Shown one piece after another: positions 1 through 64,000 of a DNA stretch of 64,000 nucleotides (positions within the stretch are counted from its first letter, which is position 1; every line of letters starts with the position of its first letter). Origin of the DNA: an uncultured Bacteroidales bacterium (GTDB taxonomy: Bacteria; Bacteroidota; Bacteroidia; Bacteroidales; UBA932); NCBI GenBank assembly GCA_905233345.1, contig CAJODQ010000006.1:1-64000 (forward strand), in the 5' to 3' direction. Below the pieces are notes generated by a model. That model had not been told where the DNA came from. It searched no databases and was given only the letters and a program-made list of their open reading frames with translations. A program made the position numbers and the translations under genes.

Positions 1-2273
1 CCGCCGAGCGTGACACCGTTCTTGAGGGTGTAGAAAAGGCCGCCGTCCACGATGAAGGTCGCGGGGAGATAGATGTTGTCGGTGATGTTTGTATACCGCT
101 TGTCGGTATAGTTGCCGTTGATGTGGAACGAGAGGTTCTTCAGGGCACCCGTCATGATGGTGTAATCGGCGAAAGCGTAGAAGGTCGTGCGCGGGAAGTT
201 GGTGGCGCGCAGGTTGATTGTACCGTCTTCGTTATAGGTGACCCATGTGGCGTCTTTCGGAATCCAGTCAAGGTAGCTGGCCACGGTACGCATGTCCGAA
301 ACGGCAAGGCCACTGGTGAATTGGAAGCCCTGGAAAGGACGGAGGGTCAGATCGAGGTCAACGCCTTTTGAAGTCTGCTTGCCCACCTGGGCGCGGACGC
401 TCTTGTTGACGACGGACCCGTTTTCTTCGACAGGTTTGTTGCCGATGGTCCTGACAACGTTGTATTTCCGGATGTAGAATACGCTGGCGTTGACGTCAAG
501 CCATTCTGCCAATTCGTAGCGTACGCCGAACTCTCCCTGATAACCCTTTTCCGGCTTGAATACTTCTCCGCCGGCTTCGTCAGGATTGAATTCGTTGCCG
601 TTACGGTCGATGTAAATGTAATTGGGGTTATAGACCGTGGTGTTGGGTTTGAAATAATTGGCCACGGAGCCATAGACCGAAAGGGGTTCCACCGGCTGCC
701 ATACCAGTCCAAGTTTATAAGTCAGCGCACCGGTACGGGTCTCTTTCCATGCGGCGCGGTCGGCTTCTTCATAATGTTGCCTGCCGTCCTTGATGGTGGC
801 TGAAGCATTCTGGTAGTGATAGAAATCGTACCGGAGTCCCACCATCGCTTTGAGTTGCTTGCTGAATGCGATGACATCATGAAGATAGACGCCATTCGTG
901 ATGTAGTTGCGGATAGCCGCAGCCGAAACCTTGCAGTCCCACCAGTCCCGCACTGTGTGAGGATCCTTGAGCGAAACGATTTCACCAAGGCCGGGACCCC
1001 AGACATCGTCTTTGTTGTAACCGTTGTACTGGGTATAGTTGAAGAACTGATAGGTCCAGCCGAAGTTGTAGTTGTGATTCAGGTTTCCGGTATTGAACTT
1101 TCCGCCCAGTTCCAGGACATTGGTGTAGTTGTGACTGTCGGGGTTGAAGCAAAGCGGAGAGCCTGACTTGACGTTTTCAAGGTCGATGTAGGTCGTGGCA
1201 CCGTTGCGGGCGTTGATGTAATACCAGTCATAGACCGGCTGGGTGCTTGTAGGATAGCTTACGTTCTCGACGCACCAGTAATCCAGATTGCTGTGACCGT
1301 AGTTGAAACGTTCGCGAAGCGTCATCCAGTCAGTGATCTTGTGGGTATAGTTGAGCGAGACATCTATGACCCGGCGCTGCATATGGTTGTTGGCATTGTC
1401 GTTGAGAGACAGGTCGTAATCGAAGAACGGGTTGCGTTCACCGCTCTTCTTGAAGATCTGGCCACCGGCCGTATAGACGTCTCCGGGCATGACCGGGGCT
1501 CCGCCGATGTCAGTGGTGTACCGGTCGTCGTTGAAAGAAACGACGCCTTCAAGGTATCCGTTGTCCGTAATTGCTGTCCCCAGGGTGAACAGGCCGCTGA
1601 AATTGTTGACGTTCACTTCGCGATAACCGTCGCCGTTGGCGTAGTGCACGTGTGCACGGTAGTTGACAGGCCCGATCAACTTGCCGCCGAAACCGACTGT
1701 CGCTTCTTTCTGGTTCCAGCTGCCGAGGCTGATGCTGGCGTTTACGGTCTGCTGCGGTGAGGCTTTCTTGCGCACGATATTGATGACACCGCCCATTACG
1801 GAGTGGCCGCTGAGCACGGACGAGGGGCCCTTGAGCACTTCGATGGATTCCACCGAAGAGAGGTCACTGAACGGAACGTTGTTGATCAGGGAACGCTCGT
1901 CACGGATGCCGTCCACGGCAATGACTGCGTCTGTAGTTCCCCGGATGCTGTAGCGTTTGAATGCGCCGAGTTGGTCGGATGTCTGTACGACGCCCGGCAG
2001 ATATTTCACGGCGTCTTCAAGTTGCAGGATATGGTTGCGTTCCAAAGTCTTTGCTTCTATGCGGCTGACCGTGATCGGAAGGTCCTTGATGGGAACGTCG
2101 AGGTTGAGCAATTTTACCTGGTTGTCCTGCAGGGGACGATAATAATAATCATAGATCGCTGCGCTGTCAAGCGAAAACACGGAGTCGACCATGCTTCTTT
2201 GGCGCTCCGGCTGTTGAGCCGATGCTGTGATGGCGCACAAGGCACAGATTGTAAACAGAATGGTTTTTTTCAT
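1..2273 (-). CDS. TonB-dependent receptor (siderophore/corrinoid-type); partial, C-terminus lies beyond the window start
   Basis: Not in the ORF track because it has no in-window stop. Reverse-complement translation from the ATG at 2273 gives MKKTILFTICALCAITASAQQ... (signal peptide), then the plug-domain segment ...LDVPIKDLPITVSRIEAKTLERNHILQLEDAVKYLPGVVQT.... The frame stays open to position 1. It lies 3 nt downstream of the PepSY gene, in the classic PepSY/TBDR operon arrangement. Confidence 0.85.
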   Translation of the reverse strand, partial: MKKTILFTICALCAITASAQQPERQRSMVDSVFSLDSAAIYDYYYRPLQDNQVKLLNLDVPIKDLPITVSRIEAKTLERNHILQLEDAVKYLPGVVQTSDQLGAFKRYSIRGTTDAVIAVDGIRDERSLINNVPFSDLSSVESIEVLKGPSSVLSGHSVMGGVINIVRKKASPQQTVNASISLGSWNQKEATVGFGGKLIGPVNYRAHVHYANGDGYREVNVNNFSGLFTLGTAITDNGYLEGVVSFNDDRYTTDIGGAPVMPGDVYTAGGQIFKKSGERNPFFDYDLSLNDNANNHMQRRVIDVSLNYTHKITDWMTLRERFNYGHSNLDYWCVENVSYPTSTQPVYDWYYINARNGATTYIDLENVKSGSPLCFNPDSHNYTNVLELGGKFNTGNLNHNYNFGWTYQFFNYTQYNGYNKDDVWGPGLGEIVSLKDPHTVRDWWDCKVSAAAIRNYITNGVYLHDVIAFSKQLKAMVGLRYDFYHYQNASATIKDGRQHYEEADRAAWKETRTGALTYKLGLVWQPVEPLSVYGSVANYFKPNTTVYNPNYIYIDRNGNEFNPDEAGGEVFKPEKGYQGEFGVRYELAEWLDVNASVFYIRKYNVVRTIGNKPVEENGSVVNKSVRAQVGKQTSKGVDLDLTLRPFQGFQFTSGLAVSDMRTVASYLDWIPKDATWVTYNEDGTINLRATNFPRTTFYAFADYTIMTGALKNLSFHINGNYTDKRYTNITDNIYLPATFIVDGGLFYTLKNGVTLG

Positions 2274-2275
2274 AC

Positions 2276-3694
2276 TTAGATGCTATTATTAGGTCTGATG
2301 TGTTTCTTTCTGAACAGTTTCCTGATACCGCGGACAATCCATTTGACGCTGAGCACGATACCGGTGACGGAAAGTGCTGTACCGCCGATCATCAGTGTGT
2401 ACATGACTATATTCCATAGCCACGGGCGGTCGGTAAGGAACTTGAAGTCCAGTGTATGGAGTTTGTGGTAGAGCCAGTTGCGGGTGCGGGTGTCATCGTC
2501 GAACCGACGGGTTTCCAGGGTGACGGGATTGTAGTACCAGCGGGTGTGCATATAGTCGTCTACGATGACGCGGTATACGGGAAGCGAGGTTTCAGTGACT
2601 TTTCGTGTATGATAGTCGCGGTCGAATTCGTCAATCAGCTCGACTGTGTAGGGAATGCTGTCGCGGTACTGCCGTTCCATATCGAGGCGTACCATGTCTT
2701 CAGTGATGACAAAGGGGCTGACCCCGTCTGCCTGGGCATCGATGAATACGCGCTCCGTCGGTGTAATAGTCAGGGTATAATATGGATGTCCTCTGAATTC
2801 GCTCCAGGCTATAGTCCGGGTATCCGGATAGGCTGCCAGTGCTGTTCTGTAGTCCAGTGTGTAAAGGCCGGGATCCAGATAGCGGGATTCGCCGCGACGT
2901 CCGCCGGGCGGCCCGTTCCGCTGCTCGGTTTTCGGCGCTTTCTTCAAGAATTCCGGCATGTCAGCCAGCGACATCATGCCGCTGAAGGCGAAAGTAATGG
3001 CAAAAATGCCGAAAGAGAAACCGAGGATGTAGTGCCAGTTATACCACTTCTTCTTATAAGGGGCCGCCTTTTTTTTGCTCTTGACGGCCACGCGGATGGC
3101 CAGGACGAAACCCAGGATTACCATGATGCAACCTATGCCGGCCGCCCATTTCACTGAGTTCAGCCAGAGTTGCTGCTCTTGCCGGAGTTTCGTGAAATAG
3201 ACCCAGTGGGGTATGGCGCCGACCCAGGCCCACACGCGTTCTTTGTGCGAAGTGAACTGCAGCACCCGGCCTGTCTTGGAGCCCAGATAAAGCTGATGCC
3301 GCTCCGGATCGTCAAAATGATACTTGTAGATTGGAAGCTCTTCCCGGTTGCGGCCGAAAGGAATCCATTGGTCCAGCTTTTTCAGCGTGTCGATACGTGC
3401 CACCGGCGCTGTGCACCAACTGCGGAGGGTGGCTTCAAGGGTGTCTTCGACGGGCGTGAACGTCCGGGCGGAAATCGTCCGGTCCCGTTGATTGGCAAGT
3501 ATTTCCGGAAGAATGTCCGTGTCGGGCAGTTCCACGGTGACGAGCGGAGGCAACAACGCCAGCTGCTTGTCAGCGGACGCACGAGGGAAACCGTGATATA
3601 TCATCACGATACCTGTGGAGAACCATAGGAAGAACAATCCACACAACAATACTCCCAGCAACTTGTGCAGGAAAGAAAGTATTTTGTACAACAT
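2276..3694 (-). CDS. PepSY-associated TM helix domain protein (PiuB-like)
   Basis: 472-aa ORF. N-terminal TM helix MLYKILSFLHKLLGVLLCGLFFLWFSTGIVMIYHGF, then internal and C-terminal TM helices typical of the PepSY_TM family. Co-operonic with the TonB-dependent receptor. Confidence 0.85.
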   Translation of the reverse strand: MLYKILSFLHKLLGVLLCGLFFLWFSTGIVMIYHGFPRASADKQLALLPPLVTVELPDTDILPEILANQRDRTISARTFTPVEDTLEATLRSWCTAPVARIDTLKKLDQWIPFGRNREELPIYKYHFDDPERHQLYLGSKTGRVLQFTSHKERVWAWVGAIPHWVYFTKLRQEQQLWLNSVKWAAGIGCIMVILGFVLAIRVAVKSKKKAAPYKKKWYNWHYILGFSFGIFAITFAFSGMMSLADMPEFLKKAPKTEQRNGPPGGRRGESRYLDPGLYTLDYRTALAAYPDTRTIAWSEFRGHPYYTLTITPTERVFIDAQADGVSPFVITEDMVRLDMERQYRDSIPYTVELIDEFDRDYHTRKVTETSLPVYRVIVDDYMHTRWYYNPVTLETRRFDDDTRTRNWLYHKLHTLDFKFLTDRPWLWNIVMYTLMIGGTALSVTGIVLSVKWIVRGIRKLFRKKHIRPNNSI

Positions 3695-3721
3695 GTTTTG
3701 GAATTAAATTCCACGCATACG

Positions 3722-3896
3722 TGAAACAGCACTGACCCGGCGCTTTTCCACCTTATTGCAGACAGGCAGGTCTTCTGACTCGTTCCGCCTCAAGCGTCTT
3801 CCCGGCAAAAGCCAGTGACACAAGAATGCTTGAGGCTTCAAAGGAACATACAGCAGCGGGCACTGCTCCGGATTCACACCGGATTCCCTATTCTTT
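3722..3896 (-). promoter_or_regulatory. Cobalamin (AdoCbl) riboswitch in the 5' leader of the PepSY/TBDR operon
   Basis: The reverse complement contains GGGAATCCGGTGTGAATCCGGAGCAGTGCCCGCTGCTGT ... GTCACTGG ... and the B12 box GAGTCAGAAGACCTGCCTG. It is near-identical to the riboswitch at 17155-17300. It ends ~30 nt before the ATG of the PepSY gene at 3694. Confidence 0.8.
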
Positions 3897-3934
3897 CTCC
3901 ACCGTGGTCACGGCTTCGAACACCTGTTTGCGGA

Positions 3935-3975
3935 GGCAAAAGTAGCATTTTTGGTGCGAAAAAACAAAGGTGAAT
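3935..3975 (-). promoter_or_regulatory. Putative Bacteroidetes sigmaA promoter (-33 TTTG / -7 TAnnTTTG) for the riboswitch-PepSY-TBDR operon
   Basis: Minus-strand reading ...caccTTTGttttttcgcaccaaaaatgcTACTTTTGcctcc... has a TTTG and a TAnnTTTG spaced ~20 nt, immediately upstream of the riboswitch. Confidence 0.4.
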
Positions 3976-4278
3976 TCAATTTAGAAGTGCAACACACTTC
4001 AAAAGTCTGTGGATTCCATTGAAAAGTATAAGGCGATCCATAGGAGGTGCGCGAACAAGTATATGGCCCCTCAGGTTTCTTTCGCAGATGACTATACCGC
4101 CTATTTTTGGCCAGGAAATAAGAAAGTCAGCGTGTTTTACTACAAAGCCAAAGAAACAACCGCCGCATAGACCAATTATTATGAATAGGCGGTGACCAAA
4201 AGGTGACCAAATCTTGGGGATACAAAAAAGAAGACTTTGTATAGTGCTTGAAAATCAGCAACTTACAAGGTCTTCTTG

Positions 4279-4362
4279 TACCCGGAGCCGGGGTCGAACC
4301 GGCACAGCCTCGCGGCCACTGGTGTTTGAGACCAGCGCGTCTACCGATTCCGCCATCCGGGC
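4279..4362 (-). tRNA. tRNA-Leu (anticodon CAA), class II with long variable arm; CCA not encoded
   Basis: Reverse complement GCCCGGATGGCGGAATCGGTAGACGCGCTGGTCTCAAACACCAGTGGCCGCGAGGCTGTGCCGGTTCGACCCCGGCTCCGGGTA. It has a 7-bp acceptor stem, D-arm GCGGAATCGGTAGACGCG (near-identical to E. coli tRNA-Leu), anticodon loop CTCAAAC giving CAA, a long variable arm, and T-loop GGTTCGACC. Confidence 0.9.
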
Positions 4363-4402
4363 CAATCGTAGAGGGTGCAAATGTATGGATTATTGCGCAA
4401 TT

Positions 4403-5185
4403 TTACAAATTTGCCTTTGCCCAGGCGTAGATCAGGAAGTTCTTGTCCGAACCCCAGGCTTCGCGGTACAGCCGGCCCACTTCCGCCAGCCAGGCCTGTG
4501 AGCGCTCGCCGTCGTCGCTGCGCCCCACTTCCGCCGTGCCGCCCGCATCGTAGTACATCTCCCGCGTGGTAGAGCAGATCCGCGCATAGCGGCCCGTATT
4601 GGGCTTCAGCTGATCGTTGGTCAGCGTCAGATAGTATTCCAGCATCTCGTCCGTAGGATGTTTCTCGCGCGTCAGCCAGGTCGAATCGGCCACGTAAACT
4701 GTGACGCCGTCCTTGAACACGTAGGGCTCGTAGAAGCCCGCCGTATACATATCCTCGTACACCACGCCGGAAACCGGAAACTGCGCGCCGCTCTGCCAGC
4801 GGATGAACGCGCACACCTTCTCGATGTCAGCCGGATCCAGCGCCCCCGTGGCGTCGTACACCGCATTGACCACCCAGCGTGCCAGCTGCTCCGGCGAAGG
4901 ATTCAGCATGTAGACAAGGCCGCGCTTCGGCGCACCCAGATAGATATCCTTCCCTGTGTAATACTCCCAGAGCTGGACGGGATAGCCTTCCCAGCCCGGC
5001 AGGTCATCGCGTTCGTCCAGCAGTTTCTCGGCCATGTAAGCGGCCTCCAGCACCGTCGAGCAGCGCGCAGTCAGGGTCGCGAGGGAATCGCGGTAATACC
5101 CTTGGACCACCGGGTCGAGCTTCGGCCCGCGGTCGCAGCTGACCAGCAAAACGAGGGTCAGCAGCAGAAAGAAGTATCTTTTCAT
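4403..5185 (-). CDS. hypothetical lipoprotein (signal peptide + lipobox LLVSC)
   Basis: 260-aa ORF MKRYFFLLLTLVLLVSCDRG.... No recognisable catalytic motifs. Follows aroC on the same strand. Confidence 0.65.
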   Translation of the reverse strand: MKRYFFLLLTLVLLVSCDRGPKLDPVVQGYYRDSLATLTARCSTVLEAAYMAEKLLDERDDLPGWEGYPVQLWEYYTGKDIYLGAPKRGLVYMLNPSPEQLARWVVNAVYDATGALDPADIEKVCAFIRWQSGAQFPVSGVVYEDMYTAGFYEPYVFKDGVTVYVADSTWLTREKHPTDEMLEYYLTLTNDQLKPNTGRYARICSTTREMYYDAGGTAEVGRSDDGERSQAWLAEVGRLYREAWGSDKNFLIYAWAKANL

Positions 5186-6135
5186 AGCATCAGATCGGCA
5201 AAGACACAGGCCGTGACGGCCTCGACAACGGGCGGCACGCGCAACGCGAAACAGACGTCGTGCCGGCCGGGGACGGAATAGTCGACCAGGGCACCCCGGG
5301 TGAAATCGAAGGTACGCTGCGGCTTGCGGATGCTCGGCGTCGGCTTGGCGGCGATGCGGAACACCACGGGATTGCCGTTGGTGATACCGCCGTTGATGCC
5401 GCCGGCCCCGTTACGGGCCGTATGTCCGGCCGCGTCGATAATCGGGTCGTTGTGCTGCGATCCTGTCATCCGGGCCGCCGCGAAACCGTCGCCGAACTCC
5501 ACCCCGCGGATGCCGGGAATGGAAAACAGCGCGTGTGCCAGCAGCGACTCCATGGAATCGAAGAAAGGCTCGCCCAGCCCCACGGGAACGCCGGTGCAGC
5601 GACATTCAATGATGCCGCCCAGCGAATCGCCTTCGCGGATCGCGGCGTCGAGCCGCTCCCCAACCGCCGCCGCATCGGCGAAATCCACACCGCCGACCTC
5701 CAGCAGCCGTGCTTCCACCTGGATGGGCGCGATCAGCTTCTTGGCCACCACGCCAGCTGCCACCAGCGGCAGGGTCATGCGGCCGGAGAACCAGCCGTTG
5801 CGCAGGGAACCATACTTGGCCAGCGACACGAAATCGGCGTGGCCGGGCCGTGGAATGTCGGTGAAATCACGGTAATCGCCGTCGCGATAGTTGCGGTTGG
5901 CGAAAGTAATGGTTAGTGTGCCGTCGCTCGCGCGCCGGTCGTCGATGTCCGGCAGGTCCGCCTCGATGCGGGGCGTGGTGCCCTTGGCGCCGCTTTTGCG
6001 GCGCAGCAGGTCCGCGCGGAAGTCATCGGCATCGAGCGGCAGCGCGGCAGGAACGCCACGGAGGGTAACACCCACATTCGGCGCATGGGACGCACCAAAA
6101 ATTTCGAGCTGGAAGTGTTGGCCGAAAGTATCCAT
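5182..6135 (-). CDS. aroC: chorismate synthase
   Basis: 317 aa. N-terminus FGASHAPNVGVTLRGVPAALPLDADDFRADLLRRKSG matches the chorismate synthase signature region. Glycine-rich C-terminal motifs are present (GAGGINGGITNG). Confidence 0.9.
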   Translation of the reverse strand: MDTFGQHFQLEIFGASHAPNVGVTLRGVPAALPLDADDFRADLLRRKSGAKGTTPRIEADLPDIDDRRASDGTLTITFANRNYRDGDYRDFTDIPRPGHADFVSLAKYGSLRNGWFSGRMTLPLVAAGVVAKKLIAPIQVEARLLEVGGVDFADAAAVGERLDAAIREGDSLGGIIECRCTGVPVGLGEPFFDSMESLLAHALFSIPGIRGVEFGDGFAAARMTGSQHNDPIIDAAGHTARNGAGGINGGITNGNPVVFRIAAKPTPSIRKPQRTFDFTRGALVDYSVPGRHDVCFALRVPPVVEAVTACVFADLML

Positions 6136-6138
6136 ACG

Positions 6139-8103
6139 TCAACGCTTGAGTTGATGGAAAATGTCGAGGAATTCGGGGAAGGACTTGGCGACGCAATCTG
6201 TGTCGTCGATCTTGACAGGTCCTTCGGCGTAAAGCGAAGCCACCAGCAGGGCCATAGCCAGGCGATGGTCGCCGTGCGAGGAGACCGAAGCGCCGAATAG
6301 CCGGTGGTTCTCGTGGCCGTAGATGATCATCTGGTCGCCCGAGGAAGCCGTCTGGACACCCATTTTTCGGAATTCCTCGGCAAAACTGGTGGCCCGGTTG
6401 CTCTCCTTGTTCTTAAGCCGCTCAATACCTACGATTACGCTCTCCCCCTCCGAAAAAACGGCCAACAGGAACAGCGGCGCAAAGAGGTCGGGCGCATCGG
6501 TGATGTCGAAGAAGAAGGGCCGCAGGATGGACTTGCGCACGGTCAGGGTACGCTGGTTGTCAGACACTTCCACGTCCACATTGTTTTCCTTGAAAAGGTC
6601 GTAGATGGCGGCGTCGGACTGGCAGGAATAGGGATCCAGGCCACGAACCGTGACTTCTCCGGCTATGGCGCCGGCCGTCAGGACCATGGCGGCAGCACTC
6701 CAGTCGCGCTCCACCTCCAGCCCCTGCACGGGTGTAATCTGCTGCTTCGGTTCGATGTACCAGGTGCGTTGCAGGAGTTCTTCCACATCCACGTCTTCAT
6801 CCCTCGGCTGGGCTTCTTTCGATAGCTCAGGGCACTCATAGCCCGAAAGCCCGAAGAACGAGGCGATGTAGGTGGTCAGACTGATATACGGTTCGCTGGT
6901 CACATTTTCGATGAGGATGGAGCTCTCCTCGTCGCACTGCGAGAGGGCGAGCAGCATGCCCGAGATCATCTGCGAGCCTTTGTGTCCGGAGACCGTCACG
7001 TCGCCCGGGTGCAGCTGACCCTTGACCCGCACGGGAAGATGGCTGCGGTCGGTAAATTCAAGCCTCAGGCCGAGCTCGCGCAGGGCTTCGCGGTGGTCGT
7101 CGAGCCGGCGGCGCAGCAGGGTCTTTTCGCCCGTGATGAGGATGTCTTCCCGGGCCAGGCCCGCGAGCGGAATGCAAAGGCGCGCCAGCAGGCCGGATTC
7201 GCCTACAAAAAGGGTATTGTCGCGGACGCGGAGCCCGTCGCGGCGGATATTCTGATGCCCTTCGATCGTAAGGGTCGTCCCGTCGAGGGTCACGTCGGCG
7301 TAGAGCGCTTCCGCCACCCGCATAGCAGACGACACGTCTTCGCAGAGGGTCACGTTGTAGAGCTTGGTGGTGCCGGTGGCCAGGGCCGCCAGCAGGATGG
7401 CGCGCTGGGCGAAACTTTTGGAGGCGGGGAGGAAAGCCTCACCGCGGAGTTTGATGGCGCTTTCGGGCAGCAGGTCGAACCAGCTGGGCTGGCCCGGTGC
7501 CGTTGCGCTGGCCCGGGTGGGCGCCACAAACAGGAAGGGCGCGCCCTTTTCGAAAGCGGCAAAGCGCGAAGCGCGGCCCGCTTCACCCATGGCAAAGGCC
7601 AGGAGTTTGCCGGGCGCAAAGTGCTCGTAGAGCGAGAGTACCGTGGCGGCATCTTCCGGCCGCTGCGCCGTGGTAACGATCTTGATGATGTCGGCACCCG
7701 TCTGACGGGCCTGTTCGGCCAGTTCCAGCAGGCGCTCCCGCGAATCGGTATCGTTGTAGTTGTGCCACGATACAATGACCCGGGTGCCATGGTTGAGCGC
7801 CAGGTTCATCAGCCACTGCCGGGAATTCTCCGGAAAGTCGAGCGGAACGTCGATGTAGTCCGCCCCGGCCAGCACGGCGGTCGTGAGCATCTGGGCCGCA
7901 TGCTCCACCTGGGAAGGCAGCGACACATGGCAGGTGGCAATCAGTTGCGATTTCCGCTCACAGGAGAAGATGTCGCGGATTTCGGCTTCGTCGAAGTCGT
8001 TCTCATCGAGCCGCACCTCAACGGCGTCATTGGGCCGGATTTCGGCCAGGAAGCGGCAGTACGAAGCGCTGGCCTGCTTCAGGCTGTAACAGATTCTTCC
8101 CAT
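6139..8103 (-). CDS. aroD/aroA: bifunctional 3-dehydroquinate dehydratase (type I) / 3-phosphoshikimate 1-carboxyvinyltransferase (EPSP synthase) fusion
   Basis: 654 aa. The N-terminal ~220 aa show type I DHQase features (VEVRLDENDF..., ...GADIIKIVTTAQRPEDAATVLSLYEH with the catalytic Lys in IKIV). The C-terminal ~430 aa are EPSP synthase (LPASKSFAQRAILLAALATGTTKLYNV, the LPGSKSxSNR-like motif). Confidence 0.85.
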   Translation of the reverse strand: MGRICYSLKQASASYCRFLAEIRPNDAVEVRLDENDFDEAEIRDIFSCERKSQLIATCHVSLPSQVEHAAQMLTTAVLAGADYIDVPLDFPENSRQWLMNLALNHGTRVIVSWHNYNDTDSRERLLELAEQARQTGADIIKIVTTAQRPEDAATVLSLYEHFAPGKLLAFAMGEAGRASRFAAFEKGAPFLFVAPTRASATAPGQPSWFDLLPESAIKLRGEAFLPASKSFAQRAILLAALATGTTKLYNVTLCEDVSSAMRVAEALYADVTLDGTTLTIEGHQNIRRDGLRVRDNTLFVGESGLLARLCIPLAGLAREDILITGEKTLLRRRLDDHREALRELGLRLEFTDRSHLPVRVKGQLHPGDVTVSGHKGSQMISGMLLALSQCDEESSILIENVTSEPYISLTTYIASFFGLSGYECPELSKEAQPRDEDVDVEELLQRTWYIEPKQQITPVQGLEVERDWSAAAMVLTAGAIAGEVTVRGLDPYSCQSDAAIYDLFKENNVDVEVSDNQRTLTVRKSILRPFFFDITDAPDLFAPLFLLAVFSEGESVIVGIERLKNKESNRATSFAEEFRKMGVQTASSGDQMIIYGHENHRLFGASVSSHGDHRLAMALLVASLYAEGPVKIDDTDCVAKSFPEFLDIFHQLKR

Positions 8104-9044
8104 AGCGTGGCTTGGCCGATGGTTTGGGGGAGTACGTATTTCAGGGTGTCTCCGGTGCGTTTCTTATCCTGGAGGATGGCTGCGCGCAACTCGGCTTCCG
8201 GCACGGGCGGTTCCACGGGCAGGCCGCAGGCGGCGATGTCGCGGCGGATGCGCTCCGCCTCTTCGGGCTGCAGGAGTCCCTTCTCGCAAGCCATCCGGGC
8301 AGCCATCACGATGCCGATGGCCACCGCCTCGCCATGTTCGTACTGCGAAGAGCATTTCTCGATGGCATGGCCGAAGGTGTGCCCCAGGTTGAGCAGCTGG
8401 CGGACGCTGTGATCTTCCGGATCCTGCTCCACCAGCGCGTATTTGATCTCGCCGGCACGGCGGACCAGGTGTTCCGGCACGTGTTCCGGGGTCGGACCGC
8501 TGAACACCCGCACGGCTTCCTCATAGGCTTTTGCGTCGGCCAGGAGGAAGGTCTTGAGCATCTCCGCAGCGCCGCAACGCAGTTCGCGCGCCGGCAGCGT
8601 CTGCAGGAAGTCCGTGTCGATATACACGAACTCGGCCTGGCGGAACGTGCCCACCATGTTCTTGTAGCGGTCGAAGTTCACGCCGTTCTTGCCGCCGATG
8701 GCGGCGTCGACCTGGGCCAGCAGGGTCGTGGGGACCAGGCCGAAGCGGAGGCCGCGCTTGTAGATGGCGGCCACGAAGCCGGTGATGTCGGTGGTGATGC
8801 CGCCGCCCACACCGATCAGGAAAGTATCCCGGTCGGCTTGCAGCGCCAGTAATTCGGAAATTAGGCGCTCCACCGTGGCGAGGGTCTTCTCCTGTTCGGA
8901 GGCGTTCAGCCAAAGGATGGGGCAGCCCCACGCGTCGAGCCGGCCGCTGTCGCGGAAGCAGGCATCGGCGATCAGGATGGTCCCGGTGCGGGGAAAAAGG
9001 TCGGCCACACGGCCGTATGTGATGTTATTTCTCAAGGTCTTCAA
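8079..9044 (-). CDS. aroB: 3-dehydroquinate synthase (start uncertain; TTG at 9044 or 9035, or GTG at 9008)
   Basis: Contains GVGGGITTDITGFVAAIYKRGLRFGLVPTTLLAQVDAAIGGKNGVNF and the metal-binding HTFGHAIE / HGEAVAIG motifs of AroB. The track ORF (to 9239) runs 214 nt into the upstream gene, and that extension (RPACAVTFSAV...) is low-complexity. There is no in-frame ATG near the expected start. Confidence 0.8.
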   Translation of the reverse strand: MKTLRNNITYGRVADLFPRTGTILIADACFRDSGRLDAWGCPILWLNASEQEKTLATVERLISELLALQADRDTFLIGVGGGITTDITGFVAAIYKRGLRFGLVPTTLLAQVDAAIGGKNGVNFDRYKNMVGTFRQAEFVYIDTDFLQTLPARELRCGAAEMLKTFLLADAKAYEEAVRVFSGPTPEHVPEHLVRRAGEIKYALVEQDPEDHSVRQLLNLGHTFGHAIEKCSSQYEHGEAVAIGIVMAARMACEKGLLQPEEAERIRRDIAACGLPVEPPVPEAELRAAILQDKKRTGDTLKYVLPQTIGQATLWEESVTA

Positions 9045-10266
9045 TGCTGCCGGCAACAATGTTGGCGATGCGGGCGCGAAGCTTGCCGGTGCCGCCCGTA
9101 TCGGTGGGGTGAACGCGGTGGGCCAAGAGGATGACCGCGGTCTTGTTGTCGAGGTCCATGATGATGGAAGTGCCGGTGTAGCCCGTATGGCAGATGGTAC
9201 GCGTACGGCTGAAAAGGTCACCGCGCAGGCCGGCCGCATCGCTGCGGTTGTCCCAGCCCAGCGCCCGGCCGATCCAGGGATCGTTGTCGCTCGGCACCGT
9301 GGCCATGGTCTCGACGGTCAGCGGGCTGAGGATGCGCTTGCCGTTGACAGCGCCGCCGTTCATGATGGCCGCGCAGATCACGGACAGGTCTTCGCAGTTC
9401 GAGAACACGCCGGCATTGCCGGAATTGCCGCCATTGGCCAGGCGGGCCAGCGGGTCGTGCACCTCACCCAGCAGCGGCATGCCGTCCGGCTGCACTTCGG
9501 TCGGAGCCACGAGCGGCATCCATTCCGGGTGGCGCTCCTTGGGCATGTAGCCGGTGTGCTTGAGGCCCAGCGCGCCGAACACGTTCTTCTCGGCATAGTC
9601 GCAGAGCTTCTCGCCCGTGATGTTCTGCAGGATGTTCTGTACCGTCACGAAATTGAGGCAGCTGTACATGTAGTCGGTCTTGGGGCGGAAATTGCGCTTG
9701 ATCTCGTTGGCGATGTGCCAGATCAGCGAATCGGGGCTGTTGACGCCGAAGCGCGCCAGATAAGCATTGGTGGCGATATAGGGCGACAGGCCCGAGGTGT
9801 GGGTCATCACGTCCTGGACGGTGATGTCGACTTTCTTGCCGGTTTCGGGATCGACCCAGGGCTTGAAGCCCGGAATATACATGTCCACGTCGTCGGTCAG
9901 GCGCACATAGCCGTTTTCCACCAGCTGCATGAACGAAAGCGTCGTTCCCACGCATTTGCTCACGGAGGCCAGGTCGAAGATGGTCTCCGGGGTCATCGGG
10001 ATGGTGTCGGGCACCACCTGTTTGTTGCCGTAGGCCTTCAGGAAGACGATCTTGTCGCCGCGGACCACCGAGACCACGCAGCCCGGAATATTGCCCTCTT
10101 CGATGGCGCGGGCCACTTCACGGTCGATCTGGTTGAGTTTCGAGGAATTCATCCCCATCGATTCGGGGGTGGCATGTTTCAGGGCGCCTTCGGGAGCGGG
10201 CGCGCAGCAGGCCGCCACAAGGGCGACAGTTGCGATAAAAGAAAATAGCTGTTTCATAGCTGGCAA
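9025..10266 (-). CDS. serine hydrolase, beta-lactamase/esterase family (lipoprotein)
   Basis: 413 aa with signal peptide and Cys (VALVAACCAP). Active-site S-x-x-K motif in FDLASVSKCVGT. Class C beta-lactamase / PBP4-like fold. Confidence 0.85.
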   Translation of the reverse strand: MPAMKQLFSFIATVALVAACCAPAPEGALKHATPESMGMNSSKLNQIDREVARAIEEGNIPGCVVSVVRGDKIVFLKAYGNKQVVPDTIPMTPETIFDLASVSKCVGTTLSFMQLVENGYVRLTDDVDMYIPGFKPWVDPETGKKVDITVQDVMTHTSGLSPYIATNAYLARFGVNSPDSLIWHIANEIKRNFRPKTDYMYSCLNFVTVQNILQNITGEKLCDYAEKNVFGALGLKHTGYMPKERHPEWMPLVAPTEVQPDGMPLLGEVHDPLARLANGGNSGNAGVFSNCEDLSVICAAIMNGGAVNGKRILSPLTVETMATVPSDNDPWIGRALGWDNRSDAAGLRGDLFSRTRTICHTGYTGTSIIMDLDNKTAVILLAHRVHPTDTGGTGKLRARIANIVAGSIEDLEK

Positions 10267-10326
10267 TCGTTTTCTCGATGATCATGCAAAGTTAAAAAAT
10301 CGCTTATTAATTTGAGAACATTTTGT

Positions 10327-10339
10327 ATATTTGTAGGGT
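10327..10339 (+). promoter_or_regulatory. putative promoter -7 element (TATATTTG) for the yegP-like gene
   Basis: ttttgTATATTTGtagg lies ~30 nt upstream of the ATG at 10368 and matches the Bacteroidetes TAnnTTTG -7 consensus. Confidence 0.4.
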
Positions 10340-10367
10340 ATATACAATTTATTCAAATTCTAACGCT

Positions 10368-10697
10368 ATGGCAAAATTTGAGATCACGACGAGAAAGAAC
10401 GGTGAATTCCAGTTCAATCTCAAAGCTTCGAACGGCGAAGTCATCCTCACCAGCGAAGGTTACACCACCAAAGCCGCCTGCCTCAACGGCGCCGAGTCTG
10501 TCAAGAAAAACGCAGTCGACGAAAAACGTTTCGAGAAGATGGTTGCCAAGAACGGCAAACCGTATTTCACGCTGAAGGCTACGAACGGCCAGGTCATCGG
10601 CCAGAGCCAGATGTATGCTTCCGAGCGCAACCGTGACAACGGCATTGCTTCCGTGATGAAGAATGCCCCCGTCGCTGAAATCGTTGAGATGATCTAA
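10368..10697 (+). CDS. YegP/DUF1508 (UPF0339) family protein
   Basis: Two tandem ~50-aa repeats: KFEITTRKNGEFQFNLKASNGEVILTSEGYTTKAACLNGAESV and KPYFTLKATNGQVIGQSQMYASERNRDNGIASV. The track ORF begins at a TTG at 10323; I chose the internal ATG (MAKFEI). Confidence 0.8.
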   Translation: MAKFEITTRKNGEFQFNLKASNGEVILTSEGYTTKAACLNGAESVKKNAVDEKRFEKMVAKNGKPYFTLKATNGQVIGQSQMYASERNRDNGIASVMKNAPVAEIVEMI

Positions 10698-10715
10698 TCC
10701 GCCCGACGGATACGA

Positions 10716-10755
10716 TCAGGCCGGCCTCTTGCGGGGCCGGCCTTCTTTTTGTCGC
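10716..10755 (+). terminator. Rho-independent (possibly bidirectional) terminator between the convergent yegP-like and XRE genes
   Basis: aGGCCGGCCtcttgcgGGGCCGGCCttctttttg: GC-rich hairpin followed by a T-run. Confidence 0.6.
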
Positions 10756-10769
10756 CGTTGCAGCGGTGG

Positions 10770-10976
10770 TCAGTCGGAACGATACTCCAGCAAGTCCCCC
10801 GGCTGGCAGTCCAACGCCTTGCAGATGGCTTCCAGTGTCGTGAAGCGCACCGCTTTGGCCTTGCCAGTCTTGAGGATCGAGAGGTTGGCCGCAGAGATGC
10901 CGATCCGCTGGGCAAGCTCACCGGACGACATCTTTCTGCGGGCCAGCATCACGTCGATGTTGATGATGATCGGCAT
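10770..10976 (-). CDS. XRE-family helix-turn-helix transcriptional regulator (small Cro/CI-type)
   Basis: 68 aa. LARRKMSSGELAQRIGISAANLSILKTGKAKAVRFTTLEAICKALDCQPGDLL is a canonical HTH_XRE. Confidence 0.85.
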   Translation of the reverse strand: MPIIINIDVMLARRKMSSGELAQRIGISAANLSILKTGKAKAVRFTTLEAICKALDCQPGDLLEYRSD

Positions 10977-10979
10977 ACG

Positions 10980-12404
10980 CTACGCTTCTTCCTTGATTTC
11001 TTCCACTTCCTTCGCCGCGGCGGACTTTCCCTTCAGGTAGCCGGGCAGTTCCATGCCGGCGAGTTTGAAGAGGTCTTCCAACGGGGGAACCGATTTCATC
11101 AGGCCTGAGATGAAGTTGGACGTGGCCGTCTTGCCGTCGGCACCGCCGCCACCGTTGTCCCACACCGTCACCTTGTCGATGTTGATGCCCTTCACGGCCT
11201 CGACCTGCGTCTTGACGAGTTCGGGGAGCTTGTCGGTGATGAGCATCGTGATGGCCTGCTGGGCGTCGCCTCCAGCGGCGGAAACCAGCTGTCCAAAACC
11301 CTCTGCCTGCTTGGAGAGGATCTCCAGGGTACCGCGGGCCTGGGCGTCCATCTTGGCGAAGATGGCGTCGGCCTCACCTTTCGCCTTGCGGCGGATCTGC
11401 TCGGCTTCGGCTTCCGCGTCGATGATGGCTTTTTCTTTCTCGATCTGGGCGGCGACCACGATGTTGGCCTGCTGCGTCGCTTTCTCACGCTCGGCACGGG
11501 CCAGCTCGGCGTCGCGCTCGCTCTTGTAGGCCTCTTCGAGGGCCTTGGCGGCCTGCACTTTCTCAGCGGCCACGGCGATGCGGGAAGCTTCTGCCTCTTT
11601 CTCACGACGGGCTGCATCAGACTGGGCAATGGCAATCTTCGAACTGTTTTCACCCTCAACGGCCTTCGCGTTGGCGTCGGCGGTCCGGATACGGGTGTCA
11701 CGCGTGGTCTCGGCGATACGGATGTCCTTGTCCCGGTCGGCCTCGGCCTTACCGATTTCACCGAAACGGTTCTGCTCGGCCACGCTCTTCTTTGCTTCGT
11801 TGATGGCCTTCGCAGCGGCTTCCTTACCGAGGGCTTCGATATAGCCCGATTCGTCGCGGATATCCGTCACGTTCACGTTGATGAGTTTCAGGCCGATCTT
11901 GCGAAGCTCGGCTTCCACATTGGTGGAGACGTTCGCCAGGAACTTGTCGCGGTCGGCGTTGATCTCCTCGATGTCCATCGTCGCGATCACCAGACGCAGC
12001 TGGCCGAAGAGGATATCGGTGGCGATGTTCTGGATCTGGTCGGTAGACAGGCCAAGCAGACGCTCGGCGGCATTGGTCATGTTGTCGGGCTCGGTGGAGA
12101 TACCCACGGTGAAGCGGCACGGCACGTCGACGCGGATGTTCTGCTTCGACAGGGCGTTCGTCAGGTTGCACTCGATCGAGATCGGGGTCAGGTCGAGGAA
12201 CGCATAGCTTTGGAAAACAGGCCAGATGAAAGAAGCACCGCCGTGGATGCAGCGGGCCGACGAGATACCGCCTTCCTTGTTCTTGCCGGTCTTACCATAG
12301 ATAACCAGGATCTTGTCGGAGGGGCAGCGTTTGTAGCGCCGCAGGATGGCGGTGAAGGTCACGAAGACGACCGCCACGAGGATCAGGATCAGATAGAGTT
12401 CCAT
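10980..12404 (-). CDS. flotillin / SPFH (band 7) domain protein (YqiK-like)
   Basis: 474 aa. N-terminal TM helix, SPFH domain, then a long Ala/Glu-rich coiled coil (EAEASRIAVAAEKVQAAKALEEAYKSERDAELARAEREKA...). Confidence 0.85.
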   Translation of the reverse strand: MELYLILILVAVVFVTFTAILRRYKRCPSDKILVIYGKTGKNKEGGISSARCIHGGASFIWPVFQSYAFLDLTPISIECNLTNALSKQNIRVDVPCRFTVGISTEPDNMTNAAERLLGLSTDQIQNIATDILFGQLRLVIATMDIEEINADRDKFLANVSTNVEAELRKIGLKLINVNVTDIRDESGYIEALGKEAAAKAINEAKKSVAEQNRFGEIGKAEADRDKDIRIAETTRDTRIRTADANAKAVEGENSSKIAIAQSDAARREKEAEASRIAVAAEKVQAAKALEEAYKSERDAELARAEREKATQQANIVVAAQIEKEKAIIDAEAEAEQIRRKAKGEADAIFAKMDAQARGTLEILSKQAEGFGQLVSAAGGDAQQAITMLITDKLPELVKTQVEAVKGINIDKVTVWDNGGGGADGKTATSNFISGLMKSVPPLEDLFKLAGMELPGYLKGKSAAAKEVEEIKEEA

Positions 12405-12422
12405 ATTCTTCTCAACAGGTAT

Positions 12423-13034
12423 TTAAATGATTAATGATTCAAGGGGTTCGACAAGCACCGTGTCGGGGCCGATGACTTCGACCACACGGATCGGGGTGTT
12501 CGTCTTGAGGGTGTCACCGTCGGTGACGGCCCGGTATTCGCGCACGGCTTTGTTGATGGAGATCTGGACCTTGCCTTCTCCCTGCCGTTCGCCGGGAATC
12601 GTCAGATAGACGTTGCCGTTGCAGCCCACGGCCGACTTGTAGATGTCGATGTTGCCGGACTGCTGCATGCTGCTCAGCCATTTGAAGAGGTACATCACCA
12701 CGACCACCAGGGCCACGCCGATCAGCGCCGAGACGATCAGCAGCAGCGGAATCGAGTGAATCTTTTCCTGCAGCAGGATGGCCGACCAGCCGAAGCCGAG
12801 GATGAAGTTGACGAAATTGCGGAAGGTCAGCAGATTGGTTCCGCCTTCTACGGTAGCATCGGCTTCTTCGGAATCGAAGCCGGTGTCAACGTCGGTGTCG
12901 ATGCCGCCTTCGCCGGCGTCAGCGCCGATGAAGGTCAGGATGCTTTGGATCAGGAAGATCAGGGAAGCGGTCAGCGTGACGCCCCAGAGAATCTTCATGG
13001 CCACGGAAAGGGATGCCCACCAGGTTGTAATCAT
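12423..13034 (-). CDS. NfeD-like membrane protein (YqiJ-like flotillin partner)
   Basis: TM helices plus a C-terminal OB-fold region (GEGKVQISINKAVREYRAVTDGDTLKTNTPIRVVEVIGPDTVLVEP). Start re-placed at the internal ATG (MITTWW). Lies immediately upstream of flotillin. Confidence 0.8.
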   Translation of the reverse strand: MITTWWASLSVAMKILWGVTLTASLIFLIQSILTFIGADAGEGGIDTDVDTGFDSEEADATVEGGTNLLTFRNFVNFILGFGWSAILLQEKIHSIPLLLIVSALIGVALVVVVMYLFKWLSSMQQSGNIDIYKSAVGCNGNVYLTIPGERQGEGKVQISINKAVREYRAVTDGDTLKTNTPIRVVEVIGPDTVLVEPLESLII

Positions 13035-13140
13035 GTCTGAAAGGATTAATTTTCTGCAAATATACAAAAATTTATCGAAAAACAATAAAAAATTTAAAGA
13101 TTTTCTCGTATCCACAGGTGACTTGGGGGATTTTCCTTTT

Positions 13141-13150
13141 TTTTATATCT
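13141..13150 (+). promoter_or_regulatory. putative -7 promoter element (TATATCTTTG) for the heptose operon
   Basis: ttTATATCTTTGtaagatatattgaaccATG; a TAnnTTTG ~20 nt upstream of the hddA start. A divergent TATATTTG on the other strand lies ~22 nt upstream of the NfeD start. Confidence 0.4.
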
Positions 13151-13169
13151 TTGTAAGATATATTGAACC

Positions 13170-14216
13170 ATGGATACATCTGTCTATTATCGAAGCAAAG
13201 CGCCTTTCCGCCTGGGTATCGCCGGTGGCGGCACCGACGTGTCTCCCTATGCCGACCTGTACGGGGGCGCCGTGCTCAACGTGACCATCGACCGTTTCGC
13301 CTACGCCACGATTATCCCCACCGACAACGGCAAAATCCGCTTCGTCCACGTCAACGACAAAATCGTGCAGGAATACGACGCGGCTCCCTTCATCGAGCCG
13401 GCAGGGCCGCTGGTCCTGCAATGCGGCATCTACAACCGAATTGTCCGACAGTTCAACGACGGAAAACCGCTCTCATTCGAGCTTACCACCCAAATGGACG
13501 TTCCCTCCGGTTCCGGCCTGGGCACTTCCTCCACCCTGGTGGTCGCCATCCTCGGCGCTTTTGTGGAATGGCTCAACCTTCCGCTGGGCAAATACGATAT
13601 CGCGCGGCTGGCCTATGAGATCGAGCGCATCGACCTGGGACTGGCCGGTGGCCGTCAGGACCAGTATGCCGCCACTTTCGGCGGGGTCAACTTCATGGAG
13701 TTCCTGAGCGACGACCGCGTGATCGTCAATCCGCTGAGCATCCCCGACAACATCCTCAACGAATGGGCGCTCAACACCGTGCTGCTCTACACCAACAAGC
13801 GCCGTGAATCGGCCCGCATCATCGAAGAGCAGATGGCCAACGTCAAAAAGAAGAACAACGACTCCGTGGAGGCCATGCACCGGGTGAAGGAAGAGGCGTT
13901 CCGCATGAAGAAAAGCCTGCTCCAGAACAACCTCGGAGACCTGGGTCCCGCCCTCAACACGAGCTGGGTCAATAAGAAGAAGATGGCCGGCGGCATTTCC
14001 AACCCGTACATCGACCAACTCTACGAGACTGCCATCCATGCCGGAGCGACGGGCGGCAAGATCTCGGGCGCCGGTGGCGGCGGCTTTATGTTTTTCTATT
14101 GTCCGGGCAACACCCGGTACGCCGTGGAAGAGGCGCTCCTGGCGCTGCAGGTCGGCGAAGTATATGATTTTGAATTCAGCCAGGGAGGCTTGACAACATG
14201 GACCGTAAACAAGTAA
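13170..14216 (+). CDS. hddA: D-glycero-alpha-D-manno-heptose 7-phosphate kinase (GHMP kinase)
   Basis: 348 aa. GHMP ATP-binding motif PSGSGLGTSSTLVVAILGA, and C-terminal GGKISGAGGGGFMFFY. Co-located with gmhA and hddC/gmhB. Confidence 0.8.
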   Translation: MDTSVYYRSKAPFRLGIAGGGTDVSPYADLYGGAVLNVTIDRFAYATIIPTDNGKIRFVHVNDKIVQEYDAAPFIEPAGPLVLQCGIYNRIVRQFNDGKPLSFELTTQMDVPSGSGLGTSSTLVVAILGAFVEWLNLPLGKYDIARLAYEIERIDLGLAGGRQDQYAATFGGVNFMEFLSDDRVIVNPLSIPDNILNEWALNTVLLYTNKRRESARIIEEQMANVKKKNNDSVEAMHRVKEEAFRMKKSLLQNNLGDLGPALNTSWVNKKKMAGGISNPYIDQLYETAIHAGATGGKISGAGGGGFMFFYCPGNTRYAVEEALLALQVGEVYDFEFSQGGLTTWTVNK

Positions 14217-14788
14217 TTTCTTCCCGCCTGCGGGCGCACATCGATACCCTTTCCCTGCTGGAGCAGGATGAAATCCTCAAAGCAGCCGTAGCCACGGCCG
14301 TCGAAAAGATCGTCGCCTGTTTCCGCAGCGGTGGCCGTGTGTATTTCTGCGGCAACGGCGGCAGCGCCGCCGACGCCCAGCACCTGGCCGCCGAGTTTTC
14401 CGGCCGCTTCTATTTCGACCGCCCCGTGCTCCCCGCCGATGCCCTGCATTGCAACAGCTCCTACCTGACCGCCGTCGCCAACGACTACGGTTATGAAAAA
14501 GTGTTCGCCCGGCTCATCTCGGGCCTGGGCCGCAAAGGCGACATCCTGGTGGGCATTTCCACCTCGGGTAACTCGAAAAACATCCTCCAGGCCTTTGACG
14601 TCTGCAAGGAACAAGGTCTCTATTCCATTGCCCTGACCGGCGCATCCGGCGGCAAGATGCGCGACGCAGCCGACCTGCTGATCAACGTCCCGTCGAACGA
14701 CACGCCCCGTATCCAGGAGGCACACATCACGGTGGGCCACATCATCTGCGAACTGGTCGAAAAGGATATTTTCGGAGAAAAGCAATAA
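14198..14788 (+). CDS. gmhA: phosphoheptose isomerase (SIS domain)
   Basis: 196 aa. GRVYFCGNGGSAADAQHLAAEF ... ISTSGNSKNI are SIS-domain and GmhA signatures. Overlaps the hddA stop (ATG...TAA). Confidence 0.85.
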   Translation: MDRKQVISSRLRAHIDTLSLLEQDEILKAAVATAVEKIVACFRSGGRVYFCGNGGSAADAQHLAAEFSGRFYFDRPVLPADALHCNSSYLTAVANDYGYEKVFARLISGLGRKGDILVGISTSGNSKNILQAFDVCKEQGLYSIALTGASGGKMRDAADLLINVPSNDTPRIQEAHITVGHIICELVEKDIFGEKQ

Positions 14789-15984
14789 TGGAAGCGATCG
14801 TCCTGGCCGGCGGAATGGGAACGCGGCTGCGCAGCGCCGTCCCCGACTTGCCCAAGTGCATGGCACCCGTGGCCGGACGTCCTTTCCTGGCCTGGCTGCT
14901 CGACGACCTCGAAGCGGCGGGCTTCAACCATATTATCCTTTCGCTGGGCTATCGGCACGAGGCCATTGAAGACTGGGTGGCAGCCCGGAAGAACCGGGCG
15001 CGCATCAGCTGCGTCGTGGAAGCCGAGCCCCTGGGAACGGGCGGCGGCGTGCGGCTGGCCCTTCAGAAGGCCGAAGCGCACGATGTTTTCGTGCTGAACG
15101 GCGACACCTGGTTCGGCATGGACTATGCCGCCATGGCGCGTTTCCACCAGCAACAAGGTCTGCCGGCCACGCTCGCCCTCAAGCCCCTGCGTGATTTCGA
15201 CCGCTACGGGGAAGTCTGCTGCACGGCGGAGGGACGCATCACTGCCTTCCGGGAAAAACAGCCCTGTGCGCAGGGCCTGATCAACGGCGGCGTCTACCTG
15301 CTGCAACGCGACGCCCTGGCAGGCTGCCCGGAGCGCTTCTCCCTGGAGCGCGACTTCTTCGAGCCGCTGGCCGCCCGGCAGCAGCTCGCGGGCTTCCGTT
15401 CGGAGGGCTATTTCATCGATATCGGCATCCCCAGTGACTATGCCCGGGCCCAGCGGGACTTCGCTTCCGGCGCGTTCCACCCCTATCCCTACGACGCCCT
15501 GCTGCTCGACCGCGACGGTGTGATCAACGTGCTCCGTCCTGCCGATTATGTGAAGAATATCGGGGAATTCGTGTTCTGCGAAGGGGCGCTCGAAGCCCTG
15601 CGGCTCGTCAATCCCCTGTTCCGGCGCATCGTCATCGTCACCAACCAGCGCGGCGTGGGCCGAGACCTGATGACGGAAGCCGACCTGGAAGAAGTCCACG
15701 CCTGGATGCTGGACCGCATTCGCGAAGCCGGCGGCCGTATCGACAAGATCTACATCTGCACCGACAACGACAACAGCAGCCCGCGCCGCAAGCCCAACAT
15801 CGGCATGGCGCTGGAAGTGCGCGCCGACTATCCCGACGTCGACTTCGACCGCAGCTGGTTCGTGGGTGACAGCGTCTCCGACCTCGAATTCGCCCGCCGC
15901 GCGGGCATTCCGGCCTTCCGCGTCGAAGGAAAGCAGGACCTGCTGGCCTTCGCCCGCCAAACCCTTTCATCCGTCCAATCATGA
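14788..15984 (+). CDS. hddC/gmhB: bifunctional D-glycero-alpha-D-manno-heptose 1-phosphate guanylyltransferase / D,D-heptose 1,7-bisphosphate phosphatase (HddC-GmhB fusion)
   Basis: N-terminus MEAIVLAGGMGTRLRSAVPDLPKCMAPVAGRPFL is a nucleotidyltransferase G-x-G-T-R motif. C-terminus LLLDRDGVINV...VIVTNQRGVGR...FVGDSVSDLEFARRAG carries HAD motifs I-III of GmhB. Confidence 0.8.
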   Translation: MEAIVLAGGMGTRLRSAVPDLPKCMAPVAGRPFLAWLLDDLEAAGFNHIILSLGYRHEAIEDWVAARKNRARISCVVEAEPLGTGGGVRLALQKAEAHDVFVLNGDTWFGMDYAAMARFHQQQGLPATLALKPLRDFDRYGEVCCTAEGRITAFREKQPCAQGLINGGVYLLQRDALAGCPERFSLERDFFEPLAARQQLAGFRSEGYFIDIGIPSDYARAQRDFASGAFHPYPYDALLLDRDGVINVLRPADYVKNIGEFVFCEGALEALRLVNPLFRRIVIVTNQRGVGRDLMTEADLEEVHAWMLDRIREAGGRIDKIYICTDNDNSSPRRKPNIGMALEVRADYPDVDFDRSWFVGDSVSDLEFARRAGIPAFRVEGKQDLLAFARQTLSSVQS

Positions 15985-17111
15985 GAATCGCATACCTTTC
16001 CACTTTCTACCCGTTCCGCGGGGGCATCGCCCAGTTCAACGCCAATCTCCTGGAAGAACTGGGTCGCGAACACACCGTCAAGGCCTTCACCTTCACCCGG
16101 CAGTATCCCAACTTCCTGTTCCCCGGCAAGACCCAGTACGTCACGCCGGAAGACAAGGCCAAACCCGTCGACAGCGAAGCCGTGCTCGACACGGCCAACC
16201 CGTTCAACTGGTGCGCCGCCGCCCGCAAGATCGCCGCTTGGAAACCCGACCTGGTGGTCGTGAAGTACTGGATGAGCTACCTGGCGCCTTCACTGGGCAT
16301 GGTGGCGCGCCGCCTGCGCAAACGCGGCATCCCGACCATCGCCATCCTCGACAATGTGATTCCCCACGAAGCCAAGTTCTTCGACAAGCCTTTCTCGCGC
16401 TGGTTCCTGAAGCAGTGCGGCGGCTGCGTCGCCATGAGCCAGTCGGTGCTGCGCGACATGCAGTCCCTGACGCCCGACAAGCCCTACGTGCTGCAGGCCC
16501 ATCCGCTCTACGACCACTTCGGCCAGAAGATGGACCAGCTGACCGCCCGGAAGGAACTCGGGCTCGATCCGAAGCTCCGCACCCTGCTGTTCTTCGGCCT
16601 GATCCGTGACTACAAGGGCCTGGACCTGCTGATCGACGCCATGCCCCTGCTGGGACCGGACTACCAGCTGGTGATTGCCGGCGAGAGCTATGGCAGTTTC
16701 GAGAAATACGACACCCAGATTGCCGCGTCCGGCTGCGCCGACCGCATCCATGTCTTCAACCGCTACATCGACGACGAGGAAGTGCCCCGCTTTTTCTCCG
16801 CGGCCGACCTTTGCGTGCTGCCCTACAAGAGTGCGACCCAGAGCGGCATCACGGCCATCGCCCTGCACTTCGACGTGCCGCTGGTGGCCACGCCCGTGGG
16901 CGGCCTGGCCGAGAGCGTCGGAGAGCCCGGCCTGGGGGTGATGGCCACCGAGGCCTCAGCCGAAGCCATCGCCGAAGCCATCCGTCATTACTTCGACGGC
17001 AGCCCCGAGGCCTTCGTCACCAACATCCGGGAAGTCAAGCGTACCCAGACCTGGGCTGCTTTCGCCGACGCCGTGCTGCGCGCCGCGCAAATGGCCGGAT
17101 CGACCCGTTGA
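15981..17111 (+). CDS. glycosyltransferase family 4 (GT-B, retaining)
   Basis: 376 aa. The C-terminal half has the GT4 E-x7-E-like region (...LVATPVGGLAESVGEPGLGVMA...). Overlaps the hddC/gmhB stop, so it is probably in the same operon. Confidence 0.8.
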   Translation: MRIAYLSTFYPFRGGIAQFNANLLEELGREHTVKAFTFTRQYPNFLFPGKTQYVTPEDKAKPVDSEAVLDTANPFNWCAAARKIAAWKPDLVVVKYWMSYLAPSLGMVARRLRKRGIPTIAILDNVIPHEAKFFDKPFSRWFLKQCGGCVAMSQSVLRDMQSLTPDKPYVLQAHPLYDHFGQKMDQLTARKELGLDPKLRTLLFFGLIRDYKGLDLLIDAMPLLGPDYQLVIAGESYGSFEKYDTQIAASGCADRIHVFNRYIDDEEVPRFFSAADLCVLPYKSATQSGITAIALHFDVPLVATPVGGLAESVGEPGLGVMATEASAEAIAEAIRHYFDGSPEAFVTNIREVKRTQTWAAFADAVLRAAQMAGSTR

Positions 17112-17140
17112 CTTTTCTGGCTAATTTTCAGAAAAACTGC

Positions 17141-17148
17141 GTATATTT
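17141..17148 (+). promoter_or_regulatory. putative -7 promoter element (TATATTTG) driving the B12 riboswitch/locus
   Basis: gcgTATATTTGtatcgcatcagg lies immediately upstream of the riboswitch. Confidence 0.4.
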
Positions 17149-17154
17149 GTATCG

Positions 17155-17300
17155 CATCAGGTTAAGGGAACCGGGTGAAAATCCCGGACAGTTCCCGCTG
17201 CTGTGAGTTCCAAAGCGTCACGGTATTCTCCGCCACTGGGCGTTGCCTGGGAAGGCGCCGCGTACGGAACGAGTCAGAAGACCTGCCTGCTGCCTTTGTA
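17155..17300 (+). promoter_or_regulatory. Cobalamin (AdoCbl) riboswitch
   Basis: AGGGAACCGGGTGAAAATCCCGGACAGTTCCCGCTGCTGTGAG ... CGCCACTGGGCG ... GGGAAGGCGC ... and the B12 box GAGTCAGAAGACCTGCCTGCTG. It precedes the btu locus. Confidence 0.85.
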
Positions 17301-17339
17301 AATTATGGACCTGCGGCGAATGGGTCGTGATTGACTTTT

Positions 17340-18431
17340 ATGACCAAACTCTTTATACCTATGCGCAAACTATCTCTCCGGGGAGTCCTCGGACTCGCCT
17401 TGGCCATCGTTATGGCCGGAAGCCTGGCTATCAGCTGCAGTATTGATCTTGATTCCCAATACACGCAACTCCAGGAAATTGCTGAAGAAATTCAAAGCAG
17501 CGATGACGGCCTGATCAGCGTCACTTCGCTCACCACGGGCGACTACATCCTCAAATTCAAGGACCGCGGCCGTGTATCCATTCCCGCCATGCCCGGCCAG
17601 GACAACGCCATCAAAAGCGTTATCGAAAGTGACGACGACTTTGTCTTTGTTTTCGCTGACGGCTCGACCATCGCGCTTCCGCGCTACTACGAAACTTATG
17701 TGCTGACTTTCGAAGACAAGGATTACAAAGGTCCGGCCAACACCAGAACCTACTGGAGCTCGATGATCGACGAACCGCAGTACGGCGGTCCCATCCTCTA
17801 TGGAGACGGCTGCACTTGGGCTGACCAGTATAATACCTGGCTCTCCGGCACAGTGCTCCCTTACGACGCTACGACCTGGTCCGGCGGTCTGTCCGGCGGC
17901 GGCATCGCCATCTCCAACTATGGCAACGGCATGCTGGCCGGTGCCGACTACACCCGGCAGCTCGAAGTGTACAACCCGGCTTTGGACGGTGCCGGACGCA
18001 AGGGCTGCGGCAACAACGGTTCCGACAACTTTGCCATTATCTATGACGCAGGCTACTGGGGCACCAATCCGGCCGCAATCACCATGACGGACGGTAAACC
18101 TCGTGTCGTCGAATCGGTCTACGTGAACAACACCTGCTACACGATGAATTTCCTGGTTAACGGCGACGCCTACAATCCGCCCATGGCGGCTGACGGCTAT
18201 TTCAAGGTCGTTGCCACCGGCTATGTCGATAATGAAATCACTGGCACCCTCGATTTCGTCCTTGCCAGCAACGATGAATATGTGACTTACTGGGCCAAAT
18301 GGAGACTGGCCGAACTGGGCGCCGTCGACAAGATCACCTTCATGATCTACGGCTCGGATGATCTGTACGGTGACTGGGGCTTCAACGCACCGGCTTACTT
18401 CGCCATCGACGACATCGCCGTCCGCAAATAA
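17340..18431 (+). CDS. surface lipoprotein, DUF4465-like (candidate BtuH-type corrinoid-binding protein), first gene of the B12 locus
   Basis: Signal peptide and lipobox LAISC. No enzymatic motifs. Position directly after a cobalamin riboswitch and upstream of btuB/btuG. The family assignment rests on context and on my memory of the DUF4465/BtuH description. Confidence 0.6.
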   Translation: MTKLFIPMRKLSLRGVLGLALAIVMAGSLAISCSIDLDSQYTQLQEIAEEIQSSDDGLISVTSLTTGDYILKFKDRGRVSIPAMPGQDNAIKSVIESDDDFVFVFADGSTIALPRYYETYVLTFEDKDYKGPANTRTYWSSMIDEPQYGGPILYGDGCTWADQYNTWLSGTVLPYDATTWSGGLSGGGIAISNYGNGMLAGADYTRQLEVYNPALDGAGRKGCGNNGSDNFAIIYDAGYWGTNPAAITMTDGKPRVVESVYVNNTCYTMNFLVNGDAYNPPMAADGYFKVVATGYVDNEITGTLDFVLASNDEYVTYWAKWRLAELGAVDKITFMIYGSDDLYGDWGFNAPAYFAIDDIAVRK

Positions 18432-18446
18432 GTCTGGAAAGCCTGC

Positions 18447-19985
18447 ATGCGGCGTCTTTCCATATACGTTTTACTGATCGTTTCGCTCTTTGGAGCGAGC
18501 GGGTGTCCACAGGGGGCGGATGAGGGTCTGCCCCCTGTCATCACCCTGCCCGACGGCAACAGCTATTCGGTCGAACGCGGAGAAAGCCTCACGCTTTCTC
18601 CGGTATTTGCCAATCTGACCCCCACCGCCCGGATCCAGTGGCTCCGCAACGGGCAGGTGGTCGGAAGCGGCACCAGCTTCATCTTCCAGGGGGAAGAAGT
18701 GGGAGTTTTCTACTTCACCGTGGAGGTAACCACCGAATATGGAAAGGCAGCCAAAGAAATCCGCATCAACGTCCGACAGGAAGAACAACCTCCGACGCCG
18801 CCGGTCCCTCCGGAGCCACCGGATCCCCCGGGACCGACACCTACGCCGCCAGACTCCACACTCTCACCGGTCCTGCAGGCCGCCTATCTGTTTGAACAGA
18901 AGCAGTATAACGTGTCGCAGGGACGCAGCATCCGCCTGCAGCCCCTGGATATCGACAGCACCCATCATTTCCATTTCGACTGGTTCGTCGACGGAAAGCT
19001 TATGCAGGAAGGCGACGCAGCGCTCTACCGCTTTGAAGCCACGGAGCAGGGCACCCATACGGTGATCCTGCAGGGATCATTGGACGAAGGCGGCGTGCGG
19101 CACGACACGCTTTCGGTCGTGGTCTGCCCGCCGGAAGGCACCTTCCGCCGCGCGTCCTCTGCCACCAGCAGTCCGTATGCCGACCAGGTGCTGCTGTACC
19201 TGCCGGCGCCCGGCCAGTTTATCAATGAAAACTACACGGCCACGACACAGGAGGAAGCCTGCGCCTATGCGGCGGGGCAGCTGAAAGAAAACAAATACGT
19301 CTCCCTCGGCGCTTTCGGCGGAACGCTCGTGCTGGGCTTCGACCACAGCGTCGCCAACGACGGGGCGTACAATTTCGCCGTCAAACACAACGCCTATACC
19401 AACAATTCGGAACCCGGTATCGTCTGGGTCTCTCAGGATGAAAATGGCGACGGCTTGCCCAACGACACCTGGTACGAACTCAAGGGTTCTGAATACGGTC
19501 TTGACGGCACAGTACAGGACTATGCCGTAACCTACTATCGCCCCGCGGCTCCGGGCCAGCCTGTGGCCTGGACCGACAACCGCGGCGGCAGCGGCAGCAT
19601 CGACTACCTGGCGCAATACCACAAACAGGACTACTACTACCCGAACTGGGTCGGAGCGGACCGGTATACGCTCCGCGGCACGCGCCTGGAAGCCCGCAAC
19701 TACGACCAGTCCGGCCGCGGCACTTACTGGGTCAATCCGGACTACGACTGGGGCTATGCCGACAATTTCAACGCCACCGACATGCTGCCCGACGTGGCGA
19801 CAGGCATCACGCGGGGCTGCAACCATTTTAAGATCTCCAACGCCGTGACCTATGACGGCCAGCCGGCGAACCTGCAGTACATCGACTTCGTGAAGGTACA
19901 GACCGGCCTCAACGCCAAGAGCGGCTGGCTCGGCGAAGTGTCGACCGAAGTTTTCCGCGTCATCGACTACAACCTGGTGAAATGA
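18447..19985 (+). CDS. surface lipoprotein with N-terminal Ig-like domain, Pro-rich linker (PPTPPVPPEPPDPPGPTPTPP) and a large C-terminal domain of unknown function
   Basis: 512 aa. Lipoprotein signal LFGASGC. Sits between the BtuH-like gene and btuB under the riboswitch. Confidence 0.65.
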   Translation: MRRLSIYVLLIVSLFGASGCPQGADEGLPPVITLPDGNSYSVERGESLTLSPVFANLTPTARIQWLRNGQVVGSGTSFIFQGEEVGVFYFTVEVTTEYGKAAKEIRINVRQEEQPPTPPVPPEPPDPPGPTPTPPDSTLSPVLQAAYLFEQKQYNVSQGRSIRLQPLDIDSTHHFHFDWFVDGKLMQEGDAALYRFEATEQGTHTVILQGSLDEGGVRHDTLSVVVCPPEGTFRRASSATSSPYADQVLLYLPAPGQFINENYTATTQEEACAYAAGQLKENKYVSLGAFGGTLVLGFDHSVANDGAYNFAVKHNAYTNNSEPGIVWVSQDENGDGLPNDTWYELKGSEYGLDGTVQDYAVTYYRPAAPGQPVAWTDNRGGSGSIDYLAQYHKQDYYYPNWVGADRYTLRGTRLEARNYDQSGRGTYWVNPDYDWGYADNFNATDMLPDVATGITRGCNHFKISNAVTYDGQPANLQYIDFVKVQTGLNAKSGWLGEVSTEVFRVIDYNLVK

Positions 19986-21952
19986 TCCTGACCCTGCTGC
20001 TGATGCTGATGCTGCCGGCCTCGCCGCCAGACACGCTGGCGCTCGACGCCTCCGTGGTGTCCGCGTTCCGCCAGCCCGAAAAGATCATTCCCGCACAGAC
20101 CCTGCAGGGCGAGCAGCTGGAAAAACTCAACGCGCTCTCCGTGGCCGACGCCATCCGCTACTTCTCGGGCGTCCAGATCAAGGACTACGGCGGCATCGGC
20201 GGCCTGAAAACCATCAATGTCCGCAGCATGGGCACCCAGCACGTAGGCGTATTTTATGACGGCATCCAGCTGGGCAACGCCCAGAACGGGCAGATCGACC
20301 TGGGCAAGTATTCGCTCGAAAACATGGAGTCGGTGACCCTCTACAACGGGCAGAAGAGCACCGCTGTGCAGTCGGCCAAGGACTATGCCTCGGCCAGCGC
20401 CGTCTATCTCCAGACCCGAATGCCGGTGTTCAGCGGAAAGCGCCGCACCAACCTGAAAGCCACACTGGCGGGCGGCTCGTTCAGCACCATCAATCCCTCC
20501 GTGCTCTGGGAGCAGAAACTGGGCAACAGCGTCTCGAATTCCTTCAACGCCGAGTTTCTGACCACAAGCGGCAAATACAAGTTTACCTACCGGAAGAAAG
20601 ACGGCTACGACACCACGGCCGTGCGCCAGAACGGCGACGTGCGGGCCCTCCGCATCGAAGAGGGCCTCTTCGGCCGGATTCCGGAAGGGCAGTGGCGCCT
20701 CAAATTCTATTTCTACGATTCAGAGCGCGGCTACCCCGGCGCCTTCGTGCGCGAAGAACCGGGCAAGTTCCGCCACGAAGACCGGCAGTGGGATACGGAT
20801 TTCTTCACCCAGGGTTCCTTCTTCAAGAAATGGGGCGACTACCGCCTCAACGCCAGCTTCAAGTACGCCTACGACTACCTGCACTACCTGTCTGACCCGC
20901 GGCTCGACGTCTCCACGATGTATGTGGACAACCACTACCGGCAGCAGGAAGCCTACCTGTCGGTGGCCCAGTCCTATGATATTTTCAAATGGTGGGACGT
21001 GGACCTGGCGGCAGACTGGCAGTTCAACACGCTTGACGCCGACCTGGTGAACTTCGTGTATCCTTCGCGCAACACCCTGCTGGCAGCGCTGTCCACCTCG
21101 CTGCGCTGGCCGAAGCTCAAGCTGCAGGGCAGCGTACTCTACACCTTCGTCGACGACCAGGCCCGCGAAGCGGGCGCCGCGGCGGAAAGCCGCAGCGTCT
21201 GGACCCCCACCGCCGTGTTGCAGTTCATCCCGTTCCGCGACAAGAACTTCTCCATCCGGGCCTTCTACAAGCGCATTTTCCGCATGCCGACCCTCAACGA
21301 CCTCTACTATACCTTCATCGGCAACAAATACCTGAAGCCCGAGTTCAGCACCCAGTACGACGTGGGCCTCACCTGGGACAAATACTGGACCCGCGGCATC
21401 TTCAAGAAACTGAACCTTACCGTCGACGGCTACTACAACGTGGTGGAGAACAAGATCATCGCCACGCCTGCCTCCAACCAGTTCCAGTGGACGATGGTCA
21501 ACCTCGGCCTGGTGAAGATCCGCGGCATCGACGCGGCCGTCGGCACGGCACTGGCACTGGGCCCCGTCACGGCCGACCTGCGCGCCACCTACACCTACCA
21601 GAAAGCCCAGGACTTCACCGACCCGACGAGTCCCTGGTACGGCGGCCAGATCCCCTACATCCCCTGGCACAGTGGTTCCTTCACCGCTGCGTTCAGCTAC
21701 GCGGGCTGGAACCTCAACTACAGCTTCATCTATACGGGTGAACGCTACGAATCGGTGGCCAACATCCCCGAAAACCATGCCCAACCCTGGTATACCAGCG
21801 ATCTGTCGCTCTCACACAATTTCCCGCTGGGCAAGCACGCGCTTTGCGGCACGCTCGAGGTCAACAACATTTTCAACCAACAATACGAAGTTGTGCAATG
21901 TTATCCGATGCCCGGAACGAATTTTCGATTAATTTTGTCTTTCCTTTTGTAA
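19982..21952 (+). CDS. btuB: TonB-dependent receptor, BtuB-like (vitamin B12/corrinoid outer-membrane transporter)
   Basis: 656 aa. Plug domain (...NALSVADAIRYFSGVQIKDYGGIGGLKTINVRSMGTQHVGVFYDGIQLGNAQNGQIDLGKY...) followed by a beta-barrel ending ...YPMPGTNFRLILSFLL. Small size is typical of BtuB. Immediately followed by a BtuG-like gene. Confidence 0.85.
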   Translation: MILTLLLMLMLPASPPDTLALDASVVSAFRQPEKIIPAQTLQGEQLEKLNALSVADAIRYFSGVQIKDYGGIGGLKTINVRSMGTQHVGVFYDGIQLGNAQNGQIDLGKYSLENMESVTLYNGQKSTAVQSAKDYASASAVYLQTRMPVFSGKRRTNLKATLAGGSFSTINPSVLWEQKLGNSVSNSFNAEFLTTSGKYKFTYRKKDGYDTTAVRQNGDVRALRIEEGLFGRIPEGQWRLKFYFYDSERGYPGAFVREEPGKFRHEDRQWDTDFFTQGSFFKKWGDYRLNASFKYAYDYLHYLSDPRLDVSTMYVDNHYRQQEAYLSVAQSYDIFKWWDVDLAADWQFNTLDADLVNFVYPSRNTLLAALSTSLRWPKLKLQGSVLYTFVDDQAREAGAAAESRSVWTPTAVLQFIPFRDKNFSIRAFYKRIFRMPTLNDLYYTFIGNKYLKPEFSTQYDVGLTWDKYWTRGIFKKLNLTVDGYYNVVENKIIATPASNQFQWTMVNLGLVKIRGIDAAVGTALALGPVTADLRATYTYQKAQDFTDPTSPWYGGQIPYIPWHSGSFTAAFSYAGWNLNYSFIYTGERYESVANIPENHAQPWYTSDLSLSHNFPLGKHALCGTLEVNNIFNQQYEVVQCYPMPGTNFRLILSFLL

Positions 21953-21957
21953 CGAAG

Positions 21958-23100
21958 ATGAAACGTCTCTGCCTGCTGCTGCTTTTGCCGGTCCTCCTGT
22001 TTTCCGGCTGTCGGACCATCGAACCGGTCACTCCGTCTGAAAAGACGGACGTTGGCGGTGGCGACGCGGGCGATATCGCCGGATTCTACCTGCTGAACGA
22101 AGGCAATATGGGCAGCAACAAGTGTACGCTCGACTACTACGACTACGCAAGCGGCATCTACAGGAAGAACATTTATGCAGAGCGCAATCCCGGCGTGGTG
22201 CAGGAACTGGGCGATGTGGGCAACGACCTGCAGATCTATGGCAAGCGGCTCTACGCCGTGGTCAACTGCTCGAACCTCGTGGAGGTGATGGATGCCACCA
22301 CCGCCCGGCACATCGGCCAGGTGTCGGTGCCCAACTGCCGCTATATCGTGTTCAAGGATCAGTATGCTTATGTGAGCTCTTATGCCGGTCCGGTGGAGGT
22401 TGATCCCAACTACCGCCTGGGCTATGTGGCCAAGATCGATACGGCCTCGCTGCGCGTAGTGGACACCTGCGTGGTGGGCTACCAGCCGGAAGAGATGGTC
22501 ATCAAAGGCAACAAACTCTACGTAGCCAACTCAGGCGGCTACCGCGTGCCCGACTATGACAATACGGTGTCCGTCATCGACCTGTCCTCTTTCAAGGAAA
22601 CCAAAAAGATCGAGGTAGCGCCCAACCTGCACCGCATGGAACTCGACGCCTACGGCAAGATCTGGGTATCCAGCCGGGGCGATTACTACGATATCGAGCC
22701 GATGACCTATATCATCGACACCCAAACCGACCAGGTGATCGAATGCATGGAACTGCTCGCCTGCTCCGACATGACCCTCTGCGGCGACTCGCTCTATGTC
22801 TACAACAACGCCTGGAGCTATGTCACGCAGACCAGTGACGTGAACTACGCCATCGTCAACGTCAAGACCCATCAGGTGGTGACGCGCCGCTTCATCACCG
22901 ACGGCACGGAAGCCCAGTTCCAAAATCCCTACGGCATCGCCGTCAACCCCAACACCCGGGAAATCTTTGTGACCGATGCCCGCGACTACATCACCCCGGG
23001 CAAAATCTATTGCTACACACCGGAAGGCCGGCTGAAATGGAGCACCAACACCGGTGACATCCCCTCGCGCATCGCCTTTACGCATCAACGCCTGCAATGA
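21958..23100 (+). CDS. btuG: BtuG-like YncE-type beta-propeller surface lipoprotein (B12-capturing partner of BtuB)
   Basis: Start at the internal ATG (MKRLCLLLLLPVLLFSGC lipobox). Repeated beta-propeller blades (...KLYVANSGGYRVPDYDNTVSVIDL..., ...REIFVTDARDY...). Position directly downstream of btuB. Confidence 0.75.
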   Translation: MKRLCLLLLLPVLLFSGCRTIEPVTPSEKTDVGGGDAGDIAGFYLLNEGNMGSNKCTLDYYDYASGIYRKNIYAERNPGVVQELGDVGNDLQIYGKRLYAVVNCSNLVEVMDATTARHIGQVSVPNCRYIVFKDQYAYVSSYAGPVEVDPNYRLGYVAKIDTASLRVVDTCVVGYQPEEMVIKGNKLYVANSGGYRVPDYDNTVSVIDLSSFKETKKIEVAPNLHRMELDAYGKIWVSSRGDYYDIEPMTYIIDTQTDQVIECMELLACSDMTLCGDSLYVYNNAWSYVTQTSDVNYAIVNVKTHQVVTRRFITDGTEAQFQNPYGIAVNPNTREIFVTDARDYITPGKIYCYTPEGRLKWSTNTGDIPSRIAFTHQRLQ

Positions 23101-24233
23101 GACGGTCGCTGCACATCCTCCCGCTGATCGCCCTCCTCGGGCTGCTGCTCGCCTCCTGCGGAGGCCGGCAGAGCACCGCAAAGCCCGACTTGCGCGCCGC
23201 CGACACCATCCGTTACGCCCGGAACCTCCATATCGAATACTTCGACGACTACGTCTCGGTCCGCATCCGCGACCCCTGGGACACGCTGCGGCAGCGGCAG
23301 CACTATGTGCTGGTCGACCGTACCCGGCCCCTGCCCGCGGGACTGCCGGAAGGCGGCATCGTGATCCGCGTCCCCGTGGAGAAAGCCGTCATCTACACCT
23401 CCGTCCATACCGCCATCGCGGAAGAACTGGGTGCGCTGGACCGCGTCTGCGGCGTCTGCGAGCCGCAGTACATCATCTCGCCGGTGGTGCTGCAGCGCAT
23501 TGACGAAGGCCGCATCGCCGATCTGGGCGTGTCGACCTCACCCAACGTGGAGAAGATCATCGACATCGGTACCGAGATGATCATCGCCTCGCCCTTCGAG
23601 AACAGCGGTTACGGCTCCGCTGAGAAACTCGGCATCCCCATCGTGGAAGCCGCCGACTACATGGAAAATCATCCGCTGGGGCGCACGGAGTGGGTGCTCT
23701 TCTATGGCCTGCTGCTGGGCGAGCGTGAAGCCGCCGAGCAGGTCTTCGCCCGTACCGAGGCCCGTTACAACGAACTCAAGGCCCTGGCTGCGCAGGTGGA
23801 TCATCGCCCCACTGTCGTGTTGGAGCGCCGCTACGGCACTTCCTGGGCGGTCCCGGCTGGTGAGAGCTATATCGGCGTAATGCACGCCGACGCCGGCGCG
23901 GATTATATCTTCCGCTATCTGAAAGGCGCCCGGAGCGTCCACTTCACCTTCGAATCCGTCTTCGACCAGGCCGGCGACGCCGATTTCTGGCTCCTCAAAT
24001 ATGACACCCGCGCGCCGCTGACCTACCGGCTCCTGGCCCAGGAATACGAACCCTACGCCAACTTCCGTCCCTGGAAAGAACGCCGCGTCTTCGCCTGCAA
24101 CACCATCACTTCCACATATTACGATGACATTACCCTCCACCCCGACCGGGTGCTGGAAGACCTGATCGCCATCTATCATCCCGACCTGCTGCCCGGGCAC
24201 GTGCAGCGCTATTATTTCCCGCTCGATGAATAA
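23097..24233 (+). CDS. btuF: ABC transporter periplasmic substrate-binding protein, BtuF/FecB (cluster A, TroA-like) family
   Basis: 378 aa lipoprotein (LLASCGG). Cluster A substrate-binding fold. Followed by FecCD permease and ATPase genes. Confidence 0.8.
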   Translation: MRRSLHILPLIALLGLLLASCGGRQSTAKPDLRAADTIRYARNLHIEYFDDYVSVRIRDPWDTLRQRQHYVLVDRTRPLPAGLPEGGIVIRVPVEKAVIYTSVHTAIAEELGALDRVCGVCEPQYIISPVVLQRIDEGRIADLGVSTSPNVEKIIDIGTEMIIASPFENSGYGSAEKLGIPIVEAADYMENHPLGRTEWVLFYGLLLGEREAAEQVFARTEARYNELKALAAQVDHRPTVVLERRYGTSWAVPAGESYIGVMHADAGADYIFRYLKGARSVHFTFESVFDQAGDADFWLLKYDTRAPLTYRLLAQEYEPYANFRPWKERRVFACNTITSTYYDDITLHPDRVLEDLIAIYHPDLLPGHVQRYYFPLDE

Positions 24234-25233
24234 GCGCAAACTCCAATGGATCTATGCAGGGCTTTCCCTGGCCGTGGTCGCGCTCTTCTGCGGCGGGCTC
24301 TTCTACGGTGCCGTGCACATCCCGTTCAAGGACGTAGTGCAGATCCTTCTGCGCAACTACGAAGGGAAGGAGGCCTGGCAGCACATCGTGCTGGAATCGC
24401 GCCTCCCGCAGACCGTTACCGCCCTGCTGGCCGGCGCTTCGCTCGCCGTCAGCGGCCTGATGCTCCAGACCCTCTTCAAGAACCCGCTGGCCGGACCGTC
24501 GATCCTGGGTATCAGCGACGGCGCCAACCTGGGCGTGGCCATTGCCATGATCTATCTGGGAGCCGCCAGCTACCTGACCACCATCGTGGCCGCACTGATC
24601 GGCGCCTTCGCGGTGCTGCTCATCATCCTGGGCTTCTCGCGGAAAGTGTCGAGCAACGTGATGCTGCTGATTATCGGCATCATGGTCGGCTACCTGGCTT
24701 CGTCGGTCATCGCCATCCTCAACTTCCATGCGTCGGCCGACAAGGTGCATCAGTTCGTGATGTGGGGCATGGGCGATTTCAGTGGTGTTTCGCTCTCGAA
24801 GCTGCCCTGGCTGGCTGGCTTCTCCGTGGCCGGACTCCTCTGCGCCCTGCTGCTCACCAAGCCGCTCAACGCGCTGCTCCTGGGCGACGCCTACGCCGCC
24901 AACCTGGGTGTCAACGTGCGCCGGGCCCGTGTACTCATTCTTATCTGCACCGGCGTGCTGACCGCCGTGGTCACCGCATTCTGCGGGCCCATCTCCTTCA
25001 TCGGGCTGGCCGTGCCGCACATCGCCCGCCTGCTGCTGGGCAGTTCCAACCACCGGCACCTGCTGCCCGTTACGCTGCTGGCCGGCGCCTGTGTCGCCCT
25101 GCTGTGCAGTATGCTGACCGTCCTGCCGGGTTCCGGCAATGTGCTCCCGCTGAGCGCCATCACGCCCATCATCGGCGCACCGGTCATCATCTACGTCATC
25201 GTCAACCGCAAGAATATCCATTACTTCAATTGA
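24226..25233 (+). CDS. btuC: FecCD-family ABC permease (BtuC-like)
   Basis: 335 aa, ~9 TM helices. ...LAGASLAVSGLMLQTLFKNPLAGPSILGISDGANLG... is characteristic of FecCD/BtuC. Confidence 0.9.
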   Translation: MNKRKLQWIYAGLSLAVVALFCGGLFYGAVHIPFKDVVQILLRNYEGKEAWQHIVLESRLPQTVTALLAGASLAVSGLMLQTLFKNPLAGPSILGISDGANLGVAIAMIYLGAASYLTTIVAALIGAFAVLLIILGFSRKVSSNVMLLIIGIMVGYLASSVIAILNFHASADKVHQFVMWGMGDFSGVSLSKLPWLAGFSVAGLLCALLLTKPLNALLLGDAYAANLGVNVRRARVLILICTGVLTAVVTAFCGPISFIGLAVPHIARLLLGSSNHRHLLPVTLLAGACVALLCSMLTVLPGSGNVLPLSAITPIIGAPVIIYVIVNRKNIHYFN

Positions 25234-25234
25234 T

Positions 25235-26038
25235 ATGAAACGCGCCATCGCCATCAGCACCCACCAGCTCAGCATCGGCTACACCGGCCGGGGCGGACGG
25301 CGCGTGATCCATCCGGACCTCGACCTGCAGTTGCTTACGGGCGAAGTCACGGCCCTACTGGGCAGCAACGGCGCCGGCAAGAGCACCCTGCTCAAGACCC
25401 TCTGCGGCTTGCTGCCGTCCCTGCACGGCGACATTTTCATTGAAGGAAAACCCTTGGCCGGCTTCCGCTCCGGCGAACTCGCGACGCGGGTGGGCGTGGT
25501 GCTGACCGAGCGCACCCAGACCGGCGGCATCAGTGTCTACGACCTGGTCTCGCTGGGGCGCTATCCGCACACCGGCTTTTTCGGCACCCTGCGCGAGGAA
25601 GACCACGCCATCATCCAACAGGCCCTCATCACCGTCGGCATCGCCGACAAGGCGCAGCGCTTCATCTCCGAACTGAGCGACGGCGAGCGCCAGAAAGCCT
25701 TCATCGCCAAGGTTCTGGCGCAGGAATGCCCCATCATCCTGCTTGACGAACCCACCGCCTTCCTCGATGTCACCAGCCGCATGGAGACCATGATCACCCT
25801 GCGGCGGCTCGCCCACCGGGAAGGCAAAGCCATCCTGCTTTCCACCCACGACCTCGACACCGCGCTGCAACTGGCCGACAAACTCTGGCTCCAGCCCGCC
25901 AACCCGGCGGAAAACATGATCTGCGGCACGCCCGACCAACTGGTGGCCAATGGCGCCCTGACGCGTTTCTTCGGCAGCAAAACCCTCCGTTTCGATCCCG
26001 AAACCCGGAGGCTCGTTCCCGTCACCCGAAAAAAATAA
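25235..26038 (+). CDS. btuD: ABC transporter ATP-binding protein (BtuD/FecE-like)
   Basis: Walker A LLGSNGAGKST, signature LSDGERQ, Walker B ILLLDEPTAFLD. Confidence 0.9.
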   Translation: MKRAIAISTHQLSIGYTGRGGRRVIHPDLDLQLLTGEVTALLGSNGAGKSTLLKTLCGLLPSLHGDIFIEGKPLAGFRSGELATRVGVVLTERTQTGGISVYDLVSLGRYPHTGFFGTLREEDHAIIQQALITVGIADKAQRFISELSDGERQKAFIAKVLAQECPIILLDEPTAFLDVTSRMETMITLRRLAHREGKAILLSTHDLDTALQLADKLWLQPANPAENMICGTPDQLVANGALTRFFGSKTLRFDPETRRLVPVTRKK

Positions 26039-26112
26039 GAGACCCCCTGTCGGGGATCTCCATCAGCCATCTCAAGCGCTCCATTTGTCATCTCGAGCGC
26101 TGTCGAGAGATC

Positions 26113-26442
26113 TTATTCAGCCTCGATCGGCGTGACCGGAATCTCCGGCACTCCCTCCACGGGAACGCTCTGCTCGATCTGGTTCTTGATGTTGGAATGG
26201 CGCGCGCTCCGCTCGGGGATCACGAAGGTCGCCGCGATGCAGAGAACGATGATCGTAAATGCCAGCGTCCAGGTTGCTTTTTCCAGGAAGTCGGCCGTCT
26301 GACGCACACCGAAGGTCTGGTTGCCGGTAGCGAAGTTGGCTGCCAGTCCGCCGCCCTTCGAGTTCTGGAGAAGAACCACGATGGTCAGGAGAATACTCGC
26401 AATCACGATCAGGATGGAGAGTGTGATATACGCTGCTTGCAT
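26113..26442 (-). CDS. secG: preprotein translocase subunit SecG
   Basis: 109 aa with two TM helices. LLQNSKGGGL...FGVRQTADFLEKATWTLAFTIIVLCIA matches SecG. Confidence 0.8.
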   Translation of the reverse strand: MQAAYITLSILIVIASILLTIVVLLQNSKGGGLAANFATGNQTFGVRQTADFLEKATWTLAFTIIVLCIAATFVIPERSARHSNIKNQIEQSVPVEGVPEIPVTPIEAE

Positions 26443-26445
26443 AGT

Positions 26446-26991
26446 CTATTGTGTTTTTTCTTTTACTTTTTCTATAAGAGCCGCAAAGTAAGCACTTTTT
26501 TCTGGATTTAGCAAAATAAGTTTTTCGTAAATCGCAATGGCTCGGTCATAAAGCTCCTGTTCGGTATAGATACGGGCGAGCGTTTCGCTGACCATGCTGC
26601 CGTCAGCGTCGACCACCACGGTCTCGGCGGGTGCATAGTCCACGCTGCCGGCCCGCGCGCCGAAAACCGGCGTCGTCACGGAGAATCCTTCCGCCTGCAG
26701 GCGATCGAAATCTTCCTGGCCGAAATAGTCGCCGCCCACCACATAATACTGGGGTTTGGCGGGTTCCTGCACCAGCGGCACCGGTTCTTCGGCCGGCACT
26801 TTTCCGGTGAGGATGCGCAGCAGCTCGTCGCGCGAGAGGAAGAAGATGGCGTCGCGTCCGACGGCCCGGCGTAGGGCCTCCTCGTCGTCACCTTGGCGGG
26901 AAAGGGCTTCCCGGCGCGCCACGGTGAACCAGGGATGGTCTTCGAGCAGCTGCTGAAGCCCGGCGGAGGAGAGTTGGGCAAGGTCTACCAT
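26446..26991 (-). CDS. hypothetical protein
   Basis: 181-aa ORF with coding-like composition, tightly packed between the secG and LptE-like genes. No recognisable motif. Confidence 0.55.
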
Positions 26992-27497
26992 TGTGCTACC
27001 GTTGCATTGAAAATGTCATCCACGATTTTCTTGACGATGGTCTCGCAGAGCTGGTTCTCCACCATGTCGAGGGAGTTGTTGGAATCGTAGTCCTCGTAGG
27101 ACGCGAACGACTGCTCCAGGTTGTCTTCCGGATGAAGCACATTGGTGAAGACCACCTTGCAGGTGACGGTCAACCGGTTCATGGCGGCCACTTCATCGGC
27201 CGTAACGGCCGTGGCACGCACATCGTACGACTCGATGGTGACCAGCAGGTTCAGGTCTCCCTCTTCGGATACTTGCTCCAGCCTGGTGAGCTTGCGGTAT
27301 TTGTCGTTGAGTTCTTCGGTCAGCTGGTTTGCCAGGGAGGGATTGACTTTGGTCGCCCGGTTGACCACGGGCTCAATGCAGATGGTCTTGACATCCGACT
27401 GGATGGAGGTGCCGGAGAACGAATAGGAAATCTTGCACCCCGCCAGTAGCGGCAGCAGGGCAATCAGGCAGGCCAGGATGCGGATATGTCGTTTCAT
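26985..27497 (-). CDS. LptE-like lipoprotein (putative LPS-assembly lipoprotein)
   Basis: 170 aa. Lipobox LLAGCKISY. Size and position downstream of the sigma54 regulator follow the Bacteroidetes arrangement as I recall it; the family call is tentative. Confidence 0.55.
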
Positions 27498-28654
27498 TGG
27501 ATGCCGAGTTCTTTGATTTTTCGGTAGAGGGTGCGTTCGGAGATGCCGAGTTCCTCGGCGGCGGGCTTGCGGCGGCCGCCGTTGCGTTCCAGGGCCTTGC
27601 GGATGAGCTCCGCGCTGACGTCCTGGATGGAGACAGGCTCCTCGACCGGCAGCGGGACTTCCGTCGGCACGGCGTTGGTGTGCACGTCTTCCGCACTGAT
27701 GAGCAGTTTGTTGTGGGCGGCCTCTCCGTCCGCCTCGGCGGGCATGTTGTCGAGCCGGGCAGTGAGGACGTCGATGTCCTGCCGCAGCTGGTAGAGGATC
27801 TTGAAGATGATGTCGCGGTCGCTCATGTAGTCGGAGCCGGCGTTGCCGGTACGCACGGGCAGGTTGCCCGCGCCTTCGGCGGGAAGATAGCGGGCCAGCA
27901 CTTCCGCCGAGATGGTGCGGTTGCTCTCGAGCACGGAGATGCGGTTCACCACGCCCTGCAGCTGACGGATGTTGCCGGGCCAGCGGTAGTTCCGCGCCAA
28001 TTCCTGCGCGTCGGGCGTCAGGCGGATGGCTGGCACCATGTTCTGGTCGGCGAAGTCGAGGGCGAATTTGCGGAACAGCAGGACGATGTCGTCTTTCCGC
28101 TCCCGCAGCGGCGGGATGTGGATGGGTACCGTGCAGAGGCGGTAGTAGAGGTCTTCGCGGAACTTGCCGTCGCGTATGGCGTTCAGCAGGTTGACGTTGG
28201 TGGCAGCCACCACGCGGACATCGGTTTTCTGCACCTTGGCGGAACCCACTTTGATGAATTCGCCGGTCTGCAGGACGCGAAGCAGGCGCACCTGGGTCGA
28301 CAGGGGCAGTTCCGCCACCTCGTCGAGGAAGAGGGTGCCGCCGTTGGCTTCTTCGAAATAGCCCTTGCGGGTCTCGATGGCGCCGGTGAAGGAGCCCTTC
28401 TCGTGTCCGAACAGTTCGGAGTCGATGGTCCCTTCGGGGATGCCGCCGCAGTTGAGGGCGAGATAGACATTATGTTTGCGCGCGCTGAACTGGTGGATGA
28501 TCTGGGGAATGACCTCCTTGCCCACGCCGCTTTCGCCGGTGACCAGCACGGAAAGGTTGGTAGGAGCAACCTGGCGGGCGGTTTCGATGGCGCGGTCGAG
28601 TTCCGGATCATTGCCGATGATGCCGAAGCGCTGCTTGATCTGATTCAAATCCAT
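27494..28654 (-). CDS. sigma-54-dependent transcriptional activator (AAA+ EBP with C-terminal Fis-type HTH; no N-terminal sensory domain)
   Basis: Start re-placed at the ATG for MDLNQIK. Walker A VLVTGESGVGKE, GAFTGA-like motif GSFTGA, ESELFGHEKG, C-terminal HTH ...AAEELGISERTLYRKIKELGI. Confidence 0.85.
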   Translation of the reverse strand: MDLNQIKQRFGIIGNDPELDRAIETARQVAPTNLSVLVTGESGVGKEVIPQIIHQFSARKHNVYLALNCGGIPEGTIDSELFGHEKGSFTGAIETRKGYFEEANGGTLFLDEVAELPLSTQVRLLRVLQTGEFIKVGSAKVQKTDVRVVAATNVNLLNAIRDGKFREDLYYRLCTVPIHIPPLRERKDDIVLLFRKFALDFADQNMVPAIRLTPDAQELARNYRWPGNIRQLQGVVNRISVLESNRTISAEVLARYLPAEGAGNLPVRTGNAGSDYMSDRDIIFKILYQLRQDIDVLTARLDNMPAEADGEAAHNKLLISAEDVHTNAVPTEVPLPVEEPVSIQDVSAELIRKALERNGGRRKPAAEELGISERTLYRKIKELGIQ

Positions 28655-28742
28655 ATTTGCAAAGTTACGAAAAAAAGTATTATCTTTGTATGATATTACC
28701 CGTAGTGGCAAAAACCAATAAATTTTCAAATAAACTGTTTAT

Positions 28743-30389
28743 ATGAAAAAAATCTTTTCCAGCATTCTGCTGATCGCAGCCATCTCTTTCGGGCTCGCAT
28801 CCTGCACCAACGCCCAGAAGATGATCGACGCAGCCGACCAGATCGACATCAAGTGCAATCCGGAAGTGCTTGAGGTCATCGCCGGCAACATCGACGCTAC
28901 CGTTTCCGTAACCTTCCCGCCGGAGTACTTCCTCCCGAAGGCTACCCTCGAAGTCACGCCCGTCCTCCTCTATGTCGGCGGTGAAGCCGTTGGCAAACCG
29001 TTCGTCTATCAGGGCGAGAAAGTCACTGACAACTACAAGACCGTCACCAAGGCCGGTGCCACCATTTCCGAGAAGGTCCATTTCGACTATGTCCCGGGCA
29101 TGGAGAAATCCGAACTCGTCGGCCGCGCGAAGGTATATTACAAAGGTAACGAGTATGTGTACCCCGCCGACATCAAGATCGCTGACGGCGCCAACTGCAC
29201 CTACATGCTCGCTGACACCGACGGCAGCTACCACTACATGGCCGACGGCTACCAGGAAGTGATCCCCGAGACCGCTGAGGCCCAGATCATGTACCTGATC
29301 AACAGCTCCGATGTCCGTAACTCCGAGCTCAAGAGCGCCGATGTGAAAGACTTCCAGGAGGCCCTCAAGGCCCTCGCCGCTGACGAGCGCCGCGAAGTCA
29401 AGGGCACCGAGATCGTGGCTTACGCATCTCCGGATGGTCCTGACGCCCTCAACAACCGCCTCTCCGCCAACCGCGAGAAGAGCGCATCCAAGGCCTTCGA
29501 CAAAGTGACCAAGAAGCTCAACACCGGCGATGTGACCACCCGTTCCATCGGCGAAGACTGGGAAGGCTTCCAGGAACTCGTGCAGAACTCCAACATTGAA
29601 GACAAGGAACTCATCCTCCGCGTCCTCTCGATGTACAGCGATCCCAACGTCCGCGAGCGTGAGATCAAGAACATGTCGGCTGTCTACCAGTCGCTGAAGA
29701 CCAACATTCTCCCGCAGCTGCGCCGCGCCCGCTTCATCACCAACGTGGAGTACACCAACTACACCGCTGAAGAACTGGCCGACCTCGTGGAGAACAACAT
29801 CGACGTGCTCGACGAGCCCGCTCTCCTGCGTGCCGCCGCCAATGCCAAGAACATCGACTCCAAGATCGCCATCTACAAACAGGCTGTCAAGAAGTATGGC
29901 ACCGACAAGGCCAAATACAACCTCGGTGTGGCTTACCTCGACAAGGGTGACAACAAAGCCGCCAAGGACGCCTTCGACAAGATGGAGAAGAAGGAAGGCA
30001 ACTGCTACGACAACGTGATGGGTGTCCTCGCCCTCCGCGCCGGCAAACTCGACGAAGCAGCCAAGTGGTTCTCCAAGGTGACCTGCAAGCACGGCAAGAT
30101 CAACCAGGGTACCCTCGACATCCTCAACGGCAAATACAATGACGCCGTCGCCAAACTGGCCGGTACCGGTACGCACAACGAGACCATCTCTTACCTCGTG
30201 ACCAACCAGCTCGACAAGGCTGCCGCCACCATCAAGGGCAACTGCCCGAAGTGCAACTACAAGAAGGCCATCATCGCTGCCCGCAAGGGTGACGTGAACG
30301 CCTACAACGCAGCGATGGAAATCGTCAAGAAAAACGAAAAACTCGCTGACCGCGCTTCCAAAGATGTCGAATTCCTGAAGTACAGATAA
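28743..30389 (+). CDS. large lipoprotein of unknown function with C-terminal TPR-like region
   Basis: 548 aa. Lipobox FGLASCTN. C-terminal helical repeats (...KYNLGVAYLDKGDNKAAKDAFDKMEKKEGN...). Divergent from the sigma54 activator. Confidence 0.7.
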   Translation: MKKIFSSILLIAAISFGLASCTNAQKMIDAADQIDIKCNPEVLEVIAGNIDATVSVTFPPEYFLPKATLEVTPVLLYVGGEAVGKPFVYQGEKVTDNYKTVTKAGATISEKVHFDYVPGMEKSELVGRAKVYYKGNEYVYPADIKIADGANCTYMLADTDGSYHYMADGYQEVIPETAEAQIMYLINSSDVRNSELKSADVKDFQEALKALAADERREVKGTEIVAYASPDGPDALNNRLSANREKSASKAFDKVTKKLNTGDVTTRSIGEDWEGFQELVQNSNIEDKELILRVLSMYSDPNVREREIKNMSAVYQSLKTNILPQLRRARFITNVEYTNYTAEELADLVENNIDVLDEPALLRAAANAKNIDSKIAIYKQAVKKYGTDKAKYNLGVAYLDKGDNKAAKDAFDKMEKKEGNCYDNVMGVLALRAGKLDEAAKWFSKVTCKHGKINQGTLDILNGKYNDAVAKLAGTGTHNETISYLVTNQLDKAAATIKGNCPKCNYKKAIIAARKGDVNAYNAAMEIVKKNEKLADRASKDVEFLKYR

Positions 30390-30409
30390 CAAAAACATTT
30401 TTGTTATAA

Positions 30410-30450
30410 AAAAAGTGACCGGTTGGTGTATCAACCGGTCATTTTTTTAT
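30410..30450 (+). terminator. Rho-independent terminator
   Basis: aaaaaagTGACCGGTTGgtgtatCAACCGGTCAttttttt: perfect 10-bp stem followed by a T-run. An nrdD promoter -7 box TACCTTTG follows. Confidence 0.7.
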
Positions 30451-30532
30451 CTACCTTTGTAAAGGCTGTTGAGGCCATCTCCCCTAAAAAGGACTCTCAC
30501 ACATCACATAACCCCCTGGGGTACTGCACTTT

Positions 30533-32689
30533 ATGGACTATACTAACGACCTTTACATCATCAAAAGGGATGGCAAGCGTGCCCCCTTTTCCATCGAAAA
30601 GATTAAGAACGCCATCCGCAAGGCTTTCCTCGCTTCGGGTAGTTTTGCCACGGAAGAAACCCTGACCAACATCCTCAGCCGCGTCCACATCTCCAATGGG
30701 ATGCATGTTGAGGAGATTCAGAACCAGGTGGAGGTTTCGCTCATGAGCGAGCGCTACTTCGCCGTGGCCAAAGCCTACATGATCTACCGGCAGCACCACA
30801 CCGAAGACCGTGAAGTGCGCGACCGTCTCAACTTCCTGATCGACTACTGCTCGGCCGCGAACCCTGCCACCGGCAGCAAGTACGACGCCAACGCCAATGT
30901 CGAGAAGAAGAACATCGCGACACTCATCGGTGAACTGCCCAAGGCCAGCTTCATCCGCCTCAACCGCCGCATGCTCACCGACCGTATCCGTGAAATGTTC
31001 GGAAAGGAACTGTCCGACCGCTACCTCAGCCTGCTCAACGGACACTTCATCTATAAGAACGACGAAACCAGCCTGGCCAACTACTGCGCCAGCATCACCA
31101 TGTACCCCTGGCTATTGCAGGGCACCATTCCCCTGGGCGGCAACTCCACCCCGCCGACCAACCTCAAGAGCTTCTGCGGCGGCTTCGTGAACCTCGTGTT
31201 CATCGTCTCCAGCATGCTCAGCGGCGCCTGCGCCACGCCGGAATTCCTCATGTACATGAACTACTTCATCGAGATGGAATACGGCGAGGACTACTACCTG
31301 CATGCCGACGACGTGGTGGACCTCTCCCGGAAGCAGCGCACCATCGACAAGGTCATCACCGACTGCTTCGAGCAGATCGTCTATTCCATCAACCAGCCCA
31401 CGGGCGCCCGTAACTTCCAGTCCGTGTTCTGGAACATCTCCTACTACGACCGCTACTACTTCCAGAGCATCTTCGGCGACTTCATCTTCCCCGACGGCAG
31501 CCGCCCGCACTGGGATTCGCTCAACTGGCTGCAGAAACGCTTCATGAAGTGGTTCAACGCCGAGCGTACCAAGACCATCCTCACCTTCCCGGTCGAGACC
31601 ATGGCCCTGCTGACCCGCAACGAAGAAGTGCGTGACGAAGAATACGGCGACTGGACGGCCCAGATGTACAGCGAAGGACACAGCTTCTTCACCTACATGA
31701 GCGACAATGCCGACTCGCTGGCCAGCTGCTGCCGCCTCCGCAACGAGATCCAGGACAACGGTTTCAGCTACACCCTCGGCGCCGGCGGTGTCTCGACGGG
31801 CTCCAAGAGCGTGCTGACCATCAACCTCAACCGCTGCGTGCAGTACGCTTTCAAGAAGGGCATCCCGTACCTGGAATACCTCGAAGAAGTGGTCGACCTG
31901 ATGCACAAGGTGCAGCTCGCCTACAACGAGAACCTGCGCGACCTCATGGAGAAAGGCATGCTGCCGCTCTTCGACGCCGGCTTCATCAACATCGGCCGCC
32001 AGTACCTCACGATCGGCGTGAACGGACTGGTCGAGGCTGCCGAGTTCCTGGGCATCAAGATCACCGACAACCCGGATTATGTGGCCTTCGTGCAGGGTGT
32101 CCTCGGCATGATCGAGCGCCTCAACAAGCAATACCGCACCAAGGACGTGATGTTCAACTGCGAGATGATCCCCGCCGAGAATGTGGGTGTCAAGCACGCC
32201 AAATGGGACAAGGAAGACGGCTACATCGTGCCGCGTGACTGCTACAACAGCTACTTCTACATCGTGGAAGACGAGAACACCAACATCCTCGACAAGTTCC
32301 GTCTCCACGGCTCGAAGTATATCGAGCACCTGACGGGCGGCAGCGCGCTCCACATGAACCTCGAGGAGCACCTGAGCAAGGCCCAGTACCGCCAGCTGCT
32401 GCGCGTCGCGGCCAAGGAGGGTTGCAACTACTTTACCTTCAACATCCCCAACACCATCTGCAACACCTGCGGACACATCGACAAACGTTACCTGCACGAG
32501 TGCCCGAAGTGCGGCAGCCACGACGTGGACTACGCCACCCGCATCATCGGTTACATGAAGCGCGTGAGCAGCTTCTCGCAGCCGCGCCAGAAAGAGGCCG
32601 CCCGCCGCTACTACGCCAACGTCAACAAGACCGAGGCCGAAAAGCAGCCCGCTGAACCGGTTGAAGTGCCGGTAGCGCAGGAGGCTTGA
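30533..32689 (+). CDS. nrdD: anaerobic ribonucleoside-triphosphate reductase (class III RNR)
   Basis: 718 aa. N-terminal ATP-cone, and a C-terminal Zn ribbon CNTCGH...CPKCGS followed by the glycyl-radical motif RIIGY. Confidence 0.9.
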   Translation: MDYTNDLYIIKRDGKRAPFSIEKIKNAIRKAFLASGSFATEETLTNILSRVHISNGMHVEEIQNQVEVSLMSERYFAVAKAYMIYRQHHTEDREVRDRLNFLIDYCSAANPATGSKYDANANVEKKNIATLIGELPKASFIRLNRRMLTDRIREMFGKELSDRYLSLLNGHFIYKNDETSLANYCASITMYPWLLQGTIPLGGNSTPPTNLKSFCGGFVNLVFIVSSMLSGACATPEFLMYMNYFIEMEYGEDYYLHADDVVDLSRKQRTIDKVITDCFEQIVYSINQPTGARNFQSVFWNISYYDRYYFQSIFGDFIFPDGSRPHWDSLNWLQKRFMKWFNAERTKTILTFPVETMALLTRNEEVRDEEYGDWTAQMYSEGHSFFTYMSDNADSLASCCRLRNEIQDNGFSYTLGAGGVSTGSKSVLTINLNRCVQYAFKKGIPYLEYLEEVVDLMHKVQLAYNENLRDLMEKGMLPLFDAGFINIGRQYLTIGVNGLVEAAEFLGIKITDNPDYVAFVQGVLGMIERLNKQYRTKDVMFNCEMIPAENVGVKHAKWDKEDGYIVPRDCYNSYFYIVEDENTNILDKFRLHGSKYIEHLTGGSALHMNLEEHLSKAQYRQLLRVAAKEGCNYFTFNIPNTICNTCGHIDKRYLHECPKCGSHDVDYATRIIGYMKRVSSFSQPRQKEAARRYYANVNKTEAEKQPAEPVEVPVAQEA

Positions 32690-32690
32690 G

Positions 32691-33161
32691 ATGCTGAAGT
32701 TCCACAACTACGACATCGTATTCCAAGAGATACCCGATGAGTTGACGCTCGCCGTCAATCTCACCGGGTGTCCTTGTCATTGCCCGGGGTGCCATAGTCC
32801 GCACCTCTGGGAAGATACCGGCACGCCGCTCGACGCGCCGATGCTGCAGCGCATTTACGAAGAATACGCCGGCGAAGTGACCTGCATCTGTCTGATGGGC
32901 GGCGACGCCGACCCGGCCGCCGTAGAGCGCCTCTGCGCCTATGTCAAGCAGGAGATGGGCTTGCGGAGCGCCTGGTGGTCGGGGCGTCCGGAACTGCCCG
33001 CCGGCATCGACCTGACCCATTTCGACTATGTCAAGACTGGGCCTTACATCGAAGCGCTGGGCGGGCTCAAGAGCCCCAAAACCAACCAGCGCCTCTACCG
33101 CGTGGCGGCAGGAGCGCTGGAGGACATCACTTCGCGGTTCTGGCGATCAGAACATCTCTGA
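32691..33161 (+). CDS. nrdG: anaerobic ribonucleotide reductase activating protein (radical SAM)
   Basis: 156 aa. Cys cluster LTGCPCHCPGCHSP. Directly downstream of nrdD. Confidence 0.85.
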   Translation: MLKFHNYDIVFQEIPDELTLAVNLTGCPCHCPGCHSPHLWEDTGTPLDAPMLQRIYEEYAGEVTCICLMGGDADPAAVERLCAYVKQEMGLRSAWWSGRPELPAGIDLTHFDYVKTGPYIEALGGLKSPKTNQRLYRVAAGALEDITSRFWRSEHL

Positions 33162-34136
33162 CCGGACCAGCCCCATCATCGTCAGCACGATAAACACCAC
33201 CAGGACGATCACCCAGAGCAGGAACAGCACCAGGCCGGGACGCCAGGAAGGTGTCTTCAGATTGAAGATCAGCATGATGCCGGCGTAGATCAGGCCCACC
33301 ACCGGCAGGAAGTACAGCAACACAAGATCCAGCTTGTAGAGGAAGGTTCCGGCCAGCGGCATGGTGAACGGGATCTCGTCGACCAGTTGTTCCCAGCCTT
33401 CCCGGATCATATCCCAGCCGAAGAGTTCCTGTCCGAAAATCGCGGCCACGCCGAAGGTCAGGCCGGCCACGCCCATCAGCAAGAGAAAGACACCAATGAT
33501 GATGCGGAGCACATTGCCCAGCTCGCTGCCGGCCGGCTTGCTGCCGGCGGGCGGGTTGGTCACACCCATCTCCCAGCGCTGCTTCACCGTCTTGGCCTCA
33601 GGCATGGCGATCCAGAGGATGATGTAGGCCAGGATGGCGAAACTGCCGTAACTGTGGACATTCCAGTGGCTGTTGCTCCAGTGGAGCGAGAAGCCCAGAA
33701 GCGTCAGGGCAATGAAAATGATGCGGAACCACACCACGTCGAGCTTGAAATAGGCGGCCAGGCCGCTGCAGACACCGCCCAGCATCTTGTTGGTCGGATC
33801 GCGGTAGAGCCGTTTCTTGCCTTCGCGGCGGTTGTCGCCGGGGACAAATTCGTCCTTCTTGATATCCGGATCCTGGTCCGACTCGATGGCCGAGGGCTTG
33901 CCCAGGGTGGCGATGATGTCGTTGATCTGGGCGACGGAAGCCACACCGTTGTCGGCGCATTTCTCGTAGAGCAGTTCCGCCATCCGCTCCTCGATGCCTT
34001 CCATGATTTCCGAGCCTCCTTCCCGCTGGGAATAGTAGGCTTCCAGTTCGTCAAGATACTGCTTGACGATGGCGTAGGCCTCCACTTCGAGCGTGAAGGC
34101 GTAACCGCCGATACTGACTTTCTCAACTTCTGTCAT
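33147..34136 (-). CDS. PspC-domain membrane protein
   Basis: 329 aa. PspC motif RDPTNKMLGGVCSGLAAYFKLDVVWFRIIFIALTLLG, then additional TM helices. Confidence 0.8.
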   Translation of the reverse strand: MTEVEKVSIGGYAFTLEVEAYAIVKQYLDELEAYYSQREGGSEIMEGIEERMAELLYEKCADNGVASVAQINDIIATLGKPSAIESDQDPDIKKDEFVPGDNRREGKKRLYRDPTNKMLGGVCSGLAAYFKLDVVWFRIIFIALTLLGFSLHWSNSHWNVHSYGSFAILAYIILWIAMPEAKTVKQRWEMGVTNPPAGSKPAGSELGNVLRIIIGVFLLLMGVAGLTFGVAAIFGQELFGWDMIREGWEQLVDEIPFTMPLAGTFLYKLDLVLLYFLPVVGLIYAGIMLIFNLKTPSWRPGLVLFLLWVIVLVVFIVLTMMGLVRSEMF

Positions 34137-34462
34137 TGCTTCAAGGTTTTGATGGTTTCTACCAATTCGTCCCAGGAGGCATCCATCACGCCGAGCAGCG
34201 CGCGGCCGTCCTCACTGATGCAATAATATTTGCGCGGAGGCCCCTGCGGGGACTCTTCCCAGCGGTACGTCAGCGACCCCTGGTTCTTGAGGCGGATGAG
34301 CAGCGGATAGAGGGTGCCTTCCACCACGATCAGACCCGCTGCCTTGAGCGCGTCGATGATCGAGGACGCATAGGCTTCCTGCTTGTCCAGAATGCTCAGG
34401 ATGCAGTATTCCAGCACCCCTTTCCGCATCTGCGAACGCACGTTTTCTACATTGACTTCCAT
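34133..34462 (-). CDS. PadR-family transcriptional regulator
   Basis: Start re-placed at the internal ATG (MEVNVENVRSQMRKGVLEYCILSIL...). Winged-helix PadR signature ...EGTLYPLLIRLKNQGSL.... Confidence 0.85.
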   Translation of the reverse strand: MEVNVENVRSQMRKGVLEYCILSILDKQEAYASSIIDALKAAGLIVVEGTLYPLLIRLKNQGSLTYRWEESPQGPPRKYYCISEDGRALLGVMDASWDELVETIKTLKQ

Positions 34463-34466
34463 GGCT

Positions 34467-35045
34467 TTATTTGCTATTGTCGGTAAAACGGGCCATGTTT
34501 TCGGCATTGGCTTCAATGCCGCGGAGTTCGCACTTCTGGGCCGGGGTCAGGGCCTTGGGGGCCACGATCCAGATGATGATGTAGAGCCAGAAGCCGAAGC
34601 CGCAGCCGATAAGCAGGGCCAGGAAAATGATACGGATCAAGGTCACGTCGATGTCGAAATAAGCCGCCAGGCCGCTGCAGACGCCGCCGATCTTCCGGTT
34701 TTCCACATCGAGATAAAGTTTCTTTACAGGGTTCATGGTTTTTTCCTCCTTTATTTCCTGATAATCGTTGTTGGTAAATTCGGGCTTGCCGTCGGGCATT
34801 CCGAGTTGTGCAGTGATCTGGTTGACCATGTCCAGGCTGACGGTCTGTTGGCCGGATCCCAGATTCTCGAGTAACAGCTCCGCAATGCGGGCTTCGATGT
34901 CGTCCATCACCTCTTGTCCCTGGTCGTCCTTGAGCCGGGTACGGAAGGTGCCGAGATAGTCTTTGAGGCGCTCGTGCGCATCTTCATCAATGATGAAGCT
35001 CTTGCCGCCGATGCCGATGATCAAGGTTTTTTTCATAGTCGTCAT
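34467..35045 (-). CDS. PspC-domain membrane protein
   Basis: 192 aa. C-terminal PspC motif LYLDVENRKIGGVCSGLAAYFDIDVTLIRIIFLAL. The N-terminal region has the same organisation as the first PspC-like gene. Confidence 0.8.
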   Translation of the reverse strand: MTTMKKTLIIGIGGKSFIIDEDAHERLKDYLGTFRTRLKDDQGQEVMDDIEARIAELLLENLGSGQQTVSLDMVNQITAQLGMPDGKPEFTNNDYQEIKEEKTMNPVKKLYLDVENRKIGGVCSGLAAYFDIDVTLIRIIFLALLIGCGFGFWLYIIIWIVAPKALTPAQKCELRGIEANAENMARFTDNSK

Positions 35046-35077
35046 CCCCGACTGGTTCGGGGATCTCTTTTATTTGT

Positions 35078-36397
35078 TTAATACAATTCAATCGGATTTC
35101 CTCTGTAGAAATCAATCAATCCGTTTTGATAAAGGGCTTCGCAGCGGGCCTGGGCCAGATCGGAAACCGCTTTCAGGTATTGGTTTTTGGATTCGTTGAA
35201 CTCCGTGATGGAGGCCTTGCCGTTCTCGTATTTGGCCTGCACCAGCAGGAAGCTCTCTTCGGCAGCCCGTTCCGCCTCGCGGCTGCTCTCATATTTTCGG
35301 TAGGCAGCGATGGCATTGTACCAGGTTTGCTGGATCTCCTTGTAGAGCTGCTTCTTGGTCTGGTCGAGCTGCAGCTGCTGCGACTGGTAGCTGATCTTGG
35401 CGCTGCGCACCTGGTTGCGGTTGCTCATGCGCGAGAAGATCGGAATGCTGAGCGACAGGCCCACGTACTGGCTGAAGTTGTTGGCCAGCTGGTCCAGGAA
35501 CTTCGCACTCGTAGATCCGGAATTGGAATAGTAGTTCGTGCCCAGGCCGCCGCTGAGCGAGAGGGTCGGCAGGTAACCGCCCTTGGCCAGGGCGATGTTC
35601 CGTTCGGCATAGTCCACGCGGGTTTCCTGTGCCTGAATGGCAGGCTTGCAGTTTACGGCCTCGTCGAAAATTTCATCCGGGGTTCCCCAGGGCAGTTCGG
35701 GTTCCAGAAAGACGGGGACCTCAATCGAAAAACCGTCCGGAGAAGGAATTTCCAGCAGCTGAACCAGGTCGAGCTCGGCCAGCTGCAGGCTGTGGTCGGC
35801 CTGCACGGCGGTCAGCCGGCTCTGGGCCAGGGTGGCTTGCTGCTGGGCCACATCGGCCGCGGAAGCCTTGCCGTTGTCGCGCATCTCCGACAGACGGACC
35901 ACCTGCATCGAGTCGATTTCCACCTGGCGGAGGGCTACATCGAGGAGTTCCAGCTTATAGAGGATCTGCACGTAGGCCTGGGCCACAGCTACGCGGATAT
36001 CGTCGCGCACCGTCTCCAGATCTTCGGAGGCCACCTTCAGATTCAGCTTGCTGAGCTCGATGTTGTTCTTGTTGCGCAGGCCTCTGAACAGGGTCATGTC
36101 GGCGCCGAGGCTGAAACCCGTATTCGTGGTATTCGTGTTGGCGTAGGTATTGTCGGCGGTCAGGCCACGTCCGAACGAAAGGTTCTCCGAGGCACTGGCG
36201 GAGACACCGGGCAGGATGTTGGCACGCGCCGTGCTCAGGTCGATTTCGCGCTGCTGCACCGTCAGGGCGCTCTGCTGCACCTTCAGGTTGTGTGCGAGCG
36301 CATATTCAATGCAGTCCTGCAGCGACCAGGGCTTTTCCTGTGCGCCAGCACTCAGTGTGGCGAACAGCAGTGTGGCAAATATTACAATCTTTTTCAT
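35078..36397 (-). CDS. TolC-family outer-membrane efflux protein
   Basis: Start at the internal ATG (MKKIVIFATLLFATLSAGAQ). Two-repeat coiled-coil/beta-barrel organisation of OEP/TolC. Confidence 0.85.
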   Translation of the reverse strand: MKKIVIFATLLFATLSAGAQEKPWSLQDCIEYALAHNLKVQQSALTVQQREIDLSTARANILPGVSASASENLSFGRGLTADNTYANTNTTNTGFSLGADMTLFRGLRNKNNIELSKLNLKVASEDLETVRDDIRVAVAQAYVQILYKLELLDVALRQVEIDSMQVVRLSEMRDNGKASAADVAQQQATLAQSRLTAVQADHSLQLAELDLVQLLEIPSPDGFSIEVPVFLEPELPWGTPDEIFDEAVNCKPAIQAQETRVDYAERNIALAKGGYLPTLSLSGGLGTNYYSNSGSTSAKFLDQLANNFSQYVGLSLSIPIFSRMSNRNQVRSAKISYQSQQLQLDQTKKQLYKEIQQTWYNAIAAYRKYESSREAERAAEESFLLVQAKYENGKASITEFNESKNQYLKAVSDLAQARCEALYQNGLIDFYRGNPIELY

Positions 36398-36398
36398 C

Positions 36399-37490
36399 TT
36401 ATTTCTCCTCGATGATCTGGTTGCCGCGGACCACGTCGCCTTCATTGAGCCCGCTCTTGATTTCGATGTTGATACCGTCGCTGATACCGGTTGTGACCGG
36501 GGTACGGACGAAGCCGTCCGCGCCTTTCAGGTATACGAAGGTCGAATCACCCGAGAACTCGAGTGCGCTCTCCGACACGGCGAGCACCTGCTCCACCTTC
36601 TGCAGTACGATCTCGGCATTGGCGCTGTAGCCCGAACGGATCTGCTGGTTGGGGTCGGCTTTGACGGCGGCCTTGATCTCGAACTGGTTGGCGCCGTTGC
36701 TCTCTACGGCTTTCGGGGAGATGTACTCGAGCATGGCGTCGAAGGAGTAGTCCTGCAGGGCGCCGATGGAGATCTCCACGGGCATGCCCTCGGAGAGGGC
36801 GCCGACCTCCGTCTCGTCGATCTGGCCGTCGAAGATCAGGTCTTTCATGTTGGCCACAGTGGCCACGGTCGTACCGTCGTTCATGGTGTTGGCCTGGATC
36901 ACGGAGTTACCCACTTTCACGGGGATGTCGAGGATCAGGCCGGTGATGGTGGAACGCACCAGCGTCGAGCTCGACTTGGCGTTCGCCTTCGACACACCGT
37001 CGCGTACCACTTCAAGGGCGTCCTGGGCGGCGGCCGCCTCTTCCTTGGCCTGCTGCAGCTTCTGGTTCACCTGATCGTACTCCTCGGCGCTCACCAGATT
37101 CTTTTCGAACAGCGCCTTCTCGCGGTCGAAGTTGGTCTGGGCCTGCTTGAGGTTGATCTCGGCCAGACGTACGCGGCTCTGGGCGGAACTCAGCGAGTTC
37201 ATGTCGGGGATCACCGTCAGCTTGGCGATAACTTCGCCACGTTCCACCGGCTGGCCGGCCTCCTTGTAGAGCTCGGCGATGATGCCGTTGATCTGCGGCT
37301 TGATGTTCACCTCATTGCGCGGAACGATCTTGCCGGTCACCACGGTGGTCCGCTGGATGTCGGTCCGCTCCACGGTCAACTCATGGTAGGACACTTCCTT
37401 CGGCTTGGATTTGACAAAGAGGAAGATGAAGGTTCCCAGAAAGATGATGGCGATCAAGGTAACCACAATGTACTTCAATGCTTTTTTCAT
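36399..37490 (-). CDS. efflux transporter periplasmic adaptor subunit (HlyD/MacA-like membrane fusion protein)
   Basis: 363 aa. N-terminal TM anchor, coiled-coil hairpin, then lipoyl/beta-barrel domains. Confidence 0.85.
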   Translation of the reverse strand: MKKALKYIVVTLIAIIFLGTFIFLFVKSKPKEVSYHELTVERTDIQRTTVVTGKIVPRNEVNIKPQINGIIAELYKEAGQPVERGEVIAKLTVIPDMNSLSSAQSRVRLAEINLKQAQTNFDREKALFEKNLVSAEEYDQVNQKLQQAKEEAAAAQDALEVVRDGVSKANAKSSSTLVRSTITGLILDIPVKVGNSVIQANTMNDGTTVATVANMKDLIFDGQIDETEVGALSEGMPVEISIGALQDYSFDAMLEYISPKAVESNGANQFEIKAAVKADPNQQIRSGYSANAEIVLQKVEQVLAVSESALEFSGDSTFVYLKGADGFVRTPVTTGISDGINIEIKSGLNEGDVVRGNQIIEEK

Positions 37491-37516
37491 ATCGTTGTTT
37501 TTATTTATTTCTTCTA

Positions 37517-38752
37517 TTATTCGTCACGCATCGCGTCGACCGGTTTGATCTTCATCGCACGCATGGCCGGCGCCAGGCCCGCCAGGACCCCCAGCACACT
37601 GAGCAGCAGAGCCGCCAGGATGGCCGTCCAGAAATTGATCTGAAAGACAGGTTTGCCGGAGATCATCTCCACCACATTGAGGATCAGCACCGAGAAGACG
37701 ATACCCGCACTGCCCGCCGCGAGGGTGAGGGACACGCTCTCCCAGATGATCTGCGAGAGGATGTCGCGCGGCACAGCGCCGATGGCCCGGCGGATGCCGA
37801 TTTCCACGGTCCGCTCGCGTACCGTCACCATCATGATGTTGCTCACGCCCACAGCGCCAGCCAGCAGCGTGCCGATGCCCACCAGCCAGATCAGGAAGTT
37901 CACGCCGCGGAACAGGTTGTCCACGATGGAAAAGAGCTGCTCGGTGTTGAGCACCATCAGGGCCTGGTCGTCCGTCGGGTCGAACAGGTGTTCGCGGGCC
38001 ATGATGCTGCGGACACGCGGTTCCAGTGGTTTCATCTTGATCCCGTTTTTGCCCGTCATGCAGATCAGGTCCACGTTCTGGCCCCGCTTGTAGAGTTGAG
38101 CGGCCACCGAGAAGGGAATCATCACCGAATTGTCGGCGCTGCCGTTGATGCTCAGGTTGCCGCTGGAGAAGTCCACGCCGATCACCTGGAGGAACACCGA
38201 GCCTACGCGAATGAATTCGCCGCAGGGGTCGCCGCCCTCCGGGAAGAGGTCGTTGTAGACGCGCTTGCCGATGACACAGACCTTGCGTTCCTGCTCCACG
38301 TCCGCGTCGCTGATGGTTCGGCCGTATTTGATGAGCGGCTGCTCGATCTTGCAGTAGTCGCCGGAGATGCCTTTGACACCGGGGTTGGTGGAATTTCCTT
38401 TATAATAAGCCGTCTGACCCCAGTTGCTTACGATGGGGGCGACGACGTCGAGTTCAGGCATCAGGGCTTTCAGTCTTTCCACGTCCCGGCGGGTCAGCTG
38501 CCAGTAACGGCCTTCCTTCATGCCCTTGTAGGGTTTCGAGGTATTCGCTGAGACGAGCACCATGGTGTTGGAGGCGAAACCCTCGAAATTTTCCGAAAGC
38601 ACATGCTTGAGGCCGTTGCCGCCTCCTACCAGGAACAGCAGCATGAACAGGCCCCAGAAGATGCCGAAGCCGGTCAGGATCGTGCGGCGCTTGTTGCGGA
38701 ACAGCGAATCACCGATCTCGCGCAGGGTATCGAAGTCAAAATAGTGTCTCAT
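37517..38752 (-). CDS. ABC transporter permease, FtsX/MacB-type
   Basis: 411 aa. N-terminal TM, large periplasmic domain, C-terminal 3-TM FtsX domain. Confidence 0.85.
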   Translation of the reverse strand: MRHYFDFDTLREIGDSLFRNKRRTILTGFGIFWGLFMLLFLVGGGNGLKHVLSENFEGFASNTMVLVSANTSKPYKGMKEGRYWQLTRRDVERLKALMPELDVVAPIVSNWGQTAYYKGNSTNPGVKGISGDYCKIEQPLIKYGRTISDADVEQERKVCVIGKRVYNDLFPEGGDPCGEFIRVGSVFLQVIGVDFSSGNLSINGSADNSVMIPFSVAAQLYKRGQNVDLICMTGKNGIKMKPLEPRVRSIMAREHLFDPTDDQALMVLNTEQLFSIVDNLFRGVNFLIWLVGIGTLLAGAVGVSNIMMVTVRERTVEIGIRRAIGAVPRDILSQIIWESVSLTLAAGSAGIVFSVLILNVVEMISGKPVFQINFWTAILAALLLSVLGVLAGLAPAMRAMKIKPVDAMRDE

Positions 38753-38753
38753 C

Positions 38754-40025
38754 TTACTCGGCCCTCAGTGCTTCAATGGGTTTGACTTTGGCAGCCTGCA
38801 TGGCAGGGAAGATGCCCGCGATAGTGCCGGCCACGATCAGGACGACCGTCGCGCCGATGGCTGTGCTCAGGCCAACGGTCGGGTTGTCGAGCATCTTGAT
38901 GCTCTGGCCGAATATTTCCATCCGCGACTGCCCGACCGTCATGTCAAGGATTTGGCAGGCGATCATGCCCAGCAACATGCCGATGTAACCGAAGAAGGCG
39001 GTGATCAGCACGCTCTCCGTCACGATCAGTTTCAGGATGCTGCCCGGCTTGGCGCCGAGGGCCTTGCGGATGCCGAATTCGTGGGTCCGTTCCTTCACGG
39101 TGATCAGCATGATGTTGCTCACGCCCACGATGCCGCTCACCAATGTGAAGAGGCCGATGATCCAGAGGGCCGTCAACAGGATACTTCTGCCCTTGTTCAT
39201 CTGCAGGTTTTGCTTGAAGCGGTTCCAGATCCAGACGGCGCGGCGGTCGTCGGGAGCTGCGCGGTGGGCCGCGTTGAATGTCGTGCGGACCTCATTTTCA
39301 AAGGCGTCGCTCTCGGCTTCGGTCGTCAGCCCGTGGAACGAAAAAGTGATGTCGTCCACTTCGTCGTTCAGGCCGAAGATCGACTTGATGGTCGTATAGG
39401 GTACGTAAAGTTCACGGTCATCCTCGTTCTCCAGGCCATGGCGGACGCCAATAATGGTGAACGCCAGGTTGCCGACCTTGACTTTCTGTCCCAGCAGCTG
39501 GTCGAAGTCCGTGCCGCCGGCCAGGAAGTTCTTGGCATGCAGGTGCGTGATGATAATGACCTTTCTCTTTTCTTTAATGTCTTTGTCATTGATGAACCGG
39601 CCGGCGTCCATCTTGACGCGGTTCATCTCGATATTCTCCGGGAAGGTGCCGTTGAGCATGACGTTGGTGAAATAACGGCGGCCGTAAGTCATGGTATAGC
39701 CGCTCTTGCTGATGAAAGGCGACACCAGGTCGACGCGGTCGGCCAGGGGCCCGGTCTTCAGCAGGTCAGCATCACGATCTGTGAGCGCGATGCGTCGGCC
39801 CTGCTTGAGGCCGTCGTACGGCTTGGAGGTATATCCGCCGCCCACCATCATCGTGTTGGAGGCAAATTCGCCGCCGTCGTTGAGGAACGCATTGAGCAGG
39901 CCGTTGCCGGCGCCCAGCAGCACGATCAGCATGAAGATGCCCCATGCGACGGCCAGGCCGGTCAGACAGGTCCTCACCTTGTTGCGGCGGACGGATTCCC
40001 AAATTTCTATGAAGAGATCGTGCAT
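38754..40025 (-). CDS. ABC transporter permease, FtsX/MacB-type
   Basis: 423 aa paralog of the adjacent permease, with the same topology. Confidence 0.85.
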   Translation of the reverse strand: MHDLFIEIWESVRRNKVRTCLTGLAVAWGIFMLIVLLGAGNGLLNAFLNDGGEFASNTMMVGGGYTSKPYDGLKQGRRIALTDRDADLLKTGPLADRVDLVSPFISKSGYTMTYGRRYFTNVMLNGTFPENIEMNRVKMDAGRFINDKDIKEKRKVIIITHLHAKNFLAGGTDFDQLLGQKVKVGNLAFTIIGVRHGLENEDDRELYVPYTTIKSIFGLNDEVDDITFSFHGLTTEAESDAFENEVRTTFNAAHRAAPDDRRAVWIWNRFKQNLQMNKGRSILLTALWIIGLFTLVSGIVGVSNIMLITVKERTHEFGIRKALGAKPGSILKLIVTESVLITAFFGYIGMLLGMIACQILDMTVGQSRMEIFGQSIKMLDNPTVGLSTAIGATVVLIVAGTIAGIFPAMQAAKVKPIEALRAE

Positions 40026-40028
40026 GGT

Positions 40029-40751
40029 TTATTTCATGATGGTGGTGGTGCCGAACATCGAACTGTGGTGCTGGCGGTTGTCTTCGACGCGCTCGATCAG
40101 GCCGTCTTTGATGTGGACGATCTTGTCGGCGCAGTTGGCCACGCCGCTTTCGTGTGTGACCACAATGATGGTGACGCCGTCTTCGCGATTGAGCTTCGTG
40201 AGGAGTTCCATCACCTCGACGGAGGTCTTGGAATCGAGAGCGCCGGTCGGCTCGTCGGCCAGGATGATTTCGGGCTGGGTGATCAGCGCTCGGGCGATGG
40301 CTACGCGCTGTTTCTGGCCGCCCGACATCTCGTTGGGATAGTGCGAAGCCCAGTCGGTGAGGCCCATCTTCTCCAGATAGCCCATGGCCAGCTCGTGGCG
40401 GCGGTGGCGGTTCATGCCCTGGTAGAAGAGTGGCAGTTCCACGTTCTCGACGGCTGTCTTGAAGCCGATGAGGTTGAAGCTTTGGAACACGAAGCCGATC
40501 ATCTGGTTGCGGTAGGTGGCGCTCTCGCGCTCGCTCAGGTTCTTGATCAGGTGTCCGGCCAGGTGATACTCGCCTTCATCATAGTTATCGAGGATGCCGA
40601 GGATATTGAGCAGGGTCGATTTGCCGGAGCCGGAGGCGCCCATGATCGACACGAACTCGCCTTTCTCGATCTCGAGGTCGATGCCTTTGAGCACGTGCAG
40701 CGGCTGCCCGTTGTCATAGGTCTTGTGGATATTTTTCAGTTCGATTAACAT
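40029..40751 (-). CDS. ABC transporter ATP-binding protein (MacB/LolD-like)
   Basis: Walker A GASGSGKST, signature LSGGQKQR, Walker B ILADEPTGALD. Confidence 0.9.
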   Translation of the reverse strand: MLIELKNIHKTYDNGQPLHVLKGIDLEIEKGEFVSIMGASGSGKSTLLNILGILDNYDEGEYHLAGHLIKNLSERESATYRNQMIGFVFQSFNLIGFKTAVENVELPLFYQGMNRHRRHELAMGYLEKMGLTDWASHYPNEMSGGQKQRVAIARALITQPEIILADEPTGALDSKTSVEVMELLTKLNREDGVTIIVVTHESGVANCADKIVHIKDGLIERVEDNRQHHSSMFGTTTIMK

Positions 40752-40980
40752 AATCTATTCATTCTTCTGCTTCGGCGGGCTTCGCAGCGCTGGTATTTTG
40801 TCCCGGGACCATTTTTCTGGTCCTAGGCCAAAATACCCCGCGCTGCTTAACCTTTCATTTTACCTATTCCTTAATCGTCTTCGTTTGACGATGCAAAGAT
40901 ATATAAAAATTTTAGTACCTTGTATCACAAAGTACCAAAAATTTTAAAATATTTTTTATTCCATAGTTCTATTTGATCAA

Positions 40981-41020
40981 AAAAACGGCCCCACAGAGAA
41001 CTGTGGAGCCGGTCGTTTAT
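40981..41020 (-). terminator. putative Rho-independent terminator downstream of lepA
   Basis: Minus-strand reading ...CCACAGttctCTGTGGggccgttttttt: short stem plus a T-run, in an AT-rich 285-bp intergenic region that also carries the efflux-operon promoter. Confidence 0.45.
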
Positions 41021-41036
41021 GCCTGACGGGCAAAAA

Positions 41037-42824
41037 TCAGTCGAGCTTGAGCACCGCCATGAAGGCCGACTGCGGAACCTCCACCTGGCCGATCTGGCGC
41101 ATGCGCTTCTTGCCGGCTTTCTGCTTTTCGAGCAGCTTGCGCTTGCGGGTGATGTCGCCGCCGTAGCACTTGGCCGTCACATCCTTACGCACCTGGCGCA
41201 CGGTCTCGCGCGCGATAATCTTCGCGCCAATAGCGGCCTGGATGGCAATGTCAAACTGCTGGCGCGGGATCAGTTCCTTGAGTTTCTCGCAGATCTTGCG
41301 GCCGAAATCGTAGGCGTGGTCCTGGTGGATGAGCGTCGACAGGGCGTCGGCCGGCTCGCCGTTGAGCAGGATGTCGAGCTTCACGAGCTTGGCCGGGCGG
41401 AAGCCGATGACATGGTAGTCGAACGAGGCGTAGCCCTTCGAAATGCTCTTGAGCTTGTCGTAAAAGTCGAACACGATCTCCGACAGGGGCATCTCGTAAG
41501 TCAGCTCCACGCGGTCGGCGGTCAGGTAGTGTTCGCTCTTGAGGATACCGCGCTTGTCGAGGCAGAGTTTCATGATGGGCCCGTAGAACTCGCTCTTGCT
41601 GATGACCTGCGCCTGGATGAAAGGTTCTTCGATGTGATCAATGAGCGTGGGGGCCGGCAGGCCGGAGGGGTTGTGCACGTCAATGCACTCGCCCTGCGTC
41701 GTATAGACCTTATACGATACGTTCGGGACCGTGGTCACCACGTCCATGTCGAACTCGCGGAAGAGGCGTTCCTGCACGATCTCCATGTGGAGCAGGCCGA
41801 GGAAGCCGCAGCGGAAGCCGAAGCCCAGTGCCAGCGAACTTTCCGGCTCGAATACCAGCGAGGCGTCGTTGAGCTGGAACTTCTCGAGCGATGCGCGCAG
41901 GTCCTCGTACTGGTCGGCCGTCACGGGGAACATGCCCGCGTAGAGCATGGGCTTGACGTCTTCGAAACCGGCGATGGCCGTCTCGCACGGGCGCGCGACA
42001 TGGGTAATGGTATCGCCCACCTTCACCTCAACGGCGGTCTTGATGCCCGAGATGATGTAGCCCACCGAGCCGCAGGGGATCTCGCCCGTAGGGCAGAGCT
42101 TCATCTTCAGTACACCCACCTCGTCGGCAGTGTACTCCTTACCCGTGTTGACGAACTTCACACGATCGCCTGTGCGGATGGAGCCGTTCTCCACCTTGAA
42201 GTAGGCAATGATGCCGCGGAACGAGTTGAACACCGAGTCGAAGATCAGGGCCTGCAGCGGGGCCTCCGGGTCGCCCTTGGGCGCAGGGATGCGGTCAACG
42301 ATGGCATCGAGGATTGCTTCGACGCCCTCTCCGGTGCGGGCCGAGGCCAGTAGCACGTCGTCGGGCTCGCAGCCCAGCAGGTCCACCACCTGGTCGCGCA
42401 CTACGTCGACCATGGCGGCTTCCATGTCGATCTTGTTGAGCACGGGCACGATCTCCAGGTCGTGCTCGATGGCCAAGTAGAGGTTCGAGATGGTCTGGGC
42501 CTGGATGCCCTGCGTGGCGTCGACCACCAGCAGCGCCCCTTCGCAGGAGGCGATGGCGCGCGACACTTCGTAGGAGAAGTCCACGTGGCCGGGCGTATCG
42601 ATCAGGTTGAAGATATATTTTTCACCGCCGCGGACATATTCCATCTGGATGGGATGGCTCTTGATGGTAATACCTTTTTCTTTCTCCAGATCCATGGAGT
42701 CGAGCACCTGGTTTTCCATTTCCCGTTGGTCGAGCGTATGCGTGCGCTCGAGCATGCGGTCGGCGAGGGTGCTCTTGCCGTGGTCAATGTGGGCGATGAT
42801 GCAGAAGTTGCGGATATTCTTCAT
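41037..42824 (-). CDS. lepA: translation elongation factor 4
   Basis: 595 aa. [26 protein letters not shown] and the LepA-specific C-terminal domain. Confidence 0.92.
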
Positions 42825-42842
42825 GGTGCTGCAAAGATAGAC

Positions 42843-42872
42843 AAAAAAAGCGGCTTTTCAGCCGCTTCCGTC
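42843..42872 (-). terminator. Rho-independent terminator after the ECF sigma / anti-sigma / LTXXQ operon
   Basis: Minus-strand reading AGCGGCTgaaaAGCCGCTttttttt, preceded by a second hairpin ATTCCCGG...CCGGGAAT. A lepA -7 box TATCTTTG follows. Confidence 0.55.
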
Positions 42873-42894
42873 ATTCCCGGCTTGACCGGGAATC

Positions 42895-43416
42895 TCATTT
42901 CTTGTCCCTGCCTTCCTTCGGGGCCGGGCCCTGGGGAGGACGCTGGCCGTTTCCGTTGTGCTTGCGCAGGTTGTTGATCATGCGCTGCTGGAAGGCCTCT
43001 TCGGCCTGGTACAGCTTGGCCACCTTGCGAATGGGCAGCACCTTCTTGAATTTGGGATACCAGTCGGACATCACCTGGTTGGAGGCCTTGTTCGCCTGGA
43101 TGTAGGCGTCGACTTTCTTCTCCAGTTCGGCATCGGAGAGTTCGTCCGCTTTCGAACCGCGGAATTCGCCGAAGGCATCCATCATCGCCTTGTGGGAAAC
43201 CATGGCTTCTTTCCAGCATTGGTTGTACACCGGCCAGAACACCTGGGCCTCCTCGGGCGACAGGTCGAGTTCCTGGGTGATGAACGCGATCTTCTCGGAC
43301 TGAATGCGCTCGAAATCTTTCTTGCGCTGCTCTTCGCTCGGTTTCTGGCCCTGCGGCTGGGCGAAGAGGGTAACCGCCAGGAAAAGGCAGGCGGCGAAAC
43401 TAATGAATCGTTTCAT
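42895..43416 (-). CDS. periplasmic LTXXQ-motif / Spy-CpxP-like protein
   Basis: 173 aa with a signal peptide. Helical and lysine-rich, with spaced Gln/Glu motifs. Last gene of the ECF sigma operon. Confidence 0.55.
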   Translation of the reverse strand: MKRFISFAACLFLAVTLFAQPQGQKPSEEQRKKDFERIQSEKIAFITQELDLSPEEAQVFWPVYNQCWKEAMVSHKAMMDAFGEFRGSKADELSDAELEKKVDAYIQANKASNQVMSDWYPKFKKVLPIRKVAKLYQAEEAFQQRMINNLRKHNGNGQRPPQGPAPKEGRDKK

Positions 43417-43418
43417 GA

Positions 43419-43859
43419 CTAATAGGCTTGTGCGTAAATCTCGGCCAACTCGGAGAAGCTCAGCTCGGAAGCCAGATAGTCCAGGATGGCATCTTCGTCG
43501 AGCTCCGGCTCCTCGGTCGGCCCGGTTTGATAGTAATTGATGAGCGAAGCGGGACGGATCATCTCTTCCTCAGCCGTGGCGTACGAAGCGGACGCGTCGG
43601 TACCAGGTTTGTTCCCCATCGTACGGGTGAGGGATAGCACACCGTAGCCCATGCCGAAAATCAGGGCGAACATCGCGGCGAGGGTCAGCGCCGGCTTCAG
43701 GATCGTCCAGAAACGGACGGTCCGGGAAGCTGCTGGCTTCTCTTCGGCGGCGATGCGGGCCATCAGGCGATCCTCGAAACTGTCGAGGTAACCTTCCGGC
43801 ATCCGGAACGGATTCTCCCGGGCTTCAGGGCTGCTGAGTATGTCTTTCTGTTCGTTCAT
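43419..43859 (-). CDS. putative anti-sigma factor (single TM helix)
   Basis: 146 aa. Central TM helix ILKPALTLAAMFALIFGMGYGVL. Immediately downstream of the ECF sigma factor gene. Confidence 0.55.
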   Translation of the reverse strand: MNEQKDILSSPEARENPFRMPEGYLDSFEDRLMARIAAEEKPAASRTVRFWTILKPALTLAAMFALIFGMGYGVLSLTRTMGNKPGTDASASYATAEEEMIRPASLINYYQTGPTEEPELDEDAILDYLASELSFSELAEIYAQAY

Positions 43860-43891
43860 ACGGTCCTTAGACTATCCAATGGTTCAGAAGT

Positions 43892-44431
43892 TTAAAATTT
43901 CTCATCAATTTCTTCTTTCATCCATGTCTTGATCTTTTCGTAGGCATGGTGATAAGATGCTTTCAGCGCGCCTTCGCTGGTTTCCAGTACATCAGCGATC
44001 TTTTCGTAGGGCATCTCCTCGAAGTAGCGGAGGTTGAACACCGCTTTCTGCTTGGGGGGAAGTTTGGCGATGGCCTTGTGCAGCGATCGCTGGAGTTGGT
44101 CGCCATCGAACCAGGGGTCGGTGGCCAGGCGGGCGGCAGCCTCCAGGTCGAGGTTCCCGCCACGGGTCTGCTGGCGCGAGAGGAAGGTTAGGCTTTCGTT
44201 GGTGGCAATGCGATAGAGCCATGTATAGAGCAGCGCGTCGCCCCGGAAACGGTCGAGCGACTGCCAGACTTTCACAAAAGTGTTCTGCAGGCAGTCGTCG
44301 GTGTCGTCATGGTCGAGCACCATGCGGCGGATGTGCCAATAAAGGCGCTCCTTGTAAGTGGACACAAGTCCACGGAACGCCTTTTCACGCTCGCCGGAAC
44401 GGTAGAGTTGCAGTATTTCGGTATCGGTCAT
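43892..44431 (-). CDS. RNA polymerase sigma-70 factor, ECF subfamily
   Basis: 179 aa. Region 2 (...YKERLYWHIRRMVLDHDDTDDCLQNTFVKVW...) and region 4 (...VFNLRYFEEMPYEKIADVLETSEGALKA...). Confidence 0.85.
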   Translation of the reverse strand: MTDTEILQLYRSGEREKAFRGLVSTYKERLYWHIRRMVLDHDDTDDCLQNTFVKVWQSLDRFRGDALLYTWLYRIATNESLTFLSRQQTRGGNLDLEAAARLATDPWFDGDQLQRSLHKAIAKLPPKQKAVFNLRYFEEMPYEKIADVLETSEGALKASYHHAYEKIKTWMKEEIDEKF

Positions 44432-45372
44432 CGCAGCGACAGCGCCGCCTCGACGATATGCCGTGCGTCAAGTCCGTAGGCAGCCATCAGCTCAGCGGGT
44501 TTACCGCTCTGGCCGAATTGGTCGTCGATGGCCACGAAACGCATCGGGGTCGGGCAGCTGGCAGCCAGCACACCTGCAATAACCTCGCCAAGACCGCCGG
44601 CGATCAGGTGTTCTTCCGCCACGACCACGCGCCCGGTCTTGCGAGCCGAAGCGATGACGGCTTCCTTGTCGAGCGGCTTGATGGTCGCGATGTCGATCAG
44701 GTCGACGCTGATGCCCTGGGCCTCCAACTCTTTGGCAGCCTGGATGGCTTCCCACACGAGGTGGCCGGTGGCAAAGATGGACACGTCCTTGCCGTCGTTC
44801 AGTTGAATGGCCTTGCCGATCTCGAACGGCTGGTCGGCCGGGGTGAAGTTGGGCACGCCCGGACGGCCGAAACGCAGATAGACGGGACCCTTCCAGGCCG
44901 CAGCGGCGAGGGTTGCCGCCTTCGTCTGGTTGTAGTCACAGGGGTTGATGACCACCATGCCCGGCAGCATCCGCATGATGCCGATGTCTTCGAGGGTCTG
45001 GTGGGTGGCGCCATCCTCGCCCAGCGTAATGCCGGCGTGCGAAGCGGCGATCTTCACGTTGGTCTGCGAGTAGCACACCGACTGGCGGATCTGGTCCATT
45101 ACGCGCGCGCTCGCGAAATTGGCAAAGGTGCCGATGAAGGGAATATAGCCCGCAATCGCCAGGCCGGCGGCCATGCCGACCATGTTGGCCTCGGCGATGC
45201 CCACTTCAAAGAAGCGGTCGGGGTGTTCCGCTGCAAACTGGTCCATCTTGAGCGAGCCCTTGAGGTCGGCCGTCAGGCCCACGACCATCGGGTTTCTGTT
45301 GCCCAATTCTGCCAGGGCGGCGCCAAAGCCGGAACGGGTGTCCTTTTTACCGGAATCTATATATTCTTTCAT
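44428..45372 (-). CDS. transketolase, C-terminal (pyrimidine-binding) subunit
   Basis: Start at the internal ATG (MKEYIDSGKKDTRSGFGAALAELG...). Transketolase PYR and C-terminal domains. ATGA overlap with the upstream subunit. Confidence 0.85.
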   Translation of the reverse strand: MKEYIDSGKKDTRSGFGAALAELGNRNPMVVGLTADLKGSLKMDQFAAEHPDRFFEVGIAEANMVGMAAGLAIAGYIPFIGTFANFASARVMDQIRQSVCYSQTNVKIAASHAGITLGEDGATHQTLEDIGIMRMLPGMVVINPCDYNQTKAATLAAAAWKGPVYLRFGRPGVPNFTPADQPFEIGKAIQLNDGKDVSIFATGHLVWEAIQAAKELEAQGISVDLIDIATIKPLDKEAVIASARKTGRVVVAEEHLIAGGLGEVIAGVLAASCPTPMRFVAIDDQFGQSGKPAELMAAYGLDARHIVEAALSLR

Positions 45373-46214
45373 AACGCAAAGTCTCCCATCGTTTCTTCGA
45401 GTTGTTTCATGGCTTCCGCGCACTGTTCCACGGAAGGATTCTTGCCGTGCCACTTGCAGGTGCCGGCCATGAAGTCGACGCCGTGGCCCATCTCCGTATG
45501 CCAGAGGATCATCACCGGCTTGCCTTTGCCCAGCTGGGCGCGGGCGGCCTTAAACGTCTTTTCGATATTCGTGAAGTCATGTCCGTCGCCTTCGAGGACG
45601 GTCCAGCCGAAGGCTTCCCATTTGCTGCGCAGGTCGCCCAGGCCGGCCACCTCTTCGGTCGTGCCGTCGATCTGCTGGTGGTTCCAGTCGGTCATGGCGA
45701 TCAGGTTGTCCACCTTGTGGTGCACGGCCGACATGGCGGCCTCCCAGATCTGCCCTTCTTCCGTCTCACCGTCGCCGATCAGGACATAGACGGTGCGCGG
45801 GTCGCCGCTGAGCTTTTTGCCCAGAGCGGCGCCGATGGCTACAGAAAGCCCCTGACCCAGGGAACCGGCGGCCTGGTTCACGCCCGGCAGGCCTTTTTCC
45901 ACGCAGGGATGGCCCTGCAGCCGGGTGCCGAAGCGGCGGAAGGAGGCCAGCTCGGCGACCGGGAAATAGCCGCGGCGGGCCAGCACGCTATAGAGAACCG
46001 GAGAAATGTGTCCCGCAGAAAGGAAGAACTGGTCGAGTCCCTCTCCACTGCGGCGCCACATCTCCGGAGTCACATTCATTTCTTTGAAAAACAGCTGGGT
46101 CAGGACATCGGTGGCGCTCAGCGATCCGCCCGGGTGGCCCGAAGCGGCGGCTGTAACCATGCGCACGATATCCCTCCGCACCTGCGAAGCGATCTGGGGA
46201 AGTGTATACGTCAT
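45369..46214 (-). CDS. transketolase, N-terminal (TPP-binding) subunit
   Basis: 281 aa. ...GHPGGSLSATDVLTQLFF... and the ...GDGETEEGQIWEA... TPP-binding motif. Confidence 0.85.
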   Translation of the reverse strand: MTYTLPQIASQVRRDIVRMVTAAASGHPGGSLSATDVLTQLFFKEMNVTPEMWRRSGEGLDQFFLSAGHISPVLYSVLARRGYFPVAELASFRRFGTRLQGHPCVEKGLPGVNQAAGSLGQGLSVAIGAALGKKLSGDPRTVYVLIGDGETEEGQIWEAAMSAVHHKVDNLIAMTDWNHQQIDGTTEEVAGLGDLRSKWEAFGWTVLEGDGHDFTNIEKTFKAARAQLGKGKPVMILWHTEMGHGVDFMAGTCKWHGKNPSVEQCAEAMKQLEETMGDFAL

Positions 46215-46294
46215 GGGTGAAGATTGTTTAGGTATGTGCCTTACAAAGGTAAGAAATAATTCGTATCTTCGTGATTCAAGATCGTACTCTCTCT

Positions 46295-47671
46295 ATGAAA
46301 AAAATCCTGCTGATCCTGATGGCCTTTTTGAGCCTGACGTCGGCCCTGGCCCAGCCGGCGCCGCTGCCGGAACAAGTGGTGCTCGTGCAGCGCGCCAACG
46401 TGACGGCGGTGTTCGGCGGACCGACGCAGCCGCAGGGCCGCTCCTACAACAACGCGCCCTCCTTCTTCATCTATCCGGACAGGAAGCTCGACAAGACCGG
46501 CGCCGAAGCACTGGTGGCATCCCTGGACCTGCAGGCCGTGCTGGATGTGAACTTCGGAACGGCATTCGTCATCAATCCAGTCGGCGATGCCTATGCGGCA
46601 GACAAGGACTTCGAGGTCTTCGTGGAACTGTTCAACCGCGCCCGGAGTGGCAACCTGAAAGTCATCGGCTTTGGCAATGGCGCCAGCTTCGTCAACCAGG
46701 TGCTTGCCCTGCGCGCGGCCGATCATATCGCCGGCATCGCCACGGTAGACGGCAAGCCCGCCAAACTTCCCAAAGGGTTCACATCATGGGGTGTCCCGGC
46801 CTTCGTGAGCGGGAAGAATGCCGCCAAAGTGGCGAAAGAATACGAAGCGCTGAACGCGGCCCAGGCCCCTTATGAACCGCTGTTGCAGGTGGTTGTGTCG
46901 TCCGCAAACGAGCCGGGCGCTGTGTTCGCAGAGGCCTGGGAAAAAGTTTTCTCGCGCAATTTCCGCTTCAACAACTACAAGCATACCCACTACGAAGGCG
47001 CGAAATTCGGCCAGTACGGTCCCTATGAACTCGAACCCTATGCCGAATGGGAACCCCTCGGCATTGAGCGCATCGTCGTGGAATATGGCGCCTCGTACCG
47101 GGGCCGCGATCTCAACGGCCCGAAATACCTCTGGTATGAATACTGGCCCAAAGAGCTGAAGGAAGGCGCACCGGCGCACAGCGTGCCGGTGGTCGTGCTG
47201 CTGCACGGCAATACCAACGACCCGCGCACCCAGGCCGAAACCTCGGGCTTCCTGCAGGTAGCGGGCGAAGAGCGCATCTTCCTCGTGGAGATGGAATGGC
47301 AGGGCACGCCCAACTACCAGGCCATGGGCCACGACGGCATTGAGAGCGTACTGGCCATCCTGTTTGAAAAATATCCCCAGCTCGACCCTTCGCGCGTCTA
47401 TGCGCACGGGCTTTCCGCCGGTTCGATGACCGCCACCGCACTGGGTATCAAGAAATCGCACCTGTTCGCCGCCGTGGGCGGCAATTCCGGCGCCCTGTTT
47501 ACCGGCCACTGGATCGGGCCGTTCCCGACTTTCGAAACCATCTGGGCCGAAGCGACCCAGAAACGGGGCTGCGTGGAGACGGCCTACATCTCCGTCTTCG
47601 GCACAATGGACACCACCGTTCCTTACATGACCCCCGACAACTGGCGGGGCAACAGCTACCTCAACGCCTGA
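46295..47671 (+). CDS. secreted alpha/beta-hydrolase (esterase), truncated by an in-frame TGA at 47669-47671
   Basis: Signal peptide MKKILLILMAFLSLTSALA. Nucleophile elbow GLSAGS. The frame continues without shift into the next ORF. Confidence 0.7.
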   Translation: MKKILLILMAFLSLTSALAQPAPLPEQVVLVQRANVTAVFGGPTQPQGRSYNNAPSFFIYPDRKLDKTGAEALVASLDLQAVLDVNFGTAFVINPVGDAYAADKDFEVFVELFNRARSGNLKVIGFGNGASFVNQVLALRAADHIAGIATVDGKPAKLPKGFTSWGVPAFVSGKNAAKVAKEYEALNAAQAPYEPLLQVVVSSANEPGAVFAEAWEKVFSRNFRFNNYKHTHYEGAKFGQYGPYELEPYAEWEPLGIERIVVEYGASYRGRDLNGPKYLWYEYWPKELKEGAPAHSVPVVVLLHGNTNDPRTQAETSGFLQVAGEERIFLVEMEWQGTPNYQAMGHDGIESVLAILFEKYPQLDPSRVYAHGLSAGSMTATALGIKKSHLFAAVGGNSGALFTGHWIGPFPTFETIWAEATQKRGCVETAYISVFGTMDTTVPYMTPDNWRGNSYLNA

Positions 47672-47686
47672 AATGCCTATGAACAG

Positions 47687-47968
47687 ATGAACGGGATGCC
47701 GGTCGTCAGCGAGATGGATTTCGAGAATCATCCGCTCTTCGGACAGCCGCTCCGCGACCGCGAAACGATCCGCACCCACAAGGGCGAAGGCATCGTCATG
47801 GAGACGGGCCAGCTCTACAAGGGCGACATGCCGCTCATCAAACTGGTGGCGGTGGTGGACTACGGCCATTGGAATTTTATTCCTGCCGCTCGCGTCGCAT
47901 GGGATTTCTTCAAACACTACCGCCGCGACCCTGAAACCAAAAAATTGATCTATTCCGCGCGATTTTGA
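47687..47968 (+). CDS. in-frame downstream continuation of the esterase ORF (contains the likely catalytic-His region ...VVDYGHWNF...)
   Basis: Same reading frame as 46295..47671, separated only by one TGA. The peptide resembles the C-terminal end of an alpha/beta hydrolase. Confidence 0.45.
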   Translation: MNGMPVVSEMDFENHPLFGQPLRDRETIRTHKGEGIVMETGQLYKGDMPLIKLVAVVDYGHWNFIPAARVAWDFFKHYRRDPETKKLIYSARF

Positions 47969-48088
47969 ACCATTTTTACCAAGTTTTGTAGCCTTTTGAC
48001 CAGCTTTTTTACCTTTCCCGCTAATTTTGTTCTCGAAATCAGCCGTGAAACAAATTCAATAATTATAAATTTTTAAAGTTTTTGCATC

Positions 48089-49348
48089 ATGAAAAAGAAA
48101 GGTATCATCATTCTGAGCTCCGTAGTCATCCTTTGCGCTCTCGGTCTTCTGTTGTCTCCCCTGATGGACTGGAATGTCGACAGCGACCAGACCAGCGGCA
48201 ACATCGGCAAATCTTCCCGTTTCTCCCGCAAGACCACGACCGAAACCGTCAGTAATGTGGAGGAACTCCTCCTCAACGATGAGGCTTATAAAAATGGTAT
48301 GGTGGCCGCTTACGTGGTCATGCAGACCCGCGCCCAGCAGTTCGACGCCCTCGTGGATATGTCCAATGAGGTGGCCGGCGACATCAGCGACTTCGACGGC
48401 GTGCTCAAGGATATGAATAACGTCCGCCCGATGATCGACAACGTGTGTGCTTCGCTCTCTGAAGCCGGTGACGACCTGAACGCCGCTCTCAGCGGTCAAA
48501 GCCGTCCCGACCTGGCGCAGAACACCATCAACGCATCGCTGGCATACACCACGCTCCAGAAGCAGAACAAGCTGGCCGACCGCTTCATCATCACGGCCGA
48601 CACCTATCTTAATAATAACGAAGGCAACGACCGCCTCAAATTCGTCCGCGACCAGTGGGTGGCTTACCAGCAGATGACCGCCGCCCTTGACAACGACGAG
48701 AAGGCTGCCGCCGCCCTGGCGGAGAAAGGCTACAAGCTGACGCCCGAACAGAGCGCCGCCGCCCTGAATGAATTCGGCATGGCCGATGCCATCAAAATCA
48801 TGAACGGCACCGTGGTAGCCGGCTACGTGGCTATGGACTCCCCGCTGGCCCAAGCCATCACGACCGATATGGTTCAGGATGCGGCCCGCGCCATCGTCAC
48901 GACGGACATGGTCTCCGACCATATCACCTTTGGAGACGCTATCAAGAACGCCACGGGCGATGTGGTTGCCAGCACCATCACGGACGAAATGGTCCGGAAC
49001 GCCACGGGCGACGTGGTTTCCAACATCACGACCGATGCCGTCAAGAACGCCACGGGTGACGTGGTTTCCAATATCACGACCGATGCCGTCCGGAATATCA
49101 CCCAAGATGTGGTCAGTAATGGTATCGTCATGAGAGCCTCCGTATTCTCCGACAAGGACATGGTCAGCAACGCCTTCAACGAGATCGTTGTCAGGAACAG
49201 CATCGTCAACAACGTGACCACCGACATGGTCCGCAATGCCTCGGATGACCTGCGCAGCTCCATGGTCATGAACCAGATCGGCGATGCCATCAAGAACGTG
49301 GCCGTCGGTAATTTCCAAGGCGTCGGCTTCCTGGTGAAAGACTTATAA
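48089..49348 (+). CDS. membrane-anchored repeat protein of unknown function (tandem 16-aa repeats ITTD[AM]V[KR]NATGDVVSN)
   Basis: 419 aa with an N-terminal signal/anchor. The C-terminal third is built from ~8 degenerate copies of a 16-aa unit, seen as a 48-bp tandem DNA repeat at ~48944-49135. Confidence 0.6.
   Translation: MKKKGIIILSSVVILCALGLLLSPLMDWNVDSDQTSGNIGKSSRFSRKTTTETVSNVEELLLNDEAYKNGMVAAYVVMQTRAQQFDALVDMSNEVAGDISDFDGVLKDMNNVRPMIDNVCASLSEAGDDLNAALSGQSRPDLAQNTINASLAYTTLQKQNKLADRFIITADTYLNNNEGNDRLKFVRDQWVAYQQMTAALDNDEKAAAALAEKGYKLTPEQSAAALNEFGMADAIKIMNGTVVAGYVAMDSPLAQAITTDMVQDAARAIVTTDMVSDHITFGDAIKNATGDVVASTITDEMVRNATGDVVSNITTDAVKNATGDVVSNITTDAVRNITQDVVSNGIVMRASVFSDKDMVSNAFNEIVVRNSIVNNVTTDMVRNASDDLRSSMVMNQIGDAIKNVAVGNFQGVGFLVKDL
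48944..49135 (+). repeat. 48-bp coding tandem repeat (~4 clear copies) inside the repeat-protein gene
   Basis: aacgccacgggcgaygtggtttccaayatcacgaccgatgccgtcmrg repeated head-to-tail. Confidence 0.7.
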
Positions 49349-49375
49349 TAGTACCTGTTAATTCCTTCTTCGAAC

Positions 49376-52375
49376 ATGCGTATCCGATTCTTTGTACTGC
49401 TACTGCTGCTGTTCCCGGCCCTGACGCACGGACAGATTCAGACCTACTACCAGTATAAAACCGATGAAGCCCGGCTGGTGTTCTTCGACAAGAACCTCTC
49501 GCGCTACATCCCCCACATGGTACGCATGTTCCAAAACGGCAAGGCGCTTCACGGGCAGATCTGGACAACAGACTCCGTGTATGTCCCGGAAGCGCCCCTG
49601 CTGCTTTTGACGGACTGGGAGGACGACGGCAACGGCGGAGCAACGCCGCTGCCGCGTTCGCTTATTCAGATCGGCATGGCGCCGCTGAACATGTCCTATT
49701 ACATCAACCCATCGAGCGAGCGTTACCGGCAGCTGTTCTGTCACGAATACACGCACATCGTGATGACCGACAAATACAACCGCAAGGACCTGGGCTGGCG
49801 CAAGTTCTTCGGCACCAAAGTCAGTGTCGACAACACCCAGCCCCTCTCCGCCATCTGGAGCGCCGTGACGGTCCCCCGCTGGTATGCCCCCCGCTGGTAT
49901 CAGGAGGGCATTGCCTGTTTCATGGAGACCTGGCTCGGCGGTGGCGTCGGCCGCTCCCTGGGCGGTTACGACGAGATGTATTTCCGCAGCATCGTCGACG
50001 GCGGCGACAAGCTCTTCTCGGTGGTGGGCCTCGAGACGGAAGGCTCCACGATGGACTTCCAGGTGGGTGCCAACGCGTACCTCTACGGCACCCGCTTCGT
50101 CAATTTCCTGGCGAAAGAATACGGATACGAGAATCTGATCAAGTTCTACAACCGGACGGCCGACAGCCGCACCTATTTCGGCAACCAGTTCAAACAGGTC
50201 TACGGCCGCCCGCTCCGCAAAGTCTGGAACGAGTGGAAGGAAGACGAGAAAAAGCACCAGGCGGAGAACCTGGCCGCCATCCGGGAATATCCCCTTACCG
50301 AGACCACGCCCGTGACCCCGGAACCGCTGGGTTCCGTATCACCGCTGGTCTATGACCCCGCCACGGGCAAGGCCTACGCCGCCATGAACGCACCGGGCAG
50401 TTTCGCGCACCTGACCGAGATCGACGTGAACACCGGCAAGCGGCGGAAACTCGTCGATATCTACGGCATCCAGCTCTACAATCCCGCATTCGTAGCCCTG
50501 GACCGCAACGCCCATCGCCTCATCTACACATCAAACAACGCCAAGATGCGCGGCCTCTACGTGTACGACCTCCAGAAAAAGAAAGTCGTCAAGAAGAAGA
50601 ATTTCCAGCGCGTCAACAACATCGTGTATGACAATGTCAACGACTGCCTCTACGGCCTGTTCTCCAATGCCGGCACGCAGTCGATCGTCCGTTTCGACCG
50701 TGATATTGAAAATCCCGAGGTCATCTATGCCTTCCCCTTCGGCGTCAGTGTGTTCGACATTGACATCAGCCACGACGGCAAGATGCTGACCCTCACCCGG
50801 CAGGGCGACAACGGCGAGCACACGCTCCTGCTCTTCCGGACCGACGAACTGGCACAGGCCATTTTCAAGCCCGTGGAGCTGGTAACCTGGGAAGACAGCA
50901 ACCTGGGACAGTTCCGCTTCTCACTCGACGACAAATACCTGATCGGCAGCTCCTACTATACCGGCGTGTCGAACCTCTGGCAGATCAACATCGCCACCCG
51001 CGAGATGGAGATGCTCAGCAACACCGACATCGGCCTCTTCGCCCCGCTGGAATTCGAGCCCGACAAACTCCTGGCGCTTGAATTCGTGCGCGACGGCATG
51101 CGTCCGGTGACGCTCGACCGCAAGATCGTAACCGACGCCAACGCCATCACGCTCTACGGCCAGCGCGCTTTCGAGAACAACGAAAAAGCGCTCACGGAGG
51201 TGGGCCTGCACAAGGAACCCCTGCCCAAGATCGAGTTCGGCGACGTCTACAACAACATCACGCCTTACAACGTTTTCAAGGAGATGCGCTTCGCGGGCGC
51301 CTATCCCATCGTCTCAGGCTTCACCGACACCACGTTCTGGAATCGTGTGACGCCGGTGCTCGGCTACCGCTTCTTCTTCAGCGACCCGGTGGGCCTGAGC
51401 AGCATCAAGCTGGACTTCGGCATTTCGCCCTGGAGCAACCACGACTGGAAGAACAAGTTCCATGTGGACTTCATGTGGAAGTACTACTTCTGGACCCTCA
51501 AGGCCGCCTGGAACCACACTGACTTCTACGACCTGGCCGGCCCGATGCGTGCCAGCCGCAAGGGATACATGGTTACACTGGCCTACGACCACACCAACAC
51601 CATGCTGACACCGTATTCCCGCGGTTGGGGCTTCTCCCTGGGGGCTTACGGCGGCATGGACGCGCTGCCGCTCTATCAGGAGATCGAAGTGGACAAAGAC
51701 ATCAAAGCGCTGCAGACCGCTTCCGTCTACGGCAAGATCTCGAAAACCCGGACGTCCCTGGGCGGCGTGATGCGCGAGCAGGGCTATGAACTGGGCATCC
51801 AGGGCTACGGCTACCTGGCCGACTGGCACTTCTATCCTTCGGTCGAGGCTTCCGCCGATTTCGGCGTGTTGCTTCCGATCGACCGCAATACTTCTTTCTG
51901 GCTCCGTACCGCGGGCGGGCACAATTTCGGCGATCCCAACACGGTCTTCGGCAATACCTATCTGGGTGGCTTCCGCAACAACCGCGTAGACTACCGCAAC
52001 GCCTTCCAGTACCGCACGTCCCTGGCCATGCCGGGCGCGGCCATCGACGCCATCCAGGCACACTCCTATGCCAAGGCGACGGCCGAGCTCAACCTGCGGC
52101 CCATCCGCCTCAACAACTTCGGCGCCCTGTTCTTCTATCCGACCTGGATCCAGTGCTCCTTCTTCGGAACCGGCCTGTCCACCTGGAATCCCGACGTCAG
52201 CAAAACGATCCCGCAGATGTACTACAGCGCCGGCGTGCAGCTGACCACCGAGCTGGTGTTCATGACTTATCTCAAGACCACGCTTTCCTTTGGTTACGGA
52301 CACCTGTTCGCACCGGAAGGATTCAAAGGAGGAAGGCATGGCAATGAATGGATGATCTCACTCAAGTTGCTGTAA
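49376..52375 (+). CDS. large (~1000 aa) outer-membrane-type protein: N-terminal HExxH zinc-metallopeptidase-like domain + beta-propeller region + C-terminal beta-barrel-like domain; unknown family
   Basis: Signal peptide MRIRFFVLLLLLFPALTHG. HEYTH motif (QLFCHEYTHIVMTD), and a possible third ligand in WYQEGIACFMETW. Propeller-like repeats (...LYVYDLQKKKV..., ...TLLLFRTDELAQ...). The C-terminus is rich in alternating aromatic/Gly residues (...GWGFSLGAYGGMDALPLYQEIEV...). Confidence 0.7.
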   Translation: MRIRFFVLLLLLFPALTHGQIQTYYQYKTDEARLVFFDKNLSRYIPHMVRMFQNGKALHGQIWTTDSVYVPEAPLLLLTDWEDDGNGGATPLPRSLIQIGMAPLNMSYYINPSSERYRQLFCHEYTHIVMTDKYNRKDLGWRKFFGTKVSVDNTQPLSAIWSAVTVPRWYAPRWYQEGIACFMETWLGGGVGRSLGGYDEMYFRSIVDGGDKLFSVVGLETEGSTMDFQVGANAYLYGTRFVNFLAKEYGYENLIKFYNRTADSRTYFGNQFKQVYGRPLRKVWNEWKEDEKKHQAENLAAIREYPLTETTPVTPEPLGSVSPLVYDPATGKAYAAMNAPGSFAHLTEIDVNTGKRRKLVDIYGIQLYNPAFVALDRNAHRLIYTSNNAKMRGLYVYDLQKKKVVKKKNFQRVNNIVYDNVNDCLYGLFSNAGTQSIVRFDRDIENPEVIYAFPFGVSVFDIDISHDGKMLTLTRQGDNGEHTLLLFRTDELAQAIFKPVELVTWEDSNLGQFRFSLDDKYLIGSSYYTGVSNLWQINIATREMEMLSNTDIGLFAPLEFEPDKLLALEFVRDGMRPVTLDRKIVTDANAITLYGQRAFENNEKALTEVGLHKEPLPKIEFGDVYNNITPYNVFKEMRFAGAYPIVSGFTDTTFWNRVTPVLGYRFFFSDPVGLSSIKLDFGISPWSNHDWKNKFHVDFMWKYYFWTLKAAWNHTDFYDLAGPMRASRKGYMVTLAYDHTNTMLTPYSRGWGFSLGAYGGMDALPLYQEIEVDKDIKALQTASVYGKISKTRTSLGGVMREQGYELGIQGYGYLADWHFYPSVEASADFGVLLPIDRNTSFWLRTAGGHNFGDPNTVFGNTYLGGFRNNRVDYRNAFQYRTSLAMPGAAIDAIQAHSYAKATAELNLRPIRLNNFGALFFYPTWIQCSFFGTGLSTWNPDVSKTIPQMYYSAGVQLTTELVFMTYLKTTLSFGYGHLFAPEGFKGGRHGNEWMISLKLL

Positions 52376-53409
52376 TGTCGTTCGTCGCTGCCCTTCTCCC
52401 CGTCGCCATCTATATTTTTGTCGTCTATAAGCTCGACAAATTTTCGCTGCTGAGCGTCCAGCGCCTGCTGCTGCTGGTCCTGTGCGGCATGGGCGCGGCG
52501 CTGGTCTGCTTCGGCCTGTTCTGGCTGACCGATCCGCTGCTGCCAGAGCGCGCCTCCGATATCCTCGACCCGATCCTGGAAGAAGCCGTCAAGGCCATTC
52601 CACTCCTAATCCTGGCCCGTCGCAAGAAGATCGTGTTTTTCATCGACAGCGTCATCTGCGGCGCTGCGGTGGGCGGTGGCTTCTCCATCCTGGAAAATCT
52701 GTTTTACCTGCTGCTGGGTGAAGGCATGAGCATGGGCACCGTGCTGTTCCGCGGCCTGGAAGTGGCCCTGATCCACATGGGCTGCAGCGCCATCGTCGCC
52801 GCCGGCCTGATGTTCGCCGTCCGCTTGACGGAACGCCGCAAGGCCGGACTGGATGTCAAGCAAAAAGACGTGCTGATGTCCGTTTTCCTGCTCATTGCAG
52901 CCCCGGCGCTGCATGTCTTCCACAACAGCTTCCACTTCAACCCGCTCTTCCAGTATGTCTTCGTGTTCGGGTCCATGGCCGGGCTGCTGGTGTGGACTTA
53001 TTCCTATGACGGCGACATGATCCACCGCTGGTTGGACAAAGGCCTGGACAAGCAGGTGAGCCTGCTCCATTCCATCCGAGAAGGTCAGTTGGGAGAAACC
53101 AAGACTGGCCAGTTCCTGGTTTCGGTCAAGGATTCCTTCCCGCCGGAAGTCTTTTTCGACATCATCTGCTACGTGCAGCTACACGTGTCGCTTTCCGTGG
53201 CGGCCAAAAGTCGCTTCATGATGCGGGAGATGGGGTTGGCCCTTCCGTTGGAGGAAGAAAAGAAACAACAGTATCTTACGCAGTATCAGGAATATATCGA
53301 TCTGGAGAAAAATCTGGGCAAGAGTGCCCGGATGACGATTGCGCCGGTCGTGAAGTTTTACCCGGCCGACCGTAAATCCCTCGATGACTTGTTGGCCGAG
53401 TGCCGGTAA
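52348..53409 (+). CDS. PrsW-family intramembrane metalloprotease (M82-like); alternative start 52375
   Basis: 353 aa, multi-TM. PrsW signature motifs E-E-x-x-K (LEEAVKAIP), F-x-x-x-E (GGGFSILENLFY) and H-x-x-x-N (VFHNSFHFN). Overlaps the end of the upstream gene. Confidence 0.7.
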   Translation: MDDLTQVAVMSFVAALLPVAIYIFVVYKLDKFSLLSVQRLLLLVLCGMGAALVCFGLFWLTDPLLPERASDILDPILEEAVKAIPLLILARRKKIVFFIDSVICGAAVGGGFSILENLFYLLLGEGMSMGTVLFRGLEVALIHMGCSAIVAAGLMFAVRLTERRKAGLDVKQKDVLMSVFLLIAAPALHVFHNSFHFNPLFQYVFVFGSMAGLLVWTYSYDGDMIHRWLDKGLDKQVSLLHSIREGQLGETKTGQFLVSVKDSFPPEVFFDIICYVQLHVSLSVAAKSRFMMREMGLALPLEEEKKQQYLTQYQEYIDLEKNLGKSARMTIAPVVKFYPADRKSLDDLLAECR

Positions 53410-53458
53410 ACAATCCCGTTTGGTTTTTTGGGCACAAAATCCGAAATTTGTGTCCGAG

Positions 53459-54547
53459 ATGACCTATACTTTTCCGGAAATGATGCTCAGTGCCATGACG
53501 GCGGTCTATGTGGCCGTCAGCGTGGTGGTTGCGGTGGTCCGCTGGGGGCACCGGTGCACGGCCTATGCCAAGCACATGGACTATTATTTTCCGGATTGGA
53601 AAACTTTTATCTACTGCTTCATGTCCAACATCGTGCTCTGTCCGGTCATCTTCCTGCCCGCAGAAACCGATGCGGTCCTGCTGTTGCGCATGATGCTCAT
53701 GCTGGCTTCGCCCTTTCATTGCGCGGTGCTGATTTTCAGTTATTTCGGCCGGATACTCAACGTCACCTGGTGGCGCAAGCCCATCTACGCGCTGACAGCC
53801 ACTTATACGGTGATGGCCCTCATCGCGCTGGTAGTCACCCTCATACCCGGGACGCAGATGCAAGGCGACTTCTTCCGCTGGTTCTTCCTGGTGGGTGACC
53901 TCTTGGCCATGATCTATCTGATCAGTTTTGTCCTGGCCCTGAACATGATCATCCGCGCGCTCCAGCGCTTCTCCGACGAGAACTATTCCAACCCCGATGA
54001 TTTTCCGAAGCAATATACCGAGTTCATTCTCTGGGTGTCGGTCCTGCACCTGATCATGAGCTGGAGTATGGCGTTCAACGGTCGGATCTGGGCCCTTTCC
54101 TTCGGTCTGTTCATCCTGTCCATCCTGGCTGTCGTCCTGCTGATCGGTGCCCTCAACCCGCACCGGACGGTGGAGGTGGACCAGCTGGAAGCAGCGCTCA
54201 ATGCCGAGAAGGAAGAAAAGGCGATGGAAACGGACATCCTCTCGCCGGAACGGAAAGAGGAAATTCTGCTCGCCATCCGCCAGCAGGTGGAAGAGAAAGA
54301 GGGTTTCCTCGACAGCCACCTCACACTCAGCAAATTGTCCCGTGACTGCGGGCTCAACCGCACCTATGTATCCTGGGTGCTGAACGAACGGCTCGGCGGC
54401 TTCTTCTTTTACATCAACCGCTGCCGCATGGCCCACGCGGACAGCTACAAGGCATCGCACCCGCAGGCCGATGTCGACGAGGTTGCGCTCGCTTCGGGTT
54501 TCAACAACCGCCAGTCGTTCTACAACGCCCGCAAGCGCCTCGGTTGA
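53459..54547 (+). CDS. polytopic membrane protein with C-terminal AraC-type HTH DNA-binding domain (membrane-tethered transcriptional regulator); alternative start 53384
   Basis: ~6-7 TM helices, then the cytoplasmic AraC HTH pair LTLSKLSRDCGLNRTYVSWVLNERLGG ... DVDEVALASGFNNRQSFYNARKRLG. Confidence 0.75.
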   Translation: MTYTFPEMMLSAMTAVYVAVSVVVAVVRWGHRCTAYAKHMDYYFPDWKTFIYCFMSNIVLCPVIFLPAETDAVLLLRMMLMLASPFHCAVLIFSYFGRILNVTWWRKPIYALTATYTVMALIALVVTLIPGTQMQGDFFRWFFLVGDLLAMIYLISFVLALNMIIRALQRFSDENYSNPDDFPKQYTEFILWVSVLHLIMSWSMAFNGRIWALSFGLFILSILAVVLLIGALNPHRTVEVDQLEAALNAEKEEKAMETDILSPERKEEILLAIRQQVEEKEGFLDSHLTLSKLSRDCGLNRTYVSWVLNERLGGFFFYINRCRMAHADSYKASHPQADVDEVALASGFNNRQSFYNARKRLG

Positions 54548-54553
54548 TCCAGT

Positions 54554-55363
54554 TTATTTCGGAAGACCAAAAGCCCCTTTGAGTTCGTCCATCTGCGCGT
54601 CGCTCATCCCTTCGGGCTCAAAGCCCATGTTGCGCGCCGCGATATAGATTTGGGCGGCCTTGTTGAGGACGTCCACCTGGTCGAAGGCGTTGAGGATATC
54701 GGTTTCTACGGCAAAGACGCCGTGTTTTTCCCACATCACCACATCGTAATCTTCATCCAGGGCCCGGATGGTCGCTTCAGCCAGCTCGACACTCGAAGGC
54801 ATCAGGTAAGGCACGATGCCCAGGCCACGCGGGCAGAAGGCCCGGGTCTCGGGAATCATCGACCAGAGCATACGCGTGGCAGCGTCTTTTTCGAGCCATT
54901 TCCGGCTGTGGGTCAAGGCCACCAGCTCGATGGGATGCGTATGCAGCGAGGCGCGGTAGGGCGAGCCTTTGGCCAGCAGGTAGTCGTGGACAGCCAGGTG
55001 CGACGGGAGCTCCGAGGTGGGGGCGACGGGCGCATCTGCGACGATCTCGTAGCGGTCACAACCCGGCAGGATGCGGATGATGGAACCGTTGGCCATGGGG
55101 TCGCGGGCCAGGTCGCGCATGCGGCGGCCCGTGCCTTTGCAGTAGAACCAGCAGCCCGCCAGGTGCGGCAATGCCTTGCCGATGGGGCGAGGCTCCGTGA
55201 GGGCCGGCAACGCCCGCATCGCATCGTCGACATAGGCGGTGATGTTGATGGTGATATTGCCGCCGTTACGCTCGGCCCAGCCCTTTTGCCAGAGATAGCC
55301 GGCCACTTCGGCGACTTTGTCGATTTCGGCCTGCAGGGCCGGATGTTGGATTAAGATGTTCAT
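54554..55363 (-). CDS. rhaD: rhamnulose-1-phosphate aldolase (class II aldolase/adducin family)
   Basis: Start at the internal ATG (MNILIQHPALQAEIDKVAEVAGYLWQKGWAERNGGNITI...). Class II aldolase fold. Lies in the rha operon. Confidence 0.85.
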   Translation of the reverse strand: MNILIQHPALQAEIDKVAEVAGYLWQKGWAERNGGNITINITAYVDDAMRALPALTEPRPIGKALPHLAGCWFYCKGTGRRMRDLARDPMANGSIIRILPGCDRYEIVADAPVAPTSELPSHLAVHDYLLAKGSPYRASLHTHPIELVALTHSRKWLEKDAATRMLWSMIPETRAFCPRGLGIVPYLMPSSVELAEATIRALDEDYDVVMWEKHGVFAVETDILNAFDQVDVLNKAAQIYIAARNMGFEPEGMSDAQMDELKGAFGLPK

Positions 55364-56370
55364 ATCAATTGTGGCAAGAAGGTACTGAATATTAACACCG
55401 CCAGACCGATAACCAACACCAGGATGGTTTTCTTCGAGGCTCCCTTCCATTCATGGAGAATAATGCCCCAGACATTGCTGAAAACGACATTGAGGGCCAT
55501 CAGGATACACCAGCTGAAGGTGATCAGCGTCGGGTATTCGCGCAGGAAGCCCTTGCCGAGGCTCAGGCCGAAGAACTGACTGTACCAGAGCAGGCCGGCC
55601 AGGGCACAGAACACCAGGTTGTGGCCCCAAAGGGACTTTTGCCTGTAATCGCCCCATGTCTTGTTTTTCGTGTTCTGGCTGAAGCAATACACGGCGTTTG
55701 TCAGAAAACCGCCGAAGGTCACCAGCAGCGTAGCGGGCAGGCTCTTGAAGATATCGGGGGTAGCTTCCCAAGTCAAAGGTTCACCGAAGCTCAGGCCGAT
55801 GTTGAAGCAGGCGCTCATGAAGCCGGCCAGCAAGGCTACGGCGATGCCCTTCCCGAAGTTGAACTCCTTAACAGCACCGGCTTGACCCGGCATCTCCCGG
55901 GCTTTCATAGCCCCTGCCACGCCGATGATGGCGATGCCGACAAGGGTGACCACCACACCGATGATGACCGAAGAGGTCAGATCATGGGCATGACCCGTAA
56001 AGACGGGGCCAAGGATGGCACCCAGGGCGGAACATGTACCAAGGGCGATGCTCTGACCGAGGGCGACGCCGAGGTAGCGCATGCTCAGGCCAAAGGTCAG
56101 GCCGCCGATGCCCCAGAGGGCGCCGAAGAGGATGGTCAGGAGGCTGGCCTTGGGATTGGCGGCATACATGGCGAAGAGGGATTCGCCAGCCGGGACGGCG
56201 AGGAGGGCGCCCAACAGCGGGAAGATCAGCCAGGCGAAGACGCCCTGGACGATCCAGTAGCTTTCCCAGCTCCAGGATTTGATCTTATTGATCGGCACAT
56301 AGCTGCTGCTCTGGCAGAACGCGCCGATAGCGATGATTAACAGTCCGATGAATATGTTCATAATCAACAT
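55360..56370 (-). CDS. rhaT: L-rhamnose-proton symporter
   Basis: 336 aa, 10 TM helices, RhaT family (...SYWIVQGVFAWLIFPLLGALLAVP...). Confidence 0.85.
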   Translation of the reverse strand: MLIMNIFIGLLIIAIGAFCQSSSYVPINKIKSWSWESYWIVQGVFAWLIFPLLGALLAVPAGESLFAMYAANPKASLLTILFGALWGIGGLTFGLSMRYLGVALGQSIALGTCSALGAILGPVFTGHAHDLTSSVIIGVVVTLVGIAIIGVAGAMKAREMPGQAGAVKEFNFGKGIAVALLAGFMSACFNIGLSFGEPLTWEATPDIFKSLPATLLVTFGGFLTNAVYCFSQNTKNKTWGDYRQKSLWGHNLVFCALAGLLWYSQFFGLSLGKGFLREYPTLITFSWCILMALNVVFSNVWGIILHEWKGASKKTILVLVIGLAVLIFSTFLPQLI

Positions 56371-56436
56371 TTGCGATAAATCTTCCGTTCCGCAGTATAT
56401 AGGGTTTCAACCCTATATACTGTCTCCACTACAGAT

Positions 56437-57687
56437 TTATCTCTTCGATGTTACGTTACGTTCGTATTTCTCGATTTCGGGGATAAAGGCCTCACCCACA
56501 GGGACATTGTTCTTGAGGTTGAAATAGTCGAAGACGGCGCCGAAGGGAAGGGTCTTGGCTTCTTCTAAGAGAGCGAGGCGCTGGAAGCCCTGGCCGGCGT
56601 CTTCGTATTCCCGCAGCTTTTTCAGCGGCTCGAGGAGGGCGCTCAGCAGACATTTCTGCGTGGCGCGGGAGCCGATCACGTAGGCGCCGATGCGGTTGAT
56701 GGCAGCATCGAAATAGTCGAGGCCGATGTGGCTGCGTTGCAGCGCGTCGGCGCGCACAATCTCCTTGAAGAGGTCGAGCGTCTGATCGTTCATGATGGTC
56801 ACATGGTCGGAATCCCAGCGGATGGGACGGCTCACGTGCAGCATCAGCTCGGGCACGAAGAGCAGCAGCGACGCAACCATGTCGGACACATTTTCCGTCA
56901 TCTCATAGTGTCCCGTATCGAGCGTGTACATCAACTTGCGGGTGGCGCAGTAGCCTGCCACGAAGTCGTGCGAGCCCACGGTATAGCTTTCCAGGCCGAT
57001 GCCGAAGAGTTTGGCCTCGAGGCAGGTCTTCATGCCGGGCAGGTCTTCCTTCAGGATTTCGTCCAAGCTCTGGGCGAAGATCTCGCGGTAACGCTTACGC
57101 TCCACAGTCTGGTCCTTGGAACCGTCATGCACCCAGATATTCATGATGCAGGGGTCGCCCTGCGCCTTGCCCATCGCGTCGGCAATGCGGCGGCAGCGCT
57201 TGGTGTGCTCGATCCAGAAGTCCCGGATGCCTTTGTCAGGGTTGGCCAGCGAAAGGTCGCCGCTCTTGGGGTGACCGAACGACGTGGAGTTGAAGTCGAG
57301 CTTCATGTCGTTTTCTTTCGCCCACTGGATCCAGCTCTCGAAATAGCGGACGTCCACCTGGTCGCGGTCTACGAACTTGCCGCCGAAGTCACCGTAGATT
57401 TCGTGGAGGTTGAGGCGGTGGCGGCCGGCGATCAGGCTCTTGGCAAAACGCACGTCAGCGCGCACTTCGTCGATATTGCGGGCGCGGCCCGGATAATTGC
57501 CGGTGGTCTGGATGCCGCCCGACAGGCCGTCTGCACTCTCAAAACCGATGACATCATCGGTCTGCCAGCAGTGCAGGGAAATGGGGGTTTGTTCCAGGAT
57601 TTCGACGGCTTTGTCGGTGTCTACGCCCAGTGCGGCGTAGCGTTCGCGGGCGTATTCATAAGCTTTCAGGATTTCGGAATCTTTCAT
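56437..57687 (-). CDS. rhaA: L-rhamnose isomerase
   Basis: Start at the internal ATG (MKDSEILKAYEYARERYAALGVDTDKAVE...), 416 aa. RhaA TIM-barrel family (...WVHDGSKDQTVERKRYREIF...). Confidence 0.9.
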   Translation of the reverse strand: MKDSEILKAYEYARERYAALGVDTDKAVEILEQTPISLHCWQTDDVIGFESADGLSGGIQTTGNYPGRARNIDEVRADVRFAKSLIAGRHRLNLHEIYGDFGGKFVDRDQVDVRYFESWIQWAKENDMKLDFNSTSFGHPKSGDLSLANPDKGIRDFWIEHTKRCRRIADAMGKAQGDPCIMNIWVHDGSKDQTVERKRYREIFAQSLDEILKEDLPGMKTCLEAKLFGIGLESYTVGSHDFVAGYCATRKLMYTLDTGHYEMTENVSDMVASLLLFVPELMLHVSRPIRWDSDHVTIMNDQTLDLFKEIVRADALQRSHIGLDYFDAAINRIGAYVIGSRATQKCLLSALLEPLKKLREYEDAGQGFQRLALLEEAKTLPFGAVFDYFNLKNNVPVGEAFIPEIEKYERNVTSKR

Positions 57688-57712
57688 ATGTTGTATATGC
57701 GTATTGTTATCT

Positions 57713-57790
57713 AAGTGCTGCAGATGTCCCATTTTTGGGGACATCAACTTCAAAAATGCCTGTATTCGCTGTTGATGTCCCACTTTTTGG
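57713..57790 (-). promoter_or_regulatory. two copies of a ~26-nt palindromic element (GATGTCCCAnTTTTTGGGGACATCAAC) in the rhaB-rhaA intergenic region
   Basis: Copy 1 at 57713-57738, copy 2 at 57761-57790. Each forms an 8-11-bp perfect stem with a U-rich loop. Confidence 0.6.
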
Positions 57791-57794
57791 GACA

Positions 57795-59282
<1,488 letters not shown>

Positions 59283-59283
59283 C

Positions 59284-61428
59284 TTATTTATACTTATACG
59301 CGACCCGCTGGAGGCTCTCGTCTGCCGAACAGCCACCGTAAAGCAGTTCCCATTCGCCCTTTATCGGGACCATGTCGCCGGCTTCGGGCGACCAGGAAAG
59401 GAAGGTCTCCGCCGTGAGGGGAAACTTGACCGTCACCGTCTCGCCGGCCGGGACGAAGACGCGCTGGAAGCTGCGAAGCGACTTGACCGGCCCTTCCGTA
59501 TCGGCCATGCGGCGGATATACAACTGGGCCACCTCGACTGCGTCACGGGAACCGGTATTCGTAATCGGAATTTCGAGCACGCCTCTCCGGACTTTGGCCA
59601 GACCATAGCTAAAAGTCGTATAGCTTAAACCGAACCCGAAGGGGAACACCGGCTCGTCATCCACCATGTAACGGTAGGTGCGGCCTTTCATGGAATAGTC
59701 TTCGAAATCCGGAATCTGCGCGGTGTCCCGGTAGAAGGTAACAGGCAACTTGCCGGACGGAACCACCTCGCCGAAAAGAATCTCGGCCAGCGCCGTGCCG
59801 CCTTCCTCACCCGGATACCAAGCCTGAACGATGGCTTCGCAACTCTCTTTCTCGGGCGCCAGTCCCATGGCAGAGCCGGAGAAATTGACCAGCACCACTT
59901 TCTTGCCGGCGTCATGCAGGCATTGGAGCAACTGCCGCTGCACGGCAGGAAGCTGGATGTCGGTACGGTCGCCACCCCGGAAGCCGGGCAGGTCGACCGG
60001 CATCTCTTCGCCTTCCACCCGCGGCGAAATGCCGCCGGCGAAGACCACGATGTCAATATCTTTCAGCTGTTTCAGCACGTCGGCAATCTCTTGGGCCGAC
60101 AAGGACTCTTTGCGTACGAGCTCGCAGCCCGGGAAGCACACCAGGTCGGGGATCCATTCGCGCATGGCCCCGGCCAGCGTCACGGTCTTTTCGGGAATCG
60201 GGTTATAGTTGCCCCAGAGCATCTCCGCGTCGTCGGCATTGGGTCCGATCAAGGCGATGCGGGCCTTCGGATCGAGCGGCAGCAGCCCGTCGCGATCCTG
60301 CAGCAGGACGATGGATTCACGGGCGATCTGGCGCGCGAGGGCCAGGTGCTCCGGTCCCTCAATGATGTCTTCGGACAGCGCCTCCCAGGGTTGATCGTTC
60401 CCGTCAAGTTCGCCCAGCCGGATCCGGGCGGCGAGCAGGCGGGTCAGCAGCGGATCCAGCTCCGCTTCGTCAAGCACGCCGGCATGTACAGCATCGGCGA
60501 TGTGCCGGTATGATTCCCCGCAGTTGAGGTCCGTACCGGCGCGGACGGCTTCCGCCACGGCGTGTTCCACGTCCGGGCTGTAGCCATGCCTCCCCGGCAT
60601 GAAGAAGTCGTGGATGGCCCAGCAGTCGGAAGTCACCAGGCCCTTGTAGCCCCATTCGCCGCGAAGCACCGTATCGATCAGGAAGAGGCTGGCCGCACAG
60701 GGCTTGCCGCGGAAACGGTTGTACGCCACCATCACTTCCTGTACGTTCGCCTTTGTCACCAGGTCTTTGAAGGCCGGGAGATAGGTCTCGCGCAGATCGC
60801 GGTCGCTCACGTTCGCATCGAAGCTGTGCCGGTTCCATTCGGGGCCGGAATGGACGGCGAAATGCTTGGCGCAGGCATGGGCTTTGAGCACCTCCGCCTC
60901 GGAGGGACCCTGGAGTCCCCGCACCACGGCCATGCCCAGTTGTCCGGTCAAATACGGATCTTCGCCATAGGTTTCCATGCCGCGTCCCCAGCGCGGGTCG
61001 CGGAAGATATTGATATTCGGCGTCCAGAAAGTAATTCCTTCATACCAGTCAGAATGTCCGTCCGCCATCCCGATCCGGTGCTTGACGCGAGCCTCGTCGC
61101 TGACAGCGGTAAAGACCGCTTCGATCAGCGGCGCGTCGAACGAGGCCGCCATGCCGATGGGCTGGGGAAAAGTCGTGGCCTTGCCGTTGCGGGCGACGCC
61201 ATGCAGCGCCTCATTCCACCAGTTGTACGGCAGGATGCCCAGCGATTCCACGCCACCGGCATCGTGTCGCATCAGCGCCTCTTTTTCTTCCAGCGTCATG
61301 TGGGAAATCAGCATCCGGGCCCGCTCTTCGGGCGTGGGGCCAGCGGGGGTGTCGGAAGCTTTGGGTGTCGGATTGTGGGTACAGGCTGCCACCAGGACGG
61401 CGAGCAGCAATAGACGCAAAGGTTTCAT
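59284..61428 (-). CDS. glycoside hydrolase family 3 (beta-glucosidase/beta-xylosidase-like) lipoprotein
   Basis: 714 aa. Lipobox AACTHN. GH3 N-terminal domain (...FWTPNINIFRDPRWGRGMETYGEDP...) and catalytic region (...VTSDCWAI...). Confidence 0.9.
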   Translation of the reverse strand: MKPLRLLLLAVLVAACTHNPTPKASDTPAGPTPEERARMLISHMTLEEKEALMRHDAGGVESLGILPYNWWNEALHGVARNGKATTFPQPIGMAASFDAPLIEAVFTAVSDEARVKHRIGMADGHSDWYEGITFWTPNINIFRDPRWGRGMETYGEDPYLTGQLGMAVVRGLQGPSEAEVLKAHACAKHFAVHSGPEWNRHSFDANVSDRDLRETYLPAFKDLVTKANVQEVMVAYNRFRGKPCAASLFLIDTVLRGEWGYKGLVTSDCWAIHDFFMPGRHGYSPDVEHAVAEAVRAGTDLNCGESYRHIADAVHAGVLDEAELDPLLTRLLAARIRLGELDGNDQPWEALSEDIIEGPEHLALARQIARESIVLLQDRDGLLPLDPKARIALIGPNADDAEMLWGNYNPIPEKTVTLAGAMREWIPDLVCFPGCELVRKESLSAQEIADVLKQLKDIDIVVFAGGISPRVEGEEMPVDLPGFRGGDRTDIQLPAVQRQLLQCLHDAGKKVVLVNFSGSAMGLAPEKESCEAIVQAWYPGEEGGTALAEILFGEVVPSGKLPVTFYRDTAQIPDFEDYSMKGRTYRYMVDDEPVFPFGFGLSYTTFSYGLAKVRRGVLEIPITNTGSRDAVEVAQLYIRRMADTEGPVKSLRSFQRVFVPAGETVTVKFPLTAETFLSWSPEAGDMVPIKGEWELLYGGCSADESLQRVAYKYK

Positions 61429-61483
61429 ATCGCAGGTTGCTGGTCGGACCTACGAAGATACAAAAAAAGTGAACGTCTTGTAC

Positions 61484-62221
<738 letters not shown>

Positions 62222-64000
62222 GACCGGAGGTCAGGGAGCTCAGGGTCGTCGAATACTTGTAGAGTTCTGCGAGGGGAACGCGGGCGCGAAGGATCTGGAA
62301 GCCCTTCTCGGAGTTCATACCCTCGATCATGCCGCGGCGGTTCTGGATGTCGCTCATCACATCACCCATGCAGTCGGCCGGGACCATGACTTCCACCATG
62401 TAGATCGGCTCGAGGATCTTCGGGGCTGCATTCTTGAAGGCCTCACGGAAGGCGTTGCGGCCGGCGATGATGAACGCGATTTCCTTGGAGTCCACCGGGT
62501 GCATCTTACCGTCGTACACGAAGACGCGGATGTCGCGGGCGTAGGATCCCGTGAGCGGGCCTTCCTCCAGACGCTGCTGGATACCTTTCTTGATGGCGGG
62601 CATGAAGCTGGCGTCGATGGCGCCACCGACCACGCAGTTGATGAATTCCCATTTACCACCCCAAGGCAGTTCGAATTCCTCACGGCCCTTGATGTTGAGC
62701 TGGGTCTCTTTGCCGTCGATCTTGAATTTGGCGGTGGTGTCGACACCTTCCACGATCGGCTCGACCACGAGGTGCACCTCACCGAACTGGCCGGCGCCGC
62801 CGGACTGTTTCTTGTGACGGTACATGGCGTTGGCCACCTTCGTGATGGTCTCGCGGTACGGGATCTTCGGGGCGAAGAACTCGACGTCGATCTTATAGTT
62901 GTTGTTGAGGTTCCACTTGAGGATGTTGATCTGCTGCTCGCCCATGCCGTTGATGATGGTCTGCTTCAGCTCGCGGGAGTACTCAACGCGGAGGGTCGGG
63001 TCTTCAGCGCCGGCGCGGTTGAGGGCCTCGCCCAGTTTCTCCTCGTCTTTCTCGTCAACAGCCTTGATGGCGCAACGGTACTTGAACGGCGGGAACGTGA
63101 TCGGATCGACGACTTTGTCGTAACCCGGGGCGTTGAGGGTCTGGTTGGTCTTGACGGCTTTCAGCTTCACGGTGCAACCCATGTCGCCGGCGACCAGCTC
63201 GGTCACTTTCTCTTTCTTCTTGCCGGCCACGGCGTAGAGCGTGGTGATGCGCTCCTTGGTCTCGCTGCCCATGTTGATCACATCCTGGCCTTCCGTAATC
63301 TTGCCCGACATCACCTTGAAGTAGGTGACATCGCCCAGGTGCTGCTCCAGCGCGGTCTTGTAGACGAACAGCGAGGTCTGGCCCTTGGCGTCCAGTGCCG
63401 GAGCCGGGCAGAACTCGGTGACGAACTCCATGAGGCGGCGGACACCCATGTCTTTCTTCGAGCAGATGCAGAACACGGGATAGGTCTCACCCTTGTCGAA
63501 ACCGACGCGGAGGCCCTGGTGCATCTCTTCCTCGGAGAGTTCACCCTCGTCGAAGTATTTCATCATCAGTTCCTCGTCGCCCTCAGCGGCTTTCTCCATC
63601 AGTTCGGCACGCATGTCCTCGGCTTTGCCCTTGAGGTCGGCCGGAATCTCACACTCCTCACAGTTGCCGTTGTCATCCTTGAACTTGTACATCTTCATCT
63701 TCAGCACGTCGACGATGCTGTCGAAGTTCACGCCGGCGTTCACCGGGAACTGGATCACGACCGGCTTGCCGCCGAAGGCCTGGTGCAGGCTGTCGAGGGT
63801 GTTGTCCCAGTTGGCTTTCTCGGTGTCGAGCTGGTTGACGGCGATGATCACCGGTTTGTGGTATTCCTCGGCGTAGCGGCCGTGGATTTCGGTGCCCACC
63901 TCAACACCCTGGCCAGCGTTGACCAGCATGATGGCCGATTCGCAGACATTGAGGCCCAGGACGACGCCTTCCACGAAGTCGTCGGCGCCCGGTGCGTCGA

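Follow-up and report, generated by a model that had tools for sequence, protein, structure and literature searches.

Described Receptor/PepSY_TM Systems and the Unit in the Window

FoxA/FoxB of Pseudomonas aeruginosa consists of a ferrioxamine receptor and a di-haem siderophore reductase encoded by adjacent genes, which are controlled by iron (Fur) or by sigma/anti-sigma signalling. To our knowledge, FoxB is the only PepSY_TM relative with a solved structure. The pair provides the precedent for reductive iron release (bioRxiv 10.1101/2021.01.28.428567). A non-iron pair is found in Bordetella pertussis: CrtA/CrpH, a copper importer and a putative copper reductase (PMC13038864, PMC12914433), whose metal was assigned from regulation and genomic context, and whose CrpH, tied to haem-copper oxidases, forms a distinct PepSY_TM subfamily with conserved His. 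The family is thus not restricted to iron, and its characterised members are reductases (PMC13038864). In Bacteroidetes, the hmu-like/BtuS (CobN-like) loci (Rodionov et al. 2003, as cited in PMC6460266; PMC10100974) and the IhtA-IhtB(FetB) loci (PMC13065792) carry a B12 riboswitch before TonB-dependent receptors accompanied by exported CbiK-like/CobN-like chelatases; the accessible text of the papers on these loci neither mentions nor assigns a PepSY_TM gene. A literature search found no paper tying PepSY_TM proteins to B12 control. The canonical BtuB-BtuG-BtuH-BtuFCD locus is governed by the same riboswitch family, and the genome studied here has one as well (17142-26038). Rodionov et al. in 2003 and 2006 and Schauer et al. 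in 2008 reportedly described cobalt transporters under B12 riboswitches and predicted TonB-dependent receptors for cobalt; we know of no PepSY_TM reductase or exported chelatase among those predictions.

The unit considered here lies at the edge of a 64,000-nt stretch of DNA from an uncultured Bacteroidales bacterium, referred to below as the window. It is predicted to form a single transcript that starts at a Bacteroidetes promoter, carries a cobalamin riboswitch followed by the genes for a PepSY_TM protein and a TonB-dependent receptor, TBDR_A, and in near-identical contigs ends at a terminator-like hairpin. The receptor and PepSY_TM genes are adjacent, as in FoxA/FoxB, but they stand under a cobalamin riboswitch, and in other genomes such pairs have cobalt chelatases and cbi genes beside them in place of iron genes. 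From CrtA/CrpH the unit differs in its probable metal, in its regulator and in phylum, as well as in the linkage of window-type pairs to B12 riboswitches and corrin genes. Among the related loci of other genomes are exactly operons of the hmu-like/BtuS and IhtA-IhtB(FetB) kind with a PepSY_TM gene inside, whereas the window unit, with neither chelatases nor a BtuB/haem-type receptor, comprises only the predicted reductase and a siderophore-type receptor. The canonical Btu locus likewise uses an outer-membrane TonB-dependent receptor, but that of the unit belongs to another class and is accompanied by a predicted reductase instead of a surface lipoprotein or an ABC importer. Like the B12-riboswitch cobalt systems, the unit would place cobalt supply under repression by B12 and would use a TonB-dependent step at the outer membrane.

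The Cobalamin Riboswitch and Its Leader

The aptamer occupies positions 3748..3942 of the minus strand, where the Rfam covariance model RF00174 scores 99.3 bits (E 1.3e-23; gathering score 31.5) and is covered over positions 1-189 of 189. A cobalamin riboswitch in this minus-strand leader had been recognised in the original prediction, whose span of 3722-3896 missed the 5' 46 nt and included 26 nt of the leader. The core is complete (GGGAA..GGUG, GCCACUG, AGUCAGAAGACCUGCC) and the B12 box GAGTCAGAAGACCTGCCTG is present at 3763..3781(-), the columns of both being invariant in alignment A2 of 21 riboswitches. The element lies 53 nt 5' of the PepSY_TM ATG on the same strand, with a Bacteroidetes-type -7 promoter box, TACTTTTG, directly at its 5' edge (3937..3944, minus strand). 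The underlying motif, TAnnTTTG, is the Bacteroidetes -7 element; it occurs within -25..+15 of the 5' end in 73 of 82 riboswitch matches, compared with 25 of 1640 random 41-mers. A sigma-70 scan around the leader found no promoter, as expected for this phylum.

The 53-nt leader between aptamer and start codon (3695..3747, minus strand) has no intrinsic terminator, and a terminator scan of 3600-4400 returned no terminator-like site; control is therefore more likely exerted at the start of translation or through some non-canonical mechanism. A short hairpin following the aptamer (AGCGC-CGGGUCA-GUGCU; 3728..3744, minus strand) appears in both the MFE and the centroid fold. Its five pairs are kept in seven orthologous leaders, with both sides changed at all five. 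A custom model, R1, finds orthologous leaders in the related loci. The hairpin may be regarded, by known cobalamin riboswitch structures, as a candidate kissing-loop regulatory helix, because CGGG in its loop could pair with CCCG in the loop of the aptamer. The orthologue of the riboswitch in locus L003 is 97% identical. From the riboswitch family, corrinoid-dependent repression of the unit would be expected.

The second cobalamin riboswitch of the window (17142..17304, plus strand; RF00174, 97.9 bits) heads a canonical Bacteroidales B12 locus with genes for DUF4465/BtuH-like, PKD, BtuB, DUF5074/BtuG-like, BtuF, BtuC and BtuD proteins (17331-26038). Both loci are thus matched by the covariance model, the check that had been proposed for them, and the B12 box is common to the two, as had been noted. 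The claim that they are near-identical does not hold: their identity is 60% over 161 aligned columns (49% with gaps counted), and either of them is 48-67% identical to unrelated cobalamin riboswitches of other genomes. Their architecture also differs, a 23-position hairpin of the model being replaced by 2 nt in the second. As 60% identity is the family background, the argument for duplication of the regulatory element fails.

The PepSY_TM Protein and the Receptor

The PepSY_TM gene (2276..3694, minus strand) encodes a protein of 472 aa, matched by PF03929 with 58.8 bits (cutoff 28.8) over residues 9-448. In the structural model four TM helices are capped by two periplasmic alpha/beta (PepSY-like) domains in a fold similar to that of FoxB, which was the top match in both fold searches and the only significant one (PDB 7ABW), with a low TM-score and about 15% identity. 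A profile of the PepSY_TM alignment A1 found nothing at E<=1 among all PDB sequences, FoxB included, and the window protein is, judged by sequence, a distinct and distant subfamily of PF03929/COG3182 relative to FoxB. Five histidines (H10, H34, H163, H221, H413) and four tryptophans (W177, W183, W217, W220) are invariant in 18 homologues and sit at the ends of TM helices in the model; the histidines are candidate ligands of two b-type haems, as in FoxB. Since the family, the FoxB fold match and the invariant His/Trp pattern all point there, the protein is most likely a periplasm-facing di-haem reductase and not a permease. The original prediction had seen in it an atypical inner-membrane partner, which is apt as regards the non-canonical operon and unlikely as regards a role in transport. 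It is the only inner-membrane protein of the unit, and could on that account be a permease completing the transport of the receptor's cargo; yet four TM helices under two periplasmic alpha/beta domains, with invariant histidines that would be paired at either face of the membrane, are the layout of the FoxB reductase, not a transporter fold, and the characterised relatives are reductases (PMC13038864), which leaves the permease very improbable.

The gene of TBDR_A (1..2273, minus strand) starts 2 nt after the PepSY_TM stop codon. Its 3' end falls beyond the window edge, so that 757 of 789 aa are visible, the full length being known from loci L081 and L003. Plug and beta-barrel Pfam domains are present, and the receptor is of the siderophore/metallophore type: its best NCBIfam match is the siderophore subfamily TIGR01783 (residues 65-755), at 144.5 bits below the subfamily cutoff of 223.5, with a query short by 32 aa. 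The nearest solved chains are annotated TonB-dependent siderophore/iron-transport receptors (5NEC, 5FP1, 5FOK), CntO and FoxA. It is not a BtuB, matching TIGR01779 with 52.4 bits against 599.7 and NF007926 with 40.3 against 836, in the plug region only. The unit contains no BtuF, BtuC or BtuD, that is, no binding protein, FecCD permease or ABC ATPase; all three are placed after the second riboswitch. Both genes of the operon had thus been named correctly, as had its departure from a canonical btuBFCD set.

Conservation across Bacteroidales Loci

In a comparison of 80 related Bacteroidales loci from at least 10 genera, a co-directional cobalamin riboswitch was found upstream of the PepSY_TM gene in 65, with all intervening genes co-directional; in 13 of the 15 remaining loci the locus edge falls inside the operon. 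Parabacteroides distasonis and Bacteroides cellulosilyticus are among the tractable carriers. PepSY_TM is present in 78 loci, TBDR_A in 64, CbiK in 64 and a BtuB/hemin-type receptor, TBDR_B, in 34, and the operons further include corrin-synthesis genes (CbiHC in 27 loci, CbiET in 24, CbiGF in 21 and CbiJD in 15) and, in six loci plus L003, a CobN-like (BtuS/HmuS) gene. One form of the operon reads [riboswitch] TBDR_B-CbiK-TBDR_A-PepSY-cbiHC-cbiET-cbiGF-cbiJD, and a second [riboswitch] TBDR_B-f8-CbiK-PepSY-CobN-like. Nearly all full-length CbiK copies have a signal-peptide-like N-terminus, a few being edge-truncated or having an over-extended predicted start, and in the CbiK of L003, aligned to that of Salmonella, the GHG/E/DH metal-site positions are kept. 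The pairing of a siderophore-type TBDR_A with a BtuB/hemin-type TBDR_B agrees with separate routes for metal and macrocycle. With 65 riboswitches in 80 loci, and with CbiK, CobN-like BtuS and cbi genes in the operons, the earlier idea of an additional route for a corrinoid, a precursor or cobalt gains strong support.

The receptor class and its pairing with a PepSY_TM protein are typical of iron systems (bioRxiv 10.1101/2021.01.28.428567) and would suit an ordinary ferric-siderophore pair, of the FoxA/FoxB or XusA/XusC type, beside an incidental or vestigial riboswitch. The aptamer, however, is intact (99 bits) and stands at a promoter of its own, 53 nt ahead of the start codon; the association with a riboswitch extends over 65 of 80 loci in at least 10 genera and reaches CbiK and cbi genes; and no iron-related gene was seen in the PepSY_TM operons of the related loci. 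Such an iron pair is accordingly hardly to be expected.

Proposed Function

The unit, taken with its linkage to B12 riboswitches, exported cobalt chelatases and corrin genes, points to a step by which cobalt or a tetrapyrrole is acquired to supply B12. The explanation preferred here, though tentatively, is the B12-repressed import of a cobalt-bearing complex followed by reductive release in the periplasm, where we infer the repression, the reductase activity and the nature of the metal. When corrinoid is plentiful, its binding to the aptamer would lower expression, probably at translation initiation, since there is no terminator; when it is scarce, both the receptor and the PepSY_TM protein would be made. 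The siderophore/metallophore-class receptor would bring a metal complex into the periplasm, and the di-haem PepSY_TM protein of the inner membrane would carry electrons outward and reduce it. The cargo would contain cobalt, most likely as a Co(III) chelate, and once reduced to labile Co(II) the metal would be set free in the periplasm. In related genomes an exported CbiK, often with a CobN-like BtuS, could insert this cobalt into a tetrapyrrole imported through the second, BtuB/haem-type receptor, and the product would feed the cbi corrin pathway. FetB, an exported CbiK homologue, has Co and Mn chelatase activity and shows no dechelatase activity on haemin (PMC13065792).

The same control by a riboswitch would suit TBDR_A as an alternative corrinoid receptor for a Co(III) corrinoid, whether complete or incomplete and possibly carrier-bound, with the PepSY_TM protein reducing it to Co(II) and thereby stripping the upper ligand or freeing the corrinoid for the BtuFCD of the second locus. 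The common corrinoid forms are Co(III), and gut Bacteroides carry several corrinoid receptors of differing specificities; a stand-alone two-gene cassette could plug into an existing BtuFCD, and in L083 the cassette does sit directly upstream of a btu locus. The receptor is nonetheless siderophore-like and not BtuB (TIGR01779, 52 bits against 599.7), no BtuG- or BtuH-like surface protein lies beside it, and the genes conserved beside it (CbiK, cbiH/C/E/T/G/F/J/D) serve early steps of the pathway, for which a complete corrinoid would have no need. This alternative is possible but rather unlikely.

Operons joining the riboswitch, TBDR_B, CbiK, PepSY and cbi genes or a CobN-like gene would also be compatible with tetrapyrrole salvage, in which a (metallo)tetrapyrrole from outside the cell, for instance sirohaem, sirohydrochlorin or a derivative of uroporphyrin, is imported to the periplasm, its metal is reduced by PepSY_TM and removed by the CobN-like BtuS, and cobalt is inserted by the exported CbiK, supplying the cbi pathway in Bacteroidales unable to make precorrin-2. 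HmuS, the relative of CobN type, is a dechelatase that depends on haem being reduced and has no known source of electrons (PMC12583661), cobalamin riboswitches have been noted on hmu-like operons (PMC10100974), and tetrapyrrole-precursor salvagers are a recognised category, P. gingivalis lacking the steps to precorrin-2 (PMC6461909). Against salvage stand the lack of an adjoining tetrapyrrole-type receptor or chelatases in the window lineage, the class of TBDR_A, which is neither of haem nor of BtuB type, and the fact that the operons show no evident importer of a cobalt-tetrapyrrole across the inner membrane; we consider it distinctly unlikely. Likewise improbable is a periplasmic re-metalation line in which the PepSY_TM reductase would work together with both receptor classes, with the exported CbiK and with CobN-like BtuS. 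Haem-auxotrophic Bacteroidales would then turn a scavenged tetrapyrrole, for example neighbours' sirohaem or sirohydrochlorin, and scavenged cobalt into cobalt-sirohydrochlorin, feeding an otherwise orphan cbi pathway; this would explain how organisms like Porphyromonas gingivalis can retain a corrin pathway without making precorrin-2. Of such a system the window cassette would represent the transferable half, the one concerned with cobalt and reduction.

Most Bacteroidales require B12 but are considered incapable of its synthesis, and its supply shapes how they compete in gut and rumen. The loci described here point to a widespread, predicted B12-repressed module distinct from the known BtuB/G/H/FCD uptake system, with a predicted periplasm-facing reductase and a siderophore-type receptor at its core, and in many genera with an exported cobalt chelatase and corrin-ring enzymes in the same operon. 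Supply of cobalt or cobalt-tetrapyrrole by this module would add a periplasmic stage of redox chemistry and chelation to B12 biosynthesis or salvage and would extend the PepSY_TM reductases to a third metal; the old question of cbi use by precorrin-2-deficient Bacteroidetes would become directly testable in tractable species.

The Unit in Near-Identical Rumen Contigs

In near-identical contigs the unit stops after the receptor, at the terminator-like hairpin, and in this lineage neither a tetrapyrrole-type receptor nor chelatases adjoin it. One of the loci, L083, has the cassette directly upstream of its btu locus. From promoter to terminator the unit is ~99.4% identical in rumen contigs whose flanks are unrelated or 80-86% identical, and the presence of a near-identical cassette in divergent genomic backgrounds suggests that it is being exchanged among rumen strains.

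The transcription unit headed by a B12 riboswitch

The Rfam scan of the whole window gave three matches, two cobalamin riboswitches and one tRNA. The first riboswitch (3748–3942, minus strand) matches the full model with 99.3 bits (E 1.3e-23) and lies in the leader of a PepSY_TM gene, where the original prediction had expected it, although the aptamer coordinates given there are off by about 46 nt. The gene content of the operon had been read correctly: the riboswitch is followed by the gene of a 472-aa PepSY_TM protein (2276–3694, minus strand; PF03929, 58.8 bits, cutoff 28.8) and, starting 2 nt past its stop codon, by that of a TonB-dependent receptor with Plug and barrel domains, TBDR_A, which is encoded on the same strand and cut by the window edge at position 1, leaving 757 aa visible.

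The 5′ edge of the aptamer (3937–3944, minus strand) carries the sequence TACTTTTG, a copy of the Bacteroidetes −7 promoter motif TAnnTTTG; this motif occupies a comparable place in 73 of the 82 riboswitch matches of the study, as against 25 of 1640 random 41-mers. The end of the aptamer is separated from the PepSY_TM ATG by 53 nt, a stretch in which no intrinsic terminator serving as an expression platform was found. Shuffled sequences fold as stably as the leader (z −0.09). Leader folding and orthologue comparison pointed to a 5-bp hairpin with the loop CGGGUCA (3728–3744, minus strand), the only conserved element of the leader, which is kept in 7 orthologous leaders with both-side changes at all five pairs, each in one sequence or more. 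As its loop complements the CCCG in the loop of the aptamer, the hairpin could be a kissing-loop regulatory helix.

Two dissimilar cobalamin riboswitches

The second cobalamin riboswitch (17142–17304, plus strand; Rfam, 97.9 bits) heads an operon encoding DUF4465 (BtuH-like), PKD, a 656-aa receptor and DUF5074 (BtuG-like), as well as a periplasmic binding protein, a FecCD permease and an ABC ATPase. Since this is a typical Bacteroidales B12 uptake operon, the contrast drawn earlier between a canonical and a non-canonical riboswitch locus is correct. The same cannot be said of the near-identity of the two riboswitches, which had been taken to suggest a duplication of the regulatory element. In a 21-sequence alignment they agree at 60% of 161 aligned columns (49% if gaps count), the same as to riboswitches of unrelated genomes, to which either of them shows 48–67% identity; the true orthologue of the first riboswitch, in the goat-omasum locus L003, is 97% identical to it. 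A hairpin of the first riboswitch is missing from the second, in which 2 nt stand in place of 23 model positions. The B12 box quoted in the original prediction is indeed found in both, and the string they have in common is the universal core of the family, so that it lends a duplication no support; on the pairwise identities this origin was rejected.

About 4.5 kb downstream of the canonical btu locus, at 30533–32689 (plus strand), NrdD is encoded, the B12-independent anaerobic class III ribonucleotide reductase.

Related loci in Bacteroidales

A scan of one genome per species yielded 458 loci encoding PepSY_TM relatives, of which the best 80 were fetched. All 80 are of Bacteroidales origin, with the genera Parabacteroides, Bacteroides, Phocaeicola, Tannerella, Odoribacter, Butyricimonas, Dysgonomonas and Prevotella and the families Rikenellaceae and Muribaculaceae among them; the closest, L003, comes from a MAG of goat omasum, at 97% aa identity. 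Rfam recognized a riboswitch in each of the 11 loci sampled, and a covariance model built from 21 riboswitches gave 83 matches across the best 80. In 65 of these 80 loci the PepSY_TM gene is preceded by a same-strand riboswitch, and any genes in the interval run in the same direction. The 15 others yielded nothing even at E ≤ 10, and a relaxed covariance search of 12 riboswitch-less loci returned only noise; in 13 of the 15 the co-directional operon runs off the fetched sequence, and L043 and L077 are the only two that look like true negatives. Cobalamin riboswitches also occur as divergent, back-to-back pairs, with one TAnnTTTG box per riboswitch and receptor operons driven both ways, in L002 (5456–5954), L003 (385–836), L036–L040, L060, L063, L064 and L079.

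By gene clustering of the best 80 of the 458 loci, PepSY_TM is present in 78 loci, the siderophore-type receptor TBDR_A and the CbiK family in 64 each, the second receptor TBDR_B in 34, four more families in 27, 24, 21 and 15, and a 1,300-aa family in 6. Pfam and NCBIfam identified CbiK (sirohydrochlorin cobaltochelatase family), CbiH-CbiC, CbiE-CbiT, CbiG-CbiF, CbiJ-CbiD and a CobN-like chelatase; the best matches of TBDR_B are BtuB and hemin receptor models. Neither database has a family for f8 (426/430 aa), for the 244-aa protein of L003 or for the 185-aa protein encoded after CobN. Three operon types, each headed by the riboswitch, can be distinguished: (a) an optional TBDR_B, CbiK, TBDR_A, PepSY_TM, CbiHC, CbiET, CbiGF and CbiJD; (b) TBDR_B, a 430-aa protein, CbiK, PepSY_TM, a CobN-like protein, a 185-aa protein and an ExbB-like protein; and (c), the type of the window, an optional CbiK, PepSY_TM and TBDR_A. 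Phylum-wide, then, the PepSY_TM/receptor pair goes together with B12 riboswitches and with genes for exported CbiK, for CobN-like chelatases and for enzymes of the corrin ring.

Nearly all full-length copies of CbiK have a signal-peptide-like N-terminus, a few calls being truncated by the locus end or having an over-extended predicted start. Aligned to Salmonella CbiK, the L003 copy keeps the GHG, E and DH positions of the metal site; among the relatives with solved structures are FetB of Porphyromonas gingivalis and the periplasmic CbiK of Desulfovibrio. In most of L005–L080 the exported CbiK carries, after the signal peptide, a His-rich motif A-H-G/E-G-x-N-Y/F-x-x-S-D (e.g., L060 4983–5930, L020 2634–3560), missing in the cytoplasmic Salmonella enzyme, which could be a metal- or partner-binding extension. 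The BtuB/hemin-type receptor is always followed by the conserved protein of about 430 aa (L060, L063, L068 at 3789–5069, L073, L074, L078, L015, L044 and L069), which, by analogy with BtuG or HmuY, may be a surface lipoprotein partner. It is also worth noting that a second, paralogous PepSY_TM, 30–34% identical to the first and sharing its operon, at times in tandem, is encoded in L014, L015, L020, L024, L027, L028, L031, L033, L044 and L071, which suggests two reductases with differing substrates or partners.

Identity of the receptor and of PepSY_TM

The best NCBIfam match of the receptor is the siderophore subfamily TIGR01783 (144.5 bits, under the cutoff of 223.5), and its nearest solved chains are 5NEC, 5FP1 and 5FOK, deposited as TonB-dependent siderophore or iron-transport receptors, followed by CntO and FoxA. 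That the riboswitch-headed unit, with such a receptor, is an ordinary iron system is considered very improbable. BtuB models reach just 40–52 bits on the receptor against cutoffs of 600–836; its being a corrinoid receptor, whose cargo would be reduced and then passed to BtuFCD, is regarded as unlikely.

The PepSY_TM protein has homologues in the hundreds, and among 18 of them (41–86% identity) H10, H34, H163, H221, H413, W177, W183, W217 and W220 are invariant. NCBIfam assigned it to no family. A search of the PDB with its sequence profile gave no chain at E ≤ 1, which marks it as a distant subfamily; its relation to FoxB was therefore taken to fold comparison, in which FoxB came out on top. 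FoxB is a 4-TM protein with two PepSY domains that reduces ferrioxamine in the periplasm, its two b haems being bound by conserved His (bioRxiv 10.1101/2021.01.28.428567), while CrpH, from another PepSY_TM subfamily, is paired with a copper receptor (PMC13038864). By analogy with these two proteins, PepSY_TM is most likely a reductase; its being the permease of the system is given very little credence. The original observation stands, and its interpretation is supported in part: its duplication argument falls, and what it termed an inner-membrane partner is more plausibly a reductase.

Proposed function

In the mechanism proposed, corrinoid would repress the PepSY_TM/receptor unit, the receptor would bring a metal complex in, and PepSY_TM would send electrons to the periplasm, reducing the imported complex. 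A cobalt-bearing cargo is tentatively favoured, at somewhat less than an even chance, because the receptor is of metallophore type and the co-operonic TBDR_B of tetrapyrrole type. It is also favoured because class II chelatases work on divalent metal and complexes of Co(III) are inert, because the periplasm is not known to contain a soluble reductant and the sole chelatase of the cbi-containing operons is exported, and because FetB acts as a cobalt and manganese chelatase in vitro and showed no dechelatase activity on haemin (PMC13065792). Against it, however, the window lineage has the cassette on its own, cobalt in anoxic habitats should be Co(II) already, PepSY_TM in several genera adjoins CbiK and TBDR_B rather than TBDR_A, and neither protein has any cobalt-specific feature.

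Tetrapyrrole salvage followed by re-metalation is judged rather improbable. Tetrapyrrole-precursor salvagers have been described as a concept, and P. gingivalis lacks precorrin-2 synthesis (PMC6461909); HmuS is a haem dechelatase that requires reduced haem, the electron donor not being identified (PMC12583661), and hmu-like operons carrying a cobalamin riboswitch are known (PMC10100974). These operons, like the BtuS family of Rodionov et al. 2003 (as cited in PMC6460266), are earlier examples of receptor/chelatase loci under B12 riboswitches in Bacteroidetes. As the literature searched gave no link of PepSY_TM proteins to cobalamin riboswitches or B12, the finding is read as a receptor/PepSY_TM reductive-uptake pair brought under B12 control, the kind of system itself not being new. 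The riboswitch alone is routine; the interest lies in a conserved, uncharacterised, apparently mobile B12-controlled reductase/receptor module, whose operon ties to exported CbiK and the cbi pathway likewise merit experiment.

Probable mobility of the cassette

The exact PepSY_TM protein of the window is encoded on many rumen metagenome contigs. Six of these, L081–L086, are 99.3–99.6% identical to window 1–3988 or 1–4279, with flanks that are unrelated or 80–86% identical to other parts of the window. Copies of the cassette (promoter, riboswitch, PepSY_TM, TBDR_A and 3′ hairpin) lie in the window at 1–3988 (up to 4279), in L081 (9414–13843), L083 (182–4318), L084, L085 and L086, and in L003 (5727–9811). 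The block common to two contexts, 4,137 nt at 99.4% identity, starts about 20 nt upstream of the promoter and ends at a 12-bp hairpin 20–70 nt past the receptor stop codon, beyond which the six near-identical contigs carry unrelated genes; on one contig the cassette lies directly upstream of a btu locus 80% identical to that of the window. The cassette has no recombinase of its own. This 4.1-kb unit looks like the product of recent horizontal exchange or a gene-specific sweep, and was most likely exchanged recently among rumen strains.

In L003 the cassette, 96% identical, continues into genes for the 244-aa protein, CbiK and a CobN-like protein. Because six 99.4%-identical contigs end at the hairpin, CbiK and CobN are not assumed downstream in the window genome, and the window operon, as read from these contigs, most likely consists of PepSY_TM and the receptor only. 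The other side of the L003 cassette is occupied by a riboswitch–TBDR_B–CbiK-like–DASS/CitMHS permease operon. This second riboswitch operon, immediately upstream (606–5662), encodes a BtuB/hemin-type receptor, a 379-aa CbiK-like protein and a 501-aa DASS/CitMHS-family anion permease, a candidate inner-membrane carrier of a polycarboxylate tetrapyrrole.

The 3′ end of tRNA-Leu(CAA) (about 4279–4362, minus strand; Rfam, ARAGORN) is the exact point at which the homology of the window to the other contigs breaks off. Upstream, where the window has this tRNA, the L081-type contigs carry small genes instead, HTH_3 and unknown ones, which suggests an insertion or rearrangement at tRNA-Leu. The 310-nt spacer (3968–4279) contains two copies of the direct repeat TTTGGTCACC and, adjoining tRNA-Leu, a small inverted repeat ACAAG..CTTGT. 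Elsewhere, window 10780–13095, encoding a 203-aa protein and a Band_7/SPFH protein, is inverted relative to L081 15349–17657 and L084 6379–8687, the flanking DUF1508 and GHMP-kinase genes being unflipped.

What the first reader, a model, noticed from the sequence alone, without database searches (positions are those of the whole stretch)
13170..17111. Compact GDP-D-glycero-alpha-D-manno-heptose biosynthesis cluster with an HddC::GmhB fusion and a GT4 transferase
HddA (GHMP kinase), GmhA and a single protein fusing the guanylyltransferase (HddC) and the HAD phosphatase (GmhB) reconstitute the four-step GDP-heptose pathway in three genes. A GT4 glycosyltransferase follows immediately. GDP-D,D-heptose is known from S-layer glycans and from capsular or LPS heptoses elsewhere. 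It is unexpected here, wedged between a flotillin operon and a B12 locus rather than in a capsule or LPS locus, and it implies a heptosylated glycoconjugate in this organism.
Basis: partly seen in the sequence, partly recalled or inferred. Interest (0 to 1): 0.55.

Follow-up and report, generated by a model that had tools for sequence, protein, structure and literature searches.

The report
Conserved Bacteroidota GDP-heptose operon with glycosyltransferase
This is a real four-gene operon that most likely makes the activated seven-carbon sugar GDP-heptose and attaches it to an unknown cell-envelope molecule; both the enzyme fusion and the operon are common in Bacteroidota, so this copy is ordinary, although the product has never been identified.

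Summary
Four translationally coupled genes sit behind one Bacteroidetes-type promoter: an HddA-type GHMP heptokinase, GmhA, one protein with an N-terminal HddC-type guanylyltransferase and a C-terminal GmhB-type HAD phosphatase, and a GT4-like glycosyltransferase. Catalytic motifs of both fusion domains are conserved, including the guanine-contacting glutamate of HddC.

The fusion is not unusual: about 91 of the best 150 representatives (50%-identity clusters) have the same architecture, including one in a Gram-positive-type polysaccharide locus. The position between flotillin and B12 genes carries no functional meaning, because relatives keep the cassette while their flanks differ.

The more interesting result concerns the glycosyltransferase. 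It belongs to a distinct, highly conserved family found in Bacteroidales, Flavobacteriales and Chitinophagaceae. In all 20+ loci examined it lies directly beside heptose-pathway genes, in several gene orders and with HddC and GmhB either fused or split.

This points to a dedicated heptosyltransferase acting on a conserved acceptor, not a variable capsule. The acceptor is unknown. I favour an anionic envelope glycolipid such as the LPS inner core. I found no publication describing this module.

The parts
13146..13153 (+). Bacteroidetes-type -7 promoter box (TATCTTTG), 17 nt upstream of the hddA start codon
   Evidence: The pattern TAnnTTTG occurs 22 times in the window against 11.2 expected. 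There is none on the + strand between 13154 and 17141 (sequence). That this box is the promoter is inferred.
13170..14216 (+). [quoted passage not shown]
   Evidence: Pfam GHMP_kinases_N and _C. NCBIfam HddA E 3e-116, full length, 388 bits, below the cut-off of 600. PDB 4usm/4usk (WcbL), 3k85 and 4n3o at E 1e-97 to 1e-102.
14198..14788 (+). gmhA: sedoheptulose-7-phosphate isomerase (step 1)
   Evidence: SIS_2 E 8e-28. TIGR00441 gmhA E 1.8e-61, 206.7 bits against a cut-off of 209.45. It overlaps hddA by 19 nt.
14788..15462 (+). HddC domain of the fusion protein (aa 1-225): heptose-1-phosphate guanylyltransferase (step 4)
   Evidence: NF049965 HddC E 1.9e-54. Y. pseudotuberculosis HddC 6jq8/5xhw E 3e-38 over aa 2-225. 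GGxGTRL, K23, E78-A-E-P-L-G-T-G-G and S52 match the guanine-binding motif EXEPLGTGGA with Glu80 and Ser53 of YpHddC.
15496..15927 (+). GmhB domain of the same protein (aa 237-380): HAD-IIIA heptose-1,7-bisphosphate 7-phosphatase (step 3). The ORF ends at 15984.
   Evidence: NF006506 E 4.4e-34, TIGR01656, TIGR01662 and NF050049. PDB GmhB 4pnh, 2gmw and 3l8h. HAD motifs D241xD243, T285-N-Q, K335 and D361/D365 are invariant or nearly so in 47 fusions. The zinc-loop Cys/His residues are absent.
15981..17111 (+). GT4-like retaining GT-B glycosyltransferase of a Bacteroidota-specific family; proposed dedicated GDP-heptose:acceptor alpha-heptosyltransferase
   Evidence: Pfam Glyco_transf_4 plus Glycos_transf_1. 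AF2 model with pLDDT 92.3. Foldseek top hits are MshA, GlgM, SPS and BshA; PimA, PglA, WaaG and PimB' rank lower. It overlaps the fusion gene by ATGA. Orthologues at 36-95% identity are always beside heptose genes.

Best explanation
One promoter drives a four-gene, translationally coupled operon.

- GmhA isomerises sedoheptulose-7-P to D-glycero-D-manno-heptose-7-P.
- The GHMP kinase HddA phosphorylates C1 to give the alpha-1,7-bisphosphate.
- The C-terminal HAD domain of the fusion removes the 7-phosphate.

The fusion therefore joins two consecutive steps (3 and 4), which fixes their stoichiometry and could allow hand-over of the intermediate.

The last gene encodes a retaining GT4-like enzyme that is dedicated to this donor. 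It adds a single alpha-linked heptose to an acceptor that is conserved across Bacteroidota. The likeliest acceptor is an anionic, membrane-bound envelope glycolipid such as the Kdo-lipid A inner core.

Shown here: the domain identities, conserved catalytic residues, operon structure and conserved gene linkage. Inferred: every enzymatic activity, GT4 donor use and the acceptor.
For: - Domain and family matches for all five activities.
- Both active sites of the fusion are invariant or nearly so across 47 fusions at 31-75% identity.
- The guanine-contacting Glu of HddC and its EXEPLGTGGA motif are present.
- Gene overlaps and a single -7 box indicate one transcription unit.
- Close and distant relatives keep the same four-gene cassette with different flanks.
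- Across Bacteroidales, Flavobacteriales and Chitinophagaceae, GT4 orthologues stay next to heptose genes in at least four gene orders, with HddC and GmhB fused or split.
- Five of five family members picked only for contig length show this linkage.
- There is one glycosyltransferase and no flippase, polymerase or priming transferase.
- The GT4 N-terminal (acceptor) domain is uniformly cationic, with mean charge +8 and pI 9.5, while the C-domain is acidic, in 46 members.
Against: - No activity was measured.
- All NCBIfam equivalog scores are below curated cut-offs.
- The phosphatase domain scores higher on the beta-anomer GmhB model (117.6 bits) than on the alpha model (87.3 bits), so anomer preference rests on context.
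- The GT4 lacks both glutamates of the usual GT4 EX7E motif.
- Its nearest solved structures act on small soluble acceptors (MshA, GlgM, SPS, BshA). Lipid-linked-acceptor enzymes rank lower.
- No LPS-core gene is consistently adjacent. LptE and LpxK are only nearby in some loci.
- I found no report of heptose in a Bacteroidota LPS core. The B. thetaiotaomicron LOS paper does not mention heptose.
Confidence: 0.68

Rival explanations
1. The GT4 glycosylates a small soluble, possibly phosphorylated, metabolite, as MshA, BshA, GlgM or sucrose-phosphate synthase do. The operon would then make a cytoplasmic heptoside (a solute, cofactor or thiol precursor) and not an envelope glycoconjugate.
For: The top Foldseek and HMM matches are MshA, GlgM, SPS and BshA, at E 1e-19 to 1e-15, against 1e-14 to 1e-13 for PimA, PglA, WaaG and PimB'. 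There is a single GT, no export genes, and a housekeeping genomic context. A cationic N-domain would also suit an anionic small acceptor.
Against: Identity to those enzymes is only 13-19%, and GT4 fold ranking does not predict the acceptor. No second phosphatase or tailoring enzyme travels with the module. No heptoside metabolite is known from Bacteroidota (my knowledge).
Confidence: 0.15
2. The cluster feeds a strain-variable capsule, O-antigen or S-layer glycan assembled by genes elsewhere. These are the classical roles of GDP-D,D-heptose, and this is the first reader's frame.
For: The known GDP-heptose pathways serve such polymers: C. jejuni capsule, Y. pseudotuberculosis and E. coli O52 O antigens. 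The same fusion sits in a typical polysaccharide locus in L083. Muribaculaceae carry gmhA/gmhB/hddA in a variable capsule region.
Against: The window's cluster has no Wzx/Wzy, priming transferase, export genes or heptose-modifying enzymes, and it is not in a variable region. The cassette and its GT4 are conserved at 65-95% identity across many Bacteroidales, and at 36-46% across classes, while the flanks change. Capsule loci do not behave that way.
Confidence: 0.1
3. The nucleotidyltransferase domain activates a different sugar or uses a different nucleotide (for example mannose-1-P, or CTP/UTP), so the product is not GDP-D,D-heptose.
For: The second-best model is mannose-1-P guanylyltransferase (167 bits against 184.7 for HddC), and the HddC score is below its cut-off. 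YpHddC itself accepts mannose-1-P in assays.
Against: The domain is fused to a GmhB-type phosphatase and always co-located with GmhA and an HddA-type kinase. The guanine-binding Glu and its motif are present.
Confidence: 0.05

Closest known systems
[quoted passage not shown] 2001, Valvano et al. 2002; cited from memory and)
   Same: It has the same four activities, the same enzyme families (SIS isomerase, GHMP kinase, HAD-IIIA phosphatase, RmlA/ManC-fold guanylyltransferase) and the same predicted product.
   Different: There the four enzymes are separate proteins and supply an S-layer glycan. Here steps 3 and 4 are one polypeptide, and the operon carries its own single glycosyltransferase in a housekeeping context.
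Capsule and O-antigen heptose clusters of Campylobacter jejuni, Burkholderia pseudomallei (WcbL) and Yersinia pseudotuberculosis / E. coli O52 (HddC)
   Same: The kinase matches WcbL and C. jejuni HddA at E about 1e-100. The NTase domain matches YpHddC at E 3e-38 and has the guanine-binding Glu.
   Different: Those clusters sit in large variable polysaccharide loci with modifying enzymes (DmhA/B, epimerases), several GTs and export genes. None of these is present here.
HldE, the bifunctional kinase/adenylyltransferase of the ADP-L,D-heptose (beta) pathway
   Same: It is also a two-domain fusion within a nucleotide-heptose pathway.
   Different: It has unrelated folds (ribokinase-like kinase plus cytidylyltransferase-fold NTase), fuses non-consecutive steps 2 and 4, and makes the beta-anomer with ADP. 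Its product is used by inverting GT9 enzymes and sensed by ALPK1.
Bacteroides thetaiotaomicron HddA (PDB 3k85) and GmhB (organism and capsule-locus placement from memory)
   Same: It shows that the alpha (GHMP-kinase) heptose route exists in Bacteroidales. The window kinase matches 3k85 at E 2e-102.
   Different: There, as I recall, the genes are separate and lie in a variable capsule locus. Here they form a conserved stand-alone cassette with a dedicated GT4.
Retaining GT4 glycosyltransferases MshA, BshA, GlgM, SPS, PimA, PimB' and WaaG
   Same: It has the GT-B two-Rossmann fold, the Arg/Lys pair in the C-domain (R209, K212) and a conserved His in the N-domain.
   Different: Identity is only 13-21%. 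Both EX7E glutamates are replaced (A285 and I293, within an invariant P-Y-x-x-A-T-Q-S-G motif). It also has family-specific invariant motifs (PxRGG, QYPxxxFPG, NxIPHE) and is exclusively linked to heptose genes.
WaaC/WaaF (GT9) LPS heptosyltransferases
   Same: They possibly have the same biological outcome: an alpha-linked heptose on the LPS inner core.
   Different: [quoted passage not shown] There is no sequence relationship, and an LPS role for the GT4 here is only a hypothesis.

Membership tests
[quoted passage not shown] | GmhA-type SIS sedoheptulose-7-P isomerase | tested here: met
   TIGR00441 E 1.8e-61, 206.7 bits, 3 bits under the curated cut-off. Three further GmhA models score at E 1e-50 to 1e-61. 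SIS_2 domain.
[quoted passage not shown] | GHMP-family (HddA/WcbL-type) heptose-7-P kinase, not a ribokinase-type HldA/HldE | tested here: met
   GHMP N and C domains. HddA model E 3e-116, full length but below the cut-off. PDB heptokinases at E about 1e-100.
[quoted passage not shown] | GmhB: HAD-IIIA phosphatase with the DxD nucleophile motif, Thr, Lys and DD motifs | tested here: met
   D241xD243, T285, K335 and D361/D365 are conserved in 47 fusions. GmhB HMMs and PDB GmhBs match.
[quoted passage not shown] | Preference of the phosphatase for the alpha-anomer | tested here: inconclusive
   The beta-type model NF006506 scores 117.6 bits and the alpha-type NF050049 scores 87.3 bits, both below their cut-offs. 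The alpha assignment rests on the GHMP kinase context only.
[quoted passage not shown] | HddC guanylyltransferase with the motif EXEPLGTGGA, whose first Glu binds guanine N1/N2 | tested here: met
   The window has E78-A-E-P-L-G-T-G-G-G aligned to YpHddC Glu80 and following residues, and S52 aligned to Ser53. E78 is at least 90% conserved in 47 fusions.
[quoted passage not shown] | Formation of GDP-heptose from sedoheptulose-7-P | not testable with these tools
   This needs the enzymatic assay.
CAZy GT4 retaining glycosyltransferases | GT-B fold with Glyco_transf_4 and Glycos_transf_1 domains | tested here: met
   Both Pfam domains score above their gathering thresholds. AF2 model pLDDT 92.3 and Foldseek probability 1.00 to many GT4 structures.
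CAZy GT4 retaining glycosyltransferases | EX7E motif in the C-terminal domain | tested here: not met
   In the profile alignment to MshA, the two Glu positions align with the invariant A285 and with I293. I therefore call it GT4-like, a divergent subfamily.
Capsule / O-antigen polysaccharide locus | Priming transferase, Wzx/Wzy or ABC exporter, several GTs, and strain-level variability | tested here: not met
   None of these is within the operon or among the neighbouring genes scanned out to about 40.7 kb. The cassette is conserved across lineages.
LPS inner-core heptosylation | Transfer of heptose to Kdo-lipid A; genetic linkage to core or lipid A genes | tested here: inconclusive
   LptE lies 3-6 kb away in several Bacteroidales loci, and LpxK is nearby in L100. 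This linkage is not consistent. There is no GT9. The chemistry is not testable here.

The most novel reading that the evidence does not exclude
The GT4-like enzyme may be the founding member of an uncharacterised Bacteroidota-wide heptosyltransferase family. [quoted passage not shown] That would be a GT9-independent, GDP-dependent route to a heptosylated LPS inner core, in a phylum whose best-studied members are described as lacking heptose.
Probability: 0.25. Interest if true: 0.6.

Novelty: new member of a known kind. Interest (0 to 1): 0.33.

Why it matters
For this window, the result is mainly a correct annotation: a complete alpha-route GDP-heptose operon in an uncultured rumen-type Bacteroidales genome. 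The fusion and the location are ordinary.

The wider point is that many Bacteroidota, including gut and rumen lineages, keep a stand-alone heptose pathway welded to one specific, unstudied glycosyltransferase. This predicts a conserved heptose-bearing envelope structure that has not been described.

If that structure is the LPS core or a major glycolipid, it would bear on outer-membrane integrity, phage and antibody recognition, and how commensal Bacteroidota present heptose to the host. It would also give a defined enzyme family to test.

Tried and rejected
- **Genome-contig scan.** I ran the single scan with the single fusion protein. It returned only one close relative plus GmhB-only hits, and no second scan was available. 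The taxonomic spread therefore had to be inferred from metagenome loci and source names.
- **Cluster look-ups.** The listing of cluster members gave no organism names. The exact window protein is not on record. CP075895.1 is not in the annotated collections.
- **Literature.** Eight searches found nothing on an HddC::GmhB fusion, on this GT4 family, or on heptose in Bacteroidota LPS cores or O-glycans. One search was badly framed and uninformative.
- **Structure tools.** The afdb50 fold library was unavailable. I did not model the fusion protein.
- **Horizontal transfer.** Rejected as an explanation for the location, because GC3 is indistinguishable from the neighbours and the synteny with flotillin is shared with relatives.
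- **Assembly or frameshift artefact.** Rejected for the fusion, because hundreds of homologues have the same length and architecture.
- **Sigma-70 and terminator scans.** These were uninformative. Terminator-like sites were not enriched (6 found against 4.7 expected).


Full report
**What is in the sequence**

Four ORFs lie head to tail on the + strand at 13170-14216, 14198-14788, 14788-15984 and 15981-17111.
- The first has both GHMP kinase domains. It matches the HddA model over its full length (E 3e-116) and solved heptokinases (WcbL 4usm/4usk, 3k85, 4n3o) at E about 1e-100.
- The second is a SIS-domain protein. It scores 206.7 bits on the GmhA model, 3 bits under the curated cut-off.
- The third has an NTP_transferase domain at residues 1-225, with HddC as best model (E 1.9e-54) and Y. 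pseudotuberculosis HddC as best structure (E 3e-38). It has a HAD-IIIA/GmhB domain at residues 237-380, about ten residues further on.
- The fourth has the two GT4 Pfam domains.

Every NCBIfam equivalog score is below its curated cut-off, so the names rest on best hit plus context.

**Operon structure**

The genes overlap by 19 nt, 1 nt (TAATG) and 4 nt (ATGA). A Bacteroidetes -7 box (TATCTTTG) lies 17 nt before the first ATG. No other box occurs on the + strand until 17142, where the leader of a cobalamin riboswitch (17142-17304) begins. GC3 of the four genes (0.76-0.86) equals that of the neighbours.

**The fusion**

An alignment of 47 fusion proteins at 31-75% identity keeps both active sites:
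- NTase domain: GGxGTRL, K23, E78xEPLGTGG, N104-G-D and D211.
- HAD domain: D241xD243, T285-N-Q, R334-K-P and G360-D...D365.

The crystal-structure paper on YpHddC shows that Glu80 of the motif EXEPLGTGGA hydrogen-bonds guanine N1/N2, and that Ser53 also matters for GTP preference (PMC6981941). The window protein has E78-A-E-P-L-G-T-G-G-G and S52 at the aligned positions. GTP use is therefore well supported by sequence.

The phosphatase domain scores higher on the beta-type GmhB model than on the alpha-type model. The alpha assignment therefore comes only from the GHMP-type kinase. The domain also lacks the CxH...CxC zinc loop.

The fusion joins consecutive steps: the phosphatase product is the guanylyltransferase substrate. 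HldE, by contrast, fuses steps 2 and 4 of the ADP route.

**The fusion is common**

- A search of one representative per 50%-identity cluster found 2466 proteins at E <= 1e-30. About 91 of the best 150 are 386-471 aa proteins (two are longer) matched across both domains at 32-55% identity.
- Reversed-order fusions also exist (P0317, P0340).
- A metagenome scan returned 80 loci. In most of those long enough to show neighbours, the fusion lies beside HddA and/or GmhA homologues.
- One human-gut locus at 36-44% GC carries the fusion inside a LytR-CpsA-Psr / Bac_transf / WecG polysaccharide locus, so the architecture is not confined to Bacteroidota.
- I found no paper that describes the fusion.

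**The location is not informative**

The closest genome hit is a goat-reticulum Bacteroidales MAG with 88% identity and the same flotillin/NfeD-cassette order. Relatives at 74-77% identity keep flotillin, NfeD, DUF1508 and the identical four-gene cassette, but the GT4 is followed directly by NrdG/NrdD.

In the window, that NrdD block lies beyond the B12 uptake locus and is inverted. More distant relatives (GT4 identity about 67%) have the same cassette between EamA/helicase and HTH genes, or between MatE and PspC/PadR. The cassette is the conserved unit, and the B12 neighbour is a local rearrangement.

**The glycosyltransferase**

Its homologues are highly conserved: 65-95% identity among many uncultured Bacteroidales. 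A profile search finds a family at about 37-46% identity, named by its sources as from Bacteroidales, Bacteroidota, Flavobacteriales and Chitinophagaceae.

In every locus examined, a family member is directly adjacent to at least two heptose-pathway genes. The loci are the window, L001, L003, L009-L017, L021, L028, L033, L036, L037, L040, L081 and L097-L103. The gene orders vary:
- HddA-GmhA-fusion-GT4
- GT4-HddA-GmhA-HddC(::)GmhB
- HddA-HddC-GT4
- GT4-GmhA-GmhB

HddC and GmhB are fused in some loci and split in others. Five family members chosen only for long contigs all showed the linkage. Persistence through rearrangement is strong evidence of a functional tie, namely that this enzyme uses the pathway's product.

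**What kind of enzyme it is**

The AF2 model is confident (pLDDT 92.3) and has a GT-B fold. Foldseek ranks the structures as follows:
- First: MshA, GlgM, sucrose-phosphate synthase and BshA (E 1e-19 to 1e-15).
- Later: PimA, PglA, WaaG and PimB' (E about 1e-13).
- All share only 13-21% identity with the model.

Family-invariant residues include PxRGG, QYPxxxFPG, NxIPHE, the R209/K212 pair and P-Y-x-x-A-T-Q-S-G. Both glutamates of the usual EX7E motif are replaced. The N-terminal (acceptor) domain carries a mean net charge of +8 (pI 9.5) and the C-terminal domain -5, in all 46 members checked.

From general knowledge of peripheral GT-B enzymes, this polarity suits an anionic membrane surface or an anionic acceptor. 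I did not compute a control set of known enzymes, so this is a weak inference.

**Most likely mechanism and its rivals**

I consider the GDP-D,D-heptose pathway assignment well supported (about 0.85). The dedicated heptosyltransferase role of the GT4 is probable (about 0.65). The acceptor remains open.
- Against a capsule or O-antigen role: there is a single GT and no flippase, polymerase, priming or modifying genes, and the module is conserved across classes.
- My preferred acceptor is a conserved anionic envelope glycolipid such as Kdo-lipid A. LptE or LpxK lie nearby in some loci. In non-Bacteroidales Bacteroidota the module often follows DUF4199 and an ArnC-like polyprenyl-phosphate glycosyltransferase. 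This linkage is loose.
- The main rival is a small soluble acceptor, suggested by the fold ranking.
- I found no published evidence for heptose in Bacteroidota cores. The B. thetaiotaomicron LOS study does not mention it.

**Verdict**

This window holds a typical member of a widespread but experimentally unstudied module. Interest in this instance is modest. The family-level question of what conserved molecule Bacteroidota heptosylate is worth an experiment.

Noticed in passing
window 17142-26038: A complete B12 uptake unit sits behind a cobalamin riboswitch: DUF4465, PKD-like protein, TonB-dependent receptor, DUF5074, BtuF-like binding protein, FecCD permease and ABC ATPase. It is absent at this position in relatives L009-L012, where NrdG/NrdD follow the GT4. 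In the window, the sigma54-activator / 548-aa / NrdD block (27494-32689) lies beyond it and is inverted.
   Followed up: partly
window 3748-3942 (-) and 2276-3694 (-): A second cobalamin riboswitch (99 bits) lies upstream of a PepSY_TM-domain membrane protein, which is an unusual gene to be under B12 control.
   Followed up: no
window 12423-13115 (-): The mechanical start (GTG at 13115) of the NfeD-like ORF is probably too early. A -7 promoter box lies at 13057-13064 (-), inside the extended ORF, and homologues are 203 aa. The true start is probably the ATG at 13034.
   Followed up: partly
window 15981-17111 and alignments A2-A4: The GT4 family lacks both glutamates of the EX7E motif (replaced by A285 and I293). 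Instead it has an invariant P-Y-x-x-A-T-Q-S-G, plus invariant PxRGG, QYPxxxFPG and NxIPHE motifs. Its N-domain is strongly cationic and its C-domain acidic in all 46 members.
   Followed up: partly
window 15760-15800 (fusion protein residues about 325-337): The GmhB domain lacks the CxH...CxC zinc-binding loop of E. coli GmhB ('YICTDNDNSSPRRKP'). Most other fusions retain a partial C...C-RKP.
   Followed up: no
L021 2353-3812, L028, L033, L081, L097, L102 3299-4793, L005 5180-6121: In non-Bacteroidales Bacteroidota the GT4-heptose module is often preceded by a DUF4199 membrane protein and a 312-aa ArnC-like GT2 with two C-terminal transmembrane helices (a polyprenyl-phosphate glycosyltransferase type, 53-72% identical between loci). 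No homologue is present in the window.
   Followed up: partly
L083 1-15236 (human gut metagenome, 36-44% GC): The same NTase::HAD fusion (459 aa), beside a GHMP kinase, lies inside a LytR-CpsA-Psr / Bac_transf / UDP-glucose dehydrogenase / WecG-GT4 / pyruvyltransferase polysaccharide locus. The fusion is therefore also used in classical polysaccharide loci outside Bacteroidota.
   Followed up: partly
P0317, P0340; L031 1033-2207: Reversed-order arrangements exist, with GmhB N-terminal and HddC C-terminal, as well as much longer proteins containing the fusion (P0251, 932 aa; P0325, 638 aa).
   Followed up: no
L101 10058-12436: In one locus an MBOAT acyltransferase and a DUF1574-like protein directly follow the GT4-HddA-GmhA-fusion module. 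This hints at O-acylation of the same product in that organism.
   Followed up: no
window 35078-40751 (-): A MacB-type tripartite efflux operon: outer-membrane factor, HlyD-family adaptor, two MacB_PCD/FtsX permeases and an ABC ATPase.
   Followed up: no

Follow-up and report, generated by a model that had tools for sequence, protein, structure and literature searches.

A conserved gene set of PrsW, a putative WD40-like Omp85 peptidase and a repeat protein, with a candidate local AraC-type regulator, in a rumen Bacteroidales lineage

The gene cluster and its products

The window, i.e., the whole stretch of DNA analyzed here, comprises 64,000 nt from an uncultured Bacteroidales bacterium (GCA_905233345.1 CAJODQ010000006.1:1-64000). 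The locus under study occupies positions 48,089-54,547 and consists of four co-directional genes on the + strand, to which all features below also belong unless stated otherwise: rep (48089-49348, 419 aa), encoding a single-pass inner-membrane protein; BIG (49376-52375, 999 aa), a secreted outer-membrane protein with the architecture termed "WD40-like Omp85"; prsW (52375-53409, 344 aa), a polytopic membrane metalloprotease; and araC (53459-54547, 362 aa), a polytopic membrane protein and probable AraC-type regulator. The tight packing of the genes, the position of the ORFs and the domain assignments (a PrsW-type protease, HExxH/propeller/barrel for BIG and a polytopic AraC protein) had been given in a preliminary description of this DNA, and all of these hold. 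The spacing between rep and BIG is 27 nt. The BIG stop and prsW start codons overlap by 1 nt (TAATG), or the genes by 28 nt if an alternative ATG at 52348 (353 aa) is used, and 49 nt separate prsW from araC, the reading frame of which has its earliest ATG at 53384. We favor the starts at 52375 and 53459 because the respective homologues have lengths of 344-349 aa and ~361-363 aa. The four genes are probably co-transcribed. A 155-bp difference between the window and the L001 locus in the prsW-araC spacer proved to be an artefact, as it reflects a scaffold gap of Ns and not an indel. Scans of the four proteins against the PADLOC anti-phage defense models gave no matches, those against NCBIfam gave nothing useful, and a generic scan for sigma-70 promoters and terminators yielded no information for an organism of this type.

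PrsW is recognized by its match to PF13367 (MEROPS M82), with 60.3 bits and an E value of 2.4e-16 at a curated cut-off of 23.5; a distant PrsW from a related locus (L059) scores 86.2 bits. The hydropathy profile has five to six peaks, i.e., the protein is polytopic. Across 68 PrsW sequences linked to this gene set, the EExxK motif (residues 68-72), F102, E106, N107, H133, H180 and N184 are at least 95% conserved. PrsW signaling has mostly been studied in Gram-positive bacteria, and the EExxK, H and HxxxN motifs are shared with the PrsW proteins of the PrsW/RsiW/sigmaW pathway of Bacillus subtilis and the PrsW/RsiT/sigmaT pathway of Clostridioides difficile. Unlike those proteins, the PrsW described here has an additional conserved cytoplasmic C-terminal tail of ~130 aa (~53017-53406).

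The BIG polypeptide is composed of a signal peptide, a putative gluzincin-like peptidase domain (~49439-50290), a six-bladed TolB-like propeller (~50303-51130) and, C-terminal to these, a 16-strand BamA-like barrel (~51263-52372), the propeller and barrel being assigned from the structure model and fold matches. AlphaFold performed poorly with a shallow alignment (pLDDT 55.7), and a diverse alignment gave a good model. In whole-chain fold searches the propeller dominates the matches, and the top barrel match is BamA; none of the fold matches was specific to the peptidase domain. The peptidase domain carries the sequence HEYTH at residues 123-127 (nt 49742-49756), and the HExxH motif, E177 and Y237 are found without exception in all 82 distinct relatives compared. 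In the profile scan the sole match was Peptidase_MA_2, a weak one with 24.1 bits versus a cut-off of 32.4 (E of 5e-4 with the whole protein and 3.5e-5 with the isolated domain, neither of which reaches the cut-off), and no patatin domain was found. There is no POTRA domain in the linker (residues 586-636), for which the model predicts short helices. By analogy with other Omp85 proteins the peptidase and propeller probably face the periplasm, although they may instead form a surface-exposed passenger, as in PlpD. At E<=0.001 the family numbers 1933 cluster representatives, and its full-length members extend to identities as low as ~26%; the BIG protein of a Cloacimonadota locus (L087) is 36% identical to that of the window. 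Among the matches listed, a BIG relative is encoded in 589 of 600 pattern-matched stretches from the genome collection.

Proteins of this kind have been catalogued before. "WD40-like Omp85" is a subfamily of the Omp85/TpsB superfamily listed by Heinz and Lithgow (2014, PMC4104836), the supplement of which gives TolB and M1-type aminopeptidase templates and members from Cloacimonas, Rhodothermus and Caldithrix. As far as the listed architecture goes, BIG resembles the subfamily in its Omp85 barrel and TolB-like propeller, and its putative peptidase domain would correspond to the aminopeptidase-like part. The passages on the subfamily in that paper catalogue it and name no function, partner or gene neighborhood; the linkage to PrsW, Rep and an ECF sigma factor is added here.

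Rep is anchored by an N-terminal TM segment (residues 5-23), followed by the juxtamembrane sequence SGNIGK at residues 36-41. Beyond the anchor, it has a conserved helical region of ~200 aa and, toward the C-terminus, short repeats in an array that is hypervariable across homologues; in the window rep includes 48-nt (16-aa) tandem units of the form NATGDVVSNITTDAVK at 48942-49113 (Tandem Repeats Finder: period 48, ~3 copies, 83% matches). Rep matches no Pfam, NCBIfam or PADLOC family, and its conserved region has no Pfam match either. The family is present at 72 loci of our first locus set, with one to three copies per locus.

The fourth gene product has a membrane part (~53459-54154) with six hydropathy peaks and one weaker segment, consistent with seven TM helices, the N-terminus outside and the C-terminus inside, and a probable C-terminal HTH domain (~54311-54544). 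The latter matches HTH_18 at 25.6 bits (E of 1.5e-5), below the cut-off of 33.6, and PF12833 is annotated in many close homologues; the 7-TM part has no match in Pfam. Membrane proteins with AraC-type HTH domains are frequent in Bacteroidota. As in ToxR, CadC and the Bacteroides hybrid two-component systems with AraC-type output, a sensor part of the same protein would anchor the putative DNA-binding domain in the membrane. Unlike in these systems, the sensor part is a 7-TM bundle, with no kinase or receiver domain.

A conserved core and its sigma/anti-sigma partner

We counted gene neighborhoods around BIG at 48 well-flanked loci from Bacteroidota, Ignavibacteriota, Acidobacteriota and other phyla. 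PrsW is encoded at 45 and Rep at 46 of these, an ECF sigma factor with its anti-sigma at 16, and the AraC protein at 3. The recurring gene orders are rep-BIG-prsW, prsW-sigma-antisigma-rep-BIG, prsW-rep-BIG and sigma-antisigma-rep-BIG-prsW, and an independent scan of metagenomes agreed with this pattern. The linkage of rep, BIG and prsW thus exceeds chance and is kept across phyla. Of the envelope proteolysis and signaling set proposed in the preliminary description, the part built around PrsW and BIG is therefore supported as a conserved set, and the AraC part is not. A literature search turned up no published account of the set (the BIG family linked with PrsW, an ECF sigma factor and Rep), in agreement with the earlier view that the combination was undescribed.

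Several observations tie the core to anti-sigma factors. A 181-aa protein of related loci is an ECF sigma factor, and the motif ACCAACTTTT-N11-13-TGTAWT precedes 24 of the 36 sigma genes encoded within the clusters; among random 83-nt stretches of the same loci its frequency is 0.1%. The anti-sigma factors and Rep share a juxtamembrane signature: G[TS][ILMF] occurs no more than 30 aa after the TM helix in 27 of 33 anti-sigmas of these loci (background, 7%), and a relaxed form of the motif is found in all 139 of 139 Rep proteins. Moreover, L137, L140, L155 and L164 encode fusions of the two, in which the N-domain of an anti-sigma is joined to a TM helix, a GTIG motif and long arrays of repeats. 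Because of the in-set ECF pair at one third of the loci, the ECF-type promoter and the anti-sigma::Rep fusions, the core is best interpreted as serving a PrsW-type anti-sigma pathway as its proteolytic arm. As in B. subtilis and C. difficile, many related loci pair PrsW with an ECF sigma factor and a single-pass anti-sigma; they differ from those pathways in belonging to diderms and in having a dedicated outer-membrane Omp85-peptidase and a repeat-bearing anti-sigma-like protein. The shared motif need not mark the PrsW cut itself. B. subtilis PrsW cleaves RsiW well outside the membrane and not at a juxtamembrane motif, so the motif of Rep and the anti-sigmas may serve another protease or docking.

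The logic proposed here, in which an outer-membrane component and a single-pass anti-sigma control an ECF sigma factor by stepwise proteolysis, is known from FecA/FecR/FecI and sigmaE/RseA/DegS. However, the module has no TonB-dependent transducer, FecR domain, DegS or PDZ protease, and its outer-membrane partner, unlike that of the Fec or sigmaE systems, is a protease itself, carried on an Omp85 barrel.

The window's own cluster departs from the Gram-positive pathways in a further respect: it contains no ECF sigma/anti-sigma pair and has the 7-TM AraC gene appended. Two thirds of the well-flanked loci, the window included, carry no sigma/anti-sigma in cis. We considered an ECF sigma gene at 43892-44431 on the opposite strand of the window as a displaced module sigma and rejected it: its product scores 191 bits, versus mostly 206-250 for in-cluster sigmas, the gene overlaps a transketolase gene by 4 nt and has its own small anti-sigma-like partner, and the ACCAACTTTT-type promoter motif of the module is absent from the window.

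The rep promoter and the AraC-type regulator

Upstream of rep, the window has TAATTTTG, a -7 box of the Bacteroidota type (TAnnTTTG), at 48022-48029, 60 nt upstream of the rep ATG. Many related loci have a TAnnTTTG box at a similar distance from rep, and by analogy with the established Bacteroides consensus the TAATTTTG box probably acts as a promoter. Over its -33 region lies the direct repeat TTTTAC-N15-TTTGAC (47974-48000), with half-sites 21 bp apart, which we regard as a candidate AraC operator. The general form, TTTKAC-N15-TTTKAC, occurs once in the window with both strands counted. It is found upstream of rep at 8 of 11 AraC-bearing loci versus 3 of 25 AraC-lacking ones, and it also adjoins AraC paralogues in a different genomic context, once per locus. 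There are exceptions on both sides, as three AraC-bearing loci are without the repeat and two to three AraC-lacking loci have it. The co-occurrence suggests that AraC binds the repeat; this argument is weakened because the AraC-bearing loci share ancestry.

The distribution of the AraC gene is narrow. All three well-flanked loci that carry it belong to the near clade of the window, where it follows prsW at 5-50 nt, and this tight order is confined to that clade. Close relatives without it include L006, L013-L019, L021-L025 and Xylanibacter ruminicola. AraC homologues of 51-52% identity are encoded elsewhere, in a thrC/Met_synt_B12/AraC/giant-surface-protein context with no PrsW. The 7-TM AraC protein is a recent local addition to the module. 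Given this restriction to the near clade, the paralogues elsewhere and the TTTKAC repeat at both AraC-bearing loci and paralogues, we read AraC as a local regulator: the sequence patterns make it most likely that it regulates the operon, and it would likely switch rep-BIG-prsW-araC on.

The preliminary description had tentatively placed AraC at the other end of the pathway, as the signaling output, in that the outer-membrane protease and PrsW could control release or turnover of the membrane-tethered regulator by regulated proteolysis. The tight prsW-AraC junction in the window's clade speaks for such a model, as does L036, a distant MAG in which a polytopic AraC protein is encoded between BIG and prsW. 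This protein is unrelated in sequence to that of the window, its membrane part having no detectable similarity, and a metagenome scan for its relatives found none; a second polytopic AraC protein at such a locus makes a functional tie of membrane-bound regulators to the module possible. Elsewhere the slot next to PrsW is held by a membrane-anchored sigma/anti-sigma, so a swap of regulators is conceivable. However, synteny of PrsW with a membrane AraC gene is limited to the near relatives and the L036 singleton; ~94% of the well-flanked module loci and many close relatives do without it, as does L092, the nearest relative of L036, in which BIG is directly beside PrsW. Where the module has a conserved transcription factor, it is not AraC but the ECF sigma/anti-sigma pair, the class to which the canonical substrates of PrsW belong. 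The 51-52% identical paralogues in PrsW-free surroundings also count against release, and a 7-TM protein is unlike the known single-pass substrates of PrsW and is without the juxtamembrane motif common to Rep and the anti-sigmas. Moreover, membrane-bound regulators such as ToxR or CadC can act without being released, and the cis-repeat points to AraC acting on the operon and not the reverse. A conserved PrsW substrate is thus not the best reading of AraC, and its cleavage by PrsW finds little support; we judge the release model as a whole quite improbable.

The opposite view, that AraC is an unrelated neighbor that happens to follow the module, e.g., a regulator of the downstream rhamnose genes, would account for its restriction to one lineage. 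These genes end 6 nt from the AraC stop codon, and AraC may possess an internal promoter of its own: TTTG-N20-GAAATTTG in the prsW-AraC spacer (53419-53450) matches the Bacteroidota promoter pattern with one mismatch to TAnnTTTG. Against this, the prsW-AraC junction is kept while the downstream genes vary (a PAP2 or a cytidylate-kinase-like gene), and on this ground we reject AraC as a rhamnose regulator. In addition, the AraC-family repeat is upstream of rep and not near the rhamnose genes, and HTH-only AraC paralogues lie directly upstream of rep in L099 and L109. We therefore regard an unrelated neighbor as very unlikely.

A proposed trans-envelope proteolysis pathway

The explanation that we prefer, at a probability of about one half, is that the locus combines an old three-gene envelope proteolysis module with a young local AraC regulator. 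Rep would sit in the inner membrane by its single pass and expose to the periplasm the juxtamembrane G-x-[ILMF] motif and the variable short-repeat array. As to which protein cleaves which, we infer the following order. The propeller of BIG would bind the repeat ectodomain of Rep or of the anti-sigma, the BIG peptidase would trim the bound ectodomain, and PrsW would cut at site 1, close to the membrane; at loci with an anti-sigma, cleavage would liberate the ECF sigma factor. In the RsiW pathway, further extracytoplasmic trimming proteases are required after the PrsW cut, and by analogy BIG could be a protease of this type. In the lineage of the window, the cluster is without the sigma/anti-sigma pair and has a probable housekeeping-type promoter, a 7-TM AraC gene added after prsW and, together with it, a TTTKAC repeat over the rep promoter. 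There, AraC would be a membrane-embedded one-component regulator that binds the repeat and controls rep-BIG-prsW-araC transcription.

Two thirds of the loci have no sigma pair in cis, and the core may have a non-signaling job, for example Rep export or outer-membrane protein quality control. In the case of export, the module would be a secretion or display system of the two-partner or type Vd-like kind, in which Rep is the cargo, PrsW frees it from its anchor, the BIG barrel exports it and the peptidase matures it, with the sigma pair or AraC regulating expression only. The hypervariable C-terminal repeats of Rep and its one to three paralogous copies beside BIG recall exposed, diversifying proteins, the barrel is of the Omp85 family, and PrsW domains have been proposed as processing or export peptidases for attached toxins (PMC3482391). 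However, two-partner secretion (TpsB/FhaC) and type Vd (PlpD) proteins have one or more POTRA domains N-terminal to the barrel, plus either a TPS domain or a patatin passenger, and none of these was detected in the module. The BIG linker is devoid of POTRA, a TPS-type secretion domain was not detected in Rep in that Rep has no Pfam match of any kind, and the best barrel match is BamA. Furthermore, several lineages have the Rep ectodomain fused to an anti-sigma domain located in the cytoplasm, which fits a sensor and not cargo. We consider secretion of Rep unlikely.

Alternatively, BIG could be an outer-membrane protein quality-control machine whose single chain brings together a barrel like that of BamA, a BamB/TolB-like propeller and a protease of the BepA type, with PrsW and the ECF sigma factor mounting a stress response and Rep serving as an RseB-like regulator or adaptor. 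The fold combination of BIG suits this proposal, and clustered genes for a sigma, an anti-sigma and a site-1-type protease parallel sigmaE, RseA and DegS. A BamA-BamB fusion-like reading of WD40-like Omp85 proteins is raised in the treatment of the subfamily by Heinz and Lithgow (PMC4104836). The hypervariable repeat arrays and the anti-sigma::Rep fusions are left unexplained by it, and we rate it as improbable. It largely overlaps with the three-gene proteolysis module preferred here, the main difference being the substrate of BIG.

More broadly, Rep, BIG and PrsW, together with an ECF sigma factor and a repeat-bearing anti-sigma, might constitute an unrecognized trans-envelope signaling pathway, common to many members of the FCB group, Acidobacteriota and other diderm phyla, in which the Omp85-family peptidase of the outer membrane and the inner-membrane PrsW together process a repeat-array sensor. 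In this rumen Bacteroidales lineage it would have been rewired from sigma/anti-sigma to a 7-TM AraC protein, possibly with control of AraC by PrsW. We put this wider proposal forward tentatively.

To our knowledge, no DegS/RseA-type system is known in Bacteroidota, and the module is a candidate for an outer-membrane or envelope stress response of this phylum. For the uncharacterized 7-TM AraC family, the rumen lineage offers a locus in which a regulator and a defined candidate operator for it occur together. Although on record since 2014, the WD40-like Omp85 proteins have no known role, and fixed partners in the form of PrsW, Rep and often an ECF pair lead to testable hypotheses about them. 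If true, the pathway would give a function to this orphan subfamily and to PrsW an outer-membrane-linked role in diderms.

The four genes and the architecture of BIG

Four co-directional genes are tightly packed on the forward strand of the window: rep (48089-49348, 419 aa), encoding a single-pass repeat protein; the gene for the outer-membrane protein BIG (49376-52375, 999 aa); prsW (52375-53409, 344 aa), encoding a PrsW-family membrane protease; and araC (53459-54547, 362 aa), encoding a polytopic membrane AraC-type regulator. The rep/BIG and prsW/araC spacers are 27 and 49 nt, and BIG and prsW overlap in TAATG. An alternative prsW ATG lies further upstream at 52348 and the earliest araC ATG is at 53384; homologue lengths favor the shorter starts. 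Rep has an N-terminal anchor and tandem repeats of 48 nt, PrsW clearly matches the Pfam PrsW-protease family (E 2.4e-16), and BIG contains an HEYTH motif and a subthreshold match to Peptidase_MA_2. AraC combines a C-terminal HTH_18 match, also under threshold, with six to seven hydrophobic helices, and its positive-charge distribution is compatible with seven transmembrane (TM) helices, the N terminus outside and the HTH inside. NCBIfam and PADLOC scans of the four proteins added nothing. ORF calls, junctions, Pfam matches and hydropathy all agree with the coordinates, packing and domain content put forward in the preliminary description. Upstream, a secreted esterase-like gene (46295-47968, 458 aa; weakly matching Esterase_PHB and Peptidase_S9) has an in-frame TGA at 47669-47671, and its frame runs on into a 93-aa ORF (47687-47968); the gene may be a pseudogene, or the TGA may be recoded or a sequencing error.

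BIG had been read as an HExxH/propeller/barrel protein, and a confident AlphaFold model built on a diverse alignment (pLDDT 88.9, pTM 0.87) recovered all three parts: a helical domain holding the HExxH (residues 22-305), a six-bladed propeller (310-585) and a 16-strand barrel (638-998). No substitution occurs at H123, E124, H127, E177 or Y237 in 82 distinct full-length relatives, which places the peptidase site under selection. The three-part architecture was catalogued by Heinz and Lithgow (2014; PMC4104836) as the "WD40-like" Omp85 subfamily, with TolB and M1-type aminopeptidase templates given for its members in the supplement, and a 2024 paper reuses the wording "divergent WD40 and peptidase domains"; the passages of the two papers that concern the subfamily give neither function nor partner. 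The family comprises 1933 cluster representatives (E<=0.001), with full-length members to ~26% identity, and at least 589 pattern-matched stretches of a species-level genome collection, out of the 600 listed, encode a relative. Metagenome-assembled genomes (MAGs) carrying BIG are labelled rumen Bacteroidales and Prevotellaceae, Xylanibacter ruminicola, Prolixibacteraceae, Paludibacter, Lentimicrobiaceae, Melioribacteraceae and Ignavibacteriales, Acidobacteriota, Cloacimonadota and Neomarinimicrobiota; such labels may be wrong, and two loci bear the labels Alphaproteobacteria and Hyphomicrobiales.

A conserved core associated with ECF sigma factors

Synteny was assessed with HMMs built from sequences gathered here, with thresholds set by eye, and run against every ORF in the retrieved loci, each ORF being called automatically from its first ATG. 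Among 48 well-flanked BIG loci (flanks of >=5 kb on the upstream and >=2.5 kb on the downstream side), PrsW is present in 45 and Rep in 46. An ECF sigma gene with an adjoining ~250-aa single-TM protein, its putative anti-sigma, is found in 16, and AraC in 3. The four-gene association proposed in the preliminary description stands across phyla for rep, BIG and prsW, and for araC only in near relatives. The main layouts are rep-BIG-prsW (19 loci, and 9 further with araC), prsW-sigma-antisigma-rep-BIG (14), prsW-rep-BIG (12), BIG-prsW (7) and sigma-antisigma-rep-BIG-prsW. An independent scan, run on metagenome contigs, agreed with this, the last layout being common in the most distant members. 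Pfam identifies the 181-aa in-cluster protein as an ECF sigma. Module-linked PrsW proteins retain EExxK, F/E-N, H and HxxxN and share a conserved cytoplasmic tail of ~130 aa without a Pfam match. We hold with high confidence that the rep-BIG-prsW core is a conserved functional unit. Two contigs, L063 and L077, carry two module copies each (in L077, sigma-antisigma-rep-rep-BIG and prsW-rep-BIG). In ~20 distant loci (within L037-L079) a partner-switching set adjoins the module (e.g., L043:182-2524 and L046:11986-14317), consisting of a dCache-HAMP-SpoIIE (PP2C) phosphatase, an RsbW-like HATPase_c_2 kinase and a ~109-aa ORF, with an NMT1-like binding protein in at least one locus (L046).

Every Rep protein has its TM helix at the N terminus, next to a juxtamembrane motif, followed by ~200 aa of conserved helical sequence and a C-terminal array of short repeats. 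The motif is SGTIGK in most lineages and SG[DN]I[AG]K among relatives of the window; the repeats differ wholly by lineage (DAEKLG, NTDLIDF and, in the window, GDVVSNITTDAVKNAT). A relaxed form of the motif occurs in 139/139 Rep proteins, against a background of 7% in other TM-bearing ORFs of the same loci, and 27 of 33 module anti-sigmas have G[TS][ILMF] ~12 residues past the TM helix. Moreover, four loci (L137, L140, L155 and L164) encode all parts in one protein, in the order anti-sigma N-terminal domain (anti-sigma HMM positions 3-141), TM helix, GTIG...YR motif and up to ~30 short repeats. These fusions are the strongest single argument that Rep-type ectodomains are part of an anti-sigma signalling device; judged by sequence, Rep and the module anti-sigma share a common design.

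Of 36 in-cluster sigma genes, 24 have the motif ACCAACTTTT-N11-13-TGTAWT in the 80 nt preceding them; its frequency in random 83-nt stretches of these loci is 0.1%. The motif stops 1 nt short of the sigma ATG in 18 cases (e.g., L059:5214 and L146:3749), and this placement of the -10-like TGTAWT suggests leaderless sigma mRNAs or mis-called starts. The window contains no copy. Its only ECF sigma gene (43892-44431, minus strand, 179 aa) was set apart from the module because it shares 4 nt with a transketolase C-terminal-subunit gene and is accompanied by small partners of its own. Genes for a single-TM protein of 146 aa and a secreted protein of 173 aa follow it (42895-44431, minus strand), and the set appears to be an independent sigma/anti-sigma unit transcribed together with a metabolic gene.

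Distribution of AraC and a candidate operator

Among the window's nearest relatives, which carry the labels Bacteroidales, Ca. Cryptobacteroides or uncultured Bacteroidia (BIG 78-83% identical), araC lies 5-50 nt past prsW. The next clade out (loci labelled Prevotellaceae, Prevotella and Xylanibacter ruminicola among them; BIG ~68-80% identity) lacks it, as do all distant module loci except L036. In L036 the gene between BIG and prsW encodes a polytopic protein of 407 aa with an AraC HTH, its likeness to the window's AraC limited to linker and HTH (22% identity); L092, the nearest relative of that locus, is without the gene, and a scan for relatives of this protein found none. AraC-HTH genes were otherwise rare in the first set of loci (~1.4 Mb), and this rarity, with two independent insertions into the module, is mildly suggestive of a functional tie. 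AraC also evolves faster than its neighbors: in one MAG its identity to the window's protein is 56%, versus 81% for BIG and 78% for PrsW. Paralogues at 51-52% identity occupy a conserved context without PrsW nearby, after thrC and Met_synt_B12 and before giant surface-protein genes of 1040 to >2100 aa (e.g., L002:10001-16360 and L088:2109-6812). Only one other contig, L001, carries the window's exact BIG; it has the same sequence plus an N scaffold gap with duplicated flanks (L001:14134-14230) inside the AraC start, which shifts its AraC call. In the window, a minus-strand rhamnose utilisation cluster (54554-61428: class II aldolase, RhaT, RhaA, FGGY kinase and GH3) converges on araC, ending 6 nt from its stop codon, an adjacency not kept in other AraC-bearing loci.

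Upstream of rep, TTTTACCAAGTTTTGTAGCCTTTTGAC (47974-48000) comprises two TTTKAC half-sites 21 bp apart, a candidate operator, with a Bacteroidota -7 box (TAATTTTG) 21 nt beyond. This is the pattern's single occurrence in the window, both strands counted, and the surrounding intergenic sequence is little conserved. The arrangement precedes rep in 8/11 AraC-bearing versus 3/25 AraC-lacking loci (one of the three probably truncated), a count of limited weight, since the loci with AraC share ancestry. Its recurrence in another genomic setting carries more weight: a similar repeat (TTTTTACC..TTTTGACA, twice) is present a single time in each of four AraC-paralogue loci (L002, L003, L088 and L089), placing TTTTTACC..TTTTGAC repeats in the spacer between paralogue and giant gene, just upstream of a -7-like box. 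Furthermore, two AraC-bearing loci carry, directly upstream of rep, an extra 105-aa HTH-only paralogue (L099:5241-5558 and L109:2200-2520), 59% identical to AraC residues 266-361 of the window. The repeats and these paralogues point to AraC as a local regulator of the operon in the window's clade.

A proposed role for the module

The components belong to known families, and stepwise proteolysis of a membrane-anchored regulator is known logic. We found no description, in the literature searched, of the combination of WD40-like Omp85 peptidase, PrsW, repeat protein and ECF pair or of the anti-sigma::Rep fusions, and both the fixed association and the fusions appear undescribed there. Our functional statements all derive from sequence, structure prediction and synteny. 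With moderate confidence, the core is most likely the proteolytic arm of an envelope-spanning PrsW-type anti-sigma pathway, in which BIG would act on the repeat ectodomain and the membrane-proximal cut would fall to PrsW. TolB propellers are binding sites for short disordered peptides (the colicin TolB box is one), which suggests that the Rep repeats dock on the BIG propeller. Two other readings of the same architecture are live: Rep could be exported through BIG, or the module could serve outer-membrane protein quality control. The preliminary description had the outer-membrane protein controlling PrsW-dependent release or turnover of AraC; a cascade ending in AraC cleavage is unlikely. The window's lineage has no sigma/anti-sigma pair in cis and has gained a seven-TM AraC with a matching candidate operator. 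We put at roughly 0.5 the probability that AraC regulates a module that ancestrally had an ECF sigma as its output.
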